A stretch of DNA of 64,000 nt, from positions 65,629 to 129,628 of the forward strand of contig JAGORL010000002.1 in NCBI GenBank assembly GCA_018062825.1, read 5' to 3'. This DNA comes from Patescibacteria group bacterium (lineage in GTDB: Bacteria > Patescibacteriota > Patescibacteriia > UBA9934). How positions within the stretch are numbered: position 1 is the first letter of the stretch; each line of letters begins with the position of its first letter. The notes under the pieces are model-generated. The model did no database searches. It worked only from the letters and a program-made list of their open reading frames with translations, and was not told the DNA's origin. Below, one piece after another: positions 1-64,000 of the stretch. The translations under genes were made by a program, and so were the position numbers.

Positions 1-755
1 GCCGCGCAAAACTGCGCACCTACCATGGCTTCAAGCATGACGCGCGCATGCATGGCAAACACACCTTGAGGGTCAAGGTTACACAATCTGCGCGAAAGAT
101 TAGCCTTCACCGCTGTAGCCTCTAAACTACCCACTGTTGTTGGCGGCAACGGGAAGCCCGTAAAGTGAATATTCTTCTCAGGAACGCCGTATAACTTCAA
201 ACGCTCTACCACGCGTCCGGTCGGCGCAAAGAATTGAATACGCGTGCGGCGAGGATTCATCGGTGCCCACGCTCGGTTGACATCCGCATCACAAAGAACG
301 AGATAAATATCATCCGGGTAATCAAACTCCTCAGCAGCAAAAGCCGGAGTCATAAAAGTGCACACGAGTGGCCGAGGATCCTTAGCTAACGTTTCAATCA
401 AGTGTTTGCACATCTGCTTCTTTTGAATATCGCGATAAATTTGTCGTAGCTGGAGCGATGGCTGAGAGAGATCTCGACGCGGATAAAACGGCTGAATCTC
501 CTGAATTTCATCCATAACACCAAACGCCACCTGACCAAGAATGGGCACTTTCTTAAAACGAGAAATACGCTCGTACCATTCTCTACTGGTATGCCAAACC
601 TGCTTATCTTGAGCAGGCATGCCCTTATAGTCATTTGCCAGAAGCACTCCCTCTTTACCGGTAATGCCAACAAGAGCATTAGCAGCGCGCTCATGTCCAT
701 ATCCCATACTAACCGCTACTACATACGCCGAACCCTTTCCTCCAATATGCGACAT
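1..755 (-). CDS. Partial (3' end beyond window start) GT28-type diacylglycerol glycosyltransferase-like protein (UgtP/MGDG-synthase-like)
   Basis: Manual minus-strand translation from ATG at 753-755 gives MSHIGGKGSAYVVAVSMGYGHERAANAL..., which fits the GxGH N-terminal motif of GT28 (UgtP/MurG-like). A later segment ...HFTGFPLP fits the start of the GT28 C-domain. The frame stays open to position 1. Not in the ORF track because no stop lies in the window. Confidence 0.45.
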   Translation of the reverse strand, partial: MSHIGGKGSAYVVAVSMGYGHERAANALVGITGKEGVLLANDYKGMPAQDKQVWHTSREWYERISRFKKVPILGQVAFGVMDEIQEIQPFYPRRDLSQPSLQLRQIYRDIQKKQMCKHLIETLAKDPRPLVCTFMTPAFAAEEFDYPDDIYLVLCDADVNRAWAPMNPRRTRIQFFAPTGRVVERLKLYGVPEKNIHFTGFPLPPTTVGSLEATAVKANLSRRLCNLDPQGVFAMHARVMLEAMVGAQFCA

Positions 756-758
756 AGC

Positions 759-2477
759 TTATTTACAACCATTTATCGGATCGTACTCAATATCTGCCCA
801 CTGAAGTCCGGAAAGCTCTTGTGTAGGACTCCTGAAAAGCGCATAGACCCGCTTCATACCCGCCCCCTCAGTGAGCATCCAAGATCGTTCCTGTCTTGGC
901 GCAGTAAAGACGTCAAACCTCTCTCCAGTAAAACTCTCATCATGGCCAATAACAACCCGATTAGCGTTATATCCCTCAAGCTGCAAGGATACGTCACGTG
1001 ACGTGGTACAAGAAGCGCCCTCATTGATCATGATATCTACACTGCGTGGGAAGATGTAATTACGACCACCACGCGCAGCAGAAATCTTGCGCAAGAATAG
1101 GATCCATACTGCACCGCGTGTTGCGCCACCGTCATCGTCACCACGCGCAGAAACCATAATGTCCGGCTCGCCATCGCCATTCAAATCACCCAAAGAAGCA
1201 ACACCAGTTGAACCAAACACATCAACGTTATCAAGTGGACCTGCAAAATTACCCTCTGTTGAGCTCACTTTTTTATAACTCTGAACTGAACCGTCCGTAT
1301 TCAAATAGATCGTGTAATAAGCGCCACGCGCATCTCCACCATCATCATCACTATTCACCCCAACAAGAAGATCCGAAATGCCGTCTGCATTAAAATCCGT
1401 TGAGCCATCAACAAATGTACCAAAGCCATCATTTGCATCAAGAAGCCCGGTGAAATTAGGGGTTGTACCTGAAACCTTAGCTTCACTCACAACCGTGCCG
1501 TCAGAGTTCATGAATAAAATGTAAACCGCGCCGGCAAAGCTAGCTCCATCACTATCAGAAAACGCACCCACCACAATGTCATCAAAACCATTACCATCAA
1601 GATCCGCAATGCGGGACACAGAACTACCAAAAGCATCTGAGTTATCAAGGGTTGCCAGAAAATTTCCAGAAAGATCGCTGATCTTATCAAAATCAGAAAC
1701 CGTACCATCCGTATTCAGGTGCAGTATCCATACAGCGCCGCGAGCGTTACCGCCATCATCATCCGAGTTAGCGCAAACAACCAAATCATCAAGACCATCA
1801 CTATTAAAATCATCTACCCGCGCCACACAATTGCCGAATTGATCACCATTATCTAAAACCCCTAAAAATCCCCCCGCGGTATCGCTGATTTTTTGTTCAT
1901 CCTTCACGGTGCCGTCCGCATTTAAAAACAGAATATAAACAGCTCCACGATTTGATCCACCGTCATCATTACCGCGCTCACCAACTGCAATATCAGGGAT
2001 ATCATCCCCATCAAGATCCCCTAACGCTGCAACAGATACTCCAAAAGCATCGGCGCTATCGATCGGACCAGTAAAACCGCCCACGGTAGCACTAATCTTC
2101 TGAACATCCTTCACCGTGCCATTCGTGTTAAGAAAAAGAATATAAACAGCTCCAAAATCAGTTCCACCGTCGTCATCGGCAAATGCGCCAACAACAACAT
2201 CAGTAACGCCGTCGCCATCAACGTCACCAATATTTGCAACACCGGAACCAAACTGATCACCATCACCCAAGTATCCAGAAAAACCACCTTCAGTATCGCT
2301 AATCTTTTGAAATGATCCAACCGTGCCGTCGGTACGAGAAATAACCTCGGTTGCCATGAGAAGAAAGAGGAGTGCAAGAATAACAGAACCAAACGCCAAA
2401 AACGGCATGGACTTAATCAGTGGTCGGTAAAAATGGTGCTTAGTAAAATGAACTTTACTCATATGTTTTACCTGCAA
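759..2477 (-). CDS. Membrane-anchored FG-GAP repeat beta-propeller protein (paralog 1)
   Basis: N-terminal hydrophobic anchor. About 7 repeats of the pattern FG.SVA.GDLDGDG.DD.VVGA..DDDGG...GAVYILFLN.DGTV, typical of FG-GAP/integrin-alpha-like repeats. C-terminal ~100 aa Cys-containing domain. Confidence 0.7.
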   Translation of the reverse strand: MQVKHMSKVHFTKHHFYRPLIKSMPFLAFGSVILALLFLLMATEVISRTDGTVGSFQKISDTEGGFSGYLGDGDQFGSGVANIGDVDGDGVTDVVVGAFADDDGGTDFGAVYILFLNTNGTVKDVQKISATVGGFTGPIDSADAFGVSVAALGDLDGDDIPDIAVGERGNDDGGSNRGAVYILFLNADGTVKDEQKISDTAGGFLGVLDNGDQFGNCVARVDDFNSDGLDDLVVCANSDDDGGNARGAVWILHLNTDGTVSDFDKISDLSGNFLATLDNSDAFGSSVSRIADLDGNGFDDIVVGAFSDSDGASFAGAVYILFMNSDGTVVSEAKVSGTTPNFTGLLDANDGFGTFVDGSTDFNADGISDLLVGVNSDDDGGDARGAYYTIYLNTDGSVQSYKKVSSTEGNFAGPLDNVDVFGSTGVASLGDLNGDGEPDIMVSARGDDDGGATRGAVWILFLRKISAARGGRNYIFPRSVDIMINEGASCTTSRDVSLQLEGYNANRVVIGHDESFTGERFDVFTAPRQERSWMLTEGAGMKRVYALFRSPTQELSGLQWADIEYDPINGCK

Positions 2478-4180
2478 CCGCCCACGGGATCATAAGTAAT
2501 CTCCGCTACCTGCAATCCGGAAAGCTCATGCGTTCGACTCTGAAAGAGAGCATACACCAACTTCGTACCCGCTCCTTCAGAAAGCACCCAGTCCCGCTGC
2601 TCAACCGGACCATCAAACTCCGTAAAGTCACGATTGATAAAGCCAGCATCTTGCCCAACAACAACACGAGTAGCGTCATATGCCTGAAGTGTCAGCGTTA
2701 CGTTACGAGTTGTCGTGCACAGCGCGCCATCATTGATCGATAACGCTACATTGCGCGGAAAAACATAATTACGACCACCAGAAACAAGTGCCTCCAGATA
2801 CATAATCCAAATAGCACCACGATCAACTCCACCGTCATCGTCTTGGAAGGCACTCACAACAACGTCCGGGGCACCATCACGATTAAAGTCACCAATAGAC
2901 GATAGACCGGCAACAGAAATCGAATCCTCATTATCAAGAACTCCCGTAAAATCACCCTCGGTATCGCTCACCTTCTGATAACGCTTCACCGAACCATCTG
3001 CGTTCAGAAAAATAATATAAAAAGCCCCACGATTAGAGCCACCATCGTCATCAAGCCAGGAACCAACAAGAAGCTCGGCAATGCCATCACCATCAAGATC
3101 CTCAATAGCAGCAATAGATGACCCAAAACGATCATCGTCACTCAAGGCTCCAGAGAAACCTGAAGTAAGATCAGAGATCTTAACCTCGCTCATGATCGAG
3201 CCGTCGCTGTCCATAAAAAGGAGATAAACAGCGCCACGAGCGTTACCGCCGTCGTCATCAAGAGAAACGCCAACAGCCCAATCGTCAACACCATTTCCAT
3301 CAACGTCAGGAATCACCGTAAAAGACTTTCCAAAACGATCACCATCATCAAGAAGCGTAGTTAAACCCGATGTTTGACTGACTTTATCAAAACCCGCAAC
3401 TGTACCATCAGTATTCATGTGCAGTATCCAAAAAGCACCACGATCCGTGCCACCATCGTCATCCTGACTAGCACACACCACAAGGTCATCAACAAGATCC
3501 CCATTGTAATCATCGATCCTCTCAACACACTCGCCGAAAAGTTCAAGATCATCAAGCACCCCGAGAAACCCGCCCTCCGTATCGCTAATACGCTGCTCAG
3601 CCTTTACCGTGCCATCGGTATTCAAAAATAAAATATAAAGCGCTCCTCTATTTGTGCCACCATCGTCATTACCACGTTCACCAACAGCGATATCAGGAAC
3701 GTCATCACCATCAAGATCTCCAATACCAGAAACATTAAAACCAAAATTATCAGCGCCATCAATCGGACCAGTAAAACCACCGGTCGTCATACTAATCTTC
3801 TGCGACGCACGAACCGTACCGTCACTATTCATAAAAAGAATGTAGACGGCACCAAAATTCACGCCACCATCGTCATCCTCCCAAGCCCCAACCACAAAAT
3901 CAGTAACTCCATCGTTATCAAGATCCCCAATAGCATCAACGCCTATACCAAACTCATCACCGTCATCAAGCACCTCTAAAAAGTTACCCTCTGTGTCGCT
4001 AATCTTTTGAAAATCACGAATCATGCCCGTACTACGAGAAGCCACCTGTGTTGCCATCAGGAGCGCTACCGAAGCAATAACAAGACCGAAAGCAAGAAAT
4101 GGTAAATGAGCTACAAAAGTCCAAAAAGACCCTTGAAGACCATGCTTGGCTCGAGATTTTCTCCCTCCTTTTCTTGGCAT
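2468..4180 (-). CDS. Membrane-anchored FG-GAP repeat beta-propeller protein (paralog 2)
   Basis: Same architecture and repeat pattern as 759..2477, and the same conserved C-terminal domain (…GGRNY.FPR.V...INdGA.CTT.R.V.L.L..Y.A.RVV.G.D…YDP..GC). Tandem duplicate. Confidence 0.7.
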   Translation of the reverse strand: MPRKGGRKSRAKHGLQGSFWTFVAHLPFLAFGLVIASVALLMATQVASRSTGMIRDFQKISDTEGNFLEVLDDGDEFGIGVDAIGDLDNDGVTDFVVGAWEDDDGGVNFGAVYILFMNSDGTVRASQKISMTTGGFTGPIDGADNFGFNVSGIGDLDGDDVPDIAVGERGNDDGGTNRGALYILFLNTDGTVKAEQRISDTEGGFLGVLDDLELFGECVERIDDYNGDLVDDLVVCASQDDDGGTDRGAFWILHMNTDGTVAGFDKVSQTSGLTTLLDDGDRFGKSFTVIPDVDGNGVDDWAVGVSLDDDGGNARGAVYLLFMDSDGSIMSEVKISDLTSGFSGALSDDDRFGSSIAAIEDLDGDGIAELLVGSWLDDDGGSNRGAFYIIFLNADGSVKRYQKVSDTEGDFTGVLDNEDSISVAGLSSIGDFNRDGAPDVVVSAFQDDDGGVDRGAIWIMYLEALVSGGRNYVFPRNVALSINDGALCTTTRNVTLTLQAYDATRVVVGQDAGFINRDFTEFDGPVEQRDWVLSEGAGTKLVYALFQSRTHELSGLQVAEITYDPVGGCR

Positions 4181-4370
4181 ACCTTCGCGGTAAAACTACA
4201 AAAAGTATACTAGAAAATTCACCCTATTTATAAACCTATCCCCACAAAAAAGAGGAAAAAAGCAGGCATTTTAACGTCCTGAATCCCCAATCGCGCCGCT
4301 TCTATCCCCTGGCTTATTGACGAACATCCCTCATTCACGTACACTTCCGCAGTCTGTAATTCACCTTTTT

Positions 4371-4598
4371 ATGGCTAAGATTTGCAATATCACCGGAAAG
4401 CGTCCTCTCACGGGCAACAACGTCAGCCACTCCAACGTGAAGACCAAGCGCCGCCAAATGCCAAACTTGCAAAAGTCCACGCTGATCAACCCAGCGACCG
4501 GTAAAGCGCAAACGATTCTCGTTTCCAACCGCGGACTTCGCACGATTCGTAAATGGATGGCTGAAGGTAAAATGTTCGACCTTCGAACAATCGCCTAA
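4371..4598 (+). CDS. rpmB: 50S ribosomal protein L28
   Basis: MAKICNITGKRPLTGNNVSHSNVKTKRRQMPNLQ... matches the L28 signature (MAKVC.VTGK.P..GNN.SHA.N.TKRRF.PNLQ). ATG at 4371 lies inside the longer ORF-track frame. Confidence 0.85.
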   Translation: MAKICNITGKRPLTGNNVSHSNVKTKRRQMPNLQKSTLINPATGKAQTILVSNRGLRTIRKWMAEGKMFDLRTIA

Positions 4599-4599
4599 C

Positions 4600-4636
4600 A
4601 AAAAATCTCTCAACTCCGGTTGAGAGATTTTTTTAT
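4600..4636. terminator. Rho-independent terminator (bidirectional, between rpmB and the convergent minus-strand gene)
   Basis: atctctcaac-tccg-gttgagagat is a perfect 10-bp stem, followed by a T-run and preceded by an A-run. Confidence 0.7.
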
Positions 4637-5457
4637 TGAGCAATCTCTTCGGCAAGCTGAATGAGCTTCGCTGCCCTCTCTGGCAAAATATCAACGCGCT
4701 GCGCCAAATCAGCCGCCTCAAAGTCACCAAGCTGTCTACATGTCACCACATCAAACCGTAAAAGCGCTTGAAGTTCAGCCTCAGTTAACCCAGGAATAAC
4801 CGTAATCGGATAAAGTCCAGAATCAGAAATAAGTGACGGCAACGATGCCTTATGCGGCTGATCCCAAGAGATAACACGCATCTTTTTACAGGTAGCGTAC
4901 GTAAATGCCGTACTTGTCATGCGGCCATTAGTAACAACCCACATCTCATCAATAGGATCACAGGTTCCGGCCACCGAACCATCGACAAGATCACAGTAGC
5001 GCGCAAAAGCAGCCAATGTATCTTTTAACTGAACAATATCTCCGTAAGAATTGCGAAACTTTACCTCAACTGCAATACGCCGCCCGTCACGCTCGAGAAG
5101 CACATCAACCTCATGAGCCACACACGCACCCTGTAAATCATCGGGATGCGTTGCTCGATACCCCTGAGCTCGAAAAAGGGCTGCCACATAACGCTCAAAA
5201 GCAAAACCCGCTGGCCCTAAACGTACAAGGCCCTGACGAACATCGTACCGGCAAGCTAAGCAAACATCTTTTTTCCCAAGAGCTTCATACGCAATGGCAT
5301 AGATCTCTTTGGTCGACATACCGTCACGCAATTTGGCCTTCACCTGCTTCACAACGTCAAAAGCGACGTCGCCCGTAGCGCCCGCACGAATCAAACTTTT
5401 AAAAACTTTATCTTCATCAAAGGGCGCTCGCGCACCTGACGATTTCACCACCTCCAT
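4633..5457 (-). CDS. ATP-cone domain protein fused to an Mrr-like restriction-endonuclease-fold domain and a C-terminal helix-hairpin-helix
   Basis: N-terminus VVKSSGARAPFDEDKVFKSL resembles the ATP-cone (NrdR-like). The middle ...HEVDVLLERDGRRIAVEVKFR... fits the Mrr/PD-(D/E)xK catalytic core pattern. The C-terminal ...LTEAELQALLRFDVVTCRQLGDF... is HhH-like. Confidence 0.45.
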   Translation of the reverse strand: MEVVKSSGARAPFDEDKVFKSLIRAGATGDVAFDVVKQVKAKLRDGMSTKEIYAIAYEALGKKDVCLACRYDVRQGLVRLGPAGFAFERYVAALFRAQGYRATHPDDLQGACVAHEVDVLLERDGRRIAVEVKFRNSYGDIVQLKDTLAAFARYCDLVDGSVAGTCDPIDEMWVVTNGRMTSTAFTYATCKKMRVISWDQPHKASLPSLISDSGLYPITVIPGLTEAELQALLRFDVVTCRQLGDFEAADLAQRVDILPERAAKLIQLAEEIAQ

Positions 5458-5481
5458 ACTCCCCCATAGGATACCAGACCG

Positions 5482-6264
5482 CTACTTACCAAACCGGCGC
5501 TGACGACCTTGGAAGTTACGAAGTGCTCGCAAAAAATCTAACCTACGAAATGCCGGCCAAAAAACATCAGTAAAATATAGCTCAGAATACGCCGCTTGCC
5601 ACAACAAAAAGCCAGAAATACGCTCTTCGCCAGAAGTACGGATAATAAAATCAGGATCAGGAACGCCAGCCGTATACAAATGATCATCAATATCTTTTGC
5701 AACAAACGTTGTAGCAAACTGCTCAAGTGACACGCCTTGCGTAGCCTTGGCTTGCGCTGATCGTTTCACAGCATCCACAATCTCTTCGCGACCACCATAC
5801 CCAACCGCGATCTGAATCACCATGCCACCGTGATGCGCAGTTGCCGTCTCTAAGGCGGTGAGCGAAGCTGCAAGCTCCGCCGGGTATAGATCGCGTCGAC
5901 CAATAGCACGCACACGCACTTTGTGCTCAACAAGACGCGGATCCTCCTTCATGCGCGTCGTTTCGCTCACAAGTAACTTAACAAGATTGCCCACCTCCTC
6001 AGGCGAACGATTAAAATTATCCGCACTCATCACAAAAAGAGTAAGTGCCGGAACCTGCAATTCCATCGCCCACGTAATAAGTTTGCGCGCGGTAAGTAAA
6101 CCGTAATAGTGACCAATCTTCGGGTCTTCACCCTTTGCTTTAGCAAAACGTCGATTGCCATCAAGGATTAAACCAACGTGTGTTGGGAGCGGTGACGAAC
6201 GAACTTGTCGCTCAAGCATTTTTTCGTATGCGTAGTACACCGGTGCCAACACGCGATCGATCAT
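5482..6264 (-). CDS. uppS: Isoprenyl transferase (undecaprenyl-diphosphate synthase)
   Basis: GLILDGNRRFA (the DGNRRWA motif) and IIRTSGEERISGFLLWQAAYSELYFTDVFWPAF are the canonical UppS C-terminal motifs. Confidence 0.85.
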   Translation of the reverse strand: MIDRVLAPVYYAYEKMLERQVRSSPLPTHVGLILDGNRRFAKAKGEDPKIGHYYGLLTARKLITWAMELQVPALTLFVMSADNFNRSPEEVGNLVKLLVSETTRMKEDPRLVEHKVRVRAIGRRDLYPAELAASLTALETATAHHGGMVIQIAVGYGGREEIVDAVKRSAQAKATQGVSLEQFATTFVAKDIDDHLYTAGVPDPDFIIRTSGEERISGFLLWQAAYSELYFTDVFWPAFRRLDFLRALRNFQGRQRRFGK

Positions 6265-7529
6265 AGAGTATCTTCTTCAACAAGAGTTGATAAAAGATTC
6301 TTGCCTTTTTCCACCCAATCCGTCAAACCGTAATACTGTTTTTCTAAAATGTAATCGGAAACAATCGCAACCGCGGCGTCAGCATCTGTTTCTCGCAAGA
6401 TACGAACATACCGATCAAGATAGCGGAAATGCATCTCTTCTCGGAAGGCGTCATCTTCAACCTGACGGAAGAGCTGCTCATCCATGACGTGCATAACCGC
6501 TTCGTCATCCGTAAGCGAATCACGCAAATACGCCTCAAGGTCAGCCTGAATCTCTTCAACAGTACGCAAAGACAAATCTTCATCAGACAAACGCCCCTTC
6601 AAACGATCAACAAGTGAACCGACCTGCTCAGAGGCGTTATCCGGATCATAGTGAAGGACAACCGTTTCATGATACGGCTTCATGTCGTAGGTGATGCGCT
6701 CAGGGTGCCCCGCAATATCAGAAGCTACAAGAAGCGAGTACAGGGCCTTGGCAGTCGCAAAATCCATATCCGTATCCACGAACGAATACAAAAGATACAG
6801 AAGCGGTGTACTAAGCCCACCGTCACTTGTGATGCGAAGCGCGATATCTTTCATGAACACCGCTTGATTCTGACTGCGCTGCGGATCTCCAATCTGATAC
6901 GTCTGACGGTGGCGCAACCACTGCAACGTTTCCGTTGTTGGCAATTCTAGCGTGCGGAACATGCCAAGCGCTTCTGAAAAACCGATCGTAGCCACATAGT
7001 CAGCCCGAACCCCTACGATCTTTTCAATTTGAGAAATGCCGTAATCAAGACCGGCGTAAGCACATGCGTTAGCAATATAATATTCCGTCTCAGGATAATT
7101 ACCCGGTGGAATGTACGAATACGTACCACGAGGAACGGAAGTGATCTTCACCGAATGATCCGCAAGGTTAATGGTAACCATGTGAATAGCATCACAATGC
7201 TGACCCTCCCCTTCCTTACGCGAATCAATACCAAGAGTGAGAATATTAATCTCATCATCAGAGCCAAAAGGCACCTCAGGGCTAGCATCAAGAAGCGATG
7301 CTCGAGCTACAATCGCCTCACTCACAGCATCTCGAGCACGTGGCTCGGCCGCCTCTAGGCTCTCAGAAGACGCTGGTGCAAAAAGAACTGAAACACCGAA
7401 AACCACCCCGGCAATGACAAGGGCGGTAAAACCGGCATAAATAATCGTTTTCTTCATACGCCAAAAAACCTCCATAGACCTAATCGGGCGGTATGGTAAC
7501 GAAACCCTAACGCCAAGTAAAGTAACCAC
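6261..7529 (-). CDS. LytR-CpsA-Psr (LCP) family protein with C-terminal extension
   Basis: INILTLGIDSR...GQHCDAIHMVTIN...VKITSVPRGTY matches the LCP core (LLLGSDSR...SDTIML...ISIPRDT). N-terminal TM anchor. True start is probably the internal M of MKKTIIYAG near 7454. Confidence 0.6.
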   Translation of the reverse strand: MVTLLGVRVSLPYRPIRSMEVFWRMKKTIIYAGFTALVIAGVVFGVSVLFAPASSESLEAAEPRARDAVSEAIVARASLLDASPEVPFGSDDEINILTLGIDSRKEGEGQHCDAIHMVTINLADHSVKITSVPRGTYSYIPPGNYPETEYYIANACAYAGLDYGISQIEKIVGVRADYVATIGFSEALGMFRTLELPTTETLQWLRHRQTYQIGDPQRSQNQAVFMKDIALRITSDGGLSTPLLYLLYSFVDTDMDFATAKALYSLLVASDIAGHPERITYDMKPYHETVVLHYDPDNASEQVGSLVDRLKGRLSDEDLSLRTVEEIQADLEAYLRDSLTDDEAVMHVMDEQLFRQVEDDAFREEMHFRYLDRYVRILRETDADAAVAIVSDYILEKQYYGLTDWVEKGKNLLSTLVEEDTL

Positions 7530-7544
7530 TCCCTATCTCTTAAC

Positions 7545-7575
7545 AAAAAACTCCCGACGTTGTCGAGAGCTTTTT
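7545..7575 (-). terminator. Rho-independent terminator downstream of the HU gene
   Basis: ctcccgac-gtt-gtcgagag is an imperfect 8-bp stem, flanked by an A-run and a T-run. Confidence 0.5.
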
Positions 7576-7592
7576 AAGAAACTTGTGGAAGC

Positions 7593-7880
7593 TTAGACGA
7601 GTGCTTCTTTAGCAGCCTTAGCTACTGAGAACTTTACTACAGTCTTTGCAGGGATTTTGATCGTTTCACCAGTTGCTGGGTTGCGACCCATGCGAGCAGG
7701 ACGATTCTTCTTCATGAGCTTACCAAGGCCCGGCATAACAAACTCGCCAGCACGCTTGATCTCCTTGAAGGTAAGATCGATCAAGTTGTCATACATCTCA
7801 CCTGCCTGCTTCTTGGAGACGCCCCAGCGTTCTGAGAGCTCTGCCATGATCTGGCTCTTTGTCATGCGCTTCGTTGCCAT
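7593..7880 (-). CDS. hup: HU family DNA-binding protein
   Basis: MATKRMTKSQIMAELSERWGVSKKQAGEMYDNLIDLT...RNPATGETIKIPAKTVVKFSVAKAAKEAL is the HU/IHF fold signature (R.GRNP.TGE.I.I.A...V.F..GK.LK). Confidence 0.85.
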   Translation of the reverse strand: MATKRMTKSQIMAELSERWGVSKKQAGEMYDNLIDLTFKEIKRAGEFVMPGLGKLMKKNRPARMGRNPATGETIKIPAKTVVKFSVAKAAKEALV

Positions 7881-7960
7881 AGTGATATTCGTTAATGTTT
7901 TTGCGGGGAAAGCGTAACACAGGCCTTAAAACCTTAAAGAAAGTTATTCACACGCCCATC

Positions 7961-8497
7961 CTACGGCTGCAATTCTTCACCCGCAGAAACGCCTTCAATT
8001 CTGATCACAACCGCCTCAACGCCAGGCAGCGTTTTAAGCGTCGATTCGATCTGTGCACGAGCGGCCCCAACCGCACAAGAACCAGCTAAATCATTGGCCT
8101 CTTTGCTCAAAAGTACCGTGGCTACGCCATTTGCAACTGATGCCTCTAGTACCCTAACTTCAAAAGAAAATTGCGTCTGTAAGCCACGCTCCATTTCGCT
8201 CGTATTTGAACCAAGAAGCGACAGGCTAACAAGGCGTGCTGCAAGCTCAGAAAGATCCAAGCCCTCCGGGACCTCTCGAGAAACATAGGCAACCGCCGTG
8301 CTGCAATCGTCACCTCGAGCAATTGCCTCCCCATCAACAAGCGCAATCACTGCACTTGTTGTTTTTGGCGCCTGAATCACAGGAACTTGAGAAAAAAGAA
8401 CTGCAGCAATAACAACCAGCAAGAACGATAAAGCGATAAAAAAGGTAAGATGGCGCATAGAAGTACCCATATCATACCTTGAATGCGCAAAAGGCAT
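7961..8497 (-). CDS. Secreted/membrane-anchored protein, GerMN-like domain (tentative)
   Basis: N-terminal TM anchor, then ~140 aa with a Cys pair and a composition reminiscent of GerMN/LpqB-type domains. Assignment by general pattern only. Confidence 0.3.
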   Translation of the reverse strand: MPFAHSRYDMGTSMRHLTFFIALSFLLVVIAAVLFSQVPVIQAPKTTSAVIALVDGEAIARGDDCSTAVAYVSREVPEGLDLSELAARLVSLSLLGSNTSEMERGLQTQFSFEVRVLEASVANGVATVLLSKEANDLAGSCAVGAARAQIESTLKTLPGVEAVVIRIEGVSAGEELQP

Positions 8498-8513
8498 TAC
8501 TATAGAACCACTA

Positions 8514-9397
8514 TGCAGATCACTATCTTAGGTGCCGGTGAAATCGGCTCAGCTATCGCACATGCCATCGGGAATCGTGCACAAGTAAAGATATGGGACA
8601 AAAACGCCGATAAAGTACCAGATCAAGGCACACTCATCAGCGCGCTCCATGATGCTGATCTTGTATTTCTCTGCATCCCCTCGTGGATGCTGCGCTCAGC
8701 GCTCCACAACATAAAGCCACACCTACCTACAAAAACCGCCGTAGTCGCCCTCACAAAAGGCATTGAGCGTGAAACGTGCCTTTTCACAGACGACCTGATC
8801 GCTCAAGAACTACCAGATCGTGCATATGGCATCCTTGGCGGCCCAATGCTCGCTGAAGAAATAATGAGTGATAAAACTGCCGGCGGCATTCTTGGATCGC
8901 AGGCGGCGGAGTTGCATGAAACAATTGAACAGCTCTTCAACGGCTCATCAATATCCATCGAAACAACAACCGATACCCGCGGCGTTGCTGTATGTGGCGT
9001 ATTGAAAAACATCTACGCAGTAACACTTGGCATCTGCGAGGGCTTAGCACTCGGTGATAACGCAAAAGGGATGATCGTGGCGCAGGCAGTCTCCGAAATG
9101 CAGAGCCTAGCAAAGCGTATGGGCGCAGAGCCGCAAACCGCTTTTGGCCGCGCTGGTCTTGGCGATCTCTTTGCTACCGGCATGAGCACACATTCACGCA
9201 ACCACACCGTCGGCGTAGCGCTCGCTAACGGCGGCGACGGCCACCTGGCTAGCGAAGGGCTCATGAGCCTACCGTGCGTGCAAAAAATCCTCGGCGCTGA
9301 TGTGCAACACTATCCATTACTTGCGGCACTCGTTGCCATTAGCCTCACCGGCGACAATCCAAAACGACGATTCGATGAACTTTTCAGCATCTTGTAA
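8514..9397 (+). CDS. gpsA: NAD(P)H-dependent glycerol-3-phosphate dehydrogenase
   Basis: MQITILGAGEIGSAIAHAI is the Rossmann GxGxxG. LTKGIE...GGPMLAEEI...VKNIYAVTLGICEGL matches the GpsA core. ATG at 8514 lies inside the ORF-track frame starting at 8483. Confidence 0.8.
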
Positions 9398-9449
9398 AAG
9401 CGACTATATCGTGAAATACTCCCGCTAATTACTATTCTTAAAGAACCAT

Positions 9450-10184
9450 ATGGAGTTCGTCATCATCATTGCCATCATTCTCTTCTTCGCAACGCTGCGC
9501 CAGGTAAACCAATATGAGCGCGGTATCAAGTTCACCATGGGACGTTTTTCAAAAGTGGTGAACCCGGGCTGGCGCATTGTGATTCCGATCTTTCAAAGCA
9601 TGACCAAGGTCGATCTTCGTACAAAAGCAATCGACGTCCCATCCCAAGACACAATTACCCGAGATAACATCTCAGCAAAAATTAATGCTGTTATTTACTA
9701 CAAAGTTTCAGCTGCCGAGAAAACCGTGCTGGAAGTAGAAAACGTGCATTACGCCGTTATGCAACTTGCGCAAACCACTATGCGCAACGTTGTCGGTGAA
9801 GTAACGCTTGATGAACTACTCTCAATGCGTCAAAGCCTCTCTGAACGCATTGAAAAACAGGTTGATGAAGCCACAAACAGCTGGGGCATTGAAGTCATCA
9901 CCGTTGAACTCAAAGACATCAACCTGCCACCAGACATGGTGCGCACTATTGCCAAGCAAGCCGAGGCCGAACGCGAGCGCCGTGCCGTTATCATCAATTC
10001 CGAAGGTGAAGTATCAGCTGCACAAAATCTTGCGCAAGCCGCTGAAATACTCGCCAAGCATCCAGGAGCTCTTCACCTTCGTACACTAAACTCCATCAAC
10101 GACATCAGCTCAGATCAGTCAAATACCGTGGTATTCACCGTGCCACTAGAAATTCTGCAAGCCATGAGCGGGTTCAAGAAGTAA
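9450..10184 (+). CDS. SPFH/band-7 (stomatin/prohibitin-like) domain protein
   Basis: N-terminal TM helix followed by VNQYERGIKFTMGRFSKVVNPGWRIVIPIFQSMTKVDLRTKAIDVPSQDTITRDNISAKINAVIYYKV..., the SPFH core. C-terminal coiled-coil AEAERERRAVIINSEGE. Confidence 0.75.
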   Translation: MEFVIIIAIILFFATLRQVNQYERGIKFTMGRFSKVVNPGWRIVIPIFQSMTKVDLRTKAIDVPSQDTITRDNISAKINAVIYYKVSAAEKTVLEVENVHYAVMQLAQTTMRNVVGEVTLDELLSMRQSLSERIEKQVDEATNSWGIEVITVELKDINLPPDMVRTIAKQAEAERERRAVIINSEGEVSAAQNLAQAAEILAKHPGALHLRTLNSINDISSDQSNTVVFTVPLEILQAMSGFKK

Positions 10185-10202
10185 AGGTTCACGTTCGAAA
10201 TA

Positions 10203-10240
10203 TAAAAGAGCACCGACTTCACGTCGCGTGCTCTTTTACT
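10203..10240. terminator. Rho-independent terminator between convergent genes
   Basis: agagcac-[cgac ttcac gtcg]-cgtgctct nested hairpin followed by TTTT. Confidence 0.6.
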
Positions 10241-10247
10241 TTCCGTT

Positions 10248-10330
10248 CCCCACTCCCTACTGCCTACGTTCCACCTTAAGCCCCAACGTAGTCCGGCTCT
10301 GCCGGACGAAGTGGGCCCTATCCCCTACCA
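10248..10330. repeat. Intergenic repeat element, copy A (CCACTCCCTACTGCCTAC ... CCCCAACGTAGTCCGGCTCTGCCGGACGAAGTGGGCC CTATCCCCTACC)
   Basis: Near-identical copies at 62708..62800 and 54785..54915. The core contains the perfect hairpin GTCCGGC-TCT-GCCGGAC. Confidence 0.8.
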
Positions 10331-10332
10331 CA

Positions 10333-10842
10333 TCACTCCTCCATCCCCCGCATCACCTCTGCCTCAAGCGCATCAATATCGCCATCGTCTTCCGGAGCGC
10401 GCCCACCATTCTTTTTCTCAACATGCTTATAGAGCGTCATCATCATGAGTTCCATGCGATCGATCTGACGGGCCGAATGCGTATCAATCTGAAAATCAAG
10501 CTCTTCACGAATGTCCGCCACTTTTGCCGCCCGATTCTGACTCATAAGAACAATGACCGCCAAACAAATAGCCTCTAAAGAAACAACGAGCGTTAACATG
10601 CCAAATGGATACGGATCAAAAATTTCTAAACCCGGCAAAAGACCGGTATTCCACAAAATCCAAACTGCAAAAAAACAGATGTTAAATACCAAAAACGACA
10701 ACGTGCCAAATGTGGTCGTTAACCAATCAGCAAAACGCTCTGAAAAAGACCGCTTCCCGCGCATTTCTTGAGCGAAAAGCCGAATGCTCTGCGCCGCCAT
10801 CGGTGCCACCGGCCTCTTTTTCCTCCTTCGTGGTTGTGCCAT
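10333..10842 (-). CDS. DUF1003-like membrane protein
   Basis: Two TM helices (LSFLVFNICFFAVWILWN, GMLTLVVSLEAICLAVIVLMSQN) followed by a coiled-coil QNRAAKVADIREELDFQIDTHSA.... Length and topology are typical of DUF1003. Confidence 0.45.
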   Translation of the reverse strand: MAQPRRRKKRPVAPMAAQSIRLFAQEMRGKRSFSERFADWLTTTFGTLSFLVFNICFFAVWILWNTGLLPGLEIFDPYPFGMLTLVVSLEAICLAVIVLMSQNRAAKVADIREELDFQIDTHSARQIDRMELMMMTLYKHVEKKNGGRAPEDDGDIDALEAEVMRGMEE

Positions 10843-10886
10843 AGTAATTCTGACCGTATGATACCACTGTTATTAATATACTTTTT

Positions 10887-12392
10887 ATGATTCATCGCTT
10901 TATTTTGCGAACAACAGCGATCGCGAGTGCATTCAGCATCGCCTTTGCCCCGGTTGCTGGCTTTGCCAAAGAACCATTCACCACACCAATTTTAATCGCC
11001 CTTGATGGCGTTGAAAGCGGCACAATCACAACACAGTTAAGCTTTGCACTTGAACCGCTTGAAAGCGACGTAAAACCACTAATGGGTCTTGAGGACAGCT
11101 CGCTCTTTGCGGCTGCCGGTCTCTTTCAGCATGCCGAGCACTTAATAGCAGATGAAGTCGCTACGAACATGATGGTCACCGAGGATAACTGGACCTGGGA
11201 AGAAGACGACAGCTGGGACACCACTGATTGGTCAGAGGATTCGTGGAGTGATGATGAGTATCTCTACACCTACGAGGAGCCAAGCATTGCTGAGGAGCTT
11301 GCAAACACCAACCTCACCCTCACCACTAAGCAAAATTTCAACATCAATGCGAGTGATTATAGCGACGGTTCATTTGATGTAAGCTTAGAGTTTCTTGATG
11401 AACAGATCGCGCTCTCCGGCAAAACCGCTACTCGTAACGGCGCTAGCTATCTTCAGTTCACAAACATTGCCGTTCCTGAGGTAACATCAGCCGATCTCCC
11501 AGAAGGCGCAATTGGCGATTGGTTTGAAGTAACCATGCCCGAGCAGACCAAAACCATCTTTGAACCAGAGGATGGGCAAAGCTCTGATCTTCTTGAAGAT
11601 CCAACTCAGCTACTCGCTGGTCTAAATGATATTCCAACACAAGTAACAGACATCGTTGATGATCTTGCTCGCATTAACGCCCTGCAGGTCACAAGCAAAC
11701 ACCGCACAATCGTCAGTGGCAAACGCGTTACCGTGTACAACCTAAACGTTGACGGCGAGAAGGCAGCCGCAATAGCACCCGAGGATCTAGCGGAAATCGC
11801 ACCTCTTTTAGGCAACACCACGCTCAAACTCACCGTTCAGGAGAACACCAACATTCCAATCGCCTTTGACTTCGCGATTCGCGTCGCTCTCTCGGATATT
11901 GATGAAGTGAGTACTGGTCAACAAGTAGCGCTTCGTGGCTCGATAACGCTCACCGATATCGGTCGCAACTTCAGCTACGAAACCATAAAAGACGCTCGTC
12001 CGCTTTCAGACCTTGATGAGAGCACAGTTGTTGCCGAGCCGCTTGTTGAGCAGCAGTACGCCTACGTCAGCGATCTGCAATGGGCACTTGATACCTACTA
12101 CTATCACTACGGCTACTACCCAGAGACACTTAGCGACCTTCTCATCTCTCCAATCCCAACCGACTGGTCAGAAGACATGATCGTGTACTTTGTACCAAAT
12201 GATGTTTTCACCAACCAACCATATGAGTACGAAAAACTGGAGGAAGACTTCGCGCTCACGTACTGGGTAGAGCTCCAGGATGACTCCTCATGGTCCTACA
12301 CCTTCGTAGACGGTCAGAACACCGCCACCGCCTACACCATCTCCGAGGAAAGCGATGCCGCCTGGTACGACAGCTGGGAAGAATGGGAGTAA
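10887..12392 (+). CDS. Secreted acidic Trp/Asp-rich protein of unknown function
   Basis: Signal peptide MIHRFILRTTAIASAFSIAFAPVAGFA. Very acidic, with W-D/E-rich stretches (WTWEEDDSWDTTDWSEDSWSDDEY; AAWYDSWEEWE). C-terminal motif LQWALDTYYYHYGYYPETLSDLL resembles the pilin/pseudopilin ALE.Y..DNG.YP motif. Confidence 0.4.
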   Translation: MIHRFILRTTAIASAFSIAFAPVAGFAKEPFTTPILIALDGVESGTITTQLSFALEPLESDVKPLMGLEDSSLFAAAGLFQHAEHLIADEVATNMMVTEDNWTWEEDDSWDTTDWSEDSWSDDEYLYTYEEPSIAEELANTNLTLTTKQNFNINASDYSDGSFDVSLEFLDEQIALSGKTATRNGASYLQFTNIAVPEVTSADLPEGAIGDWFEVTMPEQTKTIFEPEDGQSSDLLEDPTQLLAGLNDIPTQVTDIVDDLARINALQVTSKHRTIVSGKRVTVYNLNVDGEKAAAIAPEDLAEIAPLLGNTTLKLTVQENTNIPIAFDFAIRVALSDIDEVSTGQQVALRGSITLTDIGRNFSYETIKDARPLSDLDESTVVAEPLVEQQYAYVSDLQWALDTYYYHYGYYPETLSDLLISPIPTDWSEDMIVYFVPNDVFTNQPYEYEKLEEDFALTYWVELQDDSSWSYTFVDGQNTATAYTISEESDAAWYDSWEEWE

Positions 12393-12400
12393 TACGAACA

Positions 12401-12432
12401 AAAAAAAGCCGAGATCACATCTCGGCTTTTTG
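12401..12432. terminator. Rho-independent terminator (bidirectional)
   Basis: gccgagat-cac-atctcggc then TTTTT, preceded by an A8 run. Confidence 0.75.
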
Positions 12433-12440
12433 ATTGCAAT

Positions 12441-13112
12441 CTACTGTGCAAGCCAAGCCTGCATAGTGGAAATCTCCTCATTTTGCACACGAATAATCGT
12501 CACGGCCAAGCTCGTCAATTCACGACGCGCCTCTATATCAAGAAGGGCGCTAGCCATCTCAACCGCTCCTTGATGATGTTTGATCATGCCATCAAGATAC
12601 GCACGCCAAGCCTCGGTATCATCAGTAATGGCTGATAGATCCGGCATCATTGGCTCATAGACACCAACGTCTTCATACGCAGCTCCAAACCAATCTTGAT
12701 ACCAGTCGGTCATTTGATCAACCTCAAGCGTTTGATCATTGATAATGCTGCGCAAAAACTCCGCTTGCTCTTCACTTTGCACGCGATCAAGCATGAGTTC
12801 AGACGTCATAATCGCCTCTTCATGGTGAGGAATCATATGTTCTAAAAAGGCACGTTCTGTGGTGACGCTCATCATCATGTCATGGCCAGAATGATCCATC
12901 GGCATAACATCATCATCAGACACCGTACCAATAGCAACAACGTCACCAGTCGCCGAAGTCATTGGCGCCATATCATGATCTGACGACTTGAAAAGAAAAA
13001 CCGCTAGAAGAATAAAACCACCTAAACCAAATCCCGAAAGAAGACCAATAAGAAGATATTGTTTGGGCATATTGCAATAATCAACAAACATTGTAAGCAA
13101 GAACCGGGCCAC
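12441..13112 (-). CDS. DUF305 family protein (HHxxAIxMS metal-associated domain), membrane-anchored
   Basis: Two copies of the DUF305 motif: FLEHMIPHHEEAIMTSE and MIKHHQGAVEMASALL. N-terminal TM helix. Confidence 0.6.
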   Translation of the reverse strand: MARFLLTMFVDYCNMPKQYLLIGLLSGFGLGGFILLAVFLFKSSDHDMAPMTSATGDVVAIGTVSDDDVMPMDHSGHDMMMSVTTERAFLEHMIPHHEEAIMTSELMLDRVQSEEQAEFLRSIINDQTLEVDQMTDWYQDWFGAAYEDVGVYEPMMPDLSAITDDTEAWRAYLDGMIKHHQGAVEMASALLDIEARRELTSLAVTIIRVQNEEISTMQAWLAQ

Positions 13113-13178
13113 GGACGAGCTAATATCGGGATAAACAATTGTCAGAGCCTAGCGCCGACAAGTATCATCTCTATACCT

Positions 13179-13640
13179 ATGAATAGCATTGTAAAAAGTC
13201 TCGCCGCCCTAGCCACTGTAAGTTTACTTGGATTTGGCTGCTTGCCAAGCCTGAGCTTCAACAAGAACGAAGACATAAATGACAGTAGCGCCGCTGGCGG
13301 TGACAATGCAAATGGAGAACTTGTATCTGTACCAGCAAACTTCAGTCCAGCAATCAGCTTCCCAACCGACGCCTTCTTTTACTACGCGGAGGTGAGCGAT
13401 GATCAAACAATTGGTGGCGCCATGTTCTCAACCGCCATCACCATTCAAGCCGCTATCGAGTTCTACACCTCAACCCTCAGCATGCAAGGCTTCACCCTCG
13501 CAGACACCCTTGATAGCACAACCGGAATCGAGGCCTACTACACAAACACTGAGACTTCAACCGTAGTGTTCGTCACTGCCACAGAAGGAACAGATGGCTA
13601 CTCAACCGTTGAAGTGCTCTACGGACCAGATGATTACTAA
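13179..13640 (+). CDS. Putative lipoprotein, unknown function
   Basis: Internal start MNSIVKSLAALATVSLLGFGC (lipobox-like LGFGC) within ORF 13059..13640. No recognisable domain. Confidence 0.35.
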   Translation: MNSIVKSLAALATVSLLGFGCLPSLSFNKNEDINDSSAAGGDNANGELVSVPANFSPAISFPTDAFFYYAEVSDDQTIGGAMFSTAITIQAAIEFYTSTLSMQGFTLADTLDSTTGIEAYYTNTETSTVVFVTATEGTDGYSTVEVLYGPDDY

Positions 13641-13649
13641 ACAAGATCA

Positions 13650-13680
13650 AAAAACGAGCCATACGGCTCGTTTTTTATTT
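13650..13680. terminator. Rho-independent terminator
   Basis: cgagcc-atac-ggctcg followed by TTTTTT. Confidence 0.7.
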
Positions 13681-13687
13681 ACCTAAC

Positions 13688-15183
13688 CTAGAGAACAAAC
13701 CCCAATGCCACCAAAAAAAGTACGGTAATCATCCAGGCCGTCACCATGCCCCACACGAAAATCATCCACCAATCAGAACGCGTAGCGGACACCGCCTGAC
13801 GATCAACACTGTCACGGATATCTCGTGGATCAAAGATACTTGGCTGCAAACGCTTCCCAGATAAAATCTGCGCAATACGGTACCCACCATACACCGACGG
13901 CAAAATACCAACACCATTGCACCCAAGGTTATAGAGCAATACGGGATTACAGGGCTCAGTGCCAACACACCGTATACCGTTTGGTGTATAGCCCATGAGG
14001 CCATGCCATAGATGCGTAAACGTTAACCTACGCCCAGAGTGAGCATACGTTGCTCGTGTGAACTGACGGATCATTTTTTCGGACTCTTTAGGGTAAGGAT
14101 GAGCGCGTGAATAAGCGTTAGTATCATCCATAAGCGCCTCAGGACCACCAATACAAACTAAACTCTGATCAGACCCATGCGGACGACGAGTAATGTAGTA
14201 GTAAGGATCAGCGTCATAGGCACCACTCATCTCTTCAACATCTTTAGGCAAATAACTAATAGCCGTCGGCGCCATCTGCGGCTTCTCAATAAATGCCGCC
14301 ATGTAACCAACTGATCCACGTACTAAATGGTGGAACCAGGCATCAATCCTTGCCCCAGCATGATTCTCAATATGAAACTTCTCAAAACCATTTGTACATA
14401 AAACAACTCGTGATGCAGTAACCTTGTGCTTTTTTGTTTTTAACTCAGCACCCTTAGCAAAAAGATGAACTCGCTCAACAAATGCTTGCTCAGCAACTGC
14501 AAAGCGCTGCGCATAACGCGCAAGCAACTTCTCAAGCACCTCATAACAAAAGAGTGCGCTATTCATACAACCCTTTTTAGCAACGATCGTAGCAACGTAT
14601 GAGGCATCGCTCGTTTGCAGGTATGACAAGATCTTTTTGTGCGGAGCCAGCTTATAATATTTTCTCAACGGTCGCGGAACATCTTTTCGCTTAGCATACG
14701 ATCGAGAAACAAAAATCTTCTCAATCGGCAAACCCGCTTTATCTCGTGCTTCATTGTCGTATAAATGAGAAAGAAGCTCGTGAAAATCAGCACATCCCGC
14801 ATAACCATCAAAAGTCCAAAGCGGTGTTTCGAGCCCCAAATCCTTTTGAATATCTTCAAGTAAATCCCAAGATGATTCAATGGATCGCTGACCTTCAGCT
14901 GCCATCACTGCCCCAAACTCTTGAACAATATCAGCAAACGGGCGCTCAAAATAACTCACCAATTGCCCCGCATTGTGCCCAGTAGCTCCATGAGCAATGC
15001 GATCACCCTCAAGAAGCACAATCGACTTCTTAGTTTTCTTCAACAAAAAATACGCCGTCATCACTCCCGCGATGCCAGCGCCAACAATCACAACATCAGC
15101 GTGCAGATCCCGATCAAACGGAAAGAGCGTTCGCTTTTTAGTGAGCTGCTCAAGCCAAGGCGATCGAAGGGCAACGTTTGGCA
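13688..15183 (-). CDS. FAD-dependent oxidoreductase (DAO-like) with C-terminal TM anchor
   Basis: ADVVIVGAGIAGVMTAYFL...IVLLEGDRIAHGATGHNAGQL is the FAD Rossmann motif. C-terminal hydrophobic tail WWMIFVWGMVTAWMITVLFLVALGFVL. Likely start is the M of MPNVALRS at 15183, inside the longer ORF-track frame. Confidence 0.6.
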
Positions 15184-15222
15184 TACGTAAAATACATGTA
15201 TGCAGTATAACATTGCGTACGC

Positions 15223-16125
15223 TTATCGATACACACGCCGCCTCCCTTTTCCAAGTCCAAGATTCGTATATTTTCGAAACTCGCACCCAATCCCCTCCCA
15301 ATTCTCCGCTGATAAAATAAGTGACTGACCTTGATACGTCACCCCCGTTGCAAATGGCAGTCGAGCTAGCTCAGCCGCAAGTAAAGACGGATCCCGGGAA
15401 ATATTCAGACGCTTCATGGTTGGCAGTGAACCAGGACCAACCGGAAAACGAGCAAACAAATCGATCTTATCCGGATACTGATACGCCACATCAATCAAAA
15501 CCTCGGTCCATAAAAACGCCAGGTTATAACCAAATACTGAAACAACTTCTTCAACTCCGTCGTAAACTGACTTCTTCTGCCACGTCGCAATCAGCTTAGC
15601 CACCCTTGGAATGACGCCAGGCAAATATCGTGACAAAAATGCTTCACGCGTCGGTGTGGCACTTCTTTGAATAACACTAATAGGAAACACGTACGGCACT
15701 CCATACTTTGGCCGTGGCAAAGCATCTAATCGCTCACGCCAGGCATCATTCTCCTTCTCATCAAATGACAACAGACCAATCGCCGTAAGCGTCTCCGGCC
15801 GCGCCATTAACCGACACGCAAACATATTCAAAAGCCACAACGGGAAATCGTCGCGTAGCGGGTTCAGCATGGCATGAAACGCCATCGTTTGCCGATCAAA
15901 CTCCCGAAAAATATTACAAAACCGATACTGAGACAAAATAGGATCAAGCGAATATGGAGCTTGCTCACCCTGAACCTTGCGCTCCCACATGCGCAACCGC
16001 TCCTGCGTAAACTCTTCAATCTGCTTTAGAACGAAAGCATCAACACTCGGCAAAGTACCAGCCGGTCGACTCGTGTGTAACGACAAGTGTCGATAGAGCT
16101 GAGCAATATTATCGGGAATCTCCAT
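15223..16125 (-). CDS. Conserved hypothetical protein (300 aa), no domain recognised
   Basis: Soluble, no TM. The only basis for a nucleotide-metabolism role is its position between a deaminase-fold gene and a MazG-like gene. Confidence 0.3.
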   Translation of the reverse strand: MEIPDNIAQLYRHLSLHTSRPAGTLPSVDAFVLKQIEEFTQERLRMWERKVQGEQAPYSLDPILSQYRFCNIFREFDRQTMAFHAMLNPLRDDFPLWLLNMFACRLMARPETLTAIGLLSFDEKENDAWRERLDALPRPKYGVPYVFPISVIQRSATPTREAFLSRYLPGVIPRVAKLIATWQKKSVYDGVEEVVSVFGYNLAFLWTEVLIDVAYQYPDKIDLFARFPVGPGSLPTMKRLNISRDPSLLAAELARLPFATGVTYQGQSLILSAENWEGIGCEFRKYTNLGLGKGRRRVYR

Positions 16126-16128
16126 ACG

Positions 16129-16617
16129 TTACACCTCATGTCGATATTCATAAGAAACGCGATTGTATTCCTGCGTTTCGTACGCCGCTAAACCAGCCTC
16201 CTGCCATAAAACAAACGTCGCAATGCCGCTATCAAGCGCCAACCTACTACACACCGTGCAAAACGGCTGCCCAGCTTTCAAAATCCCTCCCCCAGCATCA
16301 ACGCGCGTAAAATAAAGCGTTGACCCCGCAATGCGATCCGAGTGACGAGTAAGCGCATCCATGATCGCCCGCCATTCAGCATGAATGCAGCACGTCTTGT
16401 CATACCGCGGCTTACCAGGAACAAAATCATCCCCACACATACGATTCTCCTCACTATCAAGCGCCGGCGCATTGTAGCCAAGACCGATCGCCTTGCCCCC
16501 ACTCACGATCACCGTGCCGCATTTTGCGCGCGCACAAAGAGCCAATTCAGCCTGCTCAGCAGCCTGATACATCCAAAATTTCGCCTGCTCCTCAAAATCA
16601 CCAGAAAGAAAAACCAT
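16129..16617 (-). CDS. CMP/dCMP deaminase zinc-binding family protein (dCMP deaminase/TadA-like)
   Basis: CGTVIVSGGKAIGLGYN, CCIHAEWRAI (the H(A/C)E zinc ligand motif) and PFCTVCSRLALDSGI (the PCxxC zinc ligands). Confidence 0.65.
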   Translation of the reverse strand: MVFLSGDFEEQAKFWMYQAAEQAELALCARAKCGTVIVSGGKAIGLGYNAPALDSEENRMCGDDFVPGKPRYDKTCCIHAEWRAIMDALTRHSDRIAGSTLYFTRVDAGGGILKAGQPFCTVCSRLALDSGIATFVLWQEAGLAAYETQEYNRVSYEYRHEV

Positions 16618-16678
16618 AGAACAAACGCCAAAGAAAAGTCATCTACAGGAGTATAACGTGCCAGCTATAAAATCGCTA

Positions 16679-16690
16679 TATTGCGCAATA
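16679..16690. promoter_or_regulatory. Perfect 12-bp palindrome TATTGCGCAATA in the divergent promoter region between the deaminase and MazG-like genes
   Basis: Seen directly. Also flanked by direct repeats atcgct...agatcgct. Confidence 0.4.
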
Positions 16691-16727
16691 AAGATCGCTA
16701 AATTATAGTAGTTGCATAAACTACTCT

Positions 16728-17288
16728 ATGGATGAGAAAAACGTCATCGCGCTTCTCCAATGGGCGCAGCTCCAGCACGATGCCAAGTATCATCAAGATA
16801 TTCACCACCTGAGCACACAGCAAAAATTCAAGCACTTCACACTGCACCTTGCCAAGTACGCAGGAAAATTTGCAGAATTAAGAGAAAACGATCACGAACA
16901 GTTTCAAAAAACACTCGTGGATACCTGCATCATTAGCATCGCCCTCGCAAACGCCTTCAATGTGAATATTGCAAGAAGGCTAAATATTGAGCATGCTCAA
17001 TCACTAACAGATGTCAGTAAAAGTATCGCCAACACTCAAAATAGTGAAGAAGCTCGACCGTTCCCACTACAGCTCACCATACTTGTTGGTAAGCTTGCTA
17101 AAAACTGCGAGTCGCTTGATCACCTTGAAAATTTTCCATTCCGAGAACAGGCTGAAAGCGTGAGCTTAGAGGTATTTATAGCGACCATACACGAAGCATC
17201 AAGAAAAGGTCTCGATCTACATGAAGCGATCACTAAACGGCTAACTGAGGTAGAAAAGAAATACATTTTTCACAATTTTCTCAAATAG
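16728..17288 (+). CDS. MazG-like all-alpha nucleoside triphosphate pyrophosphohydrolase (tentative)
   Basis: Two helical MazG-like repeats: FTLHLAKYAGKFAE...VDTCIISIALANAFNVNI and SLEVFIATIHEASRKGLDLHEAITKRLTEVEKKY (the MazG pattern L...A...GIDLEEA...K..R). Confidence 0.45.
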   Translation: MDEKNVIALLQWAQLQHDAKYHQDIHHLSTQQKFKHFTLHLAKYAGKFAELRENDHEQFQKTLVDTCIISIALANAFNVNIARRLNIEHAQSLTDVSKSIANTQNSEEARPFPLQLTILVGKLAKNCESLDHLENFPFREQAESVSLEVFIATIHEASRKGLDLHEAITKRLTEVEKKYIFHNFLK

Positions 17289-17326
17289 AACTAAAAACAC
17301 CAGCCAAATGGCTGGTGTTTTTTTTA

Positions 17327-18343
17327 CTACTGAACAAGATCAAGTTCGCTCTTGAAAAACTCTGCCGATCTGCGCATCATCTCACTCCACTGCGAACCAA
17401 ACTCATGCCGCTCATTCTCATAGACATGGAGTGTGACGTCTTTCTGAAGATCCTCAAGCTGCTCGGCTATCGCGTAAGACCATGCAGGTGGCGTGGAATC
17501 ATCAAGCGTGCCGATATGAATCATAACCGCATCATCCACCTGATCGTAGTATGTAGCAGCGGATGCTTCACGCCAAAAATCAGCATTCGCCGCCCTATCT
17601 CCATATGCTTCGAGAATCAAATCTGATTCATCAGCTCGGCGAGACGTGTACTGTTCATAATTCTCCCACGCATCACCTGAAACCGGTGCGTAAAGAATAA
17701 TCGCATCAACAAGCTCCGGAGCAGCTACCGCGATCGCCTGAGCAATCCCACCACCCATCGAATGACCAAACATGCCAACACGATCGGTATCAATATAAGG
17801 AAGATCGGCCTGAGTAACCGCAACAATGGCATTCGCGACATCAATGGCATATCCAAGACGTAATGTTAACTGATAATCTGCATCGTCATCAGAACCAGCA
17901 TGATTGCGATAATCAGAATGAATAACCACAAACCCATCACGAGCAAAGTAATCCTGCTCACGCTTCAAGCCTCTGCCAGTCGTGTAAATCGCAGGATCAA
18001 TATACCCATGATTAAGCATAAGAAGCGCAAACGGACCATCGCCAGTCGGCACATTCATAATGCCGGTAATACGCAACTCCCCTGACATGTAGCTGATCGC
18101 ATAGCGTGTATACGCATCCTCATAGGCCAACACTTCCCCAACCTCAAAATCTCGACCATCAAAATCTGTAGCCATCAAAGCCGGAACAGATACCGCATGC
18201 CAAGACTGATTGTCATCAAGGACCGGGAGCGCCTCAGACGGAGTATCGACTTCAGAAGTTAATGCCGACTCTTGCGATAAACAACCGGCACCAAGCAACA
18301 AGAACAGTGATAATGCCAGCGTTATCTTTCTCATACTAAACAT
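17327..18343 (-). CDS. Secreted alpha/beta hydrolase (dienelactone hydrolase / S9 peptidase-like)
   Basis: Signal/lipobox LLLGAGCLSQ. Nucleophile elbow GMFGHSMGGGIA. HGY...D and H-E residues consistent with an alpha/beta-hydrolase triad. Confidence 0.6.
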   Translation of the reverse strand: MFSMRKITLALSLFLLLGAGCLSQESALTSEVDTPSEALPVLDDNQSWHAVSVPALMATDFDGRDFEVGEVLAYEDAYTRYAISYMSGELRITGIMNVPTGDGPFALLMLNHGYIDPAIYTTGRGLKREQDYFARDGFVVIHSDYRNHAGSDDDADYQLTLRLGYAIDVANAIVAVTQADLPYIDTDRVGMFGHSMGGGIAQAIAVAAPELVDAIILYAPVSGDAWENYEQYTSRRADESDLILEAYGDRAANADFWREASAATYYDQVDDAVMIHIGTLDDSTPPAWSYAIAEQLEDLQKDVTLHVYENERHEFGSQWSEMMRRSAEFFKSELDLVQ

Positions 18344-18734
18344 CAGTATCTAAGCGGACTAATTTCCCCTTCCGCTTTACAATATTTTTATAATCCCACT
18401 GAATCTCTCGCGCCTTCTTTAGCCAACGCTTCACATCCTTAACAACAATTTCATCAGCAGATTGATATTTGGCTTCAGCGGCCTTAAACGTGCCACTGGC
18501 AACTAGCCCTGGTTCATCAAACGATTGTCCGCTCCAAAAGAAGAGGCGAATGCAGTCCTTTAACTTGTTATAACCAGCTACCGGATTGCCATTCAAAAAC
18601 CACACCGGGTGCCGATGCCAAATCTTATTCTCAGCGTCAGGAAGCTCTTTACTGATAAGCTCAAAAAGCAACTCTGCTATTGCGCGATCACTTGCAAGCA
18701 AGGCTTTATTATAATTTTTTATTTCAAGTTTCAT
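18336..18734 (-). CDS. DUF1801 (YdhG-like) domain protein (tentative)
   Basis: Size (132 aa) and pattern ...WHRHPVWFLNGNPVAGYNKLKDCIRLFFWSGQSF... resemble YdhG/DUF1801. Confidence 0.35.
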   Translation of the reverse strand: MKLEIKNYNKALLASDRAIAELLFELISKELPDAENKIWHRHPVWFLNGNPVAGYNKLKDCIRLFFWSGQSFDEPGLVASGTFKAAEAKYQSADEIVVKDVKRWLKKAREIQWDYKNIVKRKGKLVRLDTDV

Positions 18735-18750
18735 ATACTAATCGCAAGCA

Positions 18751-19023
18751 TTACTTCAAAACAATACGCCCGGAACGACGTGGAGTAATCGCTAATTCAA
18801 AACTTGCATCAAAGAACTTTCGACGAACGATCATGCCGGGTACAAGCGGCAAACGCTCCGTCGATGCGCCAATAAAAAATGGGAATATCGATCGCCTCAC
18901 CTCAACAGCGCCCTCAAGATCAGCACATTCGATGACAAAATTACGAACCAACGCTCGTGCGGCAATGTTACGGACAAATATCGTACGCTGTCCGGCCTGG
19001 CAGTCTTGTGGGCTTCTTACCAT
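18751..19023 (-). CDS. Hypothetical protein (90 aa)
   Basis: ORF with consistent coding appearance. No recognisable motif. Confidence 0.25.
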   Translation of the reverse strand: MVRSPQDCQAGQRTIFVRNIAARALVRNFVIECADLEGAVEVRRSIFPFFIGASTERLPLVPGMIVRRKFFDASFELAITPRRSGRIVLK

Positions 19024-19150
19024 AAATATACTTACTTTATAGATATATCACTTGAACCTATACAAGGCAACCGAAGAAGGTCAAACAAATAATCCTTGCC
19101 ATTTATCTAAATAGTGCTATTGTCAAAAGATAATTCTTCACATTTCTTCT

Positions 19151-19510
19151 ATGACGAAGCTAGTCAAAAAAATGAAAGCCGCACCGACAACTATGGACGG
19201 GGGCGCAAAGGGACTAGTAGCTGCTGGAGCTCTCGCAGCTACCATTGGCGGCATCTATCTCATGAGTCGCTCGAAAAAGAAGAGCCCAGTGAAAAAAGCG
19301 CAAGCTTGGATTCTTCGCGCTAAGGCCGACGTAATGGAAGAGCTACACAAGCTCCCCGAAGTTACACGCGAGGCCTATGTAGGCATCGTACAGTCCGTAC
19401 TGAAGCACTACGAAAAGATGAAAGACATCTCCAAAGACGAGTTGGCTGATCTAAAAAAAGATTTAGAGGGTCAGTGGAAAGAGGCCTTGAAGAACTACAA
19501 GAAAAAGTAA
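19151..19510 (+). CDS. Hypothetical small membrane-associated protein (119 aa)
   Basis: N-terminal hydrophobic helix GLVAAGALAATIGGIYLM followed by a charged coiled-coil region. Terminator immediately downstream. Confidence 0.4.
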   Translation: MTKLVKKMKAAPTTMDGGAKGLVAAGALAATIGGIYLMSRSKKKSPVKKAQAWILRAKADVMEELHKLPEVTREAYVGIVQSVLKHYEKMKDISKDELADLKKDLEGQWKEALKNYKKK

Positions 19511-19544
19511 TTCTTCAGAAGAGTCTGTCACGTACTTAAACAAA

Positions 19545-19575
19545 AATACCAACCACCAAGGTTGGTATTTGTTAT
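19545..19575. terminator. Rho-independent terminator
   Basis: accaacc-accaag-ggttggt followed by a T-rich run. Confidence 0.65.
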
Positions 19576-19590
19576 AGCAAAAGAAGAAGA

Positions 19591-20562
19591 TCAATTACCC
19601 GCAATCAGTATCGCAATATAGGCAATATACGCCACCACCATAGATGCGCCCTGCCAACGCTCGATCACGTGCCGTAGACCAATAAACAGAAGAGCAAAAA
19701 CGGTAAGCGAACAACCGACCACGATCAAAATGTCCAAATGAGAGGATTGCGAGATCGGTAGCGGAGCTATCAACGCCGTAACACCCAGCACAAAAAGAAT
19801 GTTAAAAATATTTGATCCAACAACGTTACCCACCGCCATATCAGACTGACCCTTACGAGCAGCCACAACCGACGTAATAAGTTCCGGTAACGAAGTACCA
19901 ACCGCAACAATAGTCAGTCCGATCAATCGCTCCGTAACGCCAAGAGCAAGCGCAATGTCACTCGCGGCACCCACCAGAAACTTTCCGGACAAAATAAGAC
20001 CAACTAAACCAGCAACAATCATCGCAACAGTACGTGGCCAGCCAAATATCTTGACCTCACTCGTATCATTCCCACTTTTTGCGATGCTATAGGTGTAATA
20101 AAGGAAGATGAGAAAAATAGCGAGGAGCACCAAGCCGTCAGTTGCGGTAAGTACATTTGTACTACCGCCATCAAGAAACACGTCAGACGCCATGATGAGT
20201 AGAACTAGCGCCGACAACATCATGAACGGAACCTCCTTCCAAACAGTTGAATGCTGAAGCTTCACGCTCTTCATCCAGGCAACAAGCCCAAGGATAAGAA
20301 GAATATTCGCAATATTTGAACCAGCGATGTTTCCAATGGCAATATCAGTCACCCCACTAAGCGCAGAAGACACATTAACCGAGAGCTCTGGAGCAGATGT
20401 GCCAAAAGCCACAACCGTCAGACCAATTACTAAAGAAGAAACTCCCAAACGTTTAGCAAAAGAAGACGCGCCATCCACCAAAAGATCGGCAGACTTCACA
20501 AGCGCAACCAAGGAGATGATGATAATGACGACAGAAAGCAGCATAAAACTTGGAAAAATCAA
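19591..20562 (-). CDS. Ca2+/cation antiporter (CaCA family, YrbG-like sodium/calcium exchanger)
   Basis: Two alpha-repeats: [11 protein letters not shown] and [29 protein letters not shown] and [16 protein letters not shown] motifs. Confidence 0.8.
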
Positions 20563-20682
20563 CCCCCATTAATCTCGGAAAATTATAACCTGCATTTGCT
20601 ATAACAAAAATCCCCGCTGTAATAAGCGGAGATTTTCGTGGCAGGGGCTCGCAAGCGAGGTTAGAGCCCTTGTAATGGCTAA

Positions 20683-22953
20683 TTAAAACGTTCTTCCTTC
20701 GCGGTATTCCGTGGTTTCTCGACTGTAAACCTTCATTTCTATTAAGTTAAGGAACGTTTTGAGATCCTCATAGCTGATCATGTTTTCTATTTTTATGTCT
20801 GGATGGCGCATGGGGTCGTAACTGCGATAGTCGCCATATATCCTCCAGATCTCACGGGATAAACGCTCTTTAGCTTCCTCAGTATATTTCTCAGGAATTC
20901 CATTACCCGAGCGATCTTTTAGGTGTTGAGCCTGAACTTCGGGTGCTAAGTCGACAACTACTTGAGCAATATCCTTCATCCCAGCTGCCCAAGCGTATGC
21001 AGCTAGTTCGACTGCATCAACATAAATCCTGATCGAAGTGAATTCGTCTTTCGTTTTGGAAAGAGACATTTGATAGAACCTAAGGAATACTTTGATGATT
21101 TCATCTACCGTCTCCTTATCTTTCTTTTTGATAGCCCATAGCGCGTTTGATTTGAGTCTCTCGTATTCCATGTGACCAAAATTCCTCTTTGTATATCCCT
21201 CAGGAAGGAAGCTAAAAATGTTTCTGTAAATAGCGATTACTTCTTTGATCGCAATCGTCAGATTCTCAACGTCATGCTGCTTTTTATTCCATTTCAAAAT
21301 GGTTAACTGTTCTAAGTGCAGATCAAGCGCGCTTAGGACAAAATGAAGCAAAAAGCTATTCGCTTCGACCGCGATGCGTCCCAGTTCTTCGTAATAATCA
21401 AGAAATTCTTCAAAGGTATCGTTATCAAATTCCTCTTTTTTCTCCCAGTTTTGAACGATATATTCATTCAGGAGACGAGGAACGGATTGCTCATTAACGT
21501 TTGAAATTGCCGCATTCAGGCCCTCGGCATTTACTCCAATATTCAAGCCACTTTGAAGATAGAGAGCGGCAACCTTGGAGAGTCCTTGCAAAGACGACTT
21601 CACAAGTGAACGACTGATATCTCCGCTCGCTAAACCCCAAGCGATAACTTTAACAATTCCAATTACTGCCTCTTGAGTGATGTACCACTTCTTCAAAGAG
21701 GTTGCTACCAAAGCTTGTTCTTGAAAATCGTCACCCAGCTGTTTCGCGGTCAAGTAATCGCTAAACGGGACGTATGAGATAACACTTTTCAAATGCCTTA
21801 CACCCGTCATCGTGGCATCATCAACGTTTTTATATAAGGCCTCAACCAAATTTCTGTGCAGATATCCCACAACAAAATCGACATTTGGATTTGAAACATC
21901 TCTGCTTAGTATTTTATAGCTATTGGCTTGTATCGCAATCGCGACAAAACATTGGAAGTTCTGTTGTAATCCCGTCTGGTCTTCCGTCTTGATCAGTTGT
22001 CTGAAAAGATCGTTCAGTTGTTCCAGCACGAACATCAAATACTGATCAGTTCTCCCATCTTGTAACAAGATGCTGACATGAGCGGTTGAATATTTTCTCT
22101 GTTGAAAGTATGTCGATGCGATTTGGATTAAAGCACGGTATCCAGCGGCTGTTACTTCATATTTACGTCTTTCAGTGTACAAGCGCATTGTATCGATTAA
22201 AGATAAAACTTGGGCCTGAAAAGAGTTGAATATATCTGCATGGTCAAAGTTCGCCGTCACGAACATGTCTTCTTGCGGAACGTGAATAGATGTAGATGGT
22301 GGTGGATCCGCCTCAGGCTTTTGCTCGGCTTGTTTTAATGCAAGCAGTAGTTTTCGCACCTTCTCAAGGTAGTCGCTGACCTTTTGCCCCAGTTTACGAA
22401 TTCGTTCGGCGGGATTAATAAAATCCACTATAAACCTATAAAAACCATAAATCCTCCAAAAGACAAAAATAATGACTACAATAGCGAAAAGAAGCGAGAG
22501 ACTAGTAAACAATCCAGAACCTTGCGGAGTAAGGGCCAAGACAAATAAAGTCACCGCGAGCGCTGCCACCACCATGTAGTCCCATAACACCCGTGGACTA
22601 TCAGTGAAATCTTTCAAAATCTGTACACTTCCGTTTTCTGCCGCATGTTGGAGAGCGAAAACGGTCAGAGAAAATGTAATTGCAAGAACACCTGCTATCG
22701 AGGCAGCGATAGACGTAAAAAACTGTAGCCTGTCCCCACCATCAATATTTTGCAGGGCAAGGTTAATCGCTGGGAAGTTCCCAAGGAATAATAGTAGCGC
22801 TCCAGTTCCGAAAATACCCGATATCAGTCCGATGAAAAAATAACGGAAATTTGAGTTCCAAAGGATGAGCCCCTTCATCCGTAGTTGATTGCTCTTACTC
22901 CTCAGCCAGTCTTTCATTTTCATGTAGCGAGAGATTAGCAAATAATGGGTCAT
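20683..22953 (-). CDS. Large membrane protein of unknown function (756 aa), lower GC than its neighbours
   Basis: About 4 N-terminal TM helices, then a ~550-aa soluble alpha-helical region with no motif I can assign. Noticeably AT-richer codon usage (many AAA/TTT/ATT) than flanking genes. Confidence 0.5.
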   Translation of the reverse strand: MTHYLLISRYMKMKDWLRSKSNQLRMKGLILWNSNFRYFFIGLISGIFGTGALLLFLGNFPAINLALQNIDGGDRLQFFTSIAASIAGVLAITFSLTVFALQHAAENGSVQILKDFTDSPRVLWDYMVVAALAVTLFVLALTPQGSGLFTSLSLLFAIVVIIFVFWRIYGFYRFIVDFINPAERIRKLGQKVSDYLEKVRKLLLALKQAEQKPEADPPPSTSIHVPQEDMFVTANFDHADIFNSFQAQVLSLIDTMRLYTERRKYEVTAAGYRALIQIASTYFQQRKYSTAHVSILLQDGRTDQYLMFVLEQLNDLFRQLIKTEDQTGLQQNFQCFVAIAIQANSYKILSRDVSNPNVDFVVGYLHRNLVEALYKNVDDATMTGVRHLKSVISYVPFSDYLTAKQLGDDFQEQALVATSLKKWYITQEAVIGIVKVIAWGLASGDISRSLVKSSLQGLSKVAALYLQSGLNIGVNAEGLNAAISNVNEQSVPRLLNEYIVQNWEKKEEFDNDTFEEFLDYYEELGRIAVEANSFLLHFVLSALDLHLEQLTILKWNKKQHDVENLTIAIKEVIAIYRNIFSFLPEGYTKRNFGHMEYERLKSNALWAIKKKDKETVDEIIKVFLRFYQMSLSKTKDEFTSIRIYVDAVELAAYAWAAGMKDIAQVVVDLAPEVQAQHLKDRSGNGIPEKYTEEAKERLSREIWRIYGDYRSYDPMRHPDIKIENMISYEDLKTFLNLIEMKVYSRETTEYREGRTF

Positions 22954-23055
22954 TTTGCTATCCCTAAAGGTTCTCGCCTCCTCATCCTAACGCATTGAAT
23001 ATATTGCGTAGTTACCGTCGTGAACTTTCATGGCTGGCAAGTTCAGCGACCCGGC

Positions 23056-23656
23056 ATTACAAGAGTGTTCTCCAGTACGGCCAGAACCTGATAAGAAGAG
23101 TTGTAACAATGATTCCGTACAGGATCAAAAGCGGAAAATGTGGGTTGGTAGCGAGGAGCGTGTTCATTCCGGAGAGTTTTTGCGGTAGGCGGATATGCCG
23201 CTCCTGAACATTAAAAAGCGTCACATACCAGAAGATCGGGATAGTTGCTGTCCAAAAAACCAGACACCAAGGACAGAGAGAATTAATAACGAAGGCGCTT
23301 TGATAGAAGAACTAATACACAAAAGCTACTGCACCTGTGACGCCTATTTGTGCACCAATCCAAAACCATCGTTTGAACTGCGCGCCAGCGAGAAGGGCGC
23401 TTCCTATGGTGACAATTATGGGAAAGCCCACCACTCCGAGCAGTGAGTTTGGAAATCCAAATAGGGTCGATTGCCAAGAGTCCATAACCGACGAGCAGCT
23501 GATGAACGGACTGATGTTGCATGGTGGAGTGTAGTTAGGATCAGCGGCCGCAGACATGGACTGAACCGTGAGTTCAAAAGACGCAAAAAGTCCAAGCAAA
23601 CCCATGGCGATGAGGATGTAGGGGAAGGCCTTTTTCACTCCGTCATAGTCTGTCAT
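23056..23656 (-). pseudogene. Vitamin K epoxide reductase (VKOR) family protein, interrupted by a frameshift near 23305-23315
   Basis: Upstream frame (ORF 23312..23719) gives the TM1-TM3 part with loop cysteines CNISPFISCSSV. After its stop, the +1 frame continues LFFYQSAFVINSLCPWCLVFWTATIPIFWYV..., carrying the VKOR CXXC active site CPWC, and stops near 23056. Confidence 0.6.
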
Positions 23657-24177
23657 AGGAGGTAGCGCTTGCTCCGAACGAAGGGGATTTTTGCCCACCA
23701 TTTGCCCAAGCCAAGCCATTCGCCCGCTGACATACGCGTCATGAGAAGAAGGACAAGAATGTAGATGATGTGCTCATCAAGAACGGGATTATGTTCAGGT
23801 GGGAGTCCGGTGGCCAGATACATGAAGAAGAGCATGAGCGATCCGGCGTACCCCGCCACCCGAACGCCTATCCCGAGGATGAGTGAGAGCCCTACGCACA
23901 GCAATCCGAGCATAAAGAGCCAATCGACTATAGCGTTGCCCGCTACGGCCTGAAACAGGCCTTGAAGGGGGCCGTGCGTTGCGTATGTGAGATACCCGTA
24001 TGTCGGAGAGGTCCCGCCAAGCCAAGAAGCCTCTGGCGGCGTACTGAAGCCGAGTCCGAAGACCTTATCAAGAAACGCCCAGAAAAAAATGAATCCGAGG
24101 GAGATACGGAGCATGCCCCAAAGCAAGTGTTCAATGGTGTAGCGCATAGTAGAGAGTATCTCCCTTAAGGATTTCAT
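23653..24177 (-). CDS. DoxX family membrane protein
   Basis: Four hydrophobic helices with the DoxX-like pattern (LLWGMLRISLGFIFFWAFLDK ...), about 170 aa. Adjacent to VKOR, a pairing reported for thiol-oxidoreductase complexes. Confidence 0.55.
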   Translation of the reverse strand: MKSLREILSTMRYTIEHLLWGMLRISLGFIFFWAFLDKVFGLGFSTPPEASWLGGTSPTYGYLTYATHGPLQGLFQAVAGNAIVDWLFMLGLLCVGLSLILGIGVRVAGYAGSLMLFFMYLATGLPPEHNPVLDEHIIYILVLLLMTRMSAGEWLGLGKWWAKIPFVRSKRYLL

Positions 24178-24179
24178 TA

Positions 24180-24872
24180 TTATGTTTTAATCGCAACTTG
24201 AAGTCCTGGGAATTTTCGTTTGATGTTCGACATTACTTCATCTAAGTTCAGGGGTGGCATTTGCGCCAAGTCTGGCGTAAGTGTTTTTTCGTAGCGCACC
24301 TGCTGAAGTGCGTAGAGCTCCCCCGGTTTTAGATAGCCCGCTATGGTCATAATATCCTCTTCATTGTGGAGGGCGGAATAGATTGTGGTTCTGAATTCGT
24401 GGTCAATACCACAGTCTTGAATCATGGTGAAGGTCTTTCTGCAATTCTCCACGGCAATATCGGGAGTCTCGCCGATAACGTCATTATACTTCTCCCAGCG
24501 ATGCTTTACGTCCATGGCGAAGAAATCGACGGCCTCTTTTTGGAGACATCGTTCAATGAGGCGTGGGTTGACACCATTCGTATCGAGCTTTACTCGCAGT
24601 CCAAGGTCTTTGATTTTCTTGAGGAACTCTGGGAGGTCAGGATGCGTTGTCGGTTCGCCCCCGGTCACAACCACTCCGTCAAGCATTGCGGCATCTTCTT
24701 TAATACGTTTCAGTATCGACTCTTCACTTATTTCAGAGTCAGATGTGCTTGGAATGAGTTCGGGATTGTGGCAGTAAACACAGCGAAACGGACACCCTTG
24801 CGTGAACACAATCGAGGCAACGTGTCCGGGGTAATCGATGAGTGTGAGAGGTTGATATCCAGCTATGCGCAT
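24180..24872 (-). CDS. nrdG: Anaerobic ribonucleoside-triphosphate reductase activating protein (radical SAM)
   Basis: CPFRCVYCHNPE is the CX3CX2C radical-SAM cluster motif in the NrdG-typical N-terminal context. Overlaps the nrdD stop by ~10 bp. Confidence 0.8.
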   Translation of the reverse strand: MRIAGYQPLTLIDYPGHVASIVFTQGCPFRCVYCHNPELIPSTSDSEISEESILKRIKEDAAMLDGVVVTGGEPTTHPDLPEFLKKIKDLGLRVKLDTNGVNPRLIERCLQKEAVDFFAMDVKHRWEKYNDVIGETPDIAVENCRKTFTMIQDCGIDHEFRTTIYSALHNEEDIMTIAGYLKPGELYALQQVRYEKTLTPDLAQMPPLNLDEVMSNIKRKFPGLQVAIKT

Positions 24873-26677
24873 ACAGTTTGTTCTTCAGTTTGAGGGATAT
24901 ATTCTTCTCGTTCTGCGTACTCGCTCTTTTTCCCCTTATTCCATTCCTGTACTGGACGGAAATAGCCGACAACGCGTGACCAAACTTCGCATGAAGCCTG
25001 ACAGGACGGGCAAGAACGTACCTCCCCCGCAATGTATCCGTGCGTCGGACAGACGCTGAAGGTTGGCGTAACGGTGATATACGGTAGACGGTGATTTGCA
25101 ATTACTTTCTTCACAAATTCCCGACACATCTTCCAATCGTGGATGCGTTCGCCAAGGAATAGGTGTAGAACGGTGCCGCCCGTATAACGCGTCTGAAGAT
25201 CATCCTGATGTCTGAGAGCGGCGAGAGGGTTGTCTGTGTATCCAACCGGCAAATGAGAAGAGTTTGTATAGTAAGGCGCTTCGCTAGTACCCGCCTGGAT
25301 GATATCGGGGAAACGCTTTTGATCTTCTTTGGCAAAACGGTAGGTTGTGCCCTCTGCCGGGGTAGCTTCAAGATTATAGAGGTGGCCGGTTTCTTCTTGA
25401 TACTTCACAAGTTCGCCCCGCATGAAATCAAGGATCTCCATGGCGAACGCTTTTCCTTCCTCGGTGGCGATGGTGTACTCCTTGCCAAGGAAATTCATAC
25501 AGGCCTCGTTCATGCCATTGAGACCGATGGTTGAGAAATGATTGCGGAGTGAAGGAAGATAGCGCTTTGTGAACGGAAGCAGGCCACGATCGATATTGCT
25601 TTGTACAACCTTCCGCTTGAGTTCAAGCGAGGTTTTGCTGACTTCCATGAGATTGCGAAGCTGAGCAAAGAATTCTTCTTTATTTTTTGTAATATGCGCG
25701 ATCCGGGGGAGATTGATGGTAACGACGCCAACACTTCCCGTCATTTCCGCCGAACCAAAGAGGCCACCTCCGCGTGCACGTAACGCCCTTAGATCGAGTT
25801 GGAGGCGGCAGCACATACTCCGTACGTCGCCGGGATTCAGCGAGGAATTTACGAAGTTTTGGAAATACGGAATACCATATTTTGCCGTCATCTCAAAAAG
25901 ACCCTGAGTATTCGGATGCTCCCAATCGAAGTCTTTTGTGATGTTGTAGGTCGGAATGGGAAATGTGAAAATACGGCCCTTGCTATCACCGGCACTCATG
26001 ACGTCAATAAAGGCCTTGTTAATGACATCCATCTCCTTCTGACAGTCTTCATAAGTGAAATCTTGCTCCTTTCCTCCGATGATTGGTTTTTGCGTGCGCA
26101 TGTCTTCCGGGCAATTCCAATCGAGCGTGATGTTTGTAAACGGCGTTTGCATGCCCCAGCGGGAAGGAACATTGAGATTAAACACAAACTGTTGGATGCC
26201 CTGACGTACATCTTCATATGACAAGCCATCTTTTCTGACGTAGGGAGCAAGAAAAGTATCAAACGAAGAGAAGGCTTGAGCGCCCGCCCACTCGTTTTGG
26301 AGCGTTCCCAGAAAATTTACCATCTGTCCAAGCGCGGTGTCGAAATGCTTTGGTGGGGCTGATTCAACCTTCCCCGACACACCGTTGAAGCCTTCGATAA
26401 GAAGTTGCCGAAGACTCCAGCCAGCGCAGTAACCCGAGAACATGTCGAGGTCATGGATATGAACATTGCCGTCAATATGCGCCTTGCGGACTTCTTCGGG
26501 GTAAATTTTATGAAGCCAATAGTTCGCAATGATTTTTCCTGAAATGTTGAGAATCATGCCGCCGAGGGAATAGCCTTGATTGGCATTTGCATTTACGCGC
26601 CAGTCCAGACGATCGAGGTATTCATCGACGGTCTGGATGGGATCAACGGTTTTAGCGGAAGAGGAGGCGGTTGTCAT
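24863..26677 (-). CDS. nrdD: Anaerobic ribonucleoside-triphosphate reductase (class III)
   Basis: 604 aa. C-terminal zinc ribbon CPTHGY...CPSC...C and glycyl-radical motif SRVVGYFRPV (the RVxGY motif). Core blocks are typical of NrdD. Confidence 0.85.
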   Translation of the reverse strand: MTTASSSAKTVDPIQTVDEYLDRLDWRVNANANQGYSLGGMILNISGKIIANYWLHKIYPEEVRKAHIDGNVHIHDLDMFSGYCAGWSLRQLLIEGFNGVSGKVESAPPKHFDTALGQMVNFLGTLQNEWAGAQAFSSFDTFLAPYVRKDGLSYEDVRQGIQQFVFNLNVPSRWGMQTPFTNITLDWNCPEDMRTQKPIIGGKEQDFTYEDCQKEMDVINKAFIDVMSAGDSKGRIFTFPIPTYNITKDFDWEHPNTQGLFEMTAKYGIPYFQNFVNSSLNPGDVRSMCCRLQLDLRALRARGGGLFGSAEMTGSVGVVTINLPRIAHITKNKEEFFAQLRNLMEVSKTSLELKRKVVQSNIDRGLLPFTKRYLPSLRNHFSTIGLNGMNEACMNFLGKEYTIATEEGKAFAMEILDFMRGELVKYQEETGHLYNLEATPAEGTTYRFAKEDQKRFPDIIQAGTSEAPYYTNSSHLPVGYTDNPLAALRHQDDLQTRYTGGTVLHLFLGERIHDWKMCREFVKKVIANHRLPYITVTPTFSVCPTHGYIAGEVRSCPSCQASCEVWSRVVGYFRPVQEWNKGKKSEYAEREEYIPQTEEQTVCA

Positions 26678-26732
26678 AAAAAAAATAAAAACCCGCTTGC
26701 GCGAGCTTCATGAGCTTCTTAGGTGGGATTCT

Positions 26733-26945
26733 TTAGGTTGTATTTGGCAGTTGTGCCGATGGGCAGTGGATGCGGTTAGGGCATTTTTCAATCATGCAAA
26801 GCAGATTGTTAAATTGTGATTTAGATACCGTCGTCACCCCTTTGCAGCTTTTGCAGAGCACTTGAATTTCCGCTTCGACCACCACTCCTTTGAAGAGGAG
26901 TTTATGGCACGTCGCGCATCGATACTCGTGAAGCTGAGGGGTCAT
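26733..26945 (-). CDS. Small zinc-ribbon protein, Mu Com-like fold (tentative)
   Basis: YRCATCHKLLFKG...VLCKSCKG follows the Com-family pattern RC..C.KLL......KC..CK. Sits immediately upstream of nrdD on the same strand. Confidence 0.35.
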   Translation of the reverse strand: MTPQLHEYRCATCHKLLFKGVVVEAEIQVLCKSCKGVTTVSKSQFNNLLCMIEKCPNRIHCPSAQLPNTT

Positions 26946-27065
26946 ACAGGGTTCTTACATCATAGCACGGGAAAAATTCTCCTCACACCATATGTTGTGG
27001 TATCTCCTGACTTTGTCCACAACATGCAGATTTTATCGCTGATATTGGAGATATAAACAGGATGT

Positions 27066-27093
27066 TTGCAGAATACCCCCCAGGGGGTATAAT
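27066..27093 (+). promoter_or_regulatory. Sigma-70-like promoter (-35 TTGCAG, -10 TATAAT) overlapped by a CsoR-type operator palindrome ATACCCCCCAGGGGGTAT
   Basis: Perfect GC-rich dyad at 27073..27090, overlapping the -10 box at 27088..27093. Located 10 bp upstream of the csoR ATG. Confidence 0.6.
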
Positions 27094-27102
27094 CATCTGC
27101 AT

Positions 27103-27369
27103 ATGAAAGCAGAACAGAAAAAGAACTTGTTACGGCGGCTGAAGATTTTAGAGGGTCAGGTTCGGGGGCTTCAGGAACTGATCGGAAAAGACACCTATTG
27201 CATCGACGTTATTACCCAAACGTCAGCCGTAAAGCAGGGGCTATCAAATATCGAGGACATCCTGCTTGAGGGTCATCTGGGCCATTGCGCGATCAATCAA
27301 ATTAAGAACGGCAAGCAAGATAAGGCTATTGAGGAGATCTTGAAAGTCTACAAACTCAAGCGTAAATAA
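27103..27369 (+). CDS. csoR: CsoR/RcnR family metal-sensing transcriptional repressor
   Basis: [19 protein letters not shown]...[16 protein letters not shown]...[10 protein letters not shown] carries the conserved C-H-C metal ligand pattern of CsoR. Confidence 0.75.
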
Positions 27370-27370
27370 T

Positions 27371-29611
27371 ATGCAAAAAGTAAATGCCCATGTCTCGGGA
27401 ATGCACTGCGCTTCTTGTGTTGGTCGAATAGAAAAAACCCTTGGTAAGCAAAAAGGTGTACAGGCGGTTTCTGTAAACCTTGCGACTGAAGAGGCGCGTA
27501 TTACGCTTGATGCTTCGCAAACTGACGTTGACACGCTTTCGCAAGCTATTGAACCGATGGGCTATAAGCTCCATCCAAAAGAGCACGACATGGCGGAAGC
27601 TCACGGGGGAGAGCACGATCACGCGAAGGCGTCAGAAGGTGAAGTGTCGGCACTTCGCAAGAAAGTACTTATTTCGATGCCGCTTGTCGTCTTCGCCGCA
27701 GGCATGATGCTGTACGAAGTCCTATCGGAGAACTTTGGATTACTCCCCCGCATTTCGGATGTCGTTGAGGAGTTCTTGCATCATCTCCTTCCGGTTTTTG
27801 CTACCTACATGATGTTTGCGATCGGTACGCCATACCTCCGCGGTCTTTGGATGTTCTTCCGCCGAGGCGTTGCCGACATGGATACGCTTGTCGGCCTTGG
27901 AACAATGACAGCTTTTCTTTACAGTTTCACGCTGGCAGCATTTGAAGAACCGCTCGCGCCTTATGTAGACGTCACCGCCACCTATTACGACGTCACAATC
28001 GTGGTCATCGGACTTATTACGCTGGGTAAATATTTTGAGGTCAGGGCAAAACAAAAGACGGGAGATGCGATTAAAAAGCTCATGGGATTGCAGGTAAAAA
28101 CTGCTACCGTGCTTCGTAACGGAAAGGAAGAAACACTTGCCATTGATCAGGTGCAGAAGGGCGATCTTGTGCTTGTGAAGCCAGGCATGAAGATTCCGGT
28201 TGATGGGGTCGTGGTCGAGGGCTCATCATTTCTTGATGAGGCGATGCTCACCGGAGAGCCAGTGCCGGTTGAGAAAAAGGAGGGCGACAAAGTGTCAGCA
28301 GGAACCATAAATACAACAGGCGCGTTTACCATGCAGGCAACGGGCGTGGGGTCTGAAACCTTGCTTGCTCATATCATCACTCTCGTCGCTGAGGCTCAGG
28401 GGTCGAAAGCTCCAATCCAACGGTTAGCAGATAAAATTTCAAGCATCTTTGTTCCGATTGTCCTTGTCATCGCGCTGATCGCGCTCATCGTGTGGCTTCT
28501 TGTCGGAAGTGTTCCTATGGCGTTATCGGCGTTCGTTACGGTTCTTGTCATTGCCTGTCCGTGCGCACTTGGCCTTGCCACGCCGACGGCCATCATGGTC
28601 GGGGTTGGACGCGGGGCCACGCACGGCATCCTTATTAAGAATGCGGAAATTCTTGAAAAGCTTCACAAAATCACGACACTTGTCATTGATAAAACGGGAA
28701 CGCTGACCGAGGGCAAGCCAAAGGTGCTCGCGGTGTCGGCAACCGGAAGCCTGAATGAGCATGACGCGCTTACCGTTCTTGCAAGCCTTGAAGCGCAATC
28801 GGAACACCCGCTTGCTGACGCCATTCTTTCCTATGCCAATGCTCAAGGAGTGAAGAAGGAGAAGGTATCGGGGTATGAGAATATTCCCGGGCAGGGATTG
28901 AAAGCGACGATTGACGGTGCTGTTTATTATGTTGGCAGTCCCAGTTTGCTCGCATCCTTGAACCTTGGAATGCCGAAGAGCACGAAGATGCCGAAGGGGG
29001 CGACGGTCATTTATCTTACGAATGAAAAAGAGGTACTCCTTACGGTTGCCATTGGCGACCAAATTAAGAAAGGCGCAAAAGATGCCCTTACGAAACTTCA
29101 CGGACTTGGTATCCGCGTCATCATGGCAACGGGCGACAACAAGGAAGCCGCCCAGGTCGTTGCAAAAGAACTCGGTATCAATGAGGTGTTCGCCGAAGTG
29201 CTTCCTCAGGACAAGCTCGCGAAGATCAAAGAACTTCAGGAAAAGGGAGAGGTCGTCGGTATGGCGGGAGACGGTGTAAATGATGCCCCTGCGCTTGCTC
29301 AGGCAGATATTGGGATCGCCATGGCTACAGGCTCCGACGTGTCGATTGAAACGAGCGATGTTGCACTTCTTCACGGTGATATTGGAAAAATTACGCAGGC
29401 CATTGAGCTTTCAAGGGCAACCATGGCGACGGTCAAGCAAAATCTTTTTTGGGCGTTTATTTACAATATTGTCGGCATTCCACTTGCGGCAGGCGTATTC
29501 TTCCCAGTCTTCGGCTGGCTCCTGTCCCCGATATTCGCAGGGTTTGCCATGGCCATGTCGAGTGTATCGGTCGTCCTCAATTCGCTTCGCCTTAAGCTGA
29601 AAAAGCTCTAA
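27371..29611 (+). CDS. copA: Copper-translocating P1B-type ATPase
   Basis: N-terminal HMA domain [18 protein letters not shown] motif [20 protein letters not shown] phosphorylation site. [10 protein letters not shown] hinge. Confidence 0.9.
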
Positions 29612-29615
29612 TCAT

Positions 29616-30623
29616 ATGGCCGAACAGAAATCACAGATATTCCATGTCGAAGGAATGACATGCGCCTCCTGCGTTTTCTTTATTGAGGAAACCTTACCGG
29701 GAAAGGCAGGGGTGCAGACGGTGAAAGTGAATCTAAAATCTTGTACGGCAGTCGTATCGGGGAAGTTTACGGACGAACCCGTAAAGCTTGCAGAAAAGCT
29801 TACAAAATTCATTGAAAGGAACGGTTACCGTTTGTCGCCTGAGAAAACGGAGGCGAAGAAGAATCATAGAGAATTTCTTATTGCCGTTCCTGCCGCGCTT
29901 TCGTTTATCGTTGCTTTCCTCTTACTTCAACAGCTTGGTTTAGTGAATCTCGTCGGTTTGGGAAGCGTCAGCTACGGCACTGCCGCCTTGGTCGGTCTTA
30001 TTGCGTCTGTTTCAACGTGTCTTGCGGTCGTCGGGGGTCTTGTCTTATCCCTTTCGGCAAACGCCGCCAAGAGCCACGGTAAATGGCAATCCCAGGCGAT
30101 GTTCCATGTCGGCCGGCTGGGAGGGTTCTTTATTCTTGGAGGAGTAATAGGAATGCTTGGCCGGGTCTTCCAACTTGGTCTCGTGGGAACGGGTATCCTT
30201 GGGCTTGTCGTTGCGGTCGTCATGCTCGTCCTTGGTCTGAACCTCATTGATACTTTTCCAGGCGTTGCACGATTAGTGCCAAAGCTGCCAAGGGCATTTG
30301 CGAAGCATACGAGCCGCGCCAGTACGTCCTCGCATATACTCGCTCCGCTTCTTGTCGGGGTTGCGACGTTCTTCTTGCCATGTGGGTTCACCCAATCCAT
30401 GCAGGTTTACACGCTTACGACCGGAAGCTTCCTCACGGGCGCGCTGACGATGTTCTTCTTCGCACTTGGGACGTTCCCCGTCCTTGCCGCTCTTTCATTC
30501 GGTGCGCTTGAAATCTCGCACAAACCTTGGAAGGGTACCTTCTTCAAGGCTGCGGGCATCATTGTTATTGCACTCGCGTTGTTCAACGCTTGGAACGCTT
30601 TCGTTGTTCTCGGAATTCTCTAA
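29616..30623 (+). CDS. HMA (heavy-metal-associated) domain fused to a CcdA/DsbD_2- or TauE-like polytopic membrane domain
   Basis: N-terminal GMTCASCVFFIEETL (the HMA MxCxxC motif). Then ~7 TM helices with conserved Cys in TM1 (STCLAVVGG) and TM4 (FLPCGFTQSM), consistent with CcdA-like thiol transporters. Confidence 0.45.
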   Translation: MAEQKSQIFHVEGMTCASCVFFIEETLPGKAGVQTVKVNLKSCTAVVSGKFTDEPVKLAEKLTKFIERNGYRLSPEKTEAKKNHREFLIAVPAALSFIVAFLLLQQLGLVNLVGLGSVSYGTAALVGLIASVSTCLAVVGGLVLSLSANAAKSHGKWQSQAMFHVGRLGGFFILGGVIGMLGRVFQLGLVGTGILGLVVAVVMLVLGLNLIDTFPGVARLVPKLPRAFAKHTSRASTSSHILAPLLVGVATFFLPCGFTQSMQVYTLTTGSFLTGALTMFFFALGTFPVLAALSFGALEISHKPWKGTFFKAAGIIVIALALFNAWNAFVVLGIL

Positions 30624-30630
30624 TATTTCT

Positions 30631-31023
30631 ATGCAAAAAGATACAAAGATAGCACTCATCTTCTGCGGAATATTGGTCGGCCTTCTTACGCTGACTTTTG
30701 TGTTAAGAGGAAACATAGGATCTGAATCGACAACTGGTGGCGTGACCATGGAAAACGGAAGGCAGATTATCGATATTACGGCGAGGGGCGGGTATACGCC
30801 GAATTTAATCGAAGCACAGGCGGGCTTGCCCACGGATATCCGGGTGCTGACTGATGGAACTTATGATTGTTCCTCAAGTATCATCATTCCGTCCTTGGGG
30901 TACCAAAAGATGCTTCAGGCAACTGGCACCGAAACCATTTCATTGACCGCTGATCAAGCTCAAGGGACCGTTGAAGGGACGTGTGGAATGGGAATGTATC
31001 GTTTTGAAATTGCTTTTAAATAA
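30631..31023 (+). CDS. Cupredoxin-like (Cupredoxin_1) small exported protein
   Basis: Signal anchor MQKDTKIALIFCGILVGLLTLTF. C-terminal GTCGMGMYRFEIAFK and YDCSSSII fit the single-Cys/Met cupredoxin_1 pattern seen in copper operons. ATG at 30631 lies inside ORF 30466..31023. Confidence 0.45.
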   Translation: MQKDTKIALIFCGILVGLLTLTFVLRGNIGSESTTGGVTMENGRQIIDITARGGYTPNLIEAQAGLPTDIRVLTDGTYDCSSSIIIPSLGYQKMLQATGTETISLTADQAQGTVEGTCGMGMYRFEIAFK

Positions 31024-31069
31024 AGCATTGGGCGTAAGAACTGGTTACGCTACAGAACCCGACTCCCCT

Positions 31070-31642
31070 TTAAAAAGGTTCACTGTGAACGGCGTTCTCC
31101 GTCAGCCAGCCGCGAAGCGATTCCGTCGCTCGTACGTCGTCTTCGTTATAGTTCACGATGTCGGTTAACACGCTCCTAATCTGTTTCTCTAGCCACTCCT
31201 CGTACCAAAAGATTGACTGCGCTCCCCCTGCTTTAGCATGACGCCATTTGAAGTTAAGAAACTTGGATTTTGCGATGTCTTTGATGGAGTAAAAGTACAG
31301 GGGGAGAATAACGCATTCCCGTACCACGATTTCCAGATCAACAAAGCGAGTCATGAAGCGGCGGAGCGCCTCGCAATTGCCGTACATGAGCGCTAGCTTG
31401 TTGCACTGTACGCGCTCATATTTATTGTAGTGCCAAACCGTATAACCGTCCTTAGGGAGGATTTCTAACCACCGCAGAAAGACTCCCCACATTTCTCTTT
31501 CGTCGTCTGGTGCTTCAGCGAGAAAATAAACGAAGTAGCGACCATCATCCTGCTTCCGTACATGGCCTATTTTGGCGTATAAGCCCTCAGGATCTCCTGA
31601 AACCCAGAAGCCCCATAAATGTCCACGGTCTCGGATCGAACT
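31070..31642 (-). pseudogene. N-terminally truncated RecB-family/RNase-H-like (TM0106/YprB-like) nuclease remnant
   Basis: The minus-strand frame is open from a TAA at ~31643-31645 down to 31070, with no start codon until the internal M at 31492. The translation ...RYFVYFLAEAPDDEREMWGVFLRWLEILPKDGYTVWHYNKYERVQCNKLALMYGN...IVNYNEDDVRATESLRGWLTENA ends with the YNEDD.RAT..L..WL tail typical of this family. The N-terminal catalytic half is missing. Confidence 0.5.
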
Positions 31643-31764
31643 ATACGCTTAAAGCAGGAAAACTGGCCTTAAACATAGAAGATGTGTGGGAACTGTTCGC
31701 AAAACACTCAGCACAGCTTCATGCGGATATGAAGCTGCTCGAACTCCTAGAAAATGGCGAACCT

Positions 31765-31797
31765 AAAGAAAAAACCACAGAGTTTTTATCTGTGGTT
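31765..31797 (-). terminator. Rho-independent terminator immediately 3' of tRNA-Trp
   Basis: Minus strand: aaccacaga-taaaaact-tctgtggtt followed by TTTTTT. Confidence 0.65.
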
Positions 31798-31803
31798 TCC
31801 TCT

Positions 31804-31878
31804 TGGCAGGGGAACAGGGATTCGAACCCTGAATGACGGTTTTGGAGACCGTAGTGATAACCGTTTCACTATTCCCCT
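31804..31878 (-). tRNA. tRNA-Trp (anticodon CCA)
   Basis: Minus-strand read AGGGGAA-TA-GTGA-AACGGTTA-TCAC-T-ACGGT-CTCCAAA-ACCGT-CATT-CAGGG-TTCGAAT-CCCTG-TTCCCCT-G-CCA. All stems pair; GTTCGAAT T-loop. Confidence 0.85.
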
Positions 31879-32028
31879 ATACATCTGTAGTGATCGTAAC
31901 ATTTCGGAAACAACGTGCAAAAGAAGTAAACGTGCTACTATCAAATCGCACCCCTCTCTATTGGGAAACGTGAGTAGTTTACGTGAAAAGTCGCGGAGTG
32001 TAAAGCGACGCAATACCTCAGAAAACCT

Positions 32029-32631
32029 ATGAAGAAGTACCTAGTCGGGCTCTGTCTGTTGGCGCTAGTAGGCACTGGATGTCTCCAGGAACCGCCCACC
32101 ACCCCACCGCCAAGTGATGTAAATACTACAGGCTGGCAAACATACAATGATTACCTTTCAGGGTTTCAAGTAAGGTACCCAGGCAACGCACCGGTAAACT
32201 TTGAAACAGATCAAGCCATACTTCCAGAAGCTGTTGGTCAAAAAGATCGAACGCTCAATATCACCATTATCCCAACAGCCGAACAAGACGTAGATCAAAA
32301 AGGCTGCGTAACAAATACTGGTACTCCAGAGTCTACGGAAGCTATCAGCCTCGCTTTTCCAACCTGCCTCTCCATTCACAATGAAGGCGCTGCCGGTAGT
32401 ACCTACCGAACCTACACCTACAATGTCGATCTAGAAAAAAAACTCACAGCTCGCTTTGACTTCACCATTCGCTACGCAACAAGCGTACAAGTCTACGCCG
32501 GCTGTGAAACGGATGAGGATCTCAACAAGCAAGCATGTATCGATCTTGCCTTCAACGAAGAGCGGGACACCGAACTTTTCAGCGACATCATGAGCACTCT
32601 AACAGCCTTTCAGGAAGACCCAAGTAACTAA
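32029..32631 (+). CDS. Putative lipoprotein, unknown function
   Basis: Lipobox LVGTGCLQE after a signal peptide. Pro/Thr-rich linker. No recognised domain. Confidence 0.45.
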   Translation: MKKYLVGLCLLALVGTGCLQEPPTTPPPSDVNTTGWQTYNDYLSGFQVRYPGNAPVNFETDQAILPEAVGQKDRTLNITIIPTAEQDVDQKGCVTNTGTPESTEAISLAFPTCLSIHNEGAAGSTYRTYTYNVDLEKKLTARFDFTIRYATSVQVYAGCETDEDLNKQACIDLAFNEERDTELFSDIMSTLTAFQEDPSN

Positions 32632-32632
32632 C

Positions 32633-32664
32633 AAAAAAGACGCCATCACGGCGTCTTTTTTTAC
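32633..32664. terminator. Rho-independent terminator (bidirectional)
   Basis: agacgcc-atcac-ggcgtct followed by TTTTTTT, preceded by A6. Confidence 0.75.
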
Positions 32665-32665
32665 T

Positions 32666-33025
32666 CTACAAATCTTTTCCGTTAAACAATTGCGACTGAA
32701 GGGTAGAAACATCTACGTCATCTAAACAGCGCACATTAACAGCCACTGTATCGTTTCCCTCCTTATCTTTACCGCGACCAAAGGATCGGATGCCGCACGT
32801 CTTACAAAACAAGTGATGAATAACCATCTTGTTGAATTGATAATCAATCAGATTCTCTTCACCAGACACGAGCTTGAAAGCTGAAGCTGGCACAAACGTC
32901 ATGATCCATCCCATCTTTGAACACATAGAACAGTTACACGTTGCTGTGAAGGCCAGATCAGTCTGTACCTCATAGCGCACTGTTCCGCAGTGACACCCGC
33001 CCGTATACGTTTTCATATCAGCCAT
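32666..33025 (-). CDS. GFA family (glutathione-dependent formaldehyde-activating-like / CENP-V) zinc protein
   Basis: YTGGCHCGTVRYEV...CNCSMCSK...CKTCG is the GFA Cys cluster pattern. Confidence 0.6.
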   Translation of the reverse strand: MADMKTYTGGCHCGTVRYEVQTDLAFTATCNCSMCSKMGWIMTFVPASAFKLVSGEENLIDYQFNKMVIHHLFCKTCGIRSFGRGKDKEGNDTVAVNVRCLDDVDVSTLQSQLFNGKDL

Positions 33026-33095
33026 ATGTGCCCGATAGTACCGGAAAGAGACACGCATCACAAATAAAGCAAAAACCGCTATAGTATACGAAACT

Positions 33096-33539
33096 ATGAA
33101 GATCCACGAGCTCGGTCATATTGTCTTTTTTGTCAGCAACCTGCAAAAATCGGCTGATTTCTACAAAGATATTCTCGGATTTCGCGAAATAGATCGCACG
33201 GATCGTACCGCCGTCTTCTCTACCGGCCGCACCCATCACGAAATGCTGCTCATTGAAGTTGGCGGTAAAGCTGACTTTGATAAACGACCAAAACCCGGCC
33301 TGTATCATGTTGGCTTTAAAATCGGCAACTCTCCAGAAGACATCAAAAACGCCTACCAGGAGTTAAAAGAAAAAGAGGTTGTCATTGTCGGTACCGGCGA
33401 TCACACGGTAACCCATAGCATTTATATTCTTGATCCCGACGGTAACGAACTAGAACTGTACGCGGATGTTTCGGATAGCTGGAAAGATGATCATCACGCC
33501 ATCATGACACCTGTAAAACATCTCAACTTGGATATCTAG
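33096..33539 (+). CDS. VOC family protein (glyoxalase/bleomycin-resistance/dioxygenase fold)
   Basis: MKIHELGHIVFFVSNLQKSADFYKDILGFREI... and HHEMLLIE...GLYHVGFKI are typical VOC beta-alpha-beta-beta-beta modules. Confidence 0.6.
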   Translation: MKIHELGHIVFFVSNLQKSADFYKDILGFREIDRTDRTAVFSTGRTHHEMLLIEVGGKADFDKRPKPGLYHVGFKIGNSPEDIKNAYQELKEKEVVIVGTGDHTVTHSIYILDPDGNELELYADVSDSWKDDHHAIMTPVKHLNLDI

Positions 33540-33540
33540 T

Positions 33541-34212
33541 GTGGCAAGCTTTCGAACGCATATCTCTGTTGGCATTGCTCTTGGCGTTGCCGGAGCGATT
33601 GGGTCCCTCGGGCTAGCCTTTGCTCCAGCCAGTTTTGACATTGCTATTCTAATCTTCATCGCCTGCACAATTGGCGCCCTCATGCCAGACATGGATAGCG
33701 ATTCCGGCATACCATTTCATGTTACTTTCGGGTCACTCTCTCTGATTACTGCTGGACTCATCTTCTACTACGCTCTCCAAAGATCAAATGGAGACTATCT
33801 CATCGCTACCCTCAGCGCCTTAAGCGCCGGGGCGATCATCTGGGTAGTAGTCGGAAGCGTGTTCAAAAAATGTACAAAACACCGAGGCATGGCGCACTCA
33901 ACCCCAGCGGCCATTCTCGCCGGCCTCGTAACGCTCACCCTAGCGCTTGCCGTACAATTTGACTCATGGACTGCAACGTACCTTGGAATCGCCGTAACCG
34001 CTGGCTACCTAGCACACCTCATGCTCGACGAATTCCATGCTGCGGTAAACTTCCACGGCACGCCCTTTATTCCAAATAAAGCTCTTGGGAGCGCTCTCAA
34101 ATTCACCTCAAGAAATAAAGCGATCACCACAAGCGTCTATATCGCAATTATTCTGCTCATCATTTGGAATAGCGACGTACTCTCACTACTTGCCAACCGA
34201 GTAACACAGTAA
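33541..34212 (+). CDS. Membrane-bound metal-dependent hydrolase, YdjM/DUF457-like (tentative)
   Basis: GTG start. MASFRTHISVGIALGVAGAI... has the N-terminal THxxxG motif and 5-6 TM helices with His residues, as in DUF457. Confidence 0.4.
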   Translation: MASFRTHISVGIALGVAGAIGSLGLAFAPASFDIAILIFIACTIGALMPDMDSDSGIPFHVTFGSLSLITAGLIFYYALQRSNGDYLIATLSALSAGAIIWVVVGSVFKKCTKHRGMAHSTPAAILAGLVTLTLALAVQFDSWTATYLGIAVTAGYLAHLMLDEFHAAVNFHGTPFIPNKALGSALKFTSRNKAITTSVYIAIILLIIWNSDVLSLLANRVTQ

Positions 34213-34216
34213 ATCT

Positions 34217-34621
34217 ATGAACTATTGGCTTATCAAAACTGAACCCTCAACCTACAGCTGGAGCGATCTTGTCAGTGATAAAGAAACCGAATGGACCGGC
34301 ATACGCAACTATCTAGCACGCAACAATTTACGAGCTATGAAAAACGGCGACCTCGCCTTTGTCTACCATTCATTAACAGACAAAGCGATCGTTGGCGTTG
34401 CTAAGGTAGTTCGAGAAGCAATTCCAGATAGCACAGCAACAGACGGCGACTGGAGCATGGTGCGCTTCAAAGCTGAACATGAACTCCCCCACCCGATAAC
34501 CCTTGAGAGCGCAAAGAAAGATCCTAACCTAAAAGACATGACACTTCTTAAAAGCTCACGTCTTTCAGTGCAACCAGTCACGCAAGCACAGTGGGAGCAT
34601 ATAATGAGTAAAACTTCCTAA
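34217..34621 (+). CDS. EVE (PUA-like) domain protein
   Basis: MNYWLIKTEPSTYSWSDL...WTGIRNYLARNNLRAMKNGDLAFVYHS is the canonical EVE N-terminal signature. Confidence 0.7.
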   Translation: MNYWLIKTEPSTYSWSDLVSDKETEWTGIRNYLARNNLRAMKNGDLAFVYHSLTDKAIVGVAKVVREAIPDSTATDGDWSMVRFKAEHELPHPITLESAKKDPNLKDMTLLKSSRLSVQPVTQAQWEHIMSKTS

Positions 34622-34622
34622 T

Positions 34623-35126
34623 ATGAACCAAGAAAAACTCGGTGGACCCGTTGAGTACGGTAAGTTCGTTGTGCTCGTCGTTATCCTTGTTGTCATCGCA
34701 AACCTGATTGGCAAACAAACCGGCGCCGTCACAGGTGATGGACGCGTCATGGAGCTATCGATGGGACTCTTCTTTGGTACCTTTGGCTTGTTAAAGATCC
34801 TCAAGCTCAAAGACTTTGCTCTAGCCTTCCAAGGTTACGATCTCATCGCCGGTCGATTACCAATCTACGGCTACCTATACCCGCTAATCGAGCTCGCCTT
34901 ATGCGCCATGTTCTTAGCGTCATGGCAAATCATTCCAGCCAGCATACTCACCATCATTGTCATGACCGTAAGCGTTCTTAGTACCGGGTACATTCTCTAT
35001 ATCAAAAAACGCATCCCCTGCGCGTGCGCTGGACTATTTATCAAATTGCCGCTCTCAAAGGTAACCCTCCTTGAAGATACCGCCATGATCGCCATGGCCG
35101 TCATACTCCTCACTAAATACGTGTGA
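34623..35126 (+). CDS. MauE/DoxX-like membrane protein
   Basis: Four TM helices. The CAC motif (IPCACAGLF) in the last helix is as in MauE family proteins. Confidence 0.4.
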   Translation: MNQEKLGGPVEYGKFVVLVVILVVIANLIGKQTGAVTGDGRVMELSMGLFFGTFGLLKILKLKDFALAFQGYDLIAGRLPIYGYLYPLIELALCAMFLASWQIIPASILTIIVMTVSVLSTGYILYIKKRIPCACAGLFIKLPLSKVTLLEDTAMIAMAVILLTKYV

Positions 35127-35392
35127 TTTACCTGCTAGGCATCCTCCTTGGTATCAATCTCTTTGCCTTTGCACTCTTTGGCGCTGATAAACTTTTCGCC
35201 GTCCTTCACTGGCGCCGCATTCGCGAACGTACACTCATCGGCGTAGCGCTAGCCGGAGGTTGCCTGGGCGGCCTTCTTGGCATGTATCTTTTTCGTCATA
35301 AAACAAAAAAGACCTCCTTTCAACTACCACTTGCCCTTGGCATATTGGTTGAGGTTGCGGTACTTACCCTTATTTTTTGGCAATACAAGTAA
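35123..35392 (+). CDS. DUF1294 domain membrane protein
   Basis: FGADKLFAVLHWRRIRERTLIGVALAGGCLGGLLGMYLFRHKTKK matches the DUF1294 core (DK..A.....RIPE..L...AL.GG..G...gM..FRHKT.K). Confidence 0.6.
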   Translation: MIYLLGILLGINLFAFALFGADKLFAVLHWRRIRERTLIGVALAGGCLGGLLGMYLFRHKTKKTSFQLPLALGILVEVAVLTLIFWQYK

Positions 35393-35396
35393 AAAC

Positions 35397-35449
35397 ATTG
35401 ACTTTTATCAGATTTTCATGGATACTATCCCCTTCCTATCAGATAGGAA
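35397..35449 (+). promoter_or_regulatory. Putative promoter (-35 TTGACT, -10 GATACT) followed by a perfect inverted repeat CTTCCTATC-A-GATAGGAAG upstream of the sigma-factor gene
   Basis: Seen directly. The inverted repeat (9-bp arms) is at 35431..35449. Confidence 0.4.
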
Positions 35450-35467
35450 GACTGCACCTTTCACAGG

Positions 35468-36286
35468 ATGGGTATGCCAACAAATACCGAGCTCTTCAGG
35501 GCATTGGCCGAAACAAAAAGCGAGGAGGAACGTCGCGCGCTACGAAATCGAATCGTCGTGAAGAATGTCGGAATCGCCTACTGGTTCGCAAAACGTCACT
35601 GCACGGGCGTGCCAAAAGATAGGCATGAGGATGTCCAACAGGAATGCCTGACTGGACTCATTGAAGCAGCCGAGCGCTTTGACCTAAAGCACGGGGCAAG
35701 CTTCAGCACCTACGCCGCCTGGTGGATGCGACACCAGTTGCAGTTCGTGATCGGTCCGGAATCCTTCGGCGGCGTCACGGTGCCCCGGTACATCCGCGAC
35801 ATCGTCATCAAGACCTCTAAAGAAGGTGGCTACCTCGATCATGTCAAGCGAGGCAAGCATCCAGACTTCATCAAGGGGCTCGATATCGCAGTACAGGTAC
35901 ATCAAGCCCAGCGAGTGAACCTCGACGGCATGACTCGTGACGGCAACGTCCATGAGATGCTAAGCGGTCATGTCATGGATCCGGAAACGCATGCCATGGC
36001 AAGCGAAGCGCTCAATGAAGCCGAGAAGCGCCTCGTGGAAATCGAAACCACCCTGCGACTGATGAAGGTCAATCGCAAAGAGATCCTGGCGCGACGCTAT
36101 GGATTCCTGGGTCACCAACCCGCTGATCAAGCTGAAGTCGCGCGACAGCTCAACTGTAGCCGTCAAAACGTGCAACAGGTCGAACGCAAGGCTCTTGAGG
36201 AACTCGTCGAACGGACGGGATTCTCAGAGCAAGACATCGTGCACATACACGAGCACCGCCACCACCTGGCTGAACTCGTCAACTAG
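35468..36286 (+). CDS. Atypical sigma-70 family RNA polymerase sigma factor
   Basis: Region 2-like FSTYAAWWMRHQLQ. Region 4 HTH ARRYGFLGHQPADQAEVARQLNCSRQNVQQVERKALEEL. A long non-canonical insert lies between them. GC content is visibly higher (about 55-57%) than the surrounding genes. Confidence 0.6.
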   Translation: MGMPTNTELFRALAETKSEEERRALRNRIVVKNVGIAYWFAKRHCTGVPKDRHEDVQQECLTGLIEAAERFDLKHGASFSTYAAWWMRHQLQFVIGPESFGGVTVPRYIRDIVIKTSKEGGYLDHVKRGKHPDFIKGLDIAVQVHQAQRVNLDGMTRDGNVHEMLSGHVMDPETHAMASEALNEAEKRLVEIETTLRLMKVNRKEILARRYGFLGHQPADQAEVARQLNCSRQNVQQVERKALEELVERTGFSEQDIVHIHEHRHHLAELVN

Positions 36287-36287
36287 A

Positions 36288-36318
36288 CCCCCTTAAGGAC
36301 GAAACCTTAGGGGGTTTT
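36288..36318 (+). terminator. Rho-independent terminator
   Basis: cccccttaagg-acgaaa-ccttaggggg followed by TTTT. Confidence 0.7.
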
Positions 36319-37183
36319 GCTTATCAAAACTCCCCTGCTACACTTCTCATATATGTCACCTCTGAAACTCTTGCGCGTTTCCCGCCCCCGCTTCTGGATC
36401 TACGTTCTTGGTCCACTACTTGTGGGCGCCGGAGCAATCATCAATACCAACACCTCACTCATCAGCTGGCAACTTCTTGCACTTGCCCTGTACTTCACCC
36501 TCCCCGCTAATCTACTCATCTACGGAGTAAACGATATCTTTGATTACGAATCAGACAAACACAATGCTAAAAAACAAGGATACGAGGAGTTGGTAGAAAA
36601 AAATGAACACCGCTTGATCACTCTTGCTATCCTAGCCACCAACCTTCCGTTTCTACTCCTGCTTCCCCACCTAGAATGGCAAGCTATCGTGAGTATTATC
36701 GTATTTCTGCTACTCGGCATCTTTTACTCCGCCCCACCAATCCGCGCAAAAACCAAACCATTTCTCGATTCCGCGAGTAACATTCTCTATATGATGCCAG
36801 GGCTTGCTGGCTTCTTTGTAGCAGGCGGCTCAAACCTTTCGCCGTTTCTTGTTATCGCCGCTGGCTTGTGGTGCATGGCTATGCACGCCTATTCCGCTGC
36901 GCCAGACGTTGCCGCAGATAATATTGCTGGCATGAGCACAATTGCTACCACGCTCGAAGAGAAAAATACCGTTCTCTTGTGCTTAGAACTCTATGTCACG
37001 GCTTTTATTTTCAGTGCTGGCATTATCGGATTTCCCTGGATGGCTATCGCCGCAGCGCCCTACATCATCCTTATGGGGCTCTCATACGCTAACCTCAACA
37101 AACTTAAATATTACTACCGCCTTTTCCCTTACATTAATACCGCAGTAGGCATGTACCTATTCTTTCTCGCAATCCTAAAGTGA
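36317..37183 (+). CDS. UbiA family prenyltransferase (carotenoid-cluster associated; possible lycopene elongase-like)
   Basis: NDIFDYESD is the UbiA NDxxDxxxD motif. Polytopic TM. Divergent from crtI-crtB-crtE. True start may be the M of MSPLKLLRV at 36353. Confidence 0.6.
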   Translation: MLIKTPLLHFSYMSPLKLLRVSRPRFWIYVLGPLLVGAGAIINTNTSLISWQLLALALYFTLPANLLIYGVNDIFDYESDKHNAKKQGYEELVEKNEHRLITLAILATNLPFLLLLPHLEWQAIVSIIVFLLLGIFYSAPPIRAKTKPFLDSASNILYMMPGLAGFFVAGGSNLSPFLVIAAGLWCMAMHAYSAAPDVAADNIAGMSTIATTLEEKNTVLLCLELYVTAFIFSAGIIGFPWMAIAAAPYIILMGLSYANLNKLKYYYRLFPYINTAVGMYLFFLAILK

Positions 37184-38686
37184 CGATAATTTATGCGCCG
37201 AGGTGTCACCGACGATACGCTTATAAACGAGTTGCGCACTAATTAAACACATCGGCATACCAATACCAGGATTAGTACTCGCTCCAACAAAGTAGAGATT
37301 CTTCACTTTCTTACTAAAAGTATTTGGTCTAAAAATCGCCGTCTGGAGCATAGTGTGCGATAGTCCCAAGCCACTTCCCCGATAACTGTTATAACGCTCA
37401 GCAAAATCACTAACACCAAACCGGCGCTTATAAACAATTGAGGCCCTCAAACCCTCCATACCCATCTCGTTCTCCATGGTAGACAAGATACGATCTTCAT
37501 ACGCATCAAGCTCCTCAGGTGTATTTTTGAGATCAGAGGCAATCGGCACCAAGACAAACAGATTTTCACAACCTTCAGGAGCTACGCTTGCGTCTGTAAC
37601 GCTCGGCGCACAAACGTAAAACGAGGGATCGCTCGGCAATTTTGGCGCATCAAAAATCTCTTTAAAGTTCTGATCCCAATCTTGTGAAAATAAAAGGTTG
37701 TGGTGCGTGATTGAGGCAAACTTTTTATTGGTACCAAGGTAAAGCAAGAATGCCGACGGAGCCATAACTCGCTTATCCCAATACTTCTCATCGTGCTCAC
37801 GATCTTCTGGTGGTAAAAGCGTCATCTCAGTGTGATGCAAGTCAGCGTTAGAGACCACAAGATCAGCTTCGATAATCTCACCAGAGGCTAAACGAATACC
37901 GCGCACAACACCAGCATCAGAAATGATGCCAGCAACTGGTGCATTCATATGAAATCGCACGCCGTGCTTTTCACCAACCTTCACAATCGCTTTAACGATT
38001 TCATGAATACCACCCTTCGGATAAAAAACCCCTTGACCAAGATCAACATAACTTAACAACGAGTAAAGAGCAGGAGCATTCTTCGGTGAATTACCAAGAA
38101 ATAAAAGTGTGTGCTGCAACATCTTTCGCAAATCCGGATTGCGGAAGAATCGCGCCACGTACTGCTCCATAGTTGAGAAAACCGAAAGCTTCCAACCCTC
38201 TGAAGCCATGCGAAGCGTCAAAAAATCAGTAAACTTGTCGTAATTCTTATACACAAACTCCCCAATCGAAATCTCATACTTACGCTTAGCCTGACGAACG
38301 TACTCCGCCAAGCGATCACCCGCACCAGGCTCAAAAGACTCAAAGGTCTGAGCATCCTTAGTAAGATCAGAATGAATATCAACTACCCGGCCCTTATCTT
38401 TAAAAAATACCCGATACGATGGCCCTAAACGAACAAGATCAAGGTAATCCTCAGCTTTCTCGCCAAACAGGGCAAAAAAGTCGTTAAAAACGTCTGGCAT
38501 CAAGTACCAAGACGGCCCCATGTCAAAACGAAAACCTTGAGCTTCAAAAACACTCGCCCGCCCGCCGAGTGATTCATTTTTTTCATAGACATCAACGGCA
38601 TAGCCCTTCTTCGCAAGCATTGCCGCAATACCCAATCCACCAAAACCAGAACCAATTACAATCGCCCGCTGTTTTTGTTCAGACAT
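37175..38686 (-). CDS. crtI: Phytoene desaturase
   Basis: RAIVIGSGFGGLGIAAMLAKKGYAVDVYEKNESLGGRA is the FAD GxGxxG motif. 503 aa, and the C-terminal region is typical of CrtI. Confidence 0.8.
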   Translation of the reverse strand: MSEQKQRAIVIGSGFGGLGIAAMLAKKGYAVDVYEKNESLGGRASVFEAQGFRFDMGPSWYLMPDVFNDFFALFGEKAEDYLDLVRLGPSYRVFFKDKGRVVDIHSDLTKDAQTFESFEPGAGDRLAEYVRQAKRKYEISIGEFVYKNYDKFTDFLTLRMASEGWKLSVFSTMEQYVARFFRNPDLRKMLQHTLLFLGNSPKNAPALYSLLSYVDLGQGVFYPKGGIHEIVKAIVKVGEKHGVRFHMNAPVAGIISDAGVVRGIRLASGEIIEADLVVSNADLHHTEMTLLPPEDREHDEKYWDKRVMAPSAFLLYLGTNKKFASITHHNLLFSQDWDQNFKEIFDAPKLPSDPSFYVCAPSVTDASVAPEGCENLFVLVPIASDLKNTPEELDAYEDRILSTMENEMGMEGLRASIVYKRRFGVSDFAERYNSYRGSGLGLSHTMLQTAIFRPNTFSKKVKNLYFVGASTNPGIGMPMCLISAQLVYKRIVGDTSAHKLSSL

Positions 38687-39519
38687 AATTTCAGCATGAT
38701 ACGCACTTTTTCTAAATAACTTGTTCGCACGCGACCTGAAAAAACATCGTACTCATGCTCCTTAATCTTTGAAAGAATTGCAGCGTACAATCGAGACGCT
38801 AGGCGCACAGCAAACTGACCGCTACGATCTAGCTCATCAATCCCACCCTCGGCAAACGCATACAATTCCCGCGCACGAGCCACCTCAAACCGAATAAGGT
38901 CACGCAGCGCCGGAGTAAGAACACCTCGAGCGATATCGTCATCCCCCAAGTCAAAACGTCGCATATCTTCTTGCGGAAGATAAATACGCCCACGCGTTAT
39001 GTAATCATCCTTAATATCACGCAAGAAATTCGTTAACTGCATAGCCTCACCAAGTGCACGAGCGCGTTCAAGCGTTCCCGCATCTTTGTAGCCAATCACG
39101 TAACACATCATGATCCCAACAACAGCTGCTGATCCGTACATGTACCGCTCTAAATCAGCATACGTATGATAACGATCAACCGTCACATCCTGAACCATGG
39201 CCTGCAAGAAATCGTCGCCAAGTTTGCGAGGGATGCCGTATATACGAAAAACCTCAGCCGCAGCCCGCAAAACGGCATCACTAACGTCTTCATGCTCAGT
39301 GCGACGCCACTTATCCATCCAAGCCTCTAAATCTCGGCGCGCATCAGCTTGAGAAGCGCCAGCGTCTACAATATCATCCGGCACTCTAAAAAATGCATAC
39401 AATACCGCTGTTGCCTCTCGAACTTTACGCGGGAAAAAACGGGTTGCAAACGAATAACTCACCCCATGACGACGCATGATGCTTTGGCACTGCAGCAAAT
39501 CATCGGTTCGAATAGCCAT
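38656..39519 (-). CDS. crtB: Phytoene/squalene synthase family (phytoene synthase)
   Basis: YAFFRVPDDIVD and YLPQEDMRRF...ARELYAFA are the two Asp-rich and substrate-binding motifs of the squalene/phytoene synthase family. Confidence 0.75.
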   Translation of the reverse strand: MAIRTDDLLQCQSIMRRHGVSYSFATRFFPRKVREATAVLYAFFRVPDDIVDAGASQADARRDLEAWMDKWRRTEHEDVSDAVLRAAAEVFRIYGIPRKLGDDFLQAMVQDVTVDRYHTYADLERYMYGSAAVVGIMMCYVIGYKDAGTLERARALGEAMQLTNFLRDIKDDYITRGRIYLPQEDMRRFDLGDDDIARGVLTPALRDLIRFEVARARELYAFAEGGIDELDRSGQFAVRLASRLYAAILSKIKEHEYDVFSGRVRTSYLEKVRIMLKLCLNKNSGRL

Positions 39520-39521
39520 AC

Positions 39522-40628
39522 CTAAGAAGTACGCTTCTGCAAAAGACGCACAAGATCATGGCATGATGCTTGAATAGCAACTGGTAGCTCAGCAACTGCC
39601 TGATCAGCCTCACGTAAAAGAGCTTCAACACGCGCTTGAGCGGAAGCAACCGCTCCCGATGAAATAAAAACTTCAGGCAGGGCAACAAGAGCGGCAGCAT
39701 CACCCAAAAGCGCCAGCCGCAACATCTCACGAACCTTCTCATCCGCATGTAGAGCTAGATGCGCAGTTAACAGCGTCTGCTGCCCGTCGCGCACATCAGC
39801 AAGTACCGGCTTACCAAGCTCTTCAGCGCTACTGATTACATCAAATAAGTCATCCTGAATCTGAAATGCCACCCCAATCGGCTCAGCAAAGTTCCGCAGA
39901 GCTTTTTCAAGTTCAGAAGAAAAGGAACCAGAAAGTGCCAAGCCAAGAAGCATTGGTCGAACAAAGGAATAACTCGCAGTCTTCAAATATATCTTGCGCT
40001 CAAGAAGTGCGGCGTCATACTCATCACGCGTCATCGTATCAACATCAATCATCTGCCCAACAACTACTTCATCAATCATGGCAAACATCTGCTCGTGAAC
40101 AAGAGCTGGTTGAGTAGACCGTGATGCAGACCGCTGCACCATCTCAAGGGACCATGAAAAAAGTAAGTCGCCAAGAAGCATGGCATGACCACGAGCAACA
40201 TGAGGCAAATCACCACGTCGATCCCCAGAAGTCAGGCGATCAAAAGCTACGGATTCAATCGTGGGAACGCCTCTGCGCACCGGTGCCTTATCAATGATGT
40301 CATCATGAACTAAACAAAAAACATGGAAGAGCTCTAGGCCCACTCCAAGCTCCATCACTCCCTGTTCATCTACACCAGAACCGGCAGCATATCCGATCTG
40401 CGCCAAATACGGACGCAAACGCTTCCCACCGGCAAGCAAAGGCGGCAAACCTGCAACAATACTTGCGAGGAAATTATCCTGCGCTAGCGCTGAAAAACGC
40501 TGTAAACGCTCTTCTGTCACCTTTGCTAAATAAGGCTCAAAAGCCACCCGAAATGACGCCATGTCCATAAGATAGACGCAGTGTAACGGGTTTTTGGACA
40601 TGCGAAAAGAGCACAGACCGTGGGTCAT
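39522..40628 (-). CDS. crtE: Polyprenyl synthetase (geranylgeranyl diphosphate synthase-like)
   Basis: First Asp-rich motif LVHDDIIDKA and second QIQDDLFDV of trans-prenyltransferases. Likely start at an internal Met (MDMASF, about 40565). Confidence 0.7.
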   Translation of the reverse strand: MTHGLCSFRMSKNPLHCVYLMDMASFRVAFEPYLAKVTEERLQRFSALAQDNFLASIVAGLPPLLAGGKRLRPYLAQIGYAAGSGVDEQGVMELGVGLELFHVFCLVHDDIIDKAPVRRGVPTIESVAFDRLTSGDRRGDLPHVARGHAMLLGDLLFSWSLEMVQRSASRSTQPALVHEQMFAMIDEVVVGQMIDVDTMTRDEYDAALLERKIYLKTASYSFVRPMLLGLALSGSFSSELEKALRNFAEPIGVAFQIQDDLFDVISSAEELGKPVLADVRDGQQTLLTAHLALHADEKVREMLRLALLGDAAALVALPEVFISSGAVASAQARVEALLREADQAVAELPVAIQASCHDLVRLLQKRTS

Positions 40629-40664
40629 GTGCTCTTTTATTATCCCTACCCCGCCCTAATGCGC

Positions 40665-41306
40665 CTACCTAATGTATTCAACCACCTCAGCGGCTGTACG
40701 GCGCACCTTCGGACGTGTAGCTGCTGGATCGTCACCACGATAGCCAAAGGCAATCATAGTGGCTACAGATAAGTTCTTCTCGTGAAGACCAAGAACTTCA
40801 TCAACACCCTTTGGATCAAATCCCTCCATTGGACCCGCATCAACGCCAAGAAGTGCCGCTGTTTCAAGCATCATGCCAAGCGGGATATAGCACTGCATCT
40901 TCGCCCAAAGCGGCAAGTATGCATCATCCTTAGAACCGATCGTTCCCTCGGCAATCTTTTTCCAAGCTTCAAGGGACTCCATACTAACGCCCTGCTGCGC
41001 AGCTGTACGATCGATGAGCTCAGAAACGCCATGCTCGCGCATATCAGTACGAGCCGCGATAACTACCAACTTTGGTGCATCGACAATTTTCGGTTGACCA
41101 TATCCAACCGCCTGCAAACGCTTACGAACTTCTGGATTCTCAATGACTAAAAATTTCCATGGTTCAAATCCAGTTGAACTTGGAGACAAGCGGCCAGCTT
41201 CTAAAATCGCCTGAAATAAATCTTCGGCTAACGGTTTTGCTGGATCAAAGATCTTTACCGCATAACGCCATGCTAACGCCTGCTGAATGTCGTTTATTGT
41301 AGTCAT
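40665..41306 (-). CDS. Nitroreductase family protein
   Basis: WRYAVKIFDPAKPL...RLSPSSTGFEPWKFLVIENPEVRKRL matches the nitroreductase fold. Confidence 0.65.
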   Translation of the reverse strand: MTTINDIQQALAWRYAVKIFDPAKPLAEDLFQAILEAGRLSPSSTGFEPWKFLVIENPEVRKRLQAVGYGQPKIVDAPKLVVIAARTDMREHGVSELIDRTAAQQGVSMESLEAWKKIAEGTIGSKDDAYLPLWAKMQCYIPLGMMLETAALLGVDAGPMEGFDPKGVDEVLGLHEKNLSVATMIAFGYRGDDPAATRPKVRRTAAEVVEYIR

Positions 41307-41339
41307 AGAATAGGTTAGAAACCTACCATACGCCTACTG

Positions 41340-41942
41340 CTATACTTTTGCAAGCAACTTTTCAGCAACTGTTAAAAGAAGCGGTGGTAAATTGCGAACA
41401 AGCAATTTCATTCGCTTAATCTTAAAGTATTTTCGTACAAGTAGCGTCGCCTTAGGAGTAAATTGAAACATAACAAATCTACCTTGTGGCGCTAATATGT
41501 CACGAGTTGCTTCTAAAATACACCTAGCTGCTTTTGGTGAAAGAAAAGTGAATGGAATGCTAGATAAAACAACATCAACTTCATGAACATCGTCATGACG
41601 TAAAACATCGCGCACCTCAAGCGCATCAGCGTGCACAACACGAACGCGACCATCATGCAAAAAGCGCAAGCGCAACTGATCTGCAAAGGCAGCATTGCGC
41701 TCGATTAAATACAATCGAGCCGACCCGGACATAGCTCGAACGATCTCATCGCTCACTTCTCCCTGTCCCGGACCATACTCAACGATCACGCTCGCCTGCG
41801 TAACCTGCATCGATGCAACAATACGCCTTGCGGCCCATGTACTTGTAGGCGTAACTGAAGCAACCATCGGATCTTGAGCAAGTGCTCTCAAAAATGACAG
41901 TCTACCCATATCTCCAAGTATAACGCCCAAACTAATCCACAA
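41340..41942 (-). CDS. Class I SAM-dependent methyltransferase (rRNA adenine dimethylase/Erm-KsgA-like family)
   Basis: VIVEYGPGQGEVSDEI is the SAM motif I. ...RVVHADALEV is the KsgA-like motif. Confidence 0.45.
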   Translation of the reverse strand: MWISLGVILGDMGRLSFLRALAQDPMVASVTPTSTWAARRIVASMQVTQASVIVEYGPGQGEVSDEIVRAMSGSARLYLIERNAAFADQLRLRFLHDGRVRVVHADALEVRDVLRHDDVHEVDVVLSSIPFTFLSPKAARCILEATRDILAPQGRFVMFQFTPKATLLVRKYFKIKRMKLLVRNLPPLLLTVAEKLLAKV

Positions 41943-43707
41943 ACAATAACGGAGCGCTTAATTTCTTTACGTCTTCAAGATAAAAATCAAGCATTTTCTT
42001 GCCAACAAATACCGCCACAAGATCGGTGTTGCCCTTTGCAAGTTCATCAATACTGTCTTGCAAAAGCCCTTCGTGAGAAATAAACGAAAAATGAATAGCA
42101 GACAGTCCACGTCGAGAGCGATCATTGTTGATTGCATCAAATGACTGCTGAGCAATGGCCTTAATCTCAACCACAGATTCAGGTCGATAGGCGTTCTCTA
42201 AACACAACAATAATGTAATTTTATCGATGTGATGTTTTTCTGCCCACGTCGCAACAAACGGTAGGCGCTTCGGAAATGATCGGCCACGTGAGCCAAGCAC
42301 CACAAAAGAATCACTCGTTACGTGCAGATTGCCCTCTCCCTCAGGAATGACATCAGCAACTGCGAGCTTAGTAGCAACCCAAGGAGTAAGCGGAGGCTCA
42401 ACAATGAGCGTCAATAAAATGACCCACATACCAACCGGCAACAATCCCTCAATGCCAGAAATGCCAGCGGCCGCAATCGTCACAAGAAGCACGGCAGGGA
42501 TCGCGCCCGTTTCGCGAACAAACGAAATAAACAGTACGTCCTTCACAGAAAGCGGCATAGTCCCACCAAAACGAGAAAGCGGCCACAAAGTAACAAATAC
42601 AGAAAGCGGACGAATGACAAACATGAAGATAAGTGCTGCCGCAATACCAAGTGGCGCGTATGCTAACAGAAGCGGCAAATCAACGAGTGCGCCTAACAAA
42701 AGGAAGATCGTCGGCTTAAAGAAGCCATCAATGATGTGATTAAAGAAACGCTCAGTCTGATGCAACTTATCGCTCACGCTATACAAGAGTCCGGCAATAA
42801 AAGCGGCCAAATAACCGCTGCCACCAACAGCAAGCGCCAACGTAAAAATGATAATCGGAATGAACAAAAAGAAAGCAGAATCAACTTCGTACTCTCGATC
42901 ATGTGATGATTTAAGGTATGTAAAACCTCGAAGAAGCAGGTAGCCAACAACACCAAAGAAAATACCGAAACCTAACTGTTCGAGTAAGAAAATTCCCGTC
43001 TCTGGAGAAAAAATCTTGCTATAACTTTCAAAAACCGAATTACCGAGCGTCGCGCCAGTTGATAAAATCGCTAAAAACGCCACCGTCAAAAGCGTACCGG
43101 TGACATCAGTTACCGCACTTTCAGAAACGACGATATCTTTTGTGTCTGTACATTTGAATCGCAAACGCTTAAGAATAGGAATGATTGCCGCCGGATCGGT
43201 TGATGCTAGTAGTGCACCAAGAAGAACGGCCGCCGTGACAGAAAGCGGAATATGAAACGCTTGTCCAAGTCCAACGCTGACAAAAGAAAAGAGCACCGCC
43301 GTCAGGAGCAATCCAAAAAACGATAAGCTCAAAATCTTTGGTAACAGTTTTTTAAAGTTCCCAAAAGGTGTTTCCAGACCACCACCGAACAAAATAAGTG
43401 TGGCTCCAAAACCAACAAGGGATGACAATGCTACACCATTATCAATAATCGGCTGCAAGAAAGGTCGAGCCGCGATACCAAAAAAGATCGCCACGACAAA
43501 GTTCGGGATAGGTGTACTTTTTGCTAGGTAAAAAATCGCAAATGAAAGTGAAAAGATCGTAGCGATCGAGAAGAACGTCAGTTCCAATTCCGACTCATGA
43601 CCATCCGCAAAGAACGCGAATATATGAGGAGCGAAGGTACTTATCGCTGAAACACATGCCAGGACCGCAATCATGCGGGCGTAGGGATAGAAGGTGGAGG
43701 TTTGCAT
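41932..43707 (-). CDS. Cation:proton antiporter (CPA1/CPA2 Na+/H+ exchanger family) with C-terminal soluble domain
   Basis: About 12 TM helices with exchanger-like segments (ASTDPAAIIPILKRL...). C-terminal ~200-aa cytoplasmic domain. Start is probably the internal M of MQTSTFYPYARM, inside the ORF-track frame 41932..43857. Confidence 0.6.
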   Translation of the reverse strand: MQTSTFYPYARMIAVLACVSAISTFAPHIFAFFADGHESELELTFFSIATIFSLSFAIFYLAKSTPIPNFVVAIFFGIAARPFLQPIIDNGVALSSLVGFGATLILFGGGLETPFGNFKKLLPKILSLSFFGLLLTAVLFSFVSVGLGQAFHIPLSVTAAVLLGALLASTDPAAIIPILKRLRFKCTDTKDIVVSESAVTDVTGTLLTVAFLAILSTGATLGNSVFESYSKIFSPETGIFLLEQLGFGIFFGVVGYLLLRGFTYLKSSHDREYEVDSAFFLFIPIIIFTLALAVGGSGYLAAFIAGLLYSVSDKLHQTERFFNHIIDGFFKPTIFLLLGALVDLPLLLAYAPLGIAAALIFMFVIRPLSVFVTLWPLSRFGGTMPLSVKDVLFISFVRETGAIPAVLLVTIAAAGISGIEGLLPVGMWVILLTLIVEPPLTPWVATKLAVADVIPEGEGNLHVTSDSFVVLGSRGRSFPKRLPFVATWAEKHHIDKITLLLCLENAYRPESVVEIKAIAQQSFDAINNDRSRRGLSAIHFSFISHEGLLQDSIDELAKGNTDLVAVFVGKKMLDFYLEDVKKLSAPLLFVD

Positions 43708-43766
43708 ACAAAAAAGACGCCCGTCAGCATACGCCTGGTGGCATCTTTGGTAAAGAGCGCTAAAGA

Positions 43767-44354
43767 CTACGTAGTTACTGGGTGCCAAATACGCATAGTA
43801 TCGGGTATTTGCAGGGCCCCAAGGGCCTGTGCTGCTACCACAACCGCTCGCAAACAAGCATACTCGGTCTTAAAATCATGAGTGCCCGCGCACCACATCT
43901 TTGGTTCAAACGCTTCGGCCGCCATGATGTCATCAATCGACATCCAGGAAAATCGTTCCACCTCCCCAACCTGAGGGGTAAAGTACTCAACCGGCTGATC
44001 AATGATCGCTACATACTCACGAACCCACAAACGTGGACCCAAGAGCTTCGTGGTACGCCATGGCAACAAATCACGAGCAGACACCACAATCCCTGCCTCC
44101 TCCTGAAGCTCCTTAAGTGCGTTTAGATCAAAATCCTCCCCTTCGCCAACGTGCCCACCAAGATGTGTGCTCCATACGCCAGGCAAACGCTCTTTATTGA
44201 GCGATCGTTGGTGTACCAAAATCTCACCACGGCTATTCATAACAAACACATTCGTGGACCGGCACCACAACTGCTTTGCAATAACCTCAGAACGCGACAC
44301 ACACTCCCCCGTTGGCAAGCCCAAATTTTCACACACAACCTCAAGCATTTCCAT
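43767..44354 (-). CDS. NUDIX hydrolase
   Basis: Nudix box GGHVGEGEDFDLNALKELQEEAGI (GX5EX7REUXEEXGU pattern). Confidence 0.7.
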   Translation of the reverse strand: MEMLEVVCENLGLPTGECVSRSEVIAKQLWCRSTNVFVMNSRGEILVHQRSLNKERLPGVWSTHLGGHVGEGEDFDLNALKELQEEAGIVVSARDLLPWRTTKLLGPRLWVREYVAIIDQPVEYFTPQVGEVERFSWMSIDDIMAAEAFEPKMWCAGTHDFKTEYACLRAVVVAAQALGALQIPDTMRIWHPVTT

Positions 44355-44489
44355 ACAAAAAAATCAGACGACTGCCTTAAAAACAGCTCGGCTGACGCTC
44401 CATTCTCCCAAGATTTCCATGTTTTTCCCCGGGGCCGCCCTAAAGGCGCCCTCGGGTAACATCGTCGCTTGGGACAATACAAAACGTCA

Positions 44490-44534
44490 CGCGTCCCGCA
44501 TGATAGCAGAACCGCGTGACGTTTTCAATGACAT
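44490..44534 (-). terminator. Strong hairpin terminator 3' of the DEAD-box helicase gene
   Basis: aaaacgtcacgcg-(19 nt loop)-cgcgtgacgtttt: 13-bp perfect arms including the flanking A/T runs. Confidence 0.6.
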
Positions 44535-45922
44535 TATCCTTTCTTCGGACGAGCTCGAGTAAAAAGCTTCATCGTGTACTTACCAGGAGCATCAACCGTT
44601 GGCGCTGGACGATTCTCGATTGAACGTGGGGCACTACGCTTAGCAAAGCCACCACGAGATCCCTGCGTACGAGGAGCGCGAGATGCGCCACCGTATGCTG
44701 GACGTGGAGCACCGAAGCCACCCGTATAACCACCGGTACGAACATGCTGCTCATGATCACGTACGGATTCTGGAGCTGGCGCACTCTTGAACTGCGTTGA
44801 CACCGGAATCGTACGGCGCATAACACGCTCAATACGACGCACGTCATCACGCTCATTTGGCTGCGCCATGGAAATAGCGCGACCACTCAAGCCATTACGA
44901 CCCGTACGACCAATACGGTGCACATAATCATCTGGCACGGTTGGCAAGTCAAAGTTCACAACAAGCGCAATACCCGTTACGTCGATACCACGTGCAGCGA
45001 TATCAGTAGCAACAAGCACGCGAGCTGTACCACGCTTGAAAGCATCAAGTGCAGCACGACGCTGACCAAGTGAGCGATCACCGTGAATCTCCGTTGCGGT
45101 ATGACCAAGCTTCTGCACATCACGACAAACCTTACGGGCGCCATGTTTGGTGCGAGTAAACACAAGAGTTGAACCCTCGGTCTCGGTAAGAATCTTGGCA
45201 AGTGTGCCAATCTTCTCATCCTTGCGAGCATACACAATCTCTTGATCAACACGCTCTGCAGCTGTTCCAGCTGGAGCGATATCAATACGAACCGGGTTTT
45301 CCGTAGCACGCTTAGCGATACGAACAACTTCATCAGCCATGGTTGCTGAGAAAAGCATTGTCTGACGCTCGGCTGGTACTGCGGCCAAAATCTTCTCGAT
45401 CTGCGGCATGAAGCCCATATCAAGCATACGATCAGCCTCATCAAGTACCAAAACGCTAACGCCCGAAAGCTTTACCGTTTTTTGCCCAAGGTGATCGATC
45501 AAGCGACCAGGGGTCGCGATAATCACGTTTGGACGATTGCGAAGTGACTTAAGCTGAGGGATCATGGACTGACCACCAATAAGCACAGCACTACGAAGTC
45601 CTGCTTTGCCAGCTACCTTACGGAACGTCTCTTCAACCTGAAGAGCAAGCTCACGTGTTGGGAGCAAAACAAGGCCAACTTTATCTGTCCCTGCGACTGC
45701 GTTCAAAATAGGAAGAGCAAACGCAAGCGTTTTACCCGTACCGGTCTGAGCGATACCAAGGACGTCCTGACCTGAGAGACCAACCGGGATTGCTTGCGCC
45801 TGAATAGGCGTCGGAGTAGTAAAACCTGCGCTCTGCACGAGTTGCAAAAGCCCAGGACGCAAACCAAGATCGGCAAAAGTAATCTGTTTCATCTGTTCGG
45901 ACACAAGAAATGCTAATAACAA
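44534..45922 (-). CDS. DEAD-box ATP-dependent RNA helicase with Arg/Gly-rich C-terminal tail
   Basis: Q-motif FADLGLRPGLLQ..GFTTPTPIQ. Walker A AQTGTGKT. DEAD box VLDEADRML. SAT. HRIGRTGR. C-terminal RGGF/GG-rich tail. Confidence 0.9.
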   Translation of the reverse strand: MLLAFLVSEQMKQITFADLGLRPGLLQLVQSAGFTTPTPIQAQAIPVGLSGQDVLGIAQTGTGKTLAFALPILNAVAGTDKVGLVLLPTRELALQVEETFRKVAGKAGLRSAVLIGGQSMIPQLKSLRNRPNVIIATPGRLIDHLGQKTVKLSGVSVLVLDEADRMLDMGFMPQIEKILAAVPAERQTMLFSATMADEVVRIAKRATENPVRIDIAPAGTAAERVDQEIVYARKDEKIGTLAKILTETEGSTLVFTRTKHGARKVCRDVQKLGHTATEIHGDRSLGQRRAALDAFKRGTARVLVATDIAARGIDVTGIALVVNFDLPTVPDDYVHRIGRTGRNGLSGRAISMAQPNERDDVRRIERVMRRTIPVSTQFKSAPAPESVRDHEQHVRTGGYTGGFGAPRPAYGGASRAPRTQGSRGGFAKRSAPRSIENRPAPTVDAPGKYTMKLFTRARPKKG

Positions 45923-46069
45923 AAGGCCTTAAGGATAGCAGGAAAATTGGCTAGCGTCAAACAAATTATCGCCCATAATCAAAAAAAGACGAATATTCGC
46001 TTAAAAGTCAGACATTTCGCCTTAAATGCCTTGTCGAGACTCTCACAATCCCGTATCGTTCCTCTATCT

Positions 46070-47266
46070 ATGCATCCCATGATTGTTCTCCACGAAGGAA
46101 AAGAATTCAGCCCAAAAAATGGTCATCCTTGGATCTTTTCTGGCGCTCTTGCCGACGTTCCCGACCTAGCAAAAACCGGCGATATCGTTCGGGTCATCGC
46201 TCACGACGGATCCTTCATCGGCGTGGGTACCTTTTCAAAAACGTCATCAATCTCGGTACGCATCTTCACGCGCCAAGACCGTGAACTCGATGCTGCGTTT
46301 ATAAAAGAACGACTCACGTCAGCTCATGCTCGCCGTCAGCTACTTCCGTACGGCATTGATGAAACAACAACTGGCTATCGCCTCATCTTCGGTGAATCAG
46401 ACGGTCTTCCGGGAATCATCATTGATCGCTATAGCGATGTCTTTGTTATTCAAACAGCAACGCTCGGCGCTAGCAACCTCTTGCCTCTCATTACCCAAGC
46501 GCTCATTGAGCTCTTTACGCCGCGTAGCATTGTTGAAAAGTCTGACTCCCCTGTTCGCAAAGAGGATGCTCTAAAAAATGAGTACCGCGTTCTTCATGGA
46601 GAGGACGTTACAACCGTTAACTTCAAGGAGCTAAATCTGCACTGTATTGCCGACATTAAAAACGGTCAGAAAACCGGTTACTTTTTAGATCAAAAAGATC
46701 TTCGTTTAGCGTTGCGCAATTTTGCCCACGGCAATATTCTCAATATCTTCTCGTACACCGGCGCAACAACCCTAAACGCACTTCTTAGCCCACAAGCAAC
46801 CATCGCGACCAATGTGGATGCTTCGCAAGAGGCGCTGGATCAATGCCTCGAGCACGCGCGCAAAAACGGCATCAAAGAAGAGCGCATGCAAATCGTTTGT
46901 GAAGACGCCTTTCAATACCTCAGCAATCCAGATGTAGGTCAATTTGAGACCGTTATCATTGATCCGCCGGCACTCATCAAATCAAGCAAAGATGCCACTG
47001 AAGGCAAGAAGGCCTACCACTTTTTAAACAGAGCAGCCTTACGTAAAGTGAAAGACGGCGGCATCTTTGTAACCTCAAGTTGCTCGCGTCAATTTGCTGA
47101 GGATGAATTTCTAGGAACGCTACGCAAAGCCGCAACCCAAAATAACCAAACACTCCACATCCTGGCCGCAATCAGACAAGCAACGGATCACCCATTTAGC
47201 GTGAACTTCCCGGAAGCCGCATATCTCAAATCGTTCATCTGTCGTGTTGAAAATAATATCTCCTAA
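46070..47266 (+). CDS. Class I SAM-dependent rRNA methyltransferase (RlmI/RlmK-like, PUA + MTase)
   Basis: MIVLHEGKEFSPKNGHPWIFSGAL matches the RlmI N-terminus (..RRHPWVFSGAV). The C-terminal half carries a Rossmann MTase with DPPA (IIDPPALIKS). The ORF-track frame starts with TTG at 45947; ATG 46070 is more plausible. Confidence 0.65.
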   Translation: MHPMIVLHEGKEFSPKNGHPWIFSGALADVPDLAKTGDIVRVIAHDGSFIGVGTFSKTSSISVRIFTRQDRELDAAFIKERLTSAHARRQLLPYGIDETTTGYRLIFGESDGLPGIIIDRYSDVFVIQTATLGASNLLPLITQALIELFTPRSIVEKSDSPVRKEDALKNEYRVLHGEDVTTVNFKELNLHCIADIKNGQKTGYFLDQKDLRLALRNFAHGNILNIFSYTGATTLNALLSPQATIATNVDASQEALDQCLEHARKNGIKEERMQIVCEDAFQYLSNPDVGQFETVIIDPPALIKSSKDATEGKKAYHFLNRAALRKVKDGGIFVTSSCSRQFAEDEFLGTLRKAATQNNQTLHILAAIRQATDHPFSVNFPEAAYLKSFICRVENNIS

Positions 47267-47268
47267 CT

Positions 47269-47922
47269 ATGCGATCATTATCAAATATTGGAATACTGAT
47301 CACACTCATCGCACTCACAGGATTTGGTTGCGCAAAAAATGAAGCAAGCCCTGCTCCAGATACTACAGATGACGCAGAAAACTTCGTACTTCTTGAAAAT
47401 GGCGCCTATCAAGCTAACACCGAGGAAAGCGTCATTACTTGGTCAGGGAAGAAGGCGATCATGCCAGCACACACCGGTAAAGTGAGCATCAACTTTGCCG
47501 ACCTCATGATCGAAGAGTATCAACCGGTCGCTGGCAGTGTTGTAATCAACATGCAGTCAATAACAAGTGATGAAGAACTTGTACTCCTTGAAGAGCACCT
47601 GAAGAATGATGACTTCTTTGCGGTGGAAACCTATCCAACCGCCACGTTCACCGTAACAAACCTCGGTACCATCTCTCCCCCAACGTCAAACTACGTGGCC
47701 ACCGGCATCATGAAAATTCGTGACATAGAAAAGGAAATAAGTTTTCCGATCAAAATAACGCAAGAAGAAGATGGCAACATCCGTGTCACGGGAATAATCA
47801 TCATTGATCGAACAGATTTCGATATTCGCTACAACTCGAGTAGCTTCTTTGAAAATCTTGGCGATGCCTTGATCGAGAATAACTTCACGCTCACGCTCGA
47901 CCTCCTCTTCGAAAAAATGTAG
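47269..47922 (+). CDS. YceI-like family lipoprotein
   Basis: Lipobox LTGFGCAKN. TWSGKKAIMPAHTGKVSI...ETYPTATFTVT is the YceI-like beta-barrel signature. Confidence 0.55.
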   Translation: MRSLSNIGILITLIALTGFGCAKNEASPAPDTTDDAENFVLLENGAYQANTEESVITWSGKKAIMPAHTGKVSINFADLMIEEYQPVAGSVVINMQSITSDEELVLLEEHLKNDDFFAVETYPTATFTVTNLGTISPPTSNYVATGIMKIRDIEKEISFPIKITQEEDGNIRVTGIIIIDRTDFDIRYNSSSFFENLGDALIENNFTLTLDLLFEKM

Positions 47923-47927
47923 TGAAC

Positions 47928-47958
47928 AAAAAACGAGCTATACAGCTCGTTTTTTTAT
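47928..47958. terminator. Rho-independent terminator (bidirectional; also ends the atp operon)
   Basis: acgagct-atac-agctcgt followed by TTTTTTT. Confidence 0.75.
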
Positions 47959-48387
47959 TTACGTATTCTTACCTTCCGCAAGCTCTCCCTCAAGCGCGAT
48001 ACGTTCGTCTTCCAAAAACTTTACCTGAAGTGCGGATAAACTCTCGCCCTTTGCAAGCAGGCCAAGAATCTTATCACGATATTGCTGCAAAGTAACGTAA
48101 TTAACTTCATCCTCTTTGGTACAAGAAAATACCGAAACAAGAACCGATTCTCCACCCGGAGCAATCGTCACAAAGCCGTTACGCACCCGATATTTCTCCT
48201 CATGCTCATTAGTGCCAAGAACAACTTTGCTGGAAGCAATGGTGCCAACAAGCGCTACGTGACCAGGAAGAATCTGTGTTTCGCCTTCAGTTGTTGAAAG
48301 CGTCACAAAAGTCGCCTGCACATCGCAATGCTCTTTATCTGGAGTCTGAATGCGCACGCGCATTGTTTGGGGCAAAGAAGCCGCCAT
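47959..48387 (-). CDS. atpC: F0F1 ATP synthase subunit epsilon
   Basis: MRVRIQTPDKEHCDVQATFVTLSTTEGETQILPGHVALVG... is typical AtpC. Last gene of the atp operon. Confidence 0.75.
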   Translation of the reverse strand: MAASLPQTMRVRIQTPDKEHCDVQATFVTLSTTEGETQILPGHVALVGTIASSKVVLGTNEHEEKYRVRNGFVTIAPGGESVLVSVFSCTKEDEVNYVTLQQYRDKILGLLAKGESLSALQVKFLEDERIALEGELAEGKNT

Positions 48388-48395
48388 AAAAACTC

Positions 48396-50700
<2,305 letters not shown>

Positions 50701-50709
50701 AAAAAGTTT

Positions 50710-52218
50710 TTAGACCTGTACTAAAGCCGAAACCGCTTCTTCAAGACCCTTCTGCACCTCTTCGCTCATCTCACGCTTTGTTTCAATAAGCGTTACTAGC
50801 TCAGGGCGAGACGCCTCAATACGGCTAAGAAGTGAAGTAAGTGTAGCTACAACGTCCTTAGCAGGTACGTTATCAAGGTAACCCTTAGTAGCGGCAAACA
50901 AGAGAACTACCTCTTGCCACAACTTATATGGAGCATTCTGCTTCTGCTTCATGGCTTCAACAACGCGCTCTCCACGGGTGAGCTGCTGTTTTGTTGCTGG
51001 ATCAAGTTCGCTACTAAACTGCGTAAACGCTGCAAGCTCATAGAACTGCGCCAAATCAAGCTTCGCACTACCTGAAGCCTTCTTCATGACCTTAGTTTGT
51101 GCCGCACCGCCTACACGTGAAACGGAAATACCGATGTTAATCGCCGGGCGAATGCCACGGTTGAAAAGATCGGTCTCCAAGAAAATCTGACCGTCAGTAA
51201 TGGAGATAACGTTCGTTGGAATGTATGCTGAAACGTCATTGGCTTGCGTTTCAATAATAGGAAGCGCCGTAAGCGATCCACCGCCATTCTCTTTGCTCAA
51301 CTTTGCCGCACGCTCTAAAAGACGGGAATGCAAATAGAAAACATCTCCAGGATACGCTTCACGTCCTGGTGGGCGACGAAGAAGAAGGGACATTTCACGG
51401 TACGCAACAGCGTGCTTAGAAAGATCATCATAAACAATAAGCGCGTGCTTGCCTTTGTTCATGAAGTATTCACCAATAGCGGCACCCGCGTATGGCGCAA
51501 GATACTGCATAACAGCCGGAGAGGATGCACCAGCTGAAACAACTACCGTGTAATCCATAGCGCCACGCTCCTGAAGAACGCGCACGACGTTTGCGGTCTT
51601 CGCTTCACGCTGACCAACGGCCACATAAATACAGACAACATCCTTACCCTTCTGGTTCAAGATTGCATCAAGCGCTACCGTTGTTTTTCCTGTCTGACGA
51701 TCACCAATAATAAGCTCACGCTGACCACGACCAACCGGGATCATGGAATCGATCGCTAAAATTCCGGTCTCAAGCGGCTCAGAAACCGGCTCGCGTGTCA
51801 TAACTCCCGGCGCAATGCGCTCAAGAAGCATGAATTCACCACCCTTAAGCGGAGCGCCGCCATCAATCGGCGTGCCAAGCGCGTCAACAACGCGACCTAA
51901 AATCTTTTCATCAGCAAACAAGCCAAGGAACTTACCGCCTGCAGTTACCGCCTGACCCTCCTTCACCTCTGCGCCGCTAGAAAGCAAAATCGCGTAAGAG
52001 TTGCGGCGATCAAGCTGCATCACAAGCGCCTCAGCACCAGAACCCTCAACCTGCACCACCTCACCCATGTGCACGCCATCAAGACCGTAAATATGTAAAA
52101 TACCGTCCTTCACGGAACGAATCACACCAGCTGCTGCGCCTTCTGTCTTCTTAGCGTCAACGCTCGCGAGCGCCGTATCAAAGCGTGAAAATAATTCTTG
52201 AAATGTTGTTTTGTCCAT
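50710..52218 (-). CDS. atpA: F0F1 ATP synthase subunit alpha
   Basis: Walker A GDRQTGKT. About 500 aa with typical alpha blocks. Start at the internal MDKTTF. Confidence 0.9.
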   Translation of the reverse strand: MDKTTFQELFSRFDTALASVDAKKTEGAAAGVIRSVKDGILHIYGLDGVHMGEVVQVEGSGAEALVMQLDRRNSYAILLSSGAEVKEGQAVTAGGKFLGLFADEKILGRVVDALGTPIDGGAPLKGGEFMLLERIAPGVMTREPVSEPLETGILAIDSMIPVGRGQRELIIGDRQTGKTTVALDAILNQKGKDVVCIYVAVGQREAKTANVVRVLQERGAMDYTVVVSAGASSPAVMQYLAPYAGAAIGEYFMNKGKHALIVYDDLSKHAVAYREMSLLLRRPPGREAYPGDVFYLHSRLLERAAKLSKENGGGSLTALPIIETQANDVSAYIPTNVISITDGQIFLETDLFNRGIRPAINIGISVSRVGGAAQTKVMKKASGSAKLDLAQFYELAAFTQFSSELDPATKQQLTRGERVVEAMKQKQNAPYKLWQEVVLLFAATKGYLDNVPAKDVVATLTSLLSRIEASRPELVTLIETKREMSEEVQKGLEEAVSALVQV

Positions 52219-52228
52219 ACGATTGTTA

Positions 52229-52915
52229 TCAGGAGAAAAGGCGATTGAGCGTTGCGCGCCATGACACATCTACAAGCTTCCCGTCGTGAAAAAGTCGACC
52301 ACCACCCAAAAGCCCTTGCTGTACCGTCACCTGCACAAGCGATCCATCAAGCCTACGAGCAAGTTCAGTGCGAAGTGCTAATTCCTCTTCAAGAGGCAGC
52401 GGCATCGCAACCTGCACCTCCGCCGCTCGCTCACCGGTCTTAGCACCAATAAATTCAGCGGCCTCACGGTAAAGTACTCGGCACAATTGCTTGGTTGAGG
52501 CATCGTGCGCTGAGAAGACACGTGACGTATAGGCGCCAAGAACGCCACGCGCACCCTTGCAGAAACTTCCCGGAGCCAAGCTTGGCATCACTTCTCGAAG
52601 AAATGACTCAAATGCCTGGAGAAACAAAGAGCCCTGCGGCGCCTGCCCGTGCTGCGCTTCATGAATCTGAGCCTCGCGGGCAACGAGCGTCACAAGCGGC
52701 TTACCGCCAGCAAGAAATGTGGCGGCCTTTGCAAGCTCAGCGTACGCCTCACTCGCCGGAGTCTGCACAAAGTAATCTTGTAACGCCTGTGGATATGCGC
52801 CTAAACGCTCTGCAACAAGTTCGCCACGACGTTTAGCAGGTTGCTCAAAAAAATCTACCTCTTTTTGAAGCATGATGCCATCGCTCACAATCGCAGCGTA
52901 CAGGTCGGTAAGCAT
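52229..52915 (-). CDS. atpH: F0F1 ATP synthase subunit delta (extended)
   Basis: Position between atpF and atpA. OSCP-like C-terminal region. Confidence 0.6.
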   Translation of the reverse strand: MLTDLYAAIVSDGIMLQKEVDFFEQPAKRRGELVAERLGAYPQALQDYFVQTPASEAYAELAKAATFLAGGKPLVTLVAREAQIHEAQHGQAPQGSLFLQAFESFLREVMPSLAPGSFCKGARGVLGAYTSRVFSAHDASTKQLCRVLYREAAEFIGAKTGERAAEVQVAMPLPLEEELALRTELARRLDGSLVQVTVQQGLLGGGRLFHDGKLVDVSWRATLNRLFS

Positions 52916-52917
52916 AC

Positions 52918-53418
52918 TTAAGCCTTAGCCGCCTCTTTCCAGGCGTCACGAACACTTTCCTGAACAACCTCGGCCGGAACGCGATCCCGAAGAACGGTAG
53001 TAACGACATTCTTCATAGTACGAAGCATGTCAGCCTCCAAATCCTTCTTAACAGCGGTCTTCATGGCCTCAATCTGCTGCTGAGTCTCTGCAAGGAGCTT
53101 GGCTTTACGCTCCTCAGCCTCAGCAAGAAGCTGCTTTGCCTGCGCGTCTGCAGCAATCTTTGCATGCGCAAGCTCAGCCTCAAGTCGAGCTACATGCGCG
53201 GCAGTGTCTGCCTTCTGCTGAGCCGCTTCTTTCTCAAAATCCGTACGCAACTTTTCTGAAGCCTCAACATTGGAAGCAATGAATAGCCGGCGATCATCGA
53301 TCGCCTTCATGAGTGGTCGATACAAGAAACGCGTAAGAACGGCCAAAAGAACGCCGAAGTTAACGACGTATAGAAGTATTCCCCACCAATCAATGCCAAG
53401 TTTTGCTAAGGCGTCCAT
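52918..53418 (-). CDS. atpF: F0F1 ATP synthase subunit b
   Basis: Single N-terminal TM helix and a long Ala/Glu/Lys-rich coiled-coil. Start at the internal MDALAKLGIDWW. Confidence 0.7.
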   Translation of the reverse strand: MDALAKLGIDWWGILLYVVNFGVLLAVLTRFLYRPLMKAIDDRRLFIASNVEASEKLRTDFEKEAAQQKADTAAHVARLEAELAHAKIAADAQAKQLLAEAEERKAKLLAETQQQIEAMKTAVKKDLEADMLRTMKNVVTTVLRDRVPAEVVQESVRDAWKEAAKA

Positions 53419-53438
53419 ACAGGGGAAGGAAAGGAAAA

Positions 53439-53669
53439 CTAAACCGCGAAAAGGATGATGAGTGAGATAACAAGTGCGTAGATACCAGTCGACTCGCAAA
53501 TAGCCATGGCAACAATCATGTTTGGAATGATCTTGTCAGCAATAGATGGATTGCGACCGATCGCCTCCATAGTCTTTGCTGCAACCATACCTTCACCAAG
53601 CGCTGGACCGATAGCGCCCAAACCCATACAAAGACCTGCTGCGAGTACCTTCATTGCAATTGGATCCAT
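53439..53669 (-). CDS. atpE: F0F1 ATP synthase subunit c
   Basis: 76-aa hairpin proteolipid GLGAIGPALGEG ... ICESTGIYALVISLIILF. Confidence 0.85.
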   Translation of the reverse strand: MDPIAMKVLAAGLCMGLGAIGPALGEGMVAAKTMEAIGRNPSIADKIIPNMIVAMAICESTGIYALVISLIILFAV

Positions 53670-53707
53670 ACAATAAAATTAATTGATGTAATTAAGCTCT
53701 ACCTTGA

Positions 53708-54499
53708 TCAGGCAGTCGCTTCCACCGCCTGACGATGCGCCCTGGCGGAAGAAACGGTGCCCGCCATAAACTGCATAGTCAAGAGCATGAAAACAAACGC
53801 CTGAACAAAGCCAGAGAAAATGCCGAGCGCCAAAAACGGAATCGGTACAAGAAAAGAGGTGTAGACAGATAAAGAAACAATAACCGCAACCATGACGTTA
53901 CCGGCAAACATATTGCCAAATAAACGACAGGCTAATGAAATCACCTTGGAAAATTCACCAATGATATCCATTATTCCTAAAAAGAAACCGATAGCTGCAT
54001 TAAAAAAGTCAGAAAAACTGCGTACCTTGAAAAACGGAGCGATCTTAATAAAATTACCAATGTGTCCCAGTGGAGCAATGGACAATGCGAGTACGTGAGA
54101 TAGAACAACCATGATGAGTGCCAACGCAAGCGTTGCGCTTAAATCCGAGGTTGGTAAACGAAGAAGCAGCGTGCCCTCATATGTCACGGAGGTGACAAGG
54201 GGAACAAGAGTGAATTGATTAGCAATCGTCACAAAAAGCAGTATCGTTGCAAAAAGTGGAAAAAACTTTCTCGCGTCGTTCTTATCTCCAAATGCCGACT
54301 CAAGCTGACTTAAAACAACATCTGCAACCGCCTCAAAAACAACCTGGACTCGCGTCGGAACAATAGAGAATCGACGAGCAACAGCAAAAGAAAATACACC
54401 AAAGACAACCGTGATTAAAAGTGCATTAAGAAATGCATCGGTTACCGGAACCGGTCCTAAGTAAAAAAATGGCTCTGCCGGAATAGAAACATTCAGCAT
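53708..54499 (-). CDS. atpB: F0F1 ATP synthase subunit a
   Basis: Polytopic. Conserved LACRLFGNMFAGNVM region (the essential Arg of subunit a). Confidence 0.85.
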   Translation of the reverse strand: MLNVSIPAEPFFYLGPVPVTDAFLNALLITVVFGVFSFAVARRFSIVPTRVQVVFEAVADVVLSQLESAFGDKNDARKFFPLFATILLFVTIANQFTLVPLVTSVTYEGTLLLRLPTSDLSATLALALIMVVLSHVLALSIAPLGHIGNFIKIAPFFKVRSFSDFFNAAIGFFLGIMDIIGEFSKVISLACRLFGNMFAGNVMVAVIVSLSVYTSFLVPIPFLALGIFSGFVQAFVFMLLTMQFMAGTVSSARAHRQAVEATA

Positions 54500-54500
54500 A

Positions 54501-54764
54501 CTATTTTACTCGCAACTGACGAACAATCGCCAATTGCACCAAAGGAAATGAAAGGATCACGCCGATAATCAGAAATAACGGACGAGTCTCAAATTGCCAA
54601 TCTAAGATGTATCCAATTCCTCCCAACAAACCAACACCCAAAACGGTTATCCCAAAAACAACGGCTCGATGCTTCAAGGTAACAAACTTAATTGGGCGCT
54701 GCGTATCCATAAAAAGACGGCCCGATGATACACCCACAAAGAACAAGTTGCAAGAATGGAACAA
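54501..54764 (-). CDS. AtpZ/AtpI-like small membrane protein
   Basis: Two TM helices, 87 aa. First gene of the atp operon. Confidence 0.45.
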   Translation of the reverse strand: MFHSCNLFFVGVSSGRLFMDTQRPIKFVTLKHRAVVFGITVLGVGLLGGIGYILDWQFETRPLFLIIGVILSFPLVQLAIVRQLRVK

Positions 54765-54784
54765 AACCTCGGTGCATATGTTCT

Positions 54785-54915
54785 CTACTCCCTATTCTCC
54801 AGCCCCAACGTAGTCCGGTCCTACCGGACGAAGTGGGCCTATCATCAATCCCAACGAAGTCCGCAAGGACGAAGTGGGCCTATACCCTATAACCTATTCC
54901 CTAATCCCTAATCTC
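54785..54915. repeat. Intergenic repeat element, copy B (tandem: one full core plus one degenerate core, with a CCCTA-rich tail including CCCTAATCCCTAA)
   Basis: ctactccctattctcc-agCCCCAACGTAGTCCGGTCCTACCGGACGAAGTGGGCCTATcatcaatCCCAACGAAGTCCGCAAGGACGAAGTGGGCCTATaccctataacctattccctaatccctaatctcc. Confidence 0.8.
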
Positions 54916-54936
54916 CTGCTACCATACCCACCGCCC

Positions 54937-55012
54937 GCCGAAATAGCTCAGCTGGTAGAGCAACGGTTTTGTAAACCGTAGGTCACGGGTTCGAATCCCG
55001 TTTTCGGCTCCA
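54937..55012 (+). tRNA. tRNA-Thr (anticodon TGT)
   Basis: GCCGAAA-TA-GCTC-AGCTGGTA-GAGC-A-ACGGT-TTTGTAA-ACCGT-AGGTC-ACGGG-TTCGAAT-CCCGT-TTTCGGC-T-CCA. Confidence 0.85.
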
Positions 55013-55015
55013 GAA

Positions 55016-55046
55016 AGCCCCTATGCCAAAAGCATGGGGTTTTTCT
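55016..55046 (+). terminator. Rho-independent terminator after tRNA-Thr(TGT)
   Basis: cccc(t)atgc-caaaa-gcatgggg followed by TTTTT. Confidence 0.6.
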
Positions 55047-55084
55047 TTTAAAAGAAAAACGACCTCGTAAAGAGATCGTCTTTC

Positions 55085-55160
55085 TGGAGCCACAGACCAG
55101 GATTGAACTGGTGACCTCGTCCTTACCATGGACGCGCTCTACCAACTGAGCTACTGCGGC
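55085..55160 (-). tRNA. tRNA-Thr (anticodon GGT)
   Basis: Minus strand: GCCGCAG-TA-GCTC-AGTTGGTA-GAGC-G-CGTCC-ATGGTAA-GGACG-AGGTC-ACCAG-TTCAATC-CTGGT-CTGTGGC-T-CCA. Confidence 0.8.
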
Positions 55161-55374
55161 ACATAAAGTCTGCTACATTTGTCCAGCTTCGGCGTCGTTC
55201 ATTCCGTCGGCCTCTATGTACTTATCCAGTACATTTCGGCCTTACTCATTCACTCCTTGAATCTGACCAAATGTAGCAAACTTTATCGTAAACATTTGAG
55301 AGTAGCGCTCACCAGCAAAACGCATAGTAACGGAAACCTTCTAAAATTTGCTTTAGCAGGAAACCATGTAACGT

Positions 55375-55498
55375 CGGATACCTTCTAAAATGTTTCAGGG
55401 CTAGGAGTGAAGGTGCGCAGGATGAGGCGTACCGGAGGTACGACGAATCCGAGCACACCGAAACGACAACGCCCTGGAATATTTTAGAAGGTATCCGG
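55375..55498. repeat. Long inverted repeat (about 27-bp arms, about 69-bp spacer) directly abutting the 3' end of tRNA-Tyr, with a third partial copy of the arm motif at 55332..55351
   Basis: Left arm cggataccttctaaaatgtttcagggc (55375..55401). Right arm gccctggaatattttagaaggtatccgg (55471..55498). ACCTTCTAAAAT occurs three times. Confidence 0.7.
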
Positions 55499-55584
55499 TG
55501 GTGGGTCGAGAAGGACTCGAACCTTCGAAGGCAATTGCCAGCAGATTTACAGTCTGCCCCGTTTGACCGCTTCGGTACCGACCC
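55499..55584 (-). tRNA. tRNA-Tyr (anticodon GTA), long variable arm
   Basis: Minus strand: GGGTCGG-TA-CCG-AAGCGGTCAAA-CGG-GG-CAGAC-TGTAAAT-CTGCT-GGCAATTGCCTTC-GAAGG-TTCGAGT-CCTTC-TCGACCC-A-CCA. Confidence 0.8.
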
Positions 55585-55647
55585 CCACATAGGAACCGCC
55601 CGTATTGTGCCGAATATTGGAAGATATGGCAAGCATCCCCCGAGGAT

Positions 55648-55676
55648 ATTGACAACTTTCTTATTTCACTCTAAGA
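55648..55676 (+). promoter_or_regulatory. Putative sigma-70 promoter for rpmG (-35 TTGACA, 17-bp spacer, -10 TAAGAT)
   Basis: Seen directly upstream of the L33 gene. Confidence 0.4.
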
Positions 55677-55698
55677 TTCGCACAGTTTTTATCGCCAT

Positions 55699-55853
55699 AT
55701 GTCCCAAGAAACATTGATCAAATTGGAGTGCGTTAAGTGCAAAACGTTGAACTACCGTTCTCAGAAGAACAAAAAGACCCTCAAGGAGCGTCTGGTTATC
55801 AACAAGCACTGCCCAGAGTGCAATGCGCACACTGAGCACAAAGAAACGAAGTA
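55699..55853 (+). CDS. rpmG: 50S ribosomal protein L33
   Basis: Manual translation MSQETLIKLECVKCKTLNYRSQKNKKTLKERLVINKHCPECNAHTEHKETK gives the L33 zinc-ribbon C..C...C..C pattern. Not in the ORF track (<60 aa). Confidence 0.85.
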
Positions 55854-55877
55854 GTTAAACTACTTCGTTTCTTTTTT
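55844..55877. terminator. Rho-independent terminator (overlaps the rpmG stop; bidirectional)
   Basis: aaacgaagtag-ttaaa-ctacttcgttt followed by CTTTTTT. Confidence 0.7.
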
Positions 55878-56663
55878 ACCTTTACGCAGCACATCAATCC
55901 GCTCCTCGAACGAGCTGATTTTTTTATTGTCTTCATTTACCTCACGAAGCTTATCAACAGCAAGCGTAGCTTCATGAACGTCTCCAGCCGCAATCGCCGC
56001 CTCAATATAGTAATCAAGATACTTGGGATTGTTCGGGCTCGTATCGCGTACTTTACCGAAAAAGGCTAAAGCCCCCTTAGCGTCCCCCTCCTCTTCCGCA
56101 ACCGTACCAAGACCTATGAGTACATCCGGATCATTTGGCGCCATCTTAAGGAGGAATCGGTACGCCTCTTTAGCGTTCGCGTACTGCTTCATTTCAAGAT
56201 ACAGATCAGCAATCGCAAGGTACGCATCGTGATGCTTTGGAGAAATGCTCAACACCTCAATAAGAAGTTTCTCAGCCGCCTGATATTCACCCACTTTCTG
56301 CTTAGCTTCAGCATCTTGTACCATCCGCTCAAGATCCTCTTTGCTTACCGACTGCGTACCCTCGCGCTGCAATGTCTTGTAGCGGCGCTCAGCAGCCGTC
56401 AGACGCGCCGCAACCGATCGCACGGAAGATTGTAGCGCCTGCCACACTGGAGACACGCGCGTAGCGACACCACGCACCTGCTCGCCACCCAGTCGCTCCA
56501 AGCGTCTGCGGAGCAGATCGCGCTTTCTGCGCTTGTCCTTTGCTTCCTGAGAGCTAGCCGGATCCACAAGACGCAGCTGCGGTACTTTGCGTATCGCAAC
56601 CACAAAAACCACAACAAGTGATAGGAAGGCTACGCTAAGTAATCCGATCGTTAGTGGCATCAT
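55860..56663 (-). CDS. TPR-repeat protein with N-terminal TM anchor
   Basis: N-terminal hydrophobic helix. Several TPR-like 34-residue repeats (AYLAIADLYLEMKQYANAKEAYRFLLKMAPNDP...). Confidence 0.55.
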   Translation of the reverse strand: MMPLTIGLLSVAFLSLVVVFVVAIRKVPQLRLVDPASSQEAKDKRRKRDLLRRRLERLGGEQVRGVATRVSPVWQALQSSVRSVAARLTAAERRYKTLQREGTQSVSKEDLERMVQDAEAKQKVGEYQAAEKLLIEVLSISPKHHDAYLAIADLYLEMKQYANAKEAYRFLLKMAPNDPDVLIGLGTVAEEEGDAKGALAFFGKVRDTSPNNPKYLDYYIEAAIAAGDVHEATLAVDKLREVNEDNKKISSFEERIDVLRKGKKETK

Positions 56664-57424
56664 ATATCTTTCTGCGCTGACATAACGTCACAAGCGGACG
56701 CTACAATGCCAGGAAATTCCTGTGGTTGAACGCTTGCGGAACCAACAAGGACGCCAGAAATTTGCGGCTCACGTAAATAACTATACACGTTCTGCGCATT
56801 CACCGAGCCACCATACAAAACCGGCACATCATCAAAACCAAGTTCAAGAAGAACTGCCGTAATATGCTCAATTATTTCAAGCGTATGCGGCACAGAGGCG
56901 CTAGTGCCAGTACCAATTGCAAAAATCGGCTCATACGCCACCAAAAAACGCTTACCACGAGGAACGGCAACCCCCTTCAATGCTCGGCGCACTTGTTCGC
57001 GCACATACTGAGCGCTCGCACTTCCCGCGCGAATCTCGGCCGGCTCGCCAACGCACAATACTGGCGTAATACCTACTTCAAAAGCTGCGGCAAAACGCTT
57101 TGGCAAAATAGCCTCATCCTCCCCCGCTTGCCTACGCTCCGAGTGCCCAATAATTGCATAAGTGACGCCAACATCCTGAAGCTGAGTACCACCAAGCTCA
57201 CCAGTATAAGCGCCCGCTTTACCAGGGCCAATATTCTGAGAACCAAGCTCAATACGCGTACGCGCTACAACCTTACGAACCTCGGAAAGCGCTGTTGCGC
57301 TTGGGCAAATAACAACAACCGGCACATCCTCTTTGCCTTGTAGTGAACGCAAAGCAACACGCGCCATGGCGATCGATTCACGAATACCTAAATTCATTTT
57401 CCAATTGCCGATAACGTACTTCAT
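56660..57424 (-). CDS. tpiA: Triose-phosphate isomerase
   Basis: IGNWKMN. IIGHSERR. AYEPIFAIGTG. GGSVNAQN. Confidence 0.9.
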   Translation of the reverse strand: MKYVIGNWKMNLGIRESIAMARVALRSLQGKEDVPVVVICPSATALSEVRKVVARTRIELGSQNIGPGKAGAYTGELGGTQLQDVGVTYAIIGHSERRQAGEDEAILPKRFAAAFEVGITPVLCVGEPAEIRAGSASAQYVREQVRRALKGVAVPRGKRFLVAYEPIFAIGTGTSASVPHTLEIIEHITAVLLELGFDDVPVLYGGSVNAQNVYSYLREPQISGVLVGSASVQPQEFPGIVASACDVMSAQKDI

Positions 57425-57447
57425 ATGATTTCGGCTACCTCACTTTC

Positions 57448-58743
57448 TTATTTTACCTTCTTTGCGGAGATAACATCTTTCGGGAAGTGCGCAAGTATCT
57501 CGGCGTCACTTGCGTACGGCCCAATCGCGGCAATAGAAAGCTTTGAAAAGTCTAAATACGCTTTAGCGACGCGCTGTACATCAGCTGCGGTCACCTTCAT
57601 AAGCTCCTGCAAGCGGTCCTCTGGTGACTCCGCCTTGCCACGGAACAAAAGCTGACGGGCGTAGAACTCAGCACGATCAGACGAATCCTCAAGACGAAGC
57701 GTCATAGAGCCATGCACATTCTCTTTAGCCATCTTCACTTCAGCGGCCGTAACGCCAGACTTACTAATACGCTTCAATTCATCAACGATCGTTTTCATAG
57801 CAAGCGTCATGCGCTTAGCATCAAGCCCAGCACGAACAGAGAAGAGACCGCAATCTTCATACTGATCCATGCCAGCGCGCACCGTGTAACACAAACCACG
57901 CTTTTCACGCACCTCGATGAATAAACGGGAGCTCATGGTTCCACCAAGAATAAGCCCCATCAAACGCAAAGCTGCCGAATCCTTATGTTCACGTCCTGGA
58001 ATTGGAAAACCGAGCGAAATCTGCGCCTGTTCAACCTCTTTCTTCTGACGGCGCACACGAATGCCTTGCTGCACCTTACCGTGATACGGAACCTGTACTC
58101 GCCCACCCTTGGAAGCCTTCACGGCTCCAAAACGCTTTTCAACAAGAGACGCTGTTTCTTTTGAATACGAACCCGCCAAAACAACAATCATATTGTCCGG
58201 CGTGTAATAACGATCGCGGTATGCAACAACGTCAGCACGCTTCATGTCCGTCATGCTCTTAGCTGTACCGGCAATATTTCGACCAAGTTCATGACCCTCA
58301 AAAACCGCCTCTTCTAAAAGATCCTCAAGGTGCATGATCGGATTCTCTTCATACATCTTAATCTCCTCAATGATCACGCCCTTCTCTTTACGCATTTCCG
58401 TAGCATCAAACTGCGAATGAAAAAGCATGTCTTCTAAAAGATCAACCGCTACCGGAATACGATCGCCAGCGATCTTTACGTAATACCCAGTTAAATCCTT
58501 ACCGGTGTAGGCATTGTATTCAGCACCATACTGATCAAGCTCCTTAGAAATATCGATCGTCTTTGGTCGCTTCTTGGTGCCTTTAAACATGAGGTGCTCA
58601 ATGAAATGCGAGCCGCCCCAAACCTTCATATCCTCATGGCGTGAGCCAATATGGAAAAGAACAAGCAGCGTTGCTGCATTCGTTCCTTTCATAGGTGCGT
58701 ACAAAACGCGCGCGCCATTTTTAAGCGTCGTTACCTGTGCCAT
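57448..58743 (-). CDS. M16 family (pitrilysin/insulinase-like) zinc peptidase
   Basis: Inverted zinc motif HFIEHLMFKGT (HxxEH). 431 aa. Confidence 0.8.
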   Translation of the reverse strand: MAQVTTLKNGARVLYAPMKGTNAATLLVLFHIGSRHEDMKVWGGSHFIEHLMFKGTKKRPKTIDISKELDQYGAEYNAYTGKDLTGYYVKIAGDRIPVAVDLLEDMLFHSQFDATEMRKEKGVIIEEIKMYEENPIMHLEDLLEEAVFEGHELGRNIAGTAKSMTDMKRADVVAYRDRYYTPDNMIVVLAGSYSKETASLVEKRFGAVKASKGGRVQVPYHGKVQQGIRVRRQKKEVEQAQISLGFPIPGREHKDSAALRLMGLILGGTMSSRLFIEVREKRGLCYTVRAGMDQYEDCGLFSVRAGLDAKRMTLAMKTIVDELKRISKSGVTAAEVKMAKENVHGSMTLRLEDSSDRAEFYARQLLFRGKAESPEDRLQELMKVTAADVQRVAKAYLDFSKLSIAAIGPYASDAEILAHFPKDVISAKKVK

Positions 58744-58755
58744 ACGACAGAAAAA

Positions 58756-60081
58756 TTAGGAACGAAACTTAGCTTCAAGGTACGCTGGAAGCTCAGCAAT
58801 CTTAATGCGCTCCTGCACCATAGTGTCACGATCACGAACCGTAACCGCCTGATCGTTCAATGATTCAAAATCAACAGTTACGCAATACGGCGTACCGATT
58901 TCATCCTGACGGCGGTAACGCTTACCAATGGACTGCGTTTCATCATAATCAACACGCAAACCAAGGGCCGCAATCTGTTCAGCAAGCGGGCGAGCAACAA
59001 CCGAAAGCTCCTCTTTCTTAGAAAGCGGAAGTACTGCGACTTTAATCGGTGCCAAGTGCTTAGGGAACTTAAGTACAACGCGGCTATCACCGTCTTCACC
59101 CTCACCACCAACCTTTTCTTCATTGTAGGCAGAAAGTAAGACAGCTAGGAACGTGCGATCAACACCAAACGTCGGCTCAATAACATGCGGAATATACTTC
59201 TCGTTTGTCATCGGATCCGTGTACTTCATGTCCTTGCCAGACATCTTCTCGTGGTTGGTCAGGTCAAAATCGGTACGATATGCAATACCGTAAAGCTCCT
59301 TACGACCAAACGGGAAATCAAATTCAATATCAACAGTACGCTTTGAGTAGTGTGCGAGCTCATCCTTCTCTACCTCAAGGTTATGAACAGCAGTTGCTGG
59401 AATACCACACTCGGCAATCCAGTCGTACATACGCTTAAGCCACGCCTCAAACTGTGCTTCCCATTCACTTGGGTGAATGAAATACTCAATCTCCATTTGC
59501 TCAAATTCACGCTGACGGAAAATAAAGTTACCCGGCGTAATCTCATTACGAAACGCCTTACCAATCTGCGCAATACCAAACGGCACACGCTTACGTGTAG
59601 AAGTTAAAACAAGTGGAAAATCAACAAACATCGCCTGCGCTGTTTCCGGACGGAAATACACCGTCGCTGATGCATCTTCTTTAGGTCCAAGCGTCGTTTT
59701 CAACATCAAATTAAACGATGCCGGTTCAGTAAACGAATCCTTCGCATCACAATTCTGACATGGAGCCTTAAGATCAATCTGATCAGCTCGGTAACGCTCA
59801 TGACACTTCTTGCATTCAACAAGTGGATCAGTAAACGTCGCCACGTGGCCAGATGCCTCCCAAACCCGAGGGTTCATGAGAAGTGCGGCATCAAGACCAA
59901 CCATATCTAAACGACCGGTAACAAACTTCTTCCACCAAGCCTGCTTAATATTATTTTTCAACTCAACGCCAAGTGGACCGTAATCCCAAGAGTTAGCAAG
60001 ACCGCCGTAAATATCAGAACCGGGAAAGATGAAGCCTCGCGTTTTAGCGAGGGTCACCAAAGTTTCCATGGAAACAGCCAT
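58756..60081 (-). CDS. glyQS: Glycine--tRNA ligase (dimeric alpha2 type)
   Basis: MAVSMETLVTLAKTRGFIFPGSDIYGGLANSWDYGPLGVELKNNIKQAWW is the canonical GlyQS N-terminus. Class II motifs present. Confidence 0.85.
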   Translation of the reverse strand: MAVSMETLVTLAKTRGFIFPGSDIYGGLANSWDYGPLGVELKNNIKQAWWKKFVTGRLDMVGLDAALLMNPRVWEASGHVATFTDPLVECKKCHERYRADQIDLKAPCQNCDAKDSFTEPASFNLMLKTTLGPKEDASATVYFRPETAQAMFVDFPLVLTSTRKRVPFGIAQIGKAFRNEITPGNFIFRQREFEQMEIEYFIHPSEWEAQFEAWLKRMYDWIAECGIPATAVHNLEVEKDELAHYSKRTVDIEFDFPFGRKELYGIAYRTDFDLTNHEKMSGKDMKYTDPMTNEKYIPHVIEPTFGVDRTFLAVLLSAYNEEKVGGEGEDGDSRVVLKFPKHLAPIKVAVLPLSKKEELSVVARPLAEQIAALGLRVDYDETQSIGKRYRRQDEIGTPYCVTVDFESLNDQAVTVRDRDTMVQERIKIAELPAYLEAKFRS

Positions 60082-60083
60082 AG

Positions 60084-60623
60084 TTACACTTTCATGATTT
60101 CAGCCTCCTTCTTCTCACCCATCTCATCAATCTTGGCAACAACCTCTTTCACCACCTTATCAAGAGCGTCCTGTTCTTTCTTAATGTCATCTTCACTCAC
60201 GTCCTGAGCTCCAATCTTCTTACGAGCCTCTTCACGAACACGGCGAGCAGCTACACGAGCATCCTCAAGCTTCTCTTTCATGATCTTCACCATCTTCATG
60301 CGGCTCTCCTCGGTCATCATCGGCATGATCAAACGCAGTACCTTACCATCAACAACCGGCATAATACCGATATCAGAGGCAACAATGGCGGTTTCGATCG
60401 CTTTTACAACCGAACCATCCCAAGGCTCAATAACAAGCGTCTTGGAGTCCGGGGTAGACATAGAGGCCAAAGCCTTGATCGGCTGCATGGTGCCATAAGC
60501 CTCAACTTGGATATTTTCCGCTAAGGCTGGCGTAGCACGACCGGTTCGTAACTGATTTAACTCCTCATACAAACGATCAGTAACCTTGGCAAACTGTGGC
60601 TGAGCTTCTTTAATAAAATCCAT
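60084..60623 (-). CDS. frr: Ribosome recycling factor
   Basis: MDFIKEAQPQFAKVTDRLYEELNQLRTGRATPALAENIQVEAYG... Start at the internal Met (60623), inside the ORF-track frame 60084..60671. Confidence 0.85.
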   Translation of the reverse strand: MDFIKEAQPQFAKVTDRLYEELNQLRTGRATPALAENIQVEAYGTMQPIKALASMSTPDSKTLVIEPWDGSVVKAIETAIVASDIGIMPVVDGKVLRLIMPMMTEESRMKMVKIMKEKLEDARVAARRVREEARKKIGAQDVSEDDIKKEQDALDKVVKEVVAKIDEMGEKKEAEIMKV

Positions 60624-60692
60624 AGAATTTACAACAATATGCAGTCTATAAGGACAAGGGACGAGCGTCAATCGCTCGTCCCCTTTTCTTTC

Positions 60693-61784
60693 CTAATCTT
60701 CAATCGTTTGCAAGCCGAGCCAGAGCTGCGCCTCCTGCGCTGGATCAACCGCTAGTACCGAGGTCGCGCGCGTTGTTGGCAGTTCACTTGTTGTCCAACC
60801 AGCCCCACCGTTCACAGACTTGTAAAGCGTGTTGTTCGTGCCGTAATACATCACGTTAGCGTCACGTGGAGAGATAGCAACATCATAAATCTCAACCTCG
60901 CCAGGTGGCGTAACAAGCGGAATCGCCGCCCAGGTTAAGGCCTGATCCTTAGAAACAAGGAGTCCGTAGTCAGAATTAAGCACGATCGTGTCTCCATTTG
61001 TTGACTGTGCAAAACCGGTTACGCGATTTGATGACTTAAAGGCATCAAGCGCGTCCTCAAAATCAGTCCAGGTGGCTCCACCGTCACTTGAACGAATATA
61101 GCCGTTACGAGCCGTTGCCGCCAAGATAATGCGACTATCTGCGTTACTAATAAGAACATCTTGAATCTGATCACGACCAGTGAAAACGGAAGCCCAGGTA
61201 GCACCACCGTCAACAGAACGAATAACGTCGCCGGCAGAAGTACCGATCCAAACAATACGTGGATTGTACCAATCAAGCGCTAAAGCCGTCAGACGCTCAT
61301 CAGAACGGGTTTCAACGTACGTTTCAGTAGCAAACGTACGACCACATGTTTCTGTTTTCAAAAGGCGATCAACCTTGAGAACAAACCAGGTACAAACCTC
61401 CGTTGGATGAATAGCAATATCAAGGACTGCGCCATTTTTTGCTAGCTCCTCCTCAGGGCGCATCCAACCCTCGCCACCATCTAAGCTATAAAAAAGACCG
61501 TTCGCCTTAGTGCCAAGGTACACAGCGGTATCATCCTGCGGATCAAAAGTAATCGACAGAACATCCGTTGATGAAATCGATGACGGTGTTGGCAAAGTAA
61601 CAAGCGTATTCTTTGCTACCCATGTCCTGCCAGCATCAAGCGAAGTGTACATACCACCCGTCGCCGCCTTGGCTGCGGAACCTCCCCCAAAACAACCTGC
61701 GCCCATCAAACTCAGTGACAAGGCTGCAACTGACAGTGATAAAAGGCGTTTCTGCATAAATTTATTTAACGTCCGGTACAGCAA
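60693..61784 (-). CDS. Secreted BNR/Ycf48-like repeat protein (lipoprotein)
   Basis: Lipobox MGAGCFGG. Six repeats of S.DGG.TW (SLDAGRTW, SLDGGEGW, SVDGGATW, SSDGGATW, SKDQALTW, SVNGGAGW). Confidence 0.55.
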   Translation of the reverse strand: MLYRTLNKFMQKRLLSLSVAALSLSLMGAGCFGGGSAAKAATGGMYTSLDAGRTWVAKNTLVTLPTPSSISSTDVLSITFDPQDDTAVYLGTKANGLFYSLDGGEGWMRPEEELAKNGAVLDIAIHPTEVCTWFVLKVDRLLKTETCGRTFATETYVETRSDERLTALALDWYNPRIVWIGTSAGDVIRSVDGGATWASVFTGRDQIQDVLISNADSRIILAATARNGYIRSSDGGATWTDFEDALDAFKSSNRVTGFAQSTNGDTIVLNSDYGLLVSKDQALTWAAIPLVTPPGEVEIYDVAISPRDANVMYYGTNNTLYKSVNGGAGWTTSELPTTRATSVLAVDPAQEAQLWLGLQTIED

Positions 61785-62688
61785 GCGCCAATCGCTCTAA
61801 GGCGATCGTGGGATTAGCATTTTTCTCAAGTGAAGCAAGCGCCTCAAGCGCCGCCGCTAACCCCGCTGTAGCGGATGACACCGTAAATAATACCGTATCT
61901 TCTCCCTCAGTACTCGCACGTTTTACCCAATCAGCGAAATATTCAGCAGATGTTCGCAAAAAAAGCTCCAAGTCTCCCCCGCGTTCTTCCAAGTCCATCT
62001 TAGCGATCACGCCGGATCGCATCACGCGATCCGCTAAGGGCAGTGCAAAAAAATCTTCAACCTGACGAGCCATAAGCTCAGCGGCGGCGCGTTCATCGGC
62101 ACCGAGTAAACGAACAGCTCGCCCCGGAAGACCAGCGCTCATCCGTAAAAGTAAACGACGCTCATAATCAGAAGACACATCATGAAAAACCGACTTCGCA
62201 AGTTCGCTATCAGACACAATGGAAAGACGAACTATTGCCAATCGCGAACGTACCGTTGGCAGCACTTCATCCTCACTTTCTGCCAAAATAAAAATATGAG
62301 CAGTGCCAGTTGGCTCCTCAAGCGTTTTCAAAAGTGCATTCTGTGACTGCACGCTCAAAGCCGCTGCCTCTTCAATAACCGCCACCTTCTTGCCAAACAT
62401 TGCCGCTAAAGATAATCGATCAAGAAGTTCGCGCACTGCTTCCAGAGGAATATCCCGCTTCCTGCCACCATCAGTACGCTCCGTCGGTCGCTGCAAAAAG
62501 AAATAATCCGGGTGACCGGATAGCGCCAGAGGGTCAACGCCTAAAAGAATTCCAGAGATGCGCTGAGCAAGCGCTGTTTTCCCAACGCCCTGCGGGCCAA
62601 CAAGAAGCACGCCCTGCACAAAAGTGCCGCGTTTTGCCATATCGATCAGGTGATCAGCGGTCTGGGCGTTGCCAATAAAAGAAGTCAT
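61762..62688 (-). CDS. holB: DNA polymerase III subunit delta' (AAA+ clamp-loader subunit)
   Basis: LLVGPQGVGKTALAQRI is a Walker-A-like clamp-loader motif. The DEAA-like box IEEAAALS. About 300 aa. Confidence 0.5.
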   Translation of the reverse strand: MTSFIGNAQTADHLIDMAKRGTFVQGVLLVGPQGVGKTALAQRISGILLGVDPLALSGHPDYFFLQRPTERTDGGRKRDIPLEAVRELLDRLSLAAMFGKKVAVIEEAAALSVQSQNALLKTLEEPTGTAHIFILAESEDEVLPTVRSRLAIVRLSIVSDSELAKSVFHDVSSDYERRLLLRMSAGLPGRAVRLLGADERAAAELMARQVEDFFALPLADRVMRSGVIAKMDLEERGGDLELFLRTSAEYFADWVKRASTEGEDTVLFTVSSATAGLAAALEALASLEKNANPTIALERLALAVPDVK

Positions 62689-62707
62689 GTCGGCAGTTTA
62701 ACAAATA

Positions 62708-62800
62708 CCACTCCCTACTGCCTACTTTCTCTGGCCCCAACGTAGTCCGGCTCTGCCGGACGAAGTGGGCCTATTCCCTATCCCCCATTCCCTATTTCCT
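62708..62800. repeat. Intergenic repeat element, copy C
   Basis: CCACTCCCTACTGCCTACtttctctggCCCCAACGTAGTCCGGCTCTGCCGGACGAAGTGGGCCTATtccctatcccccattccctatttcctac is almost identical to copy A. Confidence 0.8.
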
Positions 62801-62842
62801 ACATTTTACGCTAAAATTAGCCAAATAATCATTAAAATTCAT

Positions 62843-62871
62843 TGACAAAACGCCTATTCTATGGTATAAAT
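62843..62871 (+). promoter_or_regulatory. Near-consensus sigma-70 promoter (-35 TTGACA, 17-bp spacer, -10 TATAAA) followed by a GGAG ribosome-binding site upstream of the high-GC ORF
   Basis: cattgacaaaacgcctattctatggtataaatac. RBS ...cacaggagaacaccATG. Confidence 0.55.
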
Positions 62872-62940
62872 ACACGTTGGGATGTTCTTTCACCAATCCC
62901 CGCCCAACGCCTCACGTCCACCACCCCACAGGAGAACACC

Positions 62941-64000
62941 ATGTTCCTCTTCGAGACCGACCACGTCCGCGACCTCCACTTCACCGAGGGCGGCAACGTC
63001 GTCGGTGACGCGAACGGCTTCACCGCGGACGACTACCCGACCGAGAACCTCTACGAGGCGGCCGAGTGGGTCGCCCCGAAGTACTGGATCAACGTCGACG
63101 ACCTCGCGGCCTCCCCGGCCGACGTCGACGACAGCGACGAGTACGACACCGACTTCGACTTCACCAAGGACGAGGCCGGTGAGCCCGTCCTCGCGTTCCG
63201 CCACGCCACCCGGCGCATGGTGGTCGTGACCTTCGAGACCTCGTCGTTCATCTGGCCGTCGCAGGACGACGAGCCCACGAACTCCGAGATCGCGGCCTCC
63301 CCGGCCGAGGTCAACAACGACGACACCGAGCTCGACGAGGCCATCCCGGCCGACGAGCAGGACGTCGAGATCGAGGACGACGAGTTGCCCCACCCCGAGC
63401 AGTCCGCCGTGACCCGCAAGGTCATGGAGGGCCGCGAGGGCGAGCGTCGCCTCCTCAAGGCAAGCCACAAGCACGACGGCAAGGGTGAGAAGCTCCACAA
63501 GAGCCGCATCGCCCTGCGCCGCCACGGCAAGACGCTCCGGCACCAGCTGAACGAGCTCGCCGCACAGGCCATCCCGGCCGAAGTGGTGATGCGCCCCGTC
63601 CTGCACTGGACGGAAGCGGAGCTCGCGCAGATCCTCGTCGTCGAGTCCGACCTCGAGGCCGAAGCGTGGAACGCCGAGCTCGAGTACCTCGAGTGGTGGC
63701 ACAACCACTGCTACGACTACGCCGAGCCCGAGCCCACCGCCCGCGAGCGCTACGAAGCGCAGCTGCGGGAAGAGCGCCAGGCCTGGGAGGACAAGATGTC
63801 CGCCTACGGCGACGAGCTCATGCGCTACGAGGCCACCCACGGACACTTGCCGTGGGAGGCCGACGAGCATTGGACCGAGCTCGAGCTCGCCCTGGACATG
63901 CGCCTCGACGACGACATCGTCCTGCCGGAAGCGCAGTGCTCCGGCATCTGCGTCCGCGCCACCATGAGCGCGGACGAATACAGCTACTACACGCTCTTCA
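62941..64000 (+). CDS. Partial (continues beyond window end) highly acidic protein of unknown function, encoded in about 65-70% GC sequence with actinomycete-like G/C-ending codons
   Basis: Manual translation from ATG 62941 is open to the window end with no stop: MFLFETDHVRDLHFTEGGNVVGDANGFTADDYPTENLYEAAEWVAPKYWINVDDLAASPADVDDSDEYDTDFDFTKDEAGEPVLAFRHATRRMVVVTFETSSFIWPSQDDEPTNSEIAASPAEVNNDDTELDEAIPADEQDVEIEDDELPHPEQSAVTRKVMEGREGERRLLKASHKHDGKGEKLHKSRIALRRHGKTLRHQLNELAAQAIPAEVVMRPVLHWTEAELAQILVVESDLEAEAWNAELEYLEWWHNHCYDYAEPEPTARERYEAQLREERQAWEDKMSAYGDELMRYEATHGHLPWEADEHWTELELALDMRLDDDIVLPEAQCSGICVRATMSADEYSYYTLF. Third codon positions are almost all G/C. Not in the ORF track because there is no stop. 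Confidence 0.55.
   Translation, partial: MFLFETDHVRDLHFTEGGNVVGDANGFTADDYPTENLYEAAEWVAPKYWINVDDLAASPADVDDSDEYDTDFDFTKDEAGEPVLAFRHATRRMVVVTFETSSFIWPSQDDEPTNSEIAASPAEVNNDDTELDEAIPADEQDVEIEDDELPHPEQSAVTRKVMEGREGERRLLKASHKHDGKGEKLHKSRIALRRHGKTLRHQLNELAAQAIPAEVVMRPVLHWTEAELAQILVVESDLEAEAWNAELEYLEWWHNHCYDYAEPEPTARERYEAQLREERQAWEDKMSAYGDELMRYEATHGHLPWEADEHWTELELALDMRLDDDIVLPEAQCSGICVRATMSADEYSYYTLF

What the first reader, a model, noticed from the sequence alone, without database searches (positions are those of the whole stretch)
10248..10330. Novel about 80-bp composite intergenic repeat element with a hairpin core, present at three loci (four cores)
The left flank CCACTCCCTACTGCCTAC, the core CCCCAACGTAGTCCGGCTCTGCCGGACGAAGTGGGCC and a CCTATCCCCTA-type pyrimidine tail recur almost identically at 10248..10330 and 62708..62800. 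A tandem/degenerate version is at 54785..54915. The core holds a perfect hairpin (GTCCGGC-TCT-GCCGGAC) within a longer imperfect dyad. The tails are built from CCCTAT/CCCTAA/CCCTAC units, including CCCTAATCCCTAA. All copies are intergenic and at gene ends or starts: after convergent genes, upstream of the atp operon next to tRNAs, and at the GC discontinuity. A short echo CCACTCCCTAT also occurs at about 7529..7539. This looks like a REP/MITE-like mobile or regulatory RNA element. I do not recognise the sequence as a described family.
Basis: seen in the sequence. Interest (0 to 1): 0.65.

Follow-up and report, generated by a model that had tools for sequence, protein, structure and literature searches.

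The report
REP-like hairpin repeat in a Patescibacteria genome
The repeat is real and is best read as a small selfish palindromic DNA element of the known REP type, not previously described in the tiny-celled Patescibacteria, where relatives of it also sit inside protein genes, in an RNase P RNA gene and beside tRNA genes.

Summary
Four hairpin cores (CCCAACG[T/A]AG-stem-loop-stem-CGAAGTGGG) lie at three intergenic loci. None is expected by chance. A fifth lies about 190 bp past the window end. The source is a Patescibacteria MAG (GCA_020049755.1).

The "80-bp composite" has two separable parts. Close relatives keep the CCCTAY pyrimidine tract at the same sites but lack the core, or lack both. 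About 70 kb from relatives holds no canonical core, against five in 73 kb here. Three short-read contigs break inside the core. So the core is a recently expanded insertion.

Exact-pattern scans found about 20 related hairpins elsewhere, one exact-pattern copy per locus. Those that could be placed are Patescibacteria. They sit next to tRNA/tmRNA 3' ends, inside an RNase P RNA gene, and as clean in-frame insertions in PurA, QueA and RecR. Both stems covary. All window copies face the same chromosome strand regardless of gene direction.

GTAG at the foot of a short GC palindrome is the signature of GTAG-tagged REP elements. No Rfam family matches. No Y1/RAYT transposase was seen in the sequence available, so the way it moves is inferred. 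Verdict: a new member of a known kind, of moderate interest.

The parts
10250..10267 (+). Left arm of copy 1 (CCACTCCCTACTGCCTAC), identical to the arm of copy 3
10280..10317 (+). Core 1: GCCCCAA-CGTAG-TCCGGC-TCT-GCCGGA-CGAAG-TGGGCC. A hairpin with a 3x3 GTA/GAA internal loop and an outer CCC/GGG stem.
   Evidence: (60 bits)
10316..10349 (+). G-free pyrimidine tail (CCCTATCCCCTACC...). Its 3' part overlaps the end of the DUF1003 gene on the minus strand (stop at 10333).
54785..54801 (+). Left arm of copy 2 (CTACTCCCTATTCTCCA)
54802..54839 (+). Core 2a. The inner stem carries the compensatory change GGC/GCC to GGT/ACC.
   Evidence: (59.2 bits)
54850..54880 (+). Core 2b: short head-to-tail copy, CCCAA-CGAAG-TCC-GCAA-GGA-CGAAG-TGGGCC
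   Evidence: (43.4 bits)
54879..54917 (+). G-free pyrimidine tail of CCCTAT/CCCTAA units. It ends 19 nt before tRNA-Thr(tgt) at 54937-55012.
62708..62725 (+). Left arm of copy 3 (CCACTCCCTACTGCCTAC)
62734..62771 (+). Core 3, identical to core 1. It belongs to a 56-nt block that is absent from the orthologous site of a close relative.
   Evidence: (62.5 bits)
62770..62809 (+). G-free pyrimidine tail, conserved in the relative that lacks the core. It is followed by TTGACA-17-TATAAA and the high-GC gene.
7526..7536 (+). Solo left-arm motif CCACTCCCTAT without a core, next to a bidirectional terminator-like hairpin
40641..40673 (+). Solo CCCTAY-type tract without a core, directly after a terminator hairpin whose stem (AAAAGAGCAC/GTGCTCTTTT) is the same as the one before copy 1
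   Evidence: (I3)
10202..10237 (.). Bidirectional terminator-like hairpin between SPFH and copy 1. This is context and is conserved in relatives that lack the element.
   Evidence: (I3)

Best explanation
The hairpin core is a non-autonomous, selfish palindromic DNA element of the REP type. It has a GTAG (sometimes GAAG) tetranucleotide at the 5' foot of a short GC-rich palindrome. It also has a matching CGAAG on the 3' side and an outer CCC(A)A/TGGG stem.

Shown: it has recently multiplied in this Patescibacteria lineage by inserting into pre-existing C-rich CCCTAY intergenic tracts.

Inferred: by analogy with REP/RAYT and IS200/IS605 systems, it moves as a folded single DNA strand handled by an HUH tyrosine (Y1) nuclease/transposase encoded elsewhere in the genome. 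That would explain why all copies face the same chromosome strand. CTAC in the CCCTAC units is the complement of the GTAG guide, so these tracts may be preferred targets.

The window copies probably have no dedicated cellular function. At most they add a stable stem-loop to neighbouring transcripts, for example the DUF1003 3' UTR. Older relatives of the element have been tolerated or co-opted as surface loops in proteins, as a peripheral helix of RNase P RNA, and as the stem of terminator-like hairpins after tRNA genes.
For: SHOWN
1. Real multi-copy repeat. There are five cores in 73 kb of the source contig. Cores 1 and 3 and their 18-nt left arms are identical although 52 kb apart. Logan contigs L054, L055 and L061 end inside the core.
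2. Presence/absence among close relatives.
- L051 (SPFH 96% identical) has neither tract nor core at the copy-1 site.
- L058 (93%) has the tract but no core.
- L062 (HolB 89%) lacks a 56-nt block holding core 3 but keeps the tail. At the fifth-copy site it has a different, degenerate hairpin.
- With the model's filters off, no core was found in 28.8 kb of that relative or in 41 kb of more distant relatives.
3. Hairpin maintained. In 20 aligned copies 88.9% of cells pair, against about 40% when partners are slid. There are 33 double-sided changes, and 0 of 500 shuffles reach the observed values. Within the genome the inner stem runs C-G (cores 1 and 3), C.A (fifth copy), T-A (core 2a).
4. REP anatomy. 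GTAG lies directly 5' of a 6-7 bp GC stem with a 3-nt loop, and one locus holds a head-to-tail dimer. This fits the published definitions in PMC3733652 and PMC6006769.
5. Mixed contexts typical of selfish palindromes.
- Clean in-frame insertions of 14 aa in PurA, about 16 aa across two gaps in RecR, and 12 aa in QueA, measured against solved homologues.
- Related hairpins at the same PurA site in other Roizmanbacteria-like genomes.
- A copy inside an RNase P RNA gene at the P13/P14 position.
- Copies 0-66 nt after tRNA/tmRNA 3' ends.
6. Strand rule. All cores and solo tracts in the window are on the + strand whatever the neighbouring gene direction. The GTAG strand is the C-rich strand in 15 of 17 loci.

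INFERRED
The single-strand, Y1-transposase mechanism and the CTAC targeting.
Against: - No Y1_Tnp/RAYT gene, and no other transposase or integrase, was found in the gene tables and Pfam scans covering most of the ~73 kb of source genome available, nor among 20 ORFs flanking hairpins in other genomes. The rest of the genomes could not be read.
- GTAG here is not a free terminal tag. It sits in an internal loop enclosed by an outer stem, opposite a conserved CGAAG. That is not the usual REP layout.
- The 11-12 nt on each side of the variable stem are conserved across distant Patescibacteria. That is more than REP families usually share between lineages, although the search pattern imposed much of this.
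- Outside this lineage each locus returned by the scans carried only one exact-pattern match.
- No target-site duplication or exact element ends could be defined.
- The GTAG strand lies on the C-rich strand. For IS608-like elements the active strand is expected on the lagging-strand template, which is G-rich. GC skew is confounded with gene direction here.
Confidence: 0.6

Rival explanations
1. It is a structured RNA element, either a cis-acting stabiliser, attenuator or terminator module or a protein-binding site. Its conserved 3x3 purine loop (GUA/GAA, loop-E or tandem sheared G.A type) would be read on the + strand transcript.
For: - Both stems covary.
- The + strand RNA folds better against shuffles (z -2.8 to -3.7) than the minus strand (z -0.6 to -1.7).
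- The internal loop is purine-rich only on the GTAG strand.
- In L003/L013, L024 and L033 the hairpin on that strand is followed by a T-run. In L003 it directly follows a tRNA-Leu gene.
- In the RNase P RNA of L044 a CGAAG/CGAAG hairpin with a GAAA loop lies in the sense orientation at the P14 position.
Against: - No consistent gene context.
- Window copies have no U-tract and were not called as terminators.
- Copies 2 and 3 lie between divergent genes. Copy 2 lies upstream of the predicted atp promoter.
- Orientation follows the chromosome strand, not transcription.
- In four of four protein genes, in RNase P RNA, and in four of five tRNA/tmRNA flanks, the transcript would carry the pyrimidine-loop complement.
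- Close relatives lack it at the same sites.
- A 99%-identical strain has substitutions in the conserved GTAG and GTGGG.
- No Rfam match.
Confidence: 0.15
2. The copies are recombination sites (integron attC-like or similar) that bracket acquired gene cassettes. The 68%-GC gene at 62.9-64.1 kb lies between two direct copies.
For: - Copy 3 and the fifth copy flank the high-GC gene in the same orientation.
- attC sites are imperfect hairpins recombined as single strands.
- CCCCAAC resembles the RYYYAAC inverse core.
Against: - The relative L062 has the same high-GC gene but lacks core 3, so gene acquisition and core insertion were separate events.
- There is no GTTRRRY partner.
- At 31-38 nt the cores are shorter than attC sites, which I recall as about 55-140 nt.
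- No integrase gene was found in the annotated parts of the 73 kb.
- Each high-GC gene has its own promoter-like site and terminator.
- The other copies flank ordinary core genes.
Confidence: 0.03
3. The functional unit is the C-rich CCCTAY tract, for example a Rho loading site or a binding array for a nucleoid or transcription protein. On this view the hairpin is an incidental passenger.
For: - Tracts are older than the cores and are conserved in relatives.
- They are long and G-free. They sit just after terminator hairpins at 10238, 40641 and the fifth copy, or just before promoter-like sites at 62843 and the fifth copy.
Against: - This does not explain the hairpin, which is the repeated and widely distributed part.
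- L051 lacks the tract entirely at the copy-1 site.
- Tract orientation is fixed to the + strand even where it would not be transcribed in the C-rich sense.
- The presence of Rho in this genome was not tested.
Confidence: 0.1

Closest known systems
GTAG-tagged REP elements / REPINs mobilised by RAYT (TnpA-REP) tyrosine transposases (Di Nocera et al. 2013, PMC3733652; Quentin et al. 2018, PMC6006769)
   Same: - A 20-40 nt GC-rich palindrome with GTAG, or a degenerate form, at the 5' foot of the stem.
- A 6-7 bp stem with a 3-nt loop.
- Singles and a head-to-tail dimer.
- Mostly intergenic, with occasional in-frame intragenic copies.
- Lineage-specific copy number.
- Compensatory stem variants within a family.
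   Different: - GTAG is enclosed in an internal loop by an outer CCC(A)A/TGGG stem and faces a conserved CGAAG.
- The flanks of the stem are conserved across distant Patescibacteria.
- No RAYT gene was found in the sequence available.
- The host phylum is not among those reported.
- The copies are embedded in CCCTAY pyrimidine tracts.
Rickettsia palindromic elements (RPE; RPE-4 and RPE-6 are counted as CGTC REPs in PMC3733652)
   Same: Palindromic selfish DNA tolerated as in-frame insertions in conserved protein genes. From my own recollection, not checked here, RPEs also occur inside stable RNA genes. Both occur in small, reduced genomes.
   Different: - No sequence relation.
- By my recollection RPE-1 is about 100-150 bp, against 31-45 nt here.
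- The tag differs (CGTC against GTAG).
- The host phylum differs.
IS200/IS605-derived hairpin MITEs (PATE-like elements) and the single-strand 'peel and paste' mechanism
   Same: A subterminal hairpin with a guide tetranucleotide 5' of its foot, strand-specific orientation, and no target duplication.
   Different: Those elements have two different ends (left and right hairpins) and a defined target tetranucleotide. Here there is a single hairpin, and no target or cleavage site could be defined.
Integron attC sites
   Same: Imperfect hairpins that are active as single strands and flank acquired genes in direct orientation.
   Different: No R'/R'' core pair, too short, no integrase, and the core is absent from a relative that has the flanked gene.
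d(GCGNAGC)-type GNA mini-hairpins and tandem sheared G.A loops (recalled from the literature, not tested)
   Same: ACGTAGT and ACGAAGT could each form a C-G-closed GNA triloop. Paired with each other they give a 3x3 loop closed by sheared G.A pairs in DNA or RNA.
   Different: That is a structural motif, not a genetic element. Its formation here is only predicted.

Membership tests
GTAG-tagged REP superfamily | Short (20-40 bp) GC-rich palindrome able to form a stem-loop | tested here: met
   The 7-bp stem GTCCGGC/GCCGGAC has a 3-nt loop. DNA and RNA folds give z about -3 to -4. Covariation is shown.
GTAG-tagged REP superfamily | GTAG (or GYAG, GTRG and similar) tetranucleotide at one end, 5' to the foot of the hairpin and unpaired | tested here: inconclusive
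   GTAG lies directly 5' of TCCGGC in cores 1, 2a, 3 and the fifth copy. Core 2b and several relatives have GAAG. It is unpaired but sits inside an internal loop closed by an outer stem, not at a free end.
GTAG-tagged REP superfamily | Many dispersed copies per genome, mostly intergenic | tested here: inconclusive
   There are five cores at four intergenic loci in 73 kb, and contigs break at the core. The rest of the genome could not be read.
GTAG-tagged REP superfamily | A RAYT / Y1 transposase gene in the same genome, typically flanked by REPs | not testable with these tools
   None was found in the parts of the ~73 kb that were annotated, nor in 20 ORFs next to hairpins elsewhere.
REPIN (inverted REP doublet) | Two REPs in inverted orientation forming a larger hairpin as the replicating unit | tested here: not met
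   Window copies are singles or one direct (head-to-tail) pair. An inverted pair is seen only inside the RNase P RNA gene of L044/L016.
Intrinsic (Rho-independent) terminator | GC-rich hairpin immediately followed by a U-tract | tested here: not met
   Window cores are followed by GGGCCTAT.... The scanner calls no terminator at the cores. The feature is met only in some relatives, L003/L013 and L024.
Integron attC site | R''(RYYYAAC)/R'(GTTRRRY) and L''/L' pairs, extrahelical bases, association with intI | tested here: not met
   There is no GTTRRRY, and no integrase was found in the annotated parts of the 73 kb. Core 3 is absent although the flanked gene is present in L062. By my recollection attC sites are about 57-141 nt, longer than these cores.
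Any Rfam 15 RNA family | Covariance-model match | tested here: not met
   There is no hit at gathering score in the window or in 18 related loci. At E up to 10, two of the three element loci gave only weak chance-level hits and none on the + strand cores.
Rickettsia palindromic elements | RPE consensus sequences, 100-150 bp in length by my recollection, Rickettsia hosts | not tested
   The element was not compared with RPE consensus sequences. The length (31-45 nt) and the Patescibacteria host differ. Only the in-frame-insertion behaviour is shared.

The most novel reading that the evidence does not exclude
The twin CGNAG/CGAAG hairpin may be the recognition module of a Patescibacteria-wide system that has not been described. 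Candidates are a single-strand DNA transposition system unrelated to RAYT, or a protein that binds the 3x3 G.A loop. The phylum would then have repeatedly co-opted it as a peripheral helix of RNase P RNA, as terminator-like stems after tRNA and tmRNA genes, and as surface loops in housekeeping enzymes. On this reading the element shapes CPR genes rather than merely littering intergenic DNA.
Probability: 0.15. Interest if true: 0.7.

Novelty: new member of a known kind. Interest (0 to 1): 0.42.

Why it matters
REP-type elements and their transposases are best known from Proteobacteria. I found no description of them in Patescibacteria, whose roughly 1-Mb genomes are usually regarded as streamlined.

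- A young, expanding hairpin family gives a marker for strain-level genome dynamics.
- It gives a likely cause of contig breaks in CPR assemblies.
- It offers an explanation for some odd short insertions in CPR proteins, and perhaps for part of the divergence of their RNase P RNAs (PMC8172020).

If the enzyme that moves it were identified, it would be a compact single-strand DNA recognition system from an unexplored phylum.

Tried and rejected
- **Rfam.** I scanned the whole window at gathering score, two of the three element loci at E up to 10, and 18 related loci. Only tRNAs, tmRNA and, later, an RNase P RNA were found.
- **K-turn and bulge-helix-bulge readings of the internal loop.** Checked by hand. 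The positions do not fit: there is no G.A/A.G tandem after a 3-nt bulge, and the two 3-nt segments face each other. Both readings were dropped.
- **Terminator reading.** The window cores have no T-run.
- **Cassette / attC reading.** Contradicted by relative L062.
- **Cross-phylum distribution.** The 'Gammaproteobacteria' label of L005 is not credible, because its PurA is nearest to Roizmanbacteria/Patescibacteria proteins. I therefore do not claim spread beyond Patescibacteria. L002 and L004 carry the same label and were not checked.
- **Viral contig scan.** Two hits, both without hairpin character and inside apparent coding sequence.
- **Chance hits in the scans.** About half of the metagenome and genome hits are chance matches in high-GC coding DNA and were excluded.
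- **Literature search for the core string.** Only unrelated primers and aptamers.
- **Cluster look-up of the PurA and QueA proteins.** Singletons, so no information.
- **Search for a transposase next to hairpins.** None of the Y1 type. One rve-type integrase gene lies in L043.
- **Walking further along the source contig.** Not possible with the look-up rules, so total copy number is unknown.

Full report

Yes. The three loci read as described.

- A degenerate core pattern matches three times on the + strand, at 10282-10317, 54804-54839 and 62736-62771. No match occurred in 100 shuffles.
- A shorter fourth core, CCCAACGAAGTCC-GCAA-GGACGAAGTGGGCC, follows the second one head-to-tail at 54850-54880.
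- Cores 1 and 3 are identical. So are their 18-nt left arms, CCACTCCCTACTGCCTAC, although the two copies are 52 kb apart.
- Each core is followed by a 34-40 nt run without a single G, built of CCCTAT/CCCTAC/CCCTAA units.
- The same sequence occurs in independent NCBI, JGI and Logan assemblies.

**2. Anatomy**

The core is GCCCC-AA-CGTAG-TCCGGC-TCT-GCCGGA-CGAAG-T-GGGCC.

- Folding as RNA or DNA gives a 7-bp inner stem, a 3x3 internal loop (GTA opposite GAA) closed by C-G pairs, and an outer stem.
- I aligned 20 copies: four from the window and 16 from other genomes. In these, 88.9% of cells form pairs, against about 40% when partners are slid. There are 33 double-sided changes, and no shuffle reaches the observed values.
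- Within this genome the inner stem shows the series C-G (cores 1 and 3), C.A (fifth copy), T-A (core 2a).
- ACGTAGT and ACGAAGT could also each form a GNA-triloop mini-hairpin. That would give a three-hairpin alternative in single-stranded DNA. This is my inference and was not tested.

**3. Context in the window**

- Copy 1 lies between the convergent SPFH (+) and DUF1003 (-) genes, just after a bidirectional terminator-like hairpin.
- Copy 2 lies between the atp operon (-) and tRNA-Thr (+), beyond the predicted atp promoter.
- Copy 3 lies between holB (-) and a 68%-GC gene.
- No core is followed by a T-run.
- A fifth copy lies about 190 bp beyond the window end, at window-equivalent 64186-64227. 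It follows the terminator of the high-GC gene and precedes a TTGAC-17-TATGAT promoter-like site.
- Core-less pieces also exist: a solo left arm at 7526-7536 and a solo tract at 40641-40673. Both lie next to terminator hairpins.
- Every core and tract is on the + strand, whatever the direction of the neighbouring genes. The + strand has negative GC skew over most of the window.

**4. Source and close relatives**

The window comes from contig JAHZTO010000049.1 of a Patescibacteria MAG, GCA_020049755.1.

- **Copy-1 site.** A relative with 96% identical SPFH (L051) has only the terminator hairpin. One with 93% (L058) has the terminator and a CCCTAY tract but no core.
- **Copy-3 site.** A relative with 89% identical HolB (L062) keeps the tail but lacks a 56-nt block, ACTGCCTACTTTCTCTGG plus the core. 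A 99% strain (L063) has the core with GTAG changed to GCAG and GTGGG changed to GTAGG.
- **Fifth-copy site.** L062 carries a different, degenerate hairpin.
- **Density.** With filters off, the covariance model finds no core in 28.8 kb of that relative or in 41 kb of more distant relatives. The source genome has five in 73 kb.
- **Assembly.** Three Logan contigs end inside the core, as expected for a multi-copy repeat.

Two conclusions follow. The tract is older than the core, and the core is a recent insertion that has expanded in this lineage.

**5. The wider family**

I scanned one genome per species and the metagenome contigs for the exact pattern (C)CAACGNAGTCC-N4-17-GGACGAAGTG(G). About 20 distinct true hairpins came back, one exact-pattern match per locus. 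The remaining hits were chance matches in high-GC coding DNA. The pattern itself imposes the conserved 20-22 nt. What it does not impose is that the inner segment forms a stem and that the outer flanks pair, and both covary.

Contexts found:
- Directly after the 3' end of tmRNA (L002), tRNA-Thr (L004), tRNA-Ser (L007), tRNA-Leu (L003) and tRNA-Ala (L043).
- Inside a bacterial class A RNase P RNA gene (L044, with L042, L016 and L032), where P13/P14 would be. The GTAG strand is antisense there, and a second CGAAG/CGAAG hairpin lies in the sense orientation. Diverged CPR RNase P RNAs with missing or extended helices are on record (PMC8172020).
- Inside protein genes. Alignment to solved homologues shows clean in-frame insertions of 14 aa in PurA (L005, against 4m0g), about 16 aa across two adjacent gaps in RecR (L035, against 3vdp) and 12 aa in QueA (L019, against 1vky). 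The inserted DNA is the hairpin.

PurA deserves a closer look. Of 120 PurA homologues, 18 carry different 8-43 aa insertions at that same position. The two I read as DNA are diverged hairpins of the same family in the same orientation.

The PurA homologues are Roizmanbacteria/Patescibacteria proteins. The 'Gammaproteobacteria' label of L005 is therefore wrong, and I do not claim a distribution beyond Patescibacteria.

The covariance model also finds weaker relatives in the same contigs. L007 has tandem CGAAG-stem-CGAAG hairpins. L026 has two more downstream of its tmRNA gene. L002 and L019 each have one.

The GTAG strand is the C-rich strand in 15 of 17 loci. Some of these loci are not independent, and skew is confounded with gene direction.

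**6. What it is and how it most likely works**

GTAG at the 5' foot of a short GC-rich palindrome, dispersed intergenic copies, dimers and occasional in-frame intragenic copies are the published description of GTAG-tagged REP elements (PMC3733652). The structural definition 'guide tetranucleotide 5' of a short hairpin' is the one used for REPs handled by Y1 (RAYT) transposases, which act on single-stranded DNA at the replication fork (PMC6006769).

The shown facts fit a selfish REP-type element:
- presence/absence polymorphism;
- lineage-specific expansion;
- identical distant copies;
- a maintained hairpin;
- mixed contexts;
- a fixed chromosome strand.

The mechanism is inferred: single-strand transposition by a Y1 enzyme. 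So is the idea that CCCTAC units, which contain the complement of GTAG, are the preferred target.

No Y1_Tnp, RAYT or integrase gene was seen in the gene tables and Pfam scans of the accessible ~73 kb, nor next to hairpins elsewhere. That cannot settle the matter for whole genomes.

**7. Rivals**

- **A functional RNA motif.** Covariation favours it. So do the better fold of the GTAG strand as RNA, its purine-rich loop and the T-runs after some relatives. Against it stand the lack of any consistent context and an orientation tied to the chromosome strand. Copies also lie antisense in genes, close relatives lack the element, a near-identical strain shows mutations in it, and no Rfam family matches.
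- **An attC-like cassette boundary.** Two direct copies around the high-GC gene suggest it. It is contradicted because L062 has that gene without core 3, and because the defining attC boxes and an integrase are missing.
- **The C-rich tract as a Rho or protein-binding site.** This remains possible for the tract, but it does not explain the hairpin.

**8. Novelty and caveats**

The kind, a REP-type palindromic element, is known. This family is new as far as Rfam and the searchable literature show.

It has an unusual layout. GTAG is enclosed by an outer stem and paired with a conserved CGAAG. It is embedded in CCCTAY tracts, and its host phylum is one where such elements have not been reported.

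Caveats:
- Copy number in the whole genome, the exact element ends and the mobilising enzyme are all unknown.
- The wide conservation of the flanks is partly an effect of the search pattern.

Noticed in passing
window 62941-64000 (gene runs to window-equivalent 64095; second gene at 64615-65358 = L059 7331-8074, minus strand of L059): Two adjacent genes with 61-68% GC and GC3 of 0.92 and 0.82 sit in a 48%-GC genome. They encode acidic proteins of 385 and 248 aa with no Pfam match, and each has its own promoter-like site. The public gene calls place them on the wrong strand. The first gene is also present in the relative L062, so it is not a very recent acquisition.
   Followed up: partly
window 55163-55286 and 55375-55497 (minus strand): Two near-perfect hairpins of about 125 nt lie between tRNA genes. 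One abuts the 5' side of tRNA-Thr(ggt). The other abuts the 3' end of tRNA-Tyr. RNA folding energies are -53.5 and -63 kcal/mol (z about -10). There is no Rfam match at E up to 1, and the sequences are unrelated to the CGTAG/CGAAG hairpin.
   Followed up: partly
window 10202-10237 and 40605-40640: Two bidirectional terminator-like hairpins 30 kb apart share the same stem (AAAAGAGCAC...GTGCTCTTTT) but have different loops. Each is followed by a CCCTAY tract. This may be a second small repeat family or a preferred terminator design (I3, 43, 51).
   Followed up: no
PurA homologues P0129-P0249, consensus position 216; L065 and L066: Position 216 of PurA in Roizmanbacteria-like Patescibacteria is a hot spot. 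18 of 120 homologues carry unrelated-looking 8-43 aa insertions there, for example SHAELVSASDF...RNKFGMTK and CHPERSEGSL...LRSAQND. These read like translated palindromic repeats. A second, weaker hot spot lies near position 353.
   Followed up: partly
L044 6214-6571 (also L042, L016, L032): This is a Patescibacteria RNase P RNA, just at the Rfam gathering score (100.1 bits). Its P13/P14 region consists of two hairpins of the CGNAG/CGAAG family in opposite orientations. Both have GNRA loops in the RNase P sense strand.
   Followed up: partly
L005 (CAZFQZ010000036.1); possibly also L002 and L004: This MAG is titled 'uncultured Gammaproteobacteria bacterium', but its PurA is closest to Candidatus Roizmanbacteria/Patescibacteria proteins at 68-74% identity. 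The taxonomic label is probably wrong.
   Followed up: partly
window 900-4100 (minus strand genes): There are long arrays of diverged 207-nt repeats (9-11 copies, 60-75% identical) inside two large FG-GAP-repeat protein genes.
   Followed up: no
L026 9336-9373, 11541-11574, 11708-11737 (all minus strand): A 34%-GC contig carries three hairpins of the family within 2.4 kb. Two of them lie just downstream of its tmRNA gene (11829-12224) in the sense orientation. The family is therefore multi-copy in at least one other genome.
   Followed up: no

What the first reader, a model, noticed from the sequence alone, without database searches (positions are those of the whole stretch)
15223..17288. Nucleotide-metabolism trio: dCMP-deaminase-like, unknown 300-aa protein, divergent MazG-like NTP pyrophosphohydrolase around a perfect 12-bp palindrome
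A deaminase-fold enzyme (HAE/PCxxC zinc motifs) sits next to a conserved 300-aa protein without a recognisable motif. Divergently transcribed is a MazG-type all-alpha NTP pyrophosphohydrolase. The shared promoter region carries the perfect palindrome TATTGCGCAATA. This combination (deaminase, a candidate transferase/kinase-like partner, and NTP house-cleaning) resembles modules used for non-canonical nucleotide or DNA-base modification or nucleotide-pool sanitation, often phage-derived. The EVE (modified-base reader) gene at 34217 is elsewhere in the window. I could not assign the 300-aa protein.
Basis: inference. Interest (0 to 1): 0.55.

Follow-up and report, generated by a model that had tools for sequence, protein, structure and literature searches.

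The report
Uracil-base enzyme with deaminase partners
Three neighbouring genes in a Patescibacteria (tiny, uncultured bacteria) genome form a real, recurring module that joins a cytosine-nucleotide deaminase and a new helical protein to an uncharacterised relative of the phage enzymes that decorate thymine in DNA; what it does chemically is still unknown.

Summary
The 300-aa protein is not motif-less. It is a stand-alone member of Pfam PF18723 (HMUDK_hel), the uncharacterised paralogue of the phage amino-acid:DNA transferases. Its model is confident (pLDDT 95.5) and an almost invariant Cys-Glu pair aligns with the transferases' catalytic Cys.

The 162-aa protein is a Zn deaminase of dCMP-deaminase type. 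The 186-aa protein belongs to an undescribed family whose MazG likeness is only marginal.

The exact trio is not conserved in Patescibacteria, but the functional triad is. In each of the 21 metagenomic loci with enough downstream sequence (and in L047), a homologue of the 186-aa protein is followed by a dCTP-deaminase-fold gene and an HMUDK_hel gene. One variant adds TIR and Nmad2, like a five-gene E. coli unit in the DefensePredictor study.

Within Patescibacteria the 300-aa gene recurs beside Dcd, dCMP deaminase, dUTPase, ThyA and DHFR.

Best reading: a module linked to dU/dT metabolism, whose HMUDK_hel enzyme works on a uracil-type base, probably in DNA.

The palindrome is no more than chance predicts for the window as a whole.

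This is a new variant of a known kind, of moderate to high interest.

The parts
15223..16125 (-). p300: stand-alone HMUDK_hel (PF18723) protein. All-alpha fold resembling a base-flipping DNA glycosylase or transferase. Cys281-Glu282 is almost invariant; Glu277 lies four residues before the Cys.
   Evidence: Pfam hit. More than 585 homologues. AF2 pLDDT 95.5. BFVD and PDB fold matches. Superfamily conservation. Profile alignment to aGPT-Pplase2.
16129..16617 (-). Zn-dependent CDA-fold deaminase of dCMP-deaminase type (HAE ... PxCxxC). Its stop codon lies 3 nt before the p300 start, so the two genes are probably co-transcribed.
   Evidence: PF00383, 35.9 bits. phrog_174 dCMP deaminase, 6e-14. 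645 Patescibacterial homologues at about 60% identity. The same tight pair occurs in L145.
16618..16727 (.). Divergent 110-bp intergenic region (GC 0.355). It holds the perfect palindrome 16679-16690 inside an 18-nt imperfect inverted repeat (16665-16682 / 16691-16708). This is a candidate shared operator or promoter.
   Evidence: No sigma-70 consensus promoter was found.
16728..17288 (+). p186: member of an undescribed all-helical family (phrog_19333). Invariant residues are Q11, H17, D24, H36, D65, N75, K125, E128, D131 and H132. It is remotely MazG-like at best.
   Evidence: Always next to DCD + HMUDK_hel in other bacteria.
17293..17326 (+). Strong hairpin followed by a T-run (-21 kcal/mol) that ends the p186 transcription unit. 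It lies between the convergent p186 and S9-peptidase genes.
   Evidence: ViennaRNA fold and the sequence itself.
13688..15184 (-). DAO-family FAD oxidoreductase (498 aa from the annotated start, with a C-terminal hydrophobic segment), 38 nt downstream of p300. It may be co-transcribed; its membership in the module is uncertain.
   Evidence: PF01266, 3.8e-29. Gene call. p300-DAO synteny is kept in L042 (82% identity). Absent beside p300 in 41 other loci.

Best explanation
The locus is a module linked to pyrimidine deoxynucleotide and uracil-base metabolism. It is built around a resident Patescibacterial gene pair, with an extra partner transcribed divergently.

Shown:
- p300 belongs to the HMUDK_hel family. 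This is the uncharacterised paralogue that sits beside, or is fused to, the 5-hmdU DNA kinase in thymidine-hypermodifying phages.
- p300 is tightly coupled to a Zn deaminase of dCMP-deaminase type.
- In other bacteria, p186 homologues are always followed by a dCTP-deaminase-fold gene and an HMUDK_hel gene.
- Patescibacterial p300 genes recur in dUMP/dTMP-synthesis operons.

Inferred:
- The deaminase, with p186 acting as a dNTP-handling enzyme (probably a pyrophosphohydrolase), converts dC nucleotides into dU nucleotides. The route could be dCTP to dCMP to dUMP here, or dCTP to dUTP to dUMP where the deaminase has the DCD fold.
- p300 flips a uracil-type base (U, 5-hmU or a C5 derivative) out of DNA into a pocket. 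There Cys281 attacks C6 and Glu277/Glu282 assist, as in the related amino-acid:DNA transferases. The result is chemistry at C5, meaning processing, conversion or removal of the base.
- In Patescibacteria this looks like a conserved, housekeeping-like function tied to thymidylate supply or uracil avoidance. In other bacteria the same core has been recruited into defence-type clusters.
For: Family and fold:
- PF18723 hit.
- AF2 model, pLDDT 95.5.
- BFVD matches: SP10 5-hmdU DNA kinase E=4e-9, TM-score (query-normalised) 0.69; PhiW-14 and phiRSL1 HMUDK_hel; aGPT-Pplase1 and amino-acid:DNA transferases at about 1e-4.
- The best PDB match is PaMx11 gp46/PUGT.

Active site:
- In 110 superfamily sequences, R43, N71, R74 and D77 are invariant. 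C281 is 99%, E282 96% and K285 95% conserved.
- hhalign of that profile against 51 aGPT-Pplase2 sequences gives E=9e-5. It aligns C281 with catalytic Cys247, E277 with Glu243 and D212 with D153. The residue roles come from PMC11472151 and PMC8989533.

Triad:
- L047 and 33 metagenomic loci; every locus long enough shows p186-like, then DCD, then HMUDK_hel.

Patescibacterial contexts:
- L016: ThyA-p300-x-dCMP deaminase-dUTPase.
- L005: p300, DHFR, dCMP deaminase, dUTPase.
- L012 and L019: Dcd-p300.
- L033: p300-Nmad1-ThyA-DHFR.
- L145: deaminase (75% identity) then p300 (68% identity), 2 nt apart.

DNA as substrate:
- Domain fusions to a D5-type primase-helicase, a PHD finger and a P-loop kinase.
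- Phage context beside the DNA kinase.
Against: - No biochemical activity is known for any HMUDK_hel protein. M6 gp55 was dispensable in lysate reconstitution (PMC8989533).
- The alignment to the catalytic Cys rests on a profile match with only 59% probability. The Patescibacteria-only profile does not detect aGPT-Pplase2.
- The role of p186 is a guess. It lacks the MazG acidic motifs and could not be modelled.
- Only 5 of 41 Patescibacterial loci (plus the window and L145) show dU/dT-pathway neighbours, and these loci are phylogenetically clustered.
- In the closest relative, L042, the deaminase and p186 are replaced by other genes.
- The window has no ThyA-like hydroxymethylase, P-loop 5-HMUDK or aGPT-Pplase2.
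- A substrate among free nucleotides, rather than DNA, cannot be excluded.
Confidence: 0.6

Rival explanations
1. Anti-phage defence module. The deaminase plus p186 deplete dCTP or flood the cell with dU nucleotides on infection. HMUDK_hel acts as sensor or effector on the resulting DNA, as in the defence-type clusters of other bacteria.
For: - In non-Patescibacterial loci the same triad sits with XRE/ImmA, peptidases, AbiEii and ICE genes.
- Other loci carry ThsB-type TIR + Nmad2.
- The E. coli unit 'NTTI' (TS + adenylate kinase + HMUDK_hel + TIR + Nmad2) appears in the DefensePredictor supplement. That paper lists a 5-hmU kinase domain and a thymidylate synthase among its validated defence domains.
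- p186 has homologues in T4-like and jumbo phages.
Against: - The Patescibacterial p300 and deaminase clades are about 60% identical across classes and have housekeeping-type neighbours. This is unlike patchy defence genes.
- There is no TIR, Nmad2 or other effector in the window.
- PADLOC gives nothing above noise.
- The NCBIfam antiphage deaminase model scores 15.8 against a cut-off of 400.
Confidence: 0.17
2. Nucleotide-pool enzyme. p300 acts on free dUMP, 5-hmdUMP or dTMP-type nucleotides (for example as an N-glycosidase or sanitiser, or in an alternative step of thymidylate metabolism) rather than on DNA.
For: - It is embedded in operons of soluble-nucleotide enzymes: ThyA, DHFR, Dut, Dcd and dCMP deaminase.
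- It is partnered with a deaminase and a possible NTP pyrophosphatase.
- It has many invariant Arg and Lys residues that could bind a phosphate.
Against: - The nearest characterised relatives (aGPT-Pplase2/PUGT) bind dsDNA and flip the base (PMC11472151).
- Fusions are to DNA-associated domains.
- In phages it accompanies a kinase that acts on DNA (PMC8989533).
Confidence: 0.15
3. The genome carries hypermodified thymine. The trio is part of a phage-like pathway that makes 5-hmdU-derived bases in the bacterium's own DNA.
For: - Family membership.
- An FAD oxidoreductase lies directly downstream of p300, reminiscent of PaMx11 gp46-gp47.
- An EVE-domain gene is present in the window.
Against: - No dUMP hydroxymethylase, P-loop 5-HMUDK or aGPT-Pplase2 occurs in 64 kb.
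- The DAO protein resembles gp47 only in its FAD-binding motif and has a C-terminal hydrophobic segment.
- The EVE gene is 17 kb away with unrelated neighbours.
Confidence: 0.05
4. Chance neighbourhood. Two unrelated housekeeping genes and a phage-derived orphan happen to be adjacent.
For: - The exact trio is absent from 41 other p300 loci and from the closest relative, L042.
- The window-type deaminase has variable neighbours elsewhere.
Against: - Outside phages, the rare p186 family was found only next to a dC-nucleotide deaminase and an HMUDK_hel gene. Meeting both again by chance in a genome of about 1000 genes is very unlikely.
- The deaminase-p300 pair, 2-3 nt apart, recurs in L145.
Confidence: 0.03

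Closest known systems
Phage HMUDK_hel proteins (PF18723): PaMx11 gp50, the M6-type gp55, PhiW-14 gene 72, and the domain fused in the SP10 gp186 5-hmdU DNA kinase
   Same: Same Pfam family and fold. Same invariant residues, including the C-E-x-x-K-Y motif. Linked to dU-derived nucleotide metabolism: ThyA-like genes and a dCMP deaminase lie in the same phage clusters.
   Different: The window protein belongs to a separate, tightly conserved Patescibacterial clade that matches only the first 110 of 281 Pfam profile positions. It has no adjacent P-loop 5-HMUDK or aGPT-Pplase2. The phage proteins themselves have no known activity (PMC8989533).
Clade 2 aGPT-Pplase, the amino-acid:DNA transferases (PaMx11 gp46/PUGT, PDB 8z2n; M6 gp51; ViI gp247)
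   Same: About 290 aa, all-alpha, two helix bundles, glycosylase-like. It is the best PDB fold match. Profile alignment puts p300 C281 and E277 on the catalytic Cys247 and Glu243.
   Different: No sequence-level membership. The fold match is weak (TM 0.43, E=0.7). The Trp146 and Lys150 positions that hold the amino-acid donor are Phe and Glu in p300. No source of the 5-PmdU substrate is encoded nearby.
E. coli five-gene unit 'NTTI' in the DefensePredictor study (thymidylate synthase, adenylate-kinase-like dNMP kinase, HMUDK_hel, TIR, Nmad2)
   Same: An HMUDK_hel gene is combined with enzymes that make or alter pyrimidine deoxynucleotides. Variant B of the p186 clusters (L069, L074) shares HMUDK_hel-TIR-Nmad2 with it.
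   Different: The window has no TIR, Nmad2, TS or dNMP kinase. Its nucleotide-supplying genes are a Zn deaminase and p186. The Patescibacterial clade looks vertically inherited.
Phage dUMP-supply pairs and dC-depleting defence deaminases (T4 gp56 dCTPase/dUTPase with Cd dCMP deaminase; dCTP deaminase/AvcD-type defence). From my own knowledge of these systems.
   Same: A proposed pyrophosphatase plus deaminase route from dCTP to dUMP.
   Different: p186 is not a demonstrable MazG or dUTPase-family member. The deaminase fails the antiphage-deaminase model. No activity has been tested.

Membership tests
[quoted passage not shown] | Sequence match above Pfam's gathering score | tested here: met
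   53.4 bits against a cut-off of 25, E=3e-14. Only residues 32-134 match, against profile positions 3-111 of 281. All 120 listed homologues carry PF18723.
[quoted passage not shown] | Full-length fold shared with phage family members | tested here: met
   AF2 pLDDT 95.5. Foldseek on BFVD: SP10 5-hmdU DNA kinase E=4e-9, TM-score (query-normalised) 0.69; PhiW-14, phiRSL1 and Microbacterium phage HMUDK_hel proteins E=6e-8 to 2e-7.
[quoted passage not shown] | Family-wide conserved residues (F-x-N-x-x-R-x-x-D near the N-terminus, G-P-G, C-E-x-x-K-Y near the C-terminus) | tested here: met
   In 110 sequences, R43, N71, R74 and D77 are 100% conserved. F69 97%, D212 95%, G230/G232 95-98%, C281 99%, E282 96%, K285 95%.
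[quoted passage not shown] | Adjacency or fusion to a P-loop 5-hmdU DNA kinase (the context that gave the family its name) | tested here: not met
   No relative of PaMx11 gp49 occurs in the window. None was seen in Patescibacterial neighbourhoods.
aGPT-Pplase clade 2 (amino-acid:DNA transferase) | Sequence membership in the family model | tested here: not met
   No Pfam hit other than PF18723 at E<=0.1. The A2 profile against aGPT-Pplase2 is not significant.
aGPT-Pplase clade 2 (amino-acid:DNA transferase) | Catalytic Cys with a proximal Glu in the C-terminal helix | tested here: inconclusive
   The broad HMUDK_hel profile against 51 aGPT-Pplase2 sequences aligns C281 with C247 and E277 with E243, at E=9e-5 but only 59% probability. 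No structural superposition was available.
aGPT-Pplase clade 2 (amino-acid:DNA transferase) | 5-PmdU substrate supplied by a dUMP hydroxymethylase and 5-HMUDK | tested here: not met
   No ThyA-like gene or kinase in 64 kb.
MazG-like all-alpha NTP pyrophosphohydrolase (for the 186-aa protein) | Match above the family threshold | tested here: not met
   PF12643 scores 16.5 bits against a cut-off of 27. PDB 5ie9 scores E=0.018-0.077.
MazG-like all-alpha NTP pyrophosphohydrolase (for the 186-aa protein) | Acidic metal-binding motifs (ExxE ... ExxD; motif recalled from my knowledge of MazG enzymes) | tested here: not met
   In the 19-sequence alignment the invariant residues are H17, D24, H36, D65, N75, K125, E128, D131 and H132. 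Only D65 falls in the aligned MazG segment.
MazG-like all-alpha NTP pyrophosphohydrolase (for the 186-aa protein) | Four-helix MazG fold | tested here: inconclusive
   AF2 with 2 sequences gave pLDDT 41. The model is all-helical but unreliable.
dCMP deaminase (CDA superfamily) | CDA-fold domain with H-A-E and P-x-C-x-x-C zinc ligands | tested here: met
   PF00383 scores 35.9 bits against a cut-off of 25. H79-A-E81 and C120/C123 are visible in the translation. phrog_174 dCMP deaminase, 6e-14.
dCMP deaminase (CDA superfamily) | Equivalog-level match (ComEB) or demonstrated dCMP specificity | tested here: not met
   TIGR02571 scores 17.9 against a cut-off of 219. PDB dCMP deaminases score only E=0.04-0.5. 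Substrate specificity cannot be tested with these tools.
HMUDK_hel-TIR-Nmad2 defence unit (E. coli 'NTTI') | TIR effector and Nmad2 genes next to HMUDK_hel | tested here: not met
   No TIR or Nmad2 relative in the window. Both are present in L069 and L074.

The most novel reading that the evidence does not exclude
HMUDK_hel proteins may be thymine-forming or uracil-C5-processing DNA enzymes. Using the conserved Cys, they would convert U, 5-hmU or 5-phosphomethyl-U in DNA (or in nucleotides) into thymine or another product.

That would identify the enzyme for the step in PhiW-14-type phages by which the remaining hydroxymethyluracil is replaced by thymine. PMC5977210 describes the mechanism of that step as unknown.

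It would also reveal a conserved route in Patescibacteria, separate from thymidylate synthase, that acts on the thymine/uracil content of DNA. p186 would be a new dNTP-handling enzyme family feeding that route.
Probability: 0.12. Interest if true: 0.9.

Novelty: new variant of a known kind. Interest (0 to 1): 0.62.

Why it matters
HMUDK_hel is a widespread family. It occurs in phages, in defence islands, in some eukaryote-like PHD fusions, and in a conserved Patescibacterial clade. No activity has been assigned to it.

This locus, with the comparisons it triggered, gives three independent genomic settings. All three tie the family to enzymes that make dU and dT nucleotides:
- phage hypermodification clusters;
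- p186-DCD-HMUDK_hel clusters, some with TIR/Nmad2;
- Patescibacterial dTMP operons.

The work also points to a specific catalytic pair (Cys281/Glu) to mutate. That makes the family's function directly testable.

The locus also defines a new protein family (p186, phrog_19333) with a clear partner set. Finally, it suggests that organisms with minimal genomes keep an extra uracil/thymine-directed enzyme, which bears on how Patescibacteria maintain their DNA with salvaged nucleotides.

Tried and rejected
- tblastn of the window's deaminase, p186 and DAO against 41 p300 loci found nothing. ORF clustering found no conserved neighbour. This first suggested no co-conservation. A Pfam scan of 138 neighbours and phmmer then revealed different dU/dT-pathway genes next to p300.
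With 2 sequences it gave pLDDT 41, so no fold search was run on it.
- The p186 profile against the PDB gave spurious RNase A matches through a Ser/Asn-rich segment.
- p186 against Nmad1/DUF1599 showed no similarity.
- hhalign of the Patescibacteria-only p300 profile against aGPT-Pplase2 was not significant.
- The p300 profile against PDB sequences gave nothing.
- PADLOC gave no meaningful hit for any of seven proteins.
- The hairpin over the p186 start is not significant: -7.7 against -5.5 +/- 2.4 kcal/mol.
- GC content does not mark p186 as foreign: 0.424 against 0.42-0.52 for its neighbours.
- Phage contexts of p186 homologues (T4-like Acinetobacter phages, jumbo Pseudomonas phages) were uninformative.
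- The Iyer et al. 2013 paper that defined these families could not be read.
- The similarity of DAO to PaMx11 gp47 is limited to the FAD-binding motif.
Full report
**1. What is in the sequence**

The three ORFs exist exactly as described:
- 15223-16125(-), 300 aa, called p300 here;
- 16129-16617(-), 162 aa;
- 16728-17288(+), 186 aa, called p186 here.

The deaminase stop codon lies 3 nt before the p300 start. A DAO-family FAD oxidoreductase follows p300 after 38 nt. p186 is transcribed divergently from a 110-bp AT-rich spacer and ends at a strong hairpin with a T-run.

The window comes from a Patescibacteria-group MAG; p186 is NCBI KBC55_02580. Identical copies of the locus occur on other contigs.

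**2. The palindrome**

TATTGCGCAATA occurs once, at 16679-16690. It is 62 nt from the deaminase ATG and 38 nt from the p186 ATG, inside an 18-nt imperfect inverted repeat.

The window has 14 perfect 12-bp palindromes. Shuffles give 14.5 +/- 3.7. Relaxed matches are not enriched either: 7 against 3.6 expected. No sigma-70 consensus promoter was found in the spacer. The palindrome is a reasonable operator candidate only because of where it sits.

**3. The deaminase**

- PF00383 scores above threshold, and it matches PHROG dCMP-deaminase families.
- It carries HAE and PxCxxC.
- PDB dCMP deaminases are the best matches, but weak ones.
- It fails the ComEB equivalog and antiphage-deaminase models.

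It belongs to a Patescibacterial family with 645 detected members at about 60% identity. Elsewhere this family has variable, housekeeping-type neighbours.

**4. The 300-aa protein**

It matches PF18723, HMUDK_hel (53 bits, N-terminal third only), and phrog_2396.

More than 585 homologues were found. The best 120 are about 57-62% identical stand-alone proteins of about 300 aa. They come from Parcubacteria/Paceibacterota, Uhrbacteria and Nomurabacteria. Relatives from Dojkabacteria, Shapirobacteria and Wolfebacteria are 46-52% identical. NCBI names them 'nucleotide kinase domain-containing protein' or 'putative DNA base hypermodification protein'.

An exhaustive search of 50%-identity representatives found only 20 clusters at E<=1e-30 but 719 at E<=1e-3. 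Most are 280-300 aa.

The AlphaFold model is excellent (pLDDT 95.5) and all-alpha. Fold matches:
- No PDB sequence relative.
- The best PDB fold match is the PaMx11 gp46 5-PmdU glycinyltransferase (weak: TM 0.43), followed among others by a MutY homologue.
- Among viral models the matches are clear: SP10 5-hmdU DNA kinase (E=4e-9), HMUDK_hel proteins of PhiW-14 and phiRSL1, then aGPT-Pplase1 and amino-acid:DNA transferases.

**5. What the family is**

tblastn finds p300 relatives in 135 phage records. All belong to thymidine-hypermodifying lineages: PaMx11-, M6-, ViI-, PhiW-14-, SP10-like and phiRSL1.

In PaMx11 the relative is gp50. It lies directly after the P-loop 5-hmdU DNA kinase gp49 and before the ThyA-like gene. 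In an M6-type phage it occupies the same position. Both are PF18723.

The literature shows that:
- the P-loop proteins are the kinases;
- clade 2 aGPT-Pplases are amino-acid:DNA transferases that use an essential Cys and a nearby Glu;
- M6 gp55 was not needed for the reconstituted reaction (PMC8989533).

So no HMUDK_hel protein has a known activity.

Domain fusions in the superfamily are to a P-loop kinase (AAA_28), a D5-type primase-helicase and a PHD finger. These point to DNA as the substrate.

**6. Active site**

In an alignment of 110 Patescibacterial, other bacterial and phage members:
- R43, N71, R74 and D77 are invariant;
- F69, D212 and the GPG motif are at least 95% conserved;
- C281, E282 and K285 are 95-99% conserved.

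hhalign of this profile against 51 viral aGPT-Pplase2 sequences gives E=9e-5 (probability 59%). It aligns p300 C281 with Cys247, E277 with Glu243, D212 with Asp153 and F204 with Trp146 of PUGT. In the PUGT-DNA structure those residues clamp the flipped base or bind the metal at O4 (PMC11472151).

The low-diversity Patescibacterial profile alone does not reach aGPT-Pplase2. This step is therefore inferred, not shown.

**7. The 186-aa protein**

The word-indexed search found only itself and one 39% relative. It matches phrog_19333, whose function is unknown, and hypothetical proteins of T4-like Acinetobacter phages and jumbo Pseudomonas phages.

Invariant residues across 19 members are Q11, H17, D24, H36, D65, N75, K125, E128, D131 and H132. 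This suggests a His/Asp/Glu metal site rather than the MazG acidic motifs.

The MazG evidence is marginal and the model failed.

**8. Is the trio conserved?**

In its literal form, no.
- None of 41 other p300 loci holds a detectable homologue of the window's deaminase, p186 or DAO within 8 kb.
- No single neighbour family is conserved.
- The closest relative (79% p300, 82% DAO, same DUF1801 flank) has other genes in place of the deaminase and p186.

In its functional form, yes.
- The one bacterial homologue of p186 (locus L047) lies in the order 270aa - p186-like - DCD-fold dCTP deaminase - HMUDK_hel.
- A metagenome scan gave 33 further loci. In every one that is long enough, the p186 homologue is followed by the DCD gene and then HMUDK_hel.
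- So a deaminase of a different fold fills the same slot. Replacement by a non-homologous enzyme of the same activity is a standard sign of a functional link.

**9. The larger clusters**

Variant A, in gene order:
- a 123-aa protein
- XRE HTH
- ImmA-type M78 peptidase
- papain-like C1 peptidase
- a 270-aa protein
- p186-like
- DCD
- HMUDK_hel
- a 116-aa protein
- AcpS-type phosphopantetheinyl transferase

The 270-aa protein aligns collinearly with the PaMx11 ThyA-like protein, including the P-C catalytic motif (hhalign E=2e-4).

Variant B, in gene order:
- p186-like
- DCD
- a small hydrophobic protein
- HMUDK_hel
- ThsB-type TIR
- Nmad2

Variant B resembles the E. coli unit 'NTTI', which consists of thymidylate synthase, adenylate kinase, HMUDK_hel, TIR and Nmad2. 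NTTI is listed in the DefensePredictor supplement. That paper counts a 5-hmU kinase domain and a thymidylate synthase among its newly validated defence domains (PMC13092281).

**10. Patescibacterial neighbourhoods**

A Pfam scan of 138 genes within two positions of p300 put DCD (3), NUDIX (3), phosphoribosyltransferase (3), thymidylate synthase (2) and dCMP deaminase (2) among the commonest families.

| Locus | Arrangement |
|---|---|
| L016 | ThyA - p300 - small ORF - dCMP deaminase - dUTPase |
| L005 | p300, DHFR, dCMP deaminase, dUTPase |
| L012 | Dcd - p300, 1-nt gap |
| L019 | Dcd - p300 |
| L033 | p300 - Nmad1/DUF1599 - ThyA - DHFR |

All such genes lie within 1.8 kb of p300, and none lies farther out in 505 kb of flanks.

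A deaminase 75% identical to the window's is followed after 2 nt by a p300 homologue (68% identity) on contig L145.

By my rough estimate, about 0.8 of 41 loci would have any of about five pathway genes within 2 kb by chance. Observed are five loci plus the window and L145, in at least four distinct arrangements. The loci are partly related, so the statistics are indicative only.

**11. Interpretation**

Three settings link HMUDK_hel to enzymes that make dUMP, dTMP or 5-hmdUMP: phage clusters, defence-type clusters and Patescibacterial operons.

The window combines the resident deaminase-p300 pair with p186. Outside phages, p186 was found only with this partner set.

I therefore read the locus as a real module tied to dU/dT metabolism. 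The deaminase and p186 would supply or adjust dU nucleotides. p300 would be a base-flipping enzyme using a catalytic cysteine on a uracil-type base, most likely in DNA. The exact reaction is unknown.

Alternatives are defence, free-nucleotide sanitation, and own-genome hypermodification. The last is unlikely, because the window has no hydroxymethylase, kinase or transferase.

A speculative but testable idea: HMUDK_hel proteins carry out the step by which the remaining hydroxymethyluracil in PhiW-14 DNA is replaced by thymine. The mechanism of that step is described as unknown (PMC5977210).

**12. Verdict**

The 300-aa protein is a member of a known but uncharacterised family. The triad with the new p186 family, and the Patescibacterial link to dTMP operons, are new variants of a known kind of system.

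Noticed in passing
L047:2755-9013 and the same region of L053-L081: A conserved co-oriented cluster of about ten genes in GC-rich soil and other metagenome contigs. In order: 123-aa protein, XRE HTH, M78 (ImmA-like) peptidase with an Inhibitor_I42 domain, papain-like C1 peptidase, divergent ThyA-fold 270-aa protein, p186-like, DCD, HMUDK_hel, 116-aa protein, AcpS-type phosphopantetheinyl transferase. In L047 it is flanked by AbiEii and conjugation genes. I did not find it described in the papers searched.
   Followed up: partly
L074:5962-10415 and L069:321-4772: A second architecture: p186-like, DCD, a small hydrophobic protein, HMUDK_hel, ThsB-type TIR, Nmad2. It shares HMUDK_hel-TIR-Nmad2 with the E. 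coli 'NTTI' unit in the DefensePredictor supplement, but p186 + DCD stand in place of thymidylate synthase + dNMP kinase.
   Followed up: partly
L033:1602-4868: In one Patescibacterial genome p300 is followed by a 205-aa protein with two Nmad1/DUF1599 repeats, then bona fide ThyA and DHFR. This places another 'nucleotide modification associated' domain in a housekeeping dTMP operon.
   Followed up: partly
window 13688-15301: The DAO-family FAD oxidoreductase downstream of p300 has a hydrophobic C-terminal segment. It stays next to p300 in the closest relative (L042) but not in other Patescibacteria. The longest ORF (537 aa) overlaps the p300 3' end by 79 nt, whereas the annotated gene (498 aa) starts later.
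   Followed up: partly
It lies between a YdjM-family membrane protein and a MauE-family protein, with no visible link to the trio.
   Followed up: yes
window 17293-17326: A strong 13-bp hairpin flanked by an A-run and a T-run lies between the convergent p186 and S9-peptidase genes. It could act as a bidirectional terminator.
   Followed up: partly
window 1085-1096: A second perfect palindrome, TCTTGCGCAAGA, shares the 8-bp core TTGCGCAA with the one in the trio's spacer. Its genomic context was not examined.
   Followed up: no
window 10887-12392: A 501-aa, very acidic, Trp/Asp/Glu-rich protein with an N-terminal signal-like segment has no Pfam match. The adjacent genes include a DUF305 protein.
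   Followed up: no
P0203, P0256, P0169 (representative proteins): HMUDK_hel is fused to a PHD finger (probably eukaryotic or giant-virus), to a D5_N/DUF5906 primase-helicase, and to an AAA_28 P-loop kinase. These are useful leads for the family's substrate.
   Followed up: partly
L148:4146-4766: In one Patescibacterial contig the window-type deaminase lies about 600 bp from an HhH-GPD DNA glycosylase gene. This is a single case and may be coincidence.
   Followed up: no

What the first reader, a model, noticed from the sequence alone, without database searches (positions are those of the whole stretch)
31070..31878. Truncated RecB-family/RNase-H-like nuclease remnant abutting the 3' end of tRNA-Trp, next to the copper and class III RNR gene block
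The frame 31070..31642 encodes the C-terminal half of a TM0106/YprB-like nuclease, ending in the characteristic NYNEDDVRATESLRGWL. It begins directly after an in-frame TAA and has no N-terminal catalytic half. About 160 bp further, on the same strand, is the 3' end of tRNA-Trp(CCA) with its own terminator. Gene decay next to a tRNA 3' end is the classic scar of site-specific integration or excision. On the other side lie the csoR-copA-HMA-cupredoxin operon, nrdDG, DoxX/VKOR and the low-GC 756-aa gene. The 20.6-31.8 kb block may therefore be an old genomic island that lost its integrase.
Basis: partly seen in the sequence, partly recalled or inferred. Interest (0 to 1): 0.55.

Follow-up and report, generated by a model that had tools for sequence, protein, structure and literature searches.

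The report
Deletion scar in tRNA-Trp genomic island
The half-gene next to tRNA-Trp is the scar of a 13-kb internal deletion: it removed the integrase, replication and restriction genes of a mobile genomic island in a Patescibacteria (CPR) bacterium and left the island's copper-resistance and anaerobic-reductase cargo fixed in the chromosome.

Summary
Window 31070..31620 (minus strand) holds codons 311-493 of a 493-aa TM0106-type nuclease, and nothing upstream of them.

- **Intact element in relatives.** It lies at the 3' end of tRNA-Trp: large serine recombinase, PrimPol module, Type III-like Mod/Res, nuclease, then the copper/nrdDG/VKOR cargo. It ends in a 32-nt pseudo-tRNA-Trp 3' fragment.
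- **Both ends survive in the window.** The last 71 recombinase codons lie at 31621..31836 (+), joined directly to the nuclease remnant at 31620/31621. This is one ~13.0-kb deletion.
- **Far end.** The pseudo-tRNA fragment sits at 20639..20670 (-) in direct orientation. It shares the 9-nt core CCCCTGCCA with the tRNA 3' end at 31804..31812.
- **Composition.** The island (20648..31803) has GC skew near zero (+0.03), against about -0.16 in both flanks.
- **Mobility.** Island DNA is 95.7-99.9% identical between genomes whose tRNA-Trp bodies and flanks differ.
- **Age.** The deletion is recent. The remnant has 22 lineage-specific nucleotide changes but only one amino-acid change, and no frameshift or stop.

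The unusual point is inferred, not shown: a serine, not tyrosine, integrase apparently targets a tRNA gene.

The parts
20595..20638 (-). Hairpin followed by a T-run directly after the far-end core. Inferred to be the host's original tRNA-Trp terminator, displaced by integration.
   Evidence: Folds at -19 kcal/mol, z -5.9. This stretch differs in every genome (W, A, B2, L022-L025), while the 27-32 nt before it are identical.
20639..20670 (-). Pseudo-tRNA-Trp 3' fragment: a degenerate T-arm plus the acceptor 3' end and CCA. It is the far-end att site (attR). The 9-nt core CCCCTGCCA is at 20639..20647.
   Evidence: It aligns to the T-arm and acceptor of tRNA-Trp. It is on the same strand as the tRNA. 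CCCCTGCCA occurs in the window only here and at 31804..31812. The 27-mer is exact in A, B1, B2, L015 and four JGI contigs, and none is expected by chance in the window.
20683..22953 (-). DUF2254 membrane protein (756 aa), low GC. It fills the variable cargo slot at the far end of the island.
   Evidence: Pfam DUF2254. GC 0.42. Strains A, B1 and B2 carry a 1362-1381-aa NACHT/DUF8371-like protein in this slot, and L015 carries nothing there. Homology to strain A stops at 23001 and resumes at 20672.
23057..23656 (-). VKOR-family gene, inactivated by a TGG-to-TAG nonsense change (stop at 23312..23314; 114 of 199 codons remain).
   Evidence: Alignment with strain A. The NCBI product is 114 aa against 199 aa in A.
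23653..26677 (-). Cargo genes: a DoxX/DoxD-like membrane protein, then NrdG activase (24180..24872) and class III ribonucleotide reductase NrdD (24863..26677).
   Evidence: Pfam. Identity to strain A is 96-97%, with pN/pS 0.02-0.08.
27103..31023 (+). Copper cargo operon: CsoR, CopA-type P-type ATPase, HMA-DsbD_2 membrane protein, cupredoxin.
   Evidence: Pfam. Identity to strain A is 95-98%, with pN/pS 0.06-0.24.
31070..31620 (-). Nuclease remnant: the last two bases of codon 311, codons 312-493 and the stop of a TM0106-type (Cas4-like + RNase_H_2) nuclease.
   Evidence: Aligned with the intact genes P0076/P0078 in L005/L007 from position 10932.
31617..31621 (.). Deletion junction, between 31620 and 31621. 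AAAT (31617..31620) occurs on both parental sides, offset by one base on the recombinase side.
   Evidence: Three-way alignment of the window with the nuclease and recombinase sequences of strain A. Deletion size is ~13.0 kb (13,035-13,036 bp) in strain A coordinates.
31621..31836 (+). Remnant of the large serine recombinase (integrase) gene: the last 71 codons plus the stop. It is convergent with the tRNA, and its last 33 nt are antisense to the tRNA 3' part.
   Evidence: blastp: 67/70 identical to the strain A recombinase (E 2e-44) and 52/72 to the strain B1 recombinase (E 5e-33). DNA identity is 94.5% to L020 and 79% to L010. The full B1 protein has Resolvase, Recombinase and Zn_ribbon_recom domains.
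31765..31803 (-). Element-supplied terminator hairpin, serving tRNA-Trp and, on the other strand, the recombinase gene.
   Evidence: -19 kcal/mol, z -5.7. Identical in strain A, whose tRNA body differs.
31804..31878 (-). tRNA-Trp(CCA). The near-end att core CCCCTGCCA is its last 9 nt (31804..31812).
   Evidence: ARAGORN and Rfam. Core position. The tRNA body upstream of the core is specific to each genome.

Best explanation
The window comes from a Patescibacteria (CPR) genome. It carries, at the 3' end of its tRNA-Trp gene, a crippled copy of a ~26-kb integrative element.

**The intact element, as seen in relatives.** Reading away from the tRNA it holds:
1. A large serine recombinase gene, convergent with the tRNA.
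2. Small genes and a PrimPol replication module.
3. A Type III-like Mod methyltransferase, a Res-like helicase and a TM0106-type nuclease.
4. Cargo: a copper-export operon, nrdDG, DoxX/VKOR, and one variable large gene.
5. A 32-nt pseudo-tRNA-Trp 3' fragment.

**How it integrates (inferred).** Recombination occurs within the last 8-9 nt of the tRNA (CCCCTGCCA). The host tRNA stays whole and receives an element-borne terminator. The host's own terminator ends up beyond the far-end copy of the core.

**What happened in the window's lineage (shown by sequence comparison).** A single illegitimate deletion of ~13.0 kb joined codon 311 of the nuclease gene to codon ~484 of the recombinase gene. It removed the recombinase catalytic domain, the replication module, the methyltransferase, the helicase and the first 310 nuclease codons.

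**Consequences.** The 11.2-kb remainder (20648..31803) can no longer excise by itself. The nuclease fragment is a promoter-less, start-less pseudogene with no function of its own. The deletion is recent, because the fragment has not yet begun to decay.
For: **1. Intact ortholog in place.** The 90%-identity cluster of the window's ORF contains 493-aa proteins. Their contigs (L005/L006/L018/L020 = strain A; L007/L010/L013 = strain B1) show Mtase, helicase and nuclease directly beside the same copper/nrd block.

**2. Both deletion edges identified.**
- Window 23001..31620 is 95.7% identical to strain A over 8,622 bp. The match stops inside the nuclease gene.
- Window 31617..31850 is 94.5% identical to the 3' end of the strain A recombinase gene.
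- The remnant translates to the recombinase C-terminus.
- The junction is resolved to the base. Its size is ~13.0 kb.

**3. tRNA-Trp adjacency recurs.** In B1 the 554-aa recombinase (Resolvase + Recombinase + Zn ribbon) ends inside tRNA-Trp. In B2 (L012, an 874-kb contig) a 340-aa remnant of it abuts tRNA-Trp.

**4. Far-end att site.** An exact 27-mer ending in CCCCTGCCA lies at window 20639..20665 on the tRNA's strand. It is also at the far end in A, B1 and B2 and in four JGI contigs, two of which have tRNA-Trp upstream on the same strand.

**5. Mobility.**
- tRNA bodies differ among W, A, B1 and B2 up to the core.
- The B1-B2 flank is only 74-92% identical in short stretches, while their islands are 99.2-99.9% identical.
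- The strain A contig ends inside the tRNA, and the strain B1 contig ends one base after the far-end motif.

**6. Composition.** Island GC skew is +0.03 against -0.18 and -0.14 in the flanks. Eight consecutive 1-kb windows are positive, while none of 51 outside windows exceeds -0.026. Island copies in A, B1 and B2 are also near zero.

**7. Recency.** The remnant versus A and B gives pN/pS 0.04-0.05. It has 22 window-specific nucleotide changes but 1 amino-acid change, and no stop or frameshift in 182 codons.

**8. Precedent.** B2 carries an independent 12.9-kb deletion with a 10-bp microhomology. It removes the same modules.
Against: - **No proof of mobility.** No empty tRNA-Trp site and no circular attP junction was found. 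Excision and integration are inferred from comparative anatomy only.
- **Recombinase role inferred.** That the serine recombinase is the integrase rests on adjacency and on the absence of any tyrosine recombinase domain in the element. The 392-418-aa gene with no family match is uncharacterised.
- **Vertical descent is partly possible.** Cargo genes of W/A versus B are 75-78% identical, similar to core-gene divergence (W versus L008 about 80%). Part of the island could be old and vertically inherited, with only some modules exchanged.
- **Host difference rests on limited data.** The W-versus-A host difference rests on the tRNA body and one flank. The strain A contig ends in the tRNA.
- **Junction microhomology is imperfect.** It is offset by one base.
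- **Where the deletion happened is untested.** It could have happened before transfer into this host rather than in situ.
Confidence: 0.85

Rival explanations
1. The fragment is a working stand-alone gene: a short RNase_H_2-domain protein of 140 aa from ATG 31492, or 188 aa from ATC as annotated at NCBI. It would be kept by selection.
For: The frame is intact and pN/pS is 0.04. NCBI annotates it as a protein. Several database homologs are also short (130-180 aa) on long contigs.
Against: - It lacks the first exonuclease motif (FDIEGDP) and the whole Cas4-like domain.
- Homology begins exactly at a deletion junction and upstream of any canonical start.
- It was the third gene of an operon whose promoter region is deleted.
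- Only 1 of the 22 changes specific to this lineage alters an amino acid. Selection on the still-intact gene before a recent deletion would give that pattern.
- The neighbouring recombinase remnant is equally undecayed and cannot be functional.
- The short homologs examined are themselves truncations (L001) or lie among fragmented genes (L026).
Confidence: 0.05
2. There is no island. The copper/nrd block and the nuclease gene are ancestral chromosome, the tRNA adjacency is coincidental, and the gene was simply eroded by a local deletion.
For: The copper/nrd/nuclease linkage is conserved in genomes that are only 75-78% identical.
Against: - A direct repeat of the tRNA 3' end bounds the block in every genome.
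- A serine recombinase or its remnant sits at the tRNA in all four genomes.
- The block lacks the chromosome's strand skew.
- Island identity far exceeds flank identity.
- Assemblies break at the two att sites.
Confidence: 0.05
3. The island reached this host already deleted. It could have been mobilised in trans by a complete relative, or acquired by homologous recombination through the tRNA and flanking DNA. On this view the 13-kb deletion did not occur in this chromosome.
For: A second, independent deletion derivative (B2) sits in a genome whose tRNA and flank differ from B1, yet it is 99.2-99.9% identical to the complete B1 element. Both att sites of the window's copy are intact.
Against: There is nothing direct against it. 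It differs from the best explanation only in where the deletion took place. The identical-strain contigs L003/L004 carry the deleted form, and no complete copy with the window's tRNA body was found.
Confidence: 0.2
4. The junction is an assembly chimera that joins two strains or two copies of the element.
For: Metagenome-assembled contigs can be chimeric at repeats. Related assemblies do break near this locus.
Against: An independent assembler (Logan, SRR11088367) gives a 4,723-bp contig that is 100% identical across the junction. The two joined sequences share at most 4 nt, too little to mislead an assembler. The NCBI contig is 197,750 bp.
Confidence: 0.02

Closest known systems
tRNA-gene genomic islands as defined for Islander/TIGER (Hudson, Lau & Williams 2015, PMC4383910)
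   Same: An intact tRNA gene and a 3' tRNA-gene fragment in direct orientation mark the island's two ends. The integrase gene sits next to the tRNA and cargo lies distal to it. Tandem arrays of fragments occur at one tRNA (L022, L023, L025).
   Different: [quoted passage not shown] The crossover is at the extreme 3' end, so the whole tRNA stays host-derived. The far-end 'fragment' is element-borne and identical in all hosts, rather than a displaced host fragment. In the window the integrase is deleted, so Islander's integrase filter would reject it.
Tycheposons of Prochlorococcus (bioRxiv 10.1101/2020.12.28.424599)
   Same: Modular tRNA-associated elements: a site-specific integrase, an autonomous-replication module (primase/polymerase), then cargo or defence genes. 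They are flanked by full and partial tRNA genes, sit in variable islands of a streamlined genome, and decayed copies are common.
   Different: 910 of 937 tycheposons and cryptic elements use tyrosine recombinases, and only the rest use a large serine recombinase. The phylum differs (Cyanobacteria versus Patescibacteria). No sequence relationship was tested or found here.
TM0106 family RecB-like putative nuclease (TIGR03491; Pfam RNase_H_2 PF13482 plus a Cas4-like PD-(D/E)xK domain)
   Same: The remnant matches the last 149 model positions above the family cutoff. The intact relative (493 aa) has both domains.
   Different: The window keeps only 183 of 493 codons. It lacks the Cas4-like domain and the first exonuclease motif, and has no start codon. 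In relatives the gene is the third member of a Type III-like Mod/Res operon. I do not know of a described role for this family in that context (my own knowledge).
'Grounded' or domesticated prophages and islands, immobilised by deletion of their integration and replication genes (reviewed in PMC6379469; listed, text not read here)
   Same: Internal deletion removes the mobility functions and leaves cargo fixed in the chromosome. Two independent ~13-kb deletions (W and B2) do this here.
   Different: Here both att sites survive intact, so the remnant might still be mobilised in trans. Both deletion junctions are resolved to the base against undeleted copies.
Integration-dependent alteration of an integrase gene that spans attP (mycobacteriophages BPs, Brujita and Charlie; recalled from my own knowledge of Broussard et al. 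2013, not checked here)
   Same: The recombinase reading frame runs through the att core, so its C-terminus is predicted to differ between integrated and excised states.
   Different: Those are tyrosine integrases in which integration removes a degradation tag. Here the enzyme is a serine recombinase and no regulatory consequence is shown.

Membership tests
TM0106 family RecB-like nuclease (TIGR03491) | C-terminal RNase_H_2 (DEDD-type exonuclease-like) domain scoring above the family cutoff | tested here: met
   132.6 bits against a cutoff of 97.45, model positions 314-462 of 462. Pfam RNase_H_2 positions 20-164 of 165.
TM0106 family RecB-like nuclease (TIGR03491) | N-terminal Cas4/RecB-like PD-(D/E)xK domain and full length of about 460-500 aa | tested here: not met
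   Only 183 codons are present. The Cas4-like region is residues 7-216 of the intact relative P0076 and is absent from the window. The window therefore holds a gene fragment, not a member protein.
TM0106 family RecB-like nuclease (TIGR03491) | First exonuclease motif (D-x-E, FDIEGDP) at the start of the RNase_H_2 domain | tested here: not met
   The motif lies 9-15 residues upstream of the breakpoint in P0076 and in most homologs. In the window that position holds antisense recombinase sequence.
tRNA-gene-integrated genomic island (Islander definition, PMC4383910) | An intact tRNA gene plus a fragment of its 3' end in direct orientation, bracketing the island | tested here: met
   tRNA-Trp at 31804..31878 (-) and the pseudo-3' fragment at 20639..20670 (-), sharing CCCCTGCCA.
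tRNA-gene-integrated genomic island (Islander definition, PMC4383910) | An integrase gene inside the island | tested here: not met
   In the window only the last 71 codons remain. The feature is met in relatives A and B1, with recombinases of 542+ aa and 554 aa.
tRNA-gene-integrated genomic island (Islander definition, PMC4383910) | Foreign origin or mobility: presence/absence polymorphism, atypical composition | tested here: inconclusive
   Composition is atypical and island identity far exceeds flank identity. But no empty site and no circular junction was found.
Large serine recombinase (integrase) | Resolvase catalytic domain, then Recombinase domain, then zinc-ribbon domain | tested here: met
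   For the B1 protein: E 1.2e-23, 2.8e-10 and 1.5e-9. The window retains only the region C-terminal to these domains.
Large serine recombinase (integrase) | Catalyses attP x attB recombination at the observed sites (tRNA-Trp 3' end) | not testable with these tools
   Inferred from adjacency in four genomes and from the lack of any other recombinase domain in the element.
Type III restriction-modification system (the deleted module) | A Mod methyltransferase plus a Res helicase-nuclease in one operon | tested here: inconclusive
   In relatives, Mod matches MTase_III at E 6.5e-85. The helicase matches only the helicase part of REase_III models. A separate Cas4-like nuclease follows. Nothing of Mod or Res remains in the window.

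The most novel reading that the evidence does not exclude
The element represents an undescribed family of Patescibacteria integrative elements with three features.
- A large serine recombinase specifically targets the last 8-9 nt of tRNA-Trp. A field-defining paper said this class of target is unknown for serine integrases.
- The recombinase reading frame crosses the att core, so its C-terminus changes on integration.
- The family is currently moving copper-resistance, anaerobic-reductase and defence genes between CPR species (99.2-99.9% identity across different hosts).

If so, the recombinase and its 30-40-nt att sites would be a ready-made integration tool for organisms that are still hard to manipulate genetically (my own assessment).
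Probability: 0.5. Interest if true: 0.65.

Novelty: new variant of a known kind. Interest (0 to 1): 0.5.

Why it matters
- **For annotation.** The NCBI product 'TM0106 family RecB-like putative nuclease' (188 aa, ATC start) is a pseudogene fragment, and the neighbouring VKOR is a nonsense pseudogene. The copper and class III RNR genes of this genome are island cargo, not core metabolism.
- **For biology.** The case shows, base by base, how a mobile island becomes fixed. Two independent ~13-kb deletions removed the integrase, replication and restriction modules and spared the cargo.
- **For the CPR field.** It documents an integrative element shared at 95.7-99.9% identity between genomes with different tRNA-Trp genes. 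That is evidence of recent gene flow in a group with small genomes. My three literature searches on CPR/Patescibacteria integrative elements listed no paper describing one.
- **For recombinase biology.** If confirmed, a serine integrase using a tRNA gene as attB would broaden the known target range of that family.

Tried and rejected
- **Repeat search inside the window.** A >=11-mer scan and a 28-mer allowing 3 mismatches found no repeat. The real repeat is 9 nt exact plus a degenerate arm, and only comparison with relatives revealed it.
- **Exact 72-nt tRNA-Trp in the 185,579 representative genomes.** No match, so no synteny test from that source.
- **Recombinase protein against representative genomes and IMG/VR.** No relatives were confirmed. 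PrimPol gave only ~35% identical viral hits. The att 27-mer was absent from IMG/VR.
- **First pN/pS run on the fragment.** It used the wrong frame (row nucl_frag) and is discarded. The corrected run is.
- **Inversion as the cause of the GC-skew flip.** I considered this because the tRNA plus island is inverted relative to Band_7 and YdjM when compared with B2. I rejected it as the main cause, because the island has near-zero skew in all four genomes whatever its orientation.
- **The closest non-cluster homolog as a second tRNA-linked case.** P0001/L001 is also 5'-truncated, but it lies next to an unrelated gene with no tRNA on its 1.7-kb contig.
- **Other homolog contexts.** L002 is a Chlamydia-like contig and P0048/L026 is a region of fragmented genes. 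Neither was informative.
- **Extending a relative's contig.** I worked around this through exact-cluster look-ups.
Full report
**1. What is in the window**

tRNA-Trp(CCA) lies on the minus strand at 31804..31878. On the same strand, 155 nt further on, a frame is open from 31648 down to the TAA stop at 31070..31072. That is 192 codons, preceded by an in-frame TAA at 31649..31651.

The frame matches Pfam RNase_H_2 over model positions 20-164 of 165 (E 2e-22). It matches only positions 314-462 of 462 of TIGR03491, the TM0106 family RecB-like nuclease, at 132.6 bits against a cutoff of 97.45. The first canonical start codon is ATG 31492, at residue 53, so homology extends upstream of any usable start.

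**2. Source organism and the intact gene**

Exact-sequence look-ups identify the source as a 'Patescibacteria group bacterium' MAG (locus tag KBC55_, 197,750-bp contig). NCBI annotates a 188-aa product there that needs an ATC start.

The 90%-identity cluster of the window's ORF contains 493-aa proteins. Three sets of contigs were retrieved:
- **Strain A:** L005/L006/L018/L020, from SRR15198266 and SRR15198268.
- **Strain B1:** L007/L010/L013, from SRR19053153.
- **Strain B2:** L012, an 874-kb ENA contig.

In A and B1 the nuclease is the third gene of an operon:
- an N6/N4 methyltransferase, matching Type III Mod at E 6.5e-85;
- a ResIII/SWI2-SNF2 helicase, matching only the helicase part of Type III Res models;
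- the nuclease, with an N-terminal Cas4-like domain and a C-terminal RNase_H_2 domain.

Upstream lie a gene of 392-418 aa with no family match, DUF5659, a PrimPol of 767-769 aa, several small genes, and a 554-aa large serine recombinase. The recombinase has Resolvase (E 1.2e-23), Recombinase (E 2.8e-10) and Zn_ribbon_recom (E 1.5e-9) domains. Its 3' end overlaps tRNA-Trp on the opposite strand.

Downstream of the nuclease lies the same cargo as in the window: cupredoxin, HMA-DsbD_2, CopA, CsoR, NrdD, NrdG, DoxX-like and VKOR. After that comes a 1362-1381-aa NACHT/DUF8371-like protein.

**3. The deletion**

- blastn aligns window 23001..31620 with strain A at 95.7% over 8,622 bp. The match stops at nuclease codon 311.
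- The next base onward, window 31617..31850, is 94.5% identical to the 3' end of the strain A recombinase gene. It is 79% identical to that of B1.
- Translated on the plus strand, 31621..31836 gives the last 71 residues of the recombinase. Of these, 67/70 are identical to A (E 2e-44) and 52/72 to B1 (E 5e-33).
- A three-way alignment places the junction between 31620 and 31621. The tetranucleotide AAAT is present on both parental sides, offset by one base on the recombinase side.
- In strain A coordinates the missing stretch is ~13.0 kb (13,035-13,036 bp).

The 'remnant abutting the tRNA' is therefore one edge of a single internal deletion. The other edge is in the integrase gene. The first nine codons of the open frame (31648..31622) are antisense recombinase sequence, not nuclease.

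An independent Logan assembly (L003) is 100% identical across the junction.

**4. The island's two ends**

Just past the last cargo gene, A, B1 and B2 share a short sequence with window 20631..20672 at 93-97% identity. On the tRNA's strand it reads AGGG(C/T)TCTAACCTCGCTTGCGAGCCCCTGCCA. It aligns with the T-arm, acceptor 3' strand and CCA of tRNA-Trp.

The 9-mer CCCCTGCCA occurs in the window only at 20639..20647 and at the tRNA 3' end, 31804..31812, both on the minus strand. The 27-mer TCTAACCTCGCTTGCGAGCCCCTGCCA was found as follows:
- It is exact in the window (none expected by chance), and in A, B1, B2 and L015.
- It is exact in four JGI metagenome contigs.
- L022 and L024 have tRNA-Trp upstream on the same strand.
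- L022, L023 and L025 carry two or three copies.

What follows the core differs in each genome and is a strong hairpin with a T-run; in the window it folds at -19 kcal/mol. What follows the core at the tRNA is the same in W and A, another -19 kcal/mol hairpin and then the recombinase gene end, although their tRNA bodies differ.

The simplest reading is crossover within the last 8-9 nt of the tRNA. The pseudo-tRNA arm and the tRNA-proximal terminator would belong to the element. The far-end terminator would be the host's original one. On this reading the island in the window is 20648..31803 (11,156 bp). The undeleted copies are about 26.2 kb.

**5. Evidence that it is, or was, mobile**

- **tRNA bodies differ.** The tRNA-Trp bodies of W, A, B1 and B2 differ at many positions up to the core, including compensating acceptor-stem pairs.
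- **Island identity exceeds flank identity.** B1 and B2 islands are 99.2-99.9% identical over 13.3 kb. Their flank on the tRNA 5' side matches only in three short stretches of 74-92%, and has different gene content.
- **Assemblies break at the att sites.** The strain A contig ends inside the tRNA. The strain B1 contig ends one base after the far-end motif.
- **Composition.** The window's flanks have GC skew -0.18 and -0.14, and AT skew +0.17 and +0.12. The island has +0.03 and -0.01. Eight consecutive 1-kb windows are positive, while none of 51 outside windows exceeds -0.026. The island copies in A, B1 and B2 are also near zero.

No empty site and no circular junction was recovered. Mobility is therefore inferred, not shown.

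A caveat: cargo genes of W/A versus B are 75-78% identical, similar to core divergence between related species here (W versus L008 about 80%). Long residence with module exchange therefore cannot be excluded. The element is indeed mosaic. The nuclease 3' region is 89-92% identical among W, A and B alike, while the adjacent cargo is 95-98% (W-A) or 72-78% (W-B).

**6. Age of the deletion and status of the fragment**

Across the 182 shared codons, pN/pS is 0.04 (W-A, pS 0.44) and 0.05 (W-B). In a three-way comparison the window has 22 unique nucleotide changes but one unique amino-acid change, and no stop or frameshift. The recombinase remnant is equally clean.

A fragment cannot act as this enzyme when it lacks its promoter, start codon, Cas4-like domain and first exonuclease motif. 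The purifying-selection signal therefore dates from before the deletion, which must be recent relative to the divergence from A and B.

Decay of the island has begun elsewhere. VKOR carries a TGG-to-TAG nonsense change at codon 115 of 199, in otherwise near-identical sequence.

**7. A parallel case**

B2 differs from B1 by an independent 12,919-bp deletion, with the 10-bp microhomology TTTGCGTTTA at the junction. It runs from recombinase codon 231 to 140 bp past the nuclease stop. Twice, then, the integrase, replication and restriction modules were lost and the cargo was kept.

**8. Comparison with what is known**

The modular order (integrase, replication, then defence or cargo genes) and the arrays of partial tRNA genes resemble the tycheposons of Prochlorococcus (bioRxiv 10.1101/2020.12.28.424599).

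The departure is the recombinase class. [quoted passage not shown] Among the 937 tycheposons and cryptic elements, all but 27 carry tyrosine recombinases.

The literature searches I ran listed no paper describing a tRNA-targeting serine integrase or an integrative element of this kind in Patescibacteria. These searches cover open-access text only.

**9. Verdict**

As a single locus it is an ordinary kind of event: a deletion scar in a decaying island. It gains interest from three things: the base-level reconstruction, the evidence of recent element sharing between CPR genomes, and the probable serine integrase with a tRNA target. Interest is 0.5, and the novelty class is a new variant of a known kind.

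Noticed in passing
window 23312..23314 (within 23057..23656, minus strand): The VKOR-family gene has a TGG-to-TAG nonsense change at codon 115 of 199. The sequence after it is 100% identical to strain A through the gene's stop, so this is a very recent pseudogene. NCBI annotates the 114-aa stub.
   Followed up: yes
window 20683..22953, compared with L018 10775..14920, L012 10536..14624 and L015 4447..4723: There is a variable cargo slot next to the far-end att site. It holds a DUF2254 protein (756 aa, GC 0.42) in the window, a 1362-1381-aa NACHT/DUF8371-like STAND-type protein in A, B1 and B2, and nothing in L015. Conserved sequence flanks the slot on both sides.
   Followed up: partly
L012 1351..2373 and junction 2359..2368: Strain B2 has an independent 12,919-bp deletion in the same element, with a 10-bp microhomology (TTTGCGTTTA). 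It leaves a 340-aa recombinase stub at tRNA-Trp and removes the nuclease entirely.
   Followed up: yes
window 31804..31836 (plus strand), and L010 12874..12906: The recombinase reading frame runs antisense through the terminator, the att core and the tRNA T-arm, giving ...SSWQGNRDSNPE*. In the excised circle the frame would instead read into the pseudo-tRNA arm. By hand translation for strain A this gives ...SSWQGLASEVRTLACDNRLPVLAQ*. The C-terminus should therefore change with integration state.
   Followed up: partly
window 9495..10185 (Band_7), 20639..31878, and 33541..34212 (YdjM), compared with L012: Relative to B2, the segment [tRNA-Trp + island] is inverted between the conserved flank markers Band_7 and YdjM, which keep the same order and orientation in both genomes.
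   Followed up: partly
L022 257..294, 1032..1063, 2223..2273 with tRNA-Trp at 4963..5037; L023 1089..3085; L025 1360..2582: Two or three copies of the 27-32-nt pseudo-tRNA-Trp motif lie within 1-3 kb, separated by one or two small genes. One of these is a Bro-N/antirepressor-like protein, judged by eye. The pattern suggests tandem accretion and decay of elements at tRNA-Trp, or a cassette-like array.
   Followed up: no
L005 11529..19494 compared with L007 11742..19653: The cargo is rearranged between A/W and B. The copper operon is inverted and placed on the other side of nrdDG-DoxX-VKOR. The Mod and helicase genes are almost unalignable between A and B, while the flanking PrimPol and nuclease genes are 82-84% identical. 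This suggests a fast-evolving or swapped specificity module.
   Followed up: no
L001 797..1369 (P0001, 68% identical); also P0021, P0023, P0025, P0029, P0040, P0049, P0056: Many database homologs of this nuclease are short C-terminal pieces on long contigs. L001 keeps YFDIEGDP but is cut just upstream, next to an unrelated gene. No full-length (>334 aa) protein appeared among the 68 hits of the word-indexed search. Truncation of this gene may be recurrent, or the pattern may come from the search method.
   Followed up: partly
L005/L020 operon (Mod 618 aa, helicase 757 aa, nuclease 493 aa): The Type III-like Res protein matches only the helicase part of the Res models, and a separate Cas4-like + RNase_H_2 nuclease follows it. 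This may be a split Type III system in which the TM0106-type protein supplies the cleavage activity.
   Followed up: no
window 62950..64000: GC content jumps abruptly from about 0.48 to 0.66-0.70 and stays there to the end of the window. The longest ORF there (62890..63870, minus) has no Pfam match and looks like an antisense read of a GC-rich gene.
   Followed up: partly
L008 13410..15629, compared with window about 35350..35580: A relative about 80% identical carries a 739-aa ResIII/DEAD helicase with a sigma-70 region 4 domain, inserted between the sigma-factor gene and DUF1294. The insertion is absent from the window and from L009.
   Followed up: no
window 26733..26945 (minus): A 70-aa zinc-ribbon ORF with a weak Mu Com-like match (E 8e-4) sits between nrdD and csoR. 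An ORF of 68 aa is called at the corresponding place in B1 and B2.
   Followed up: no
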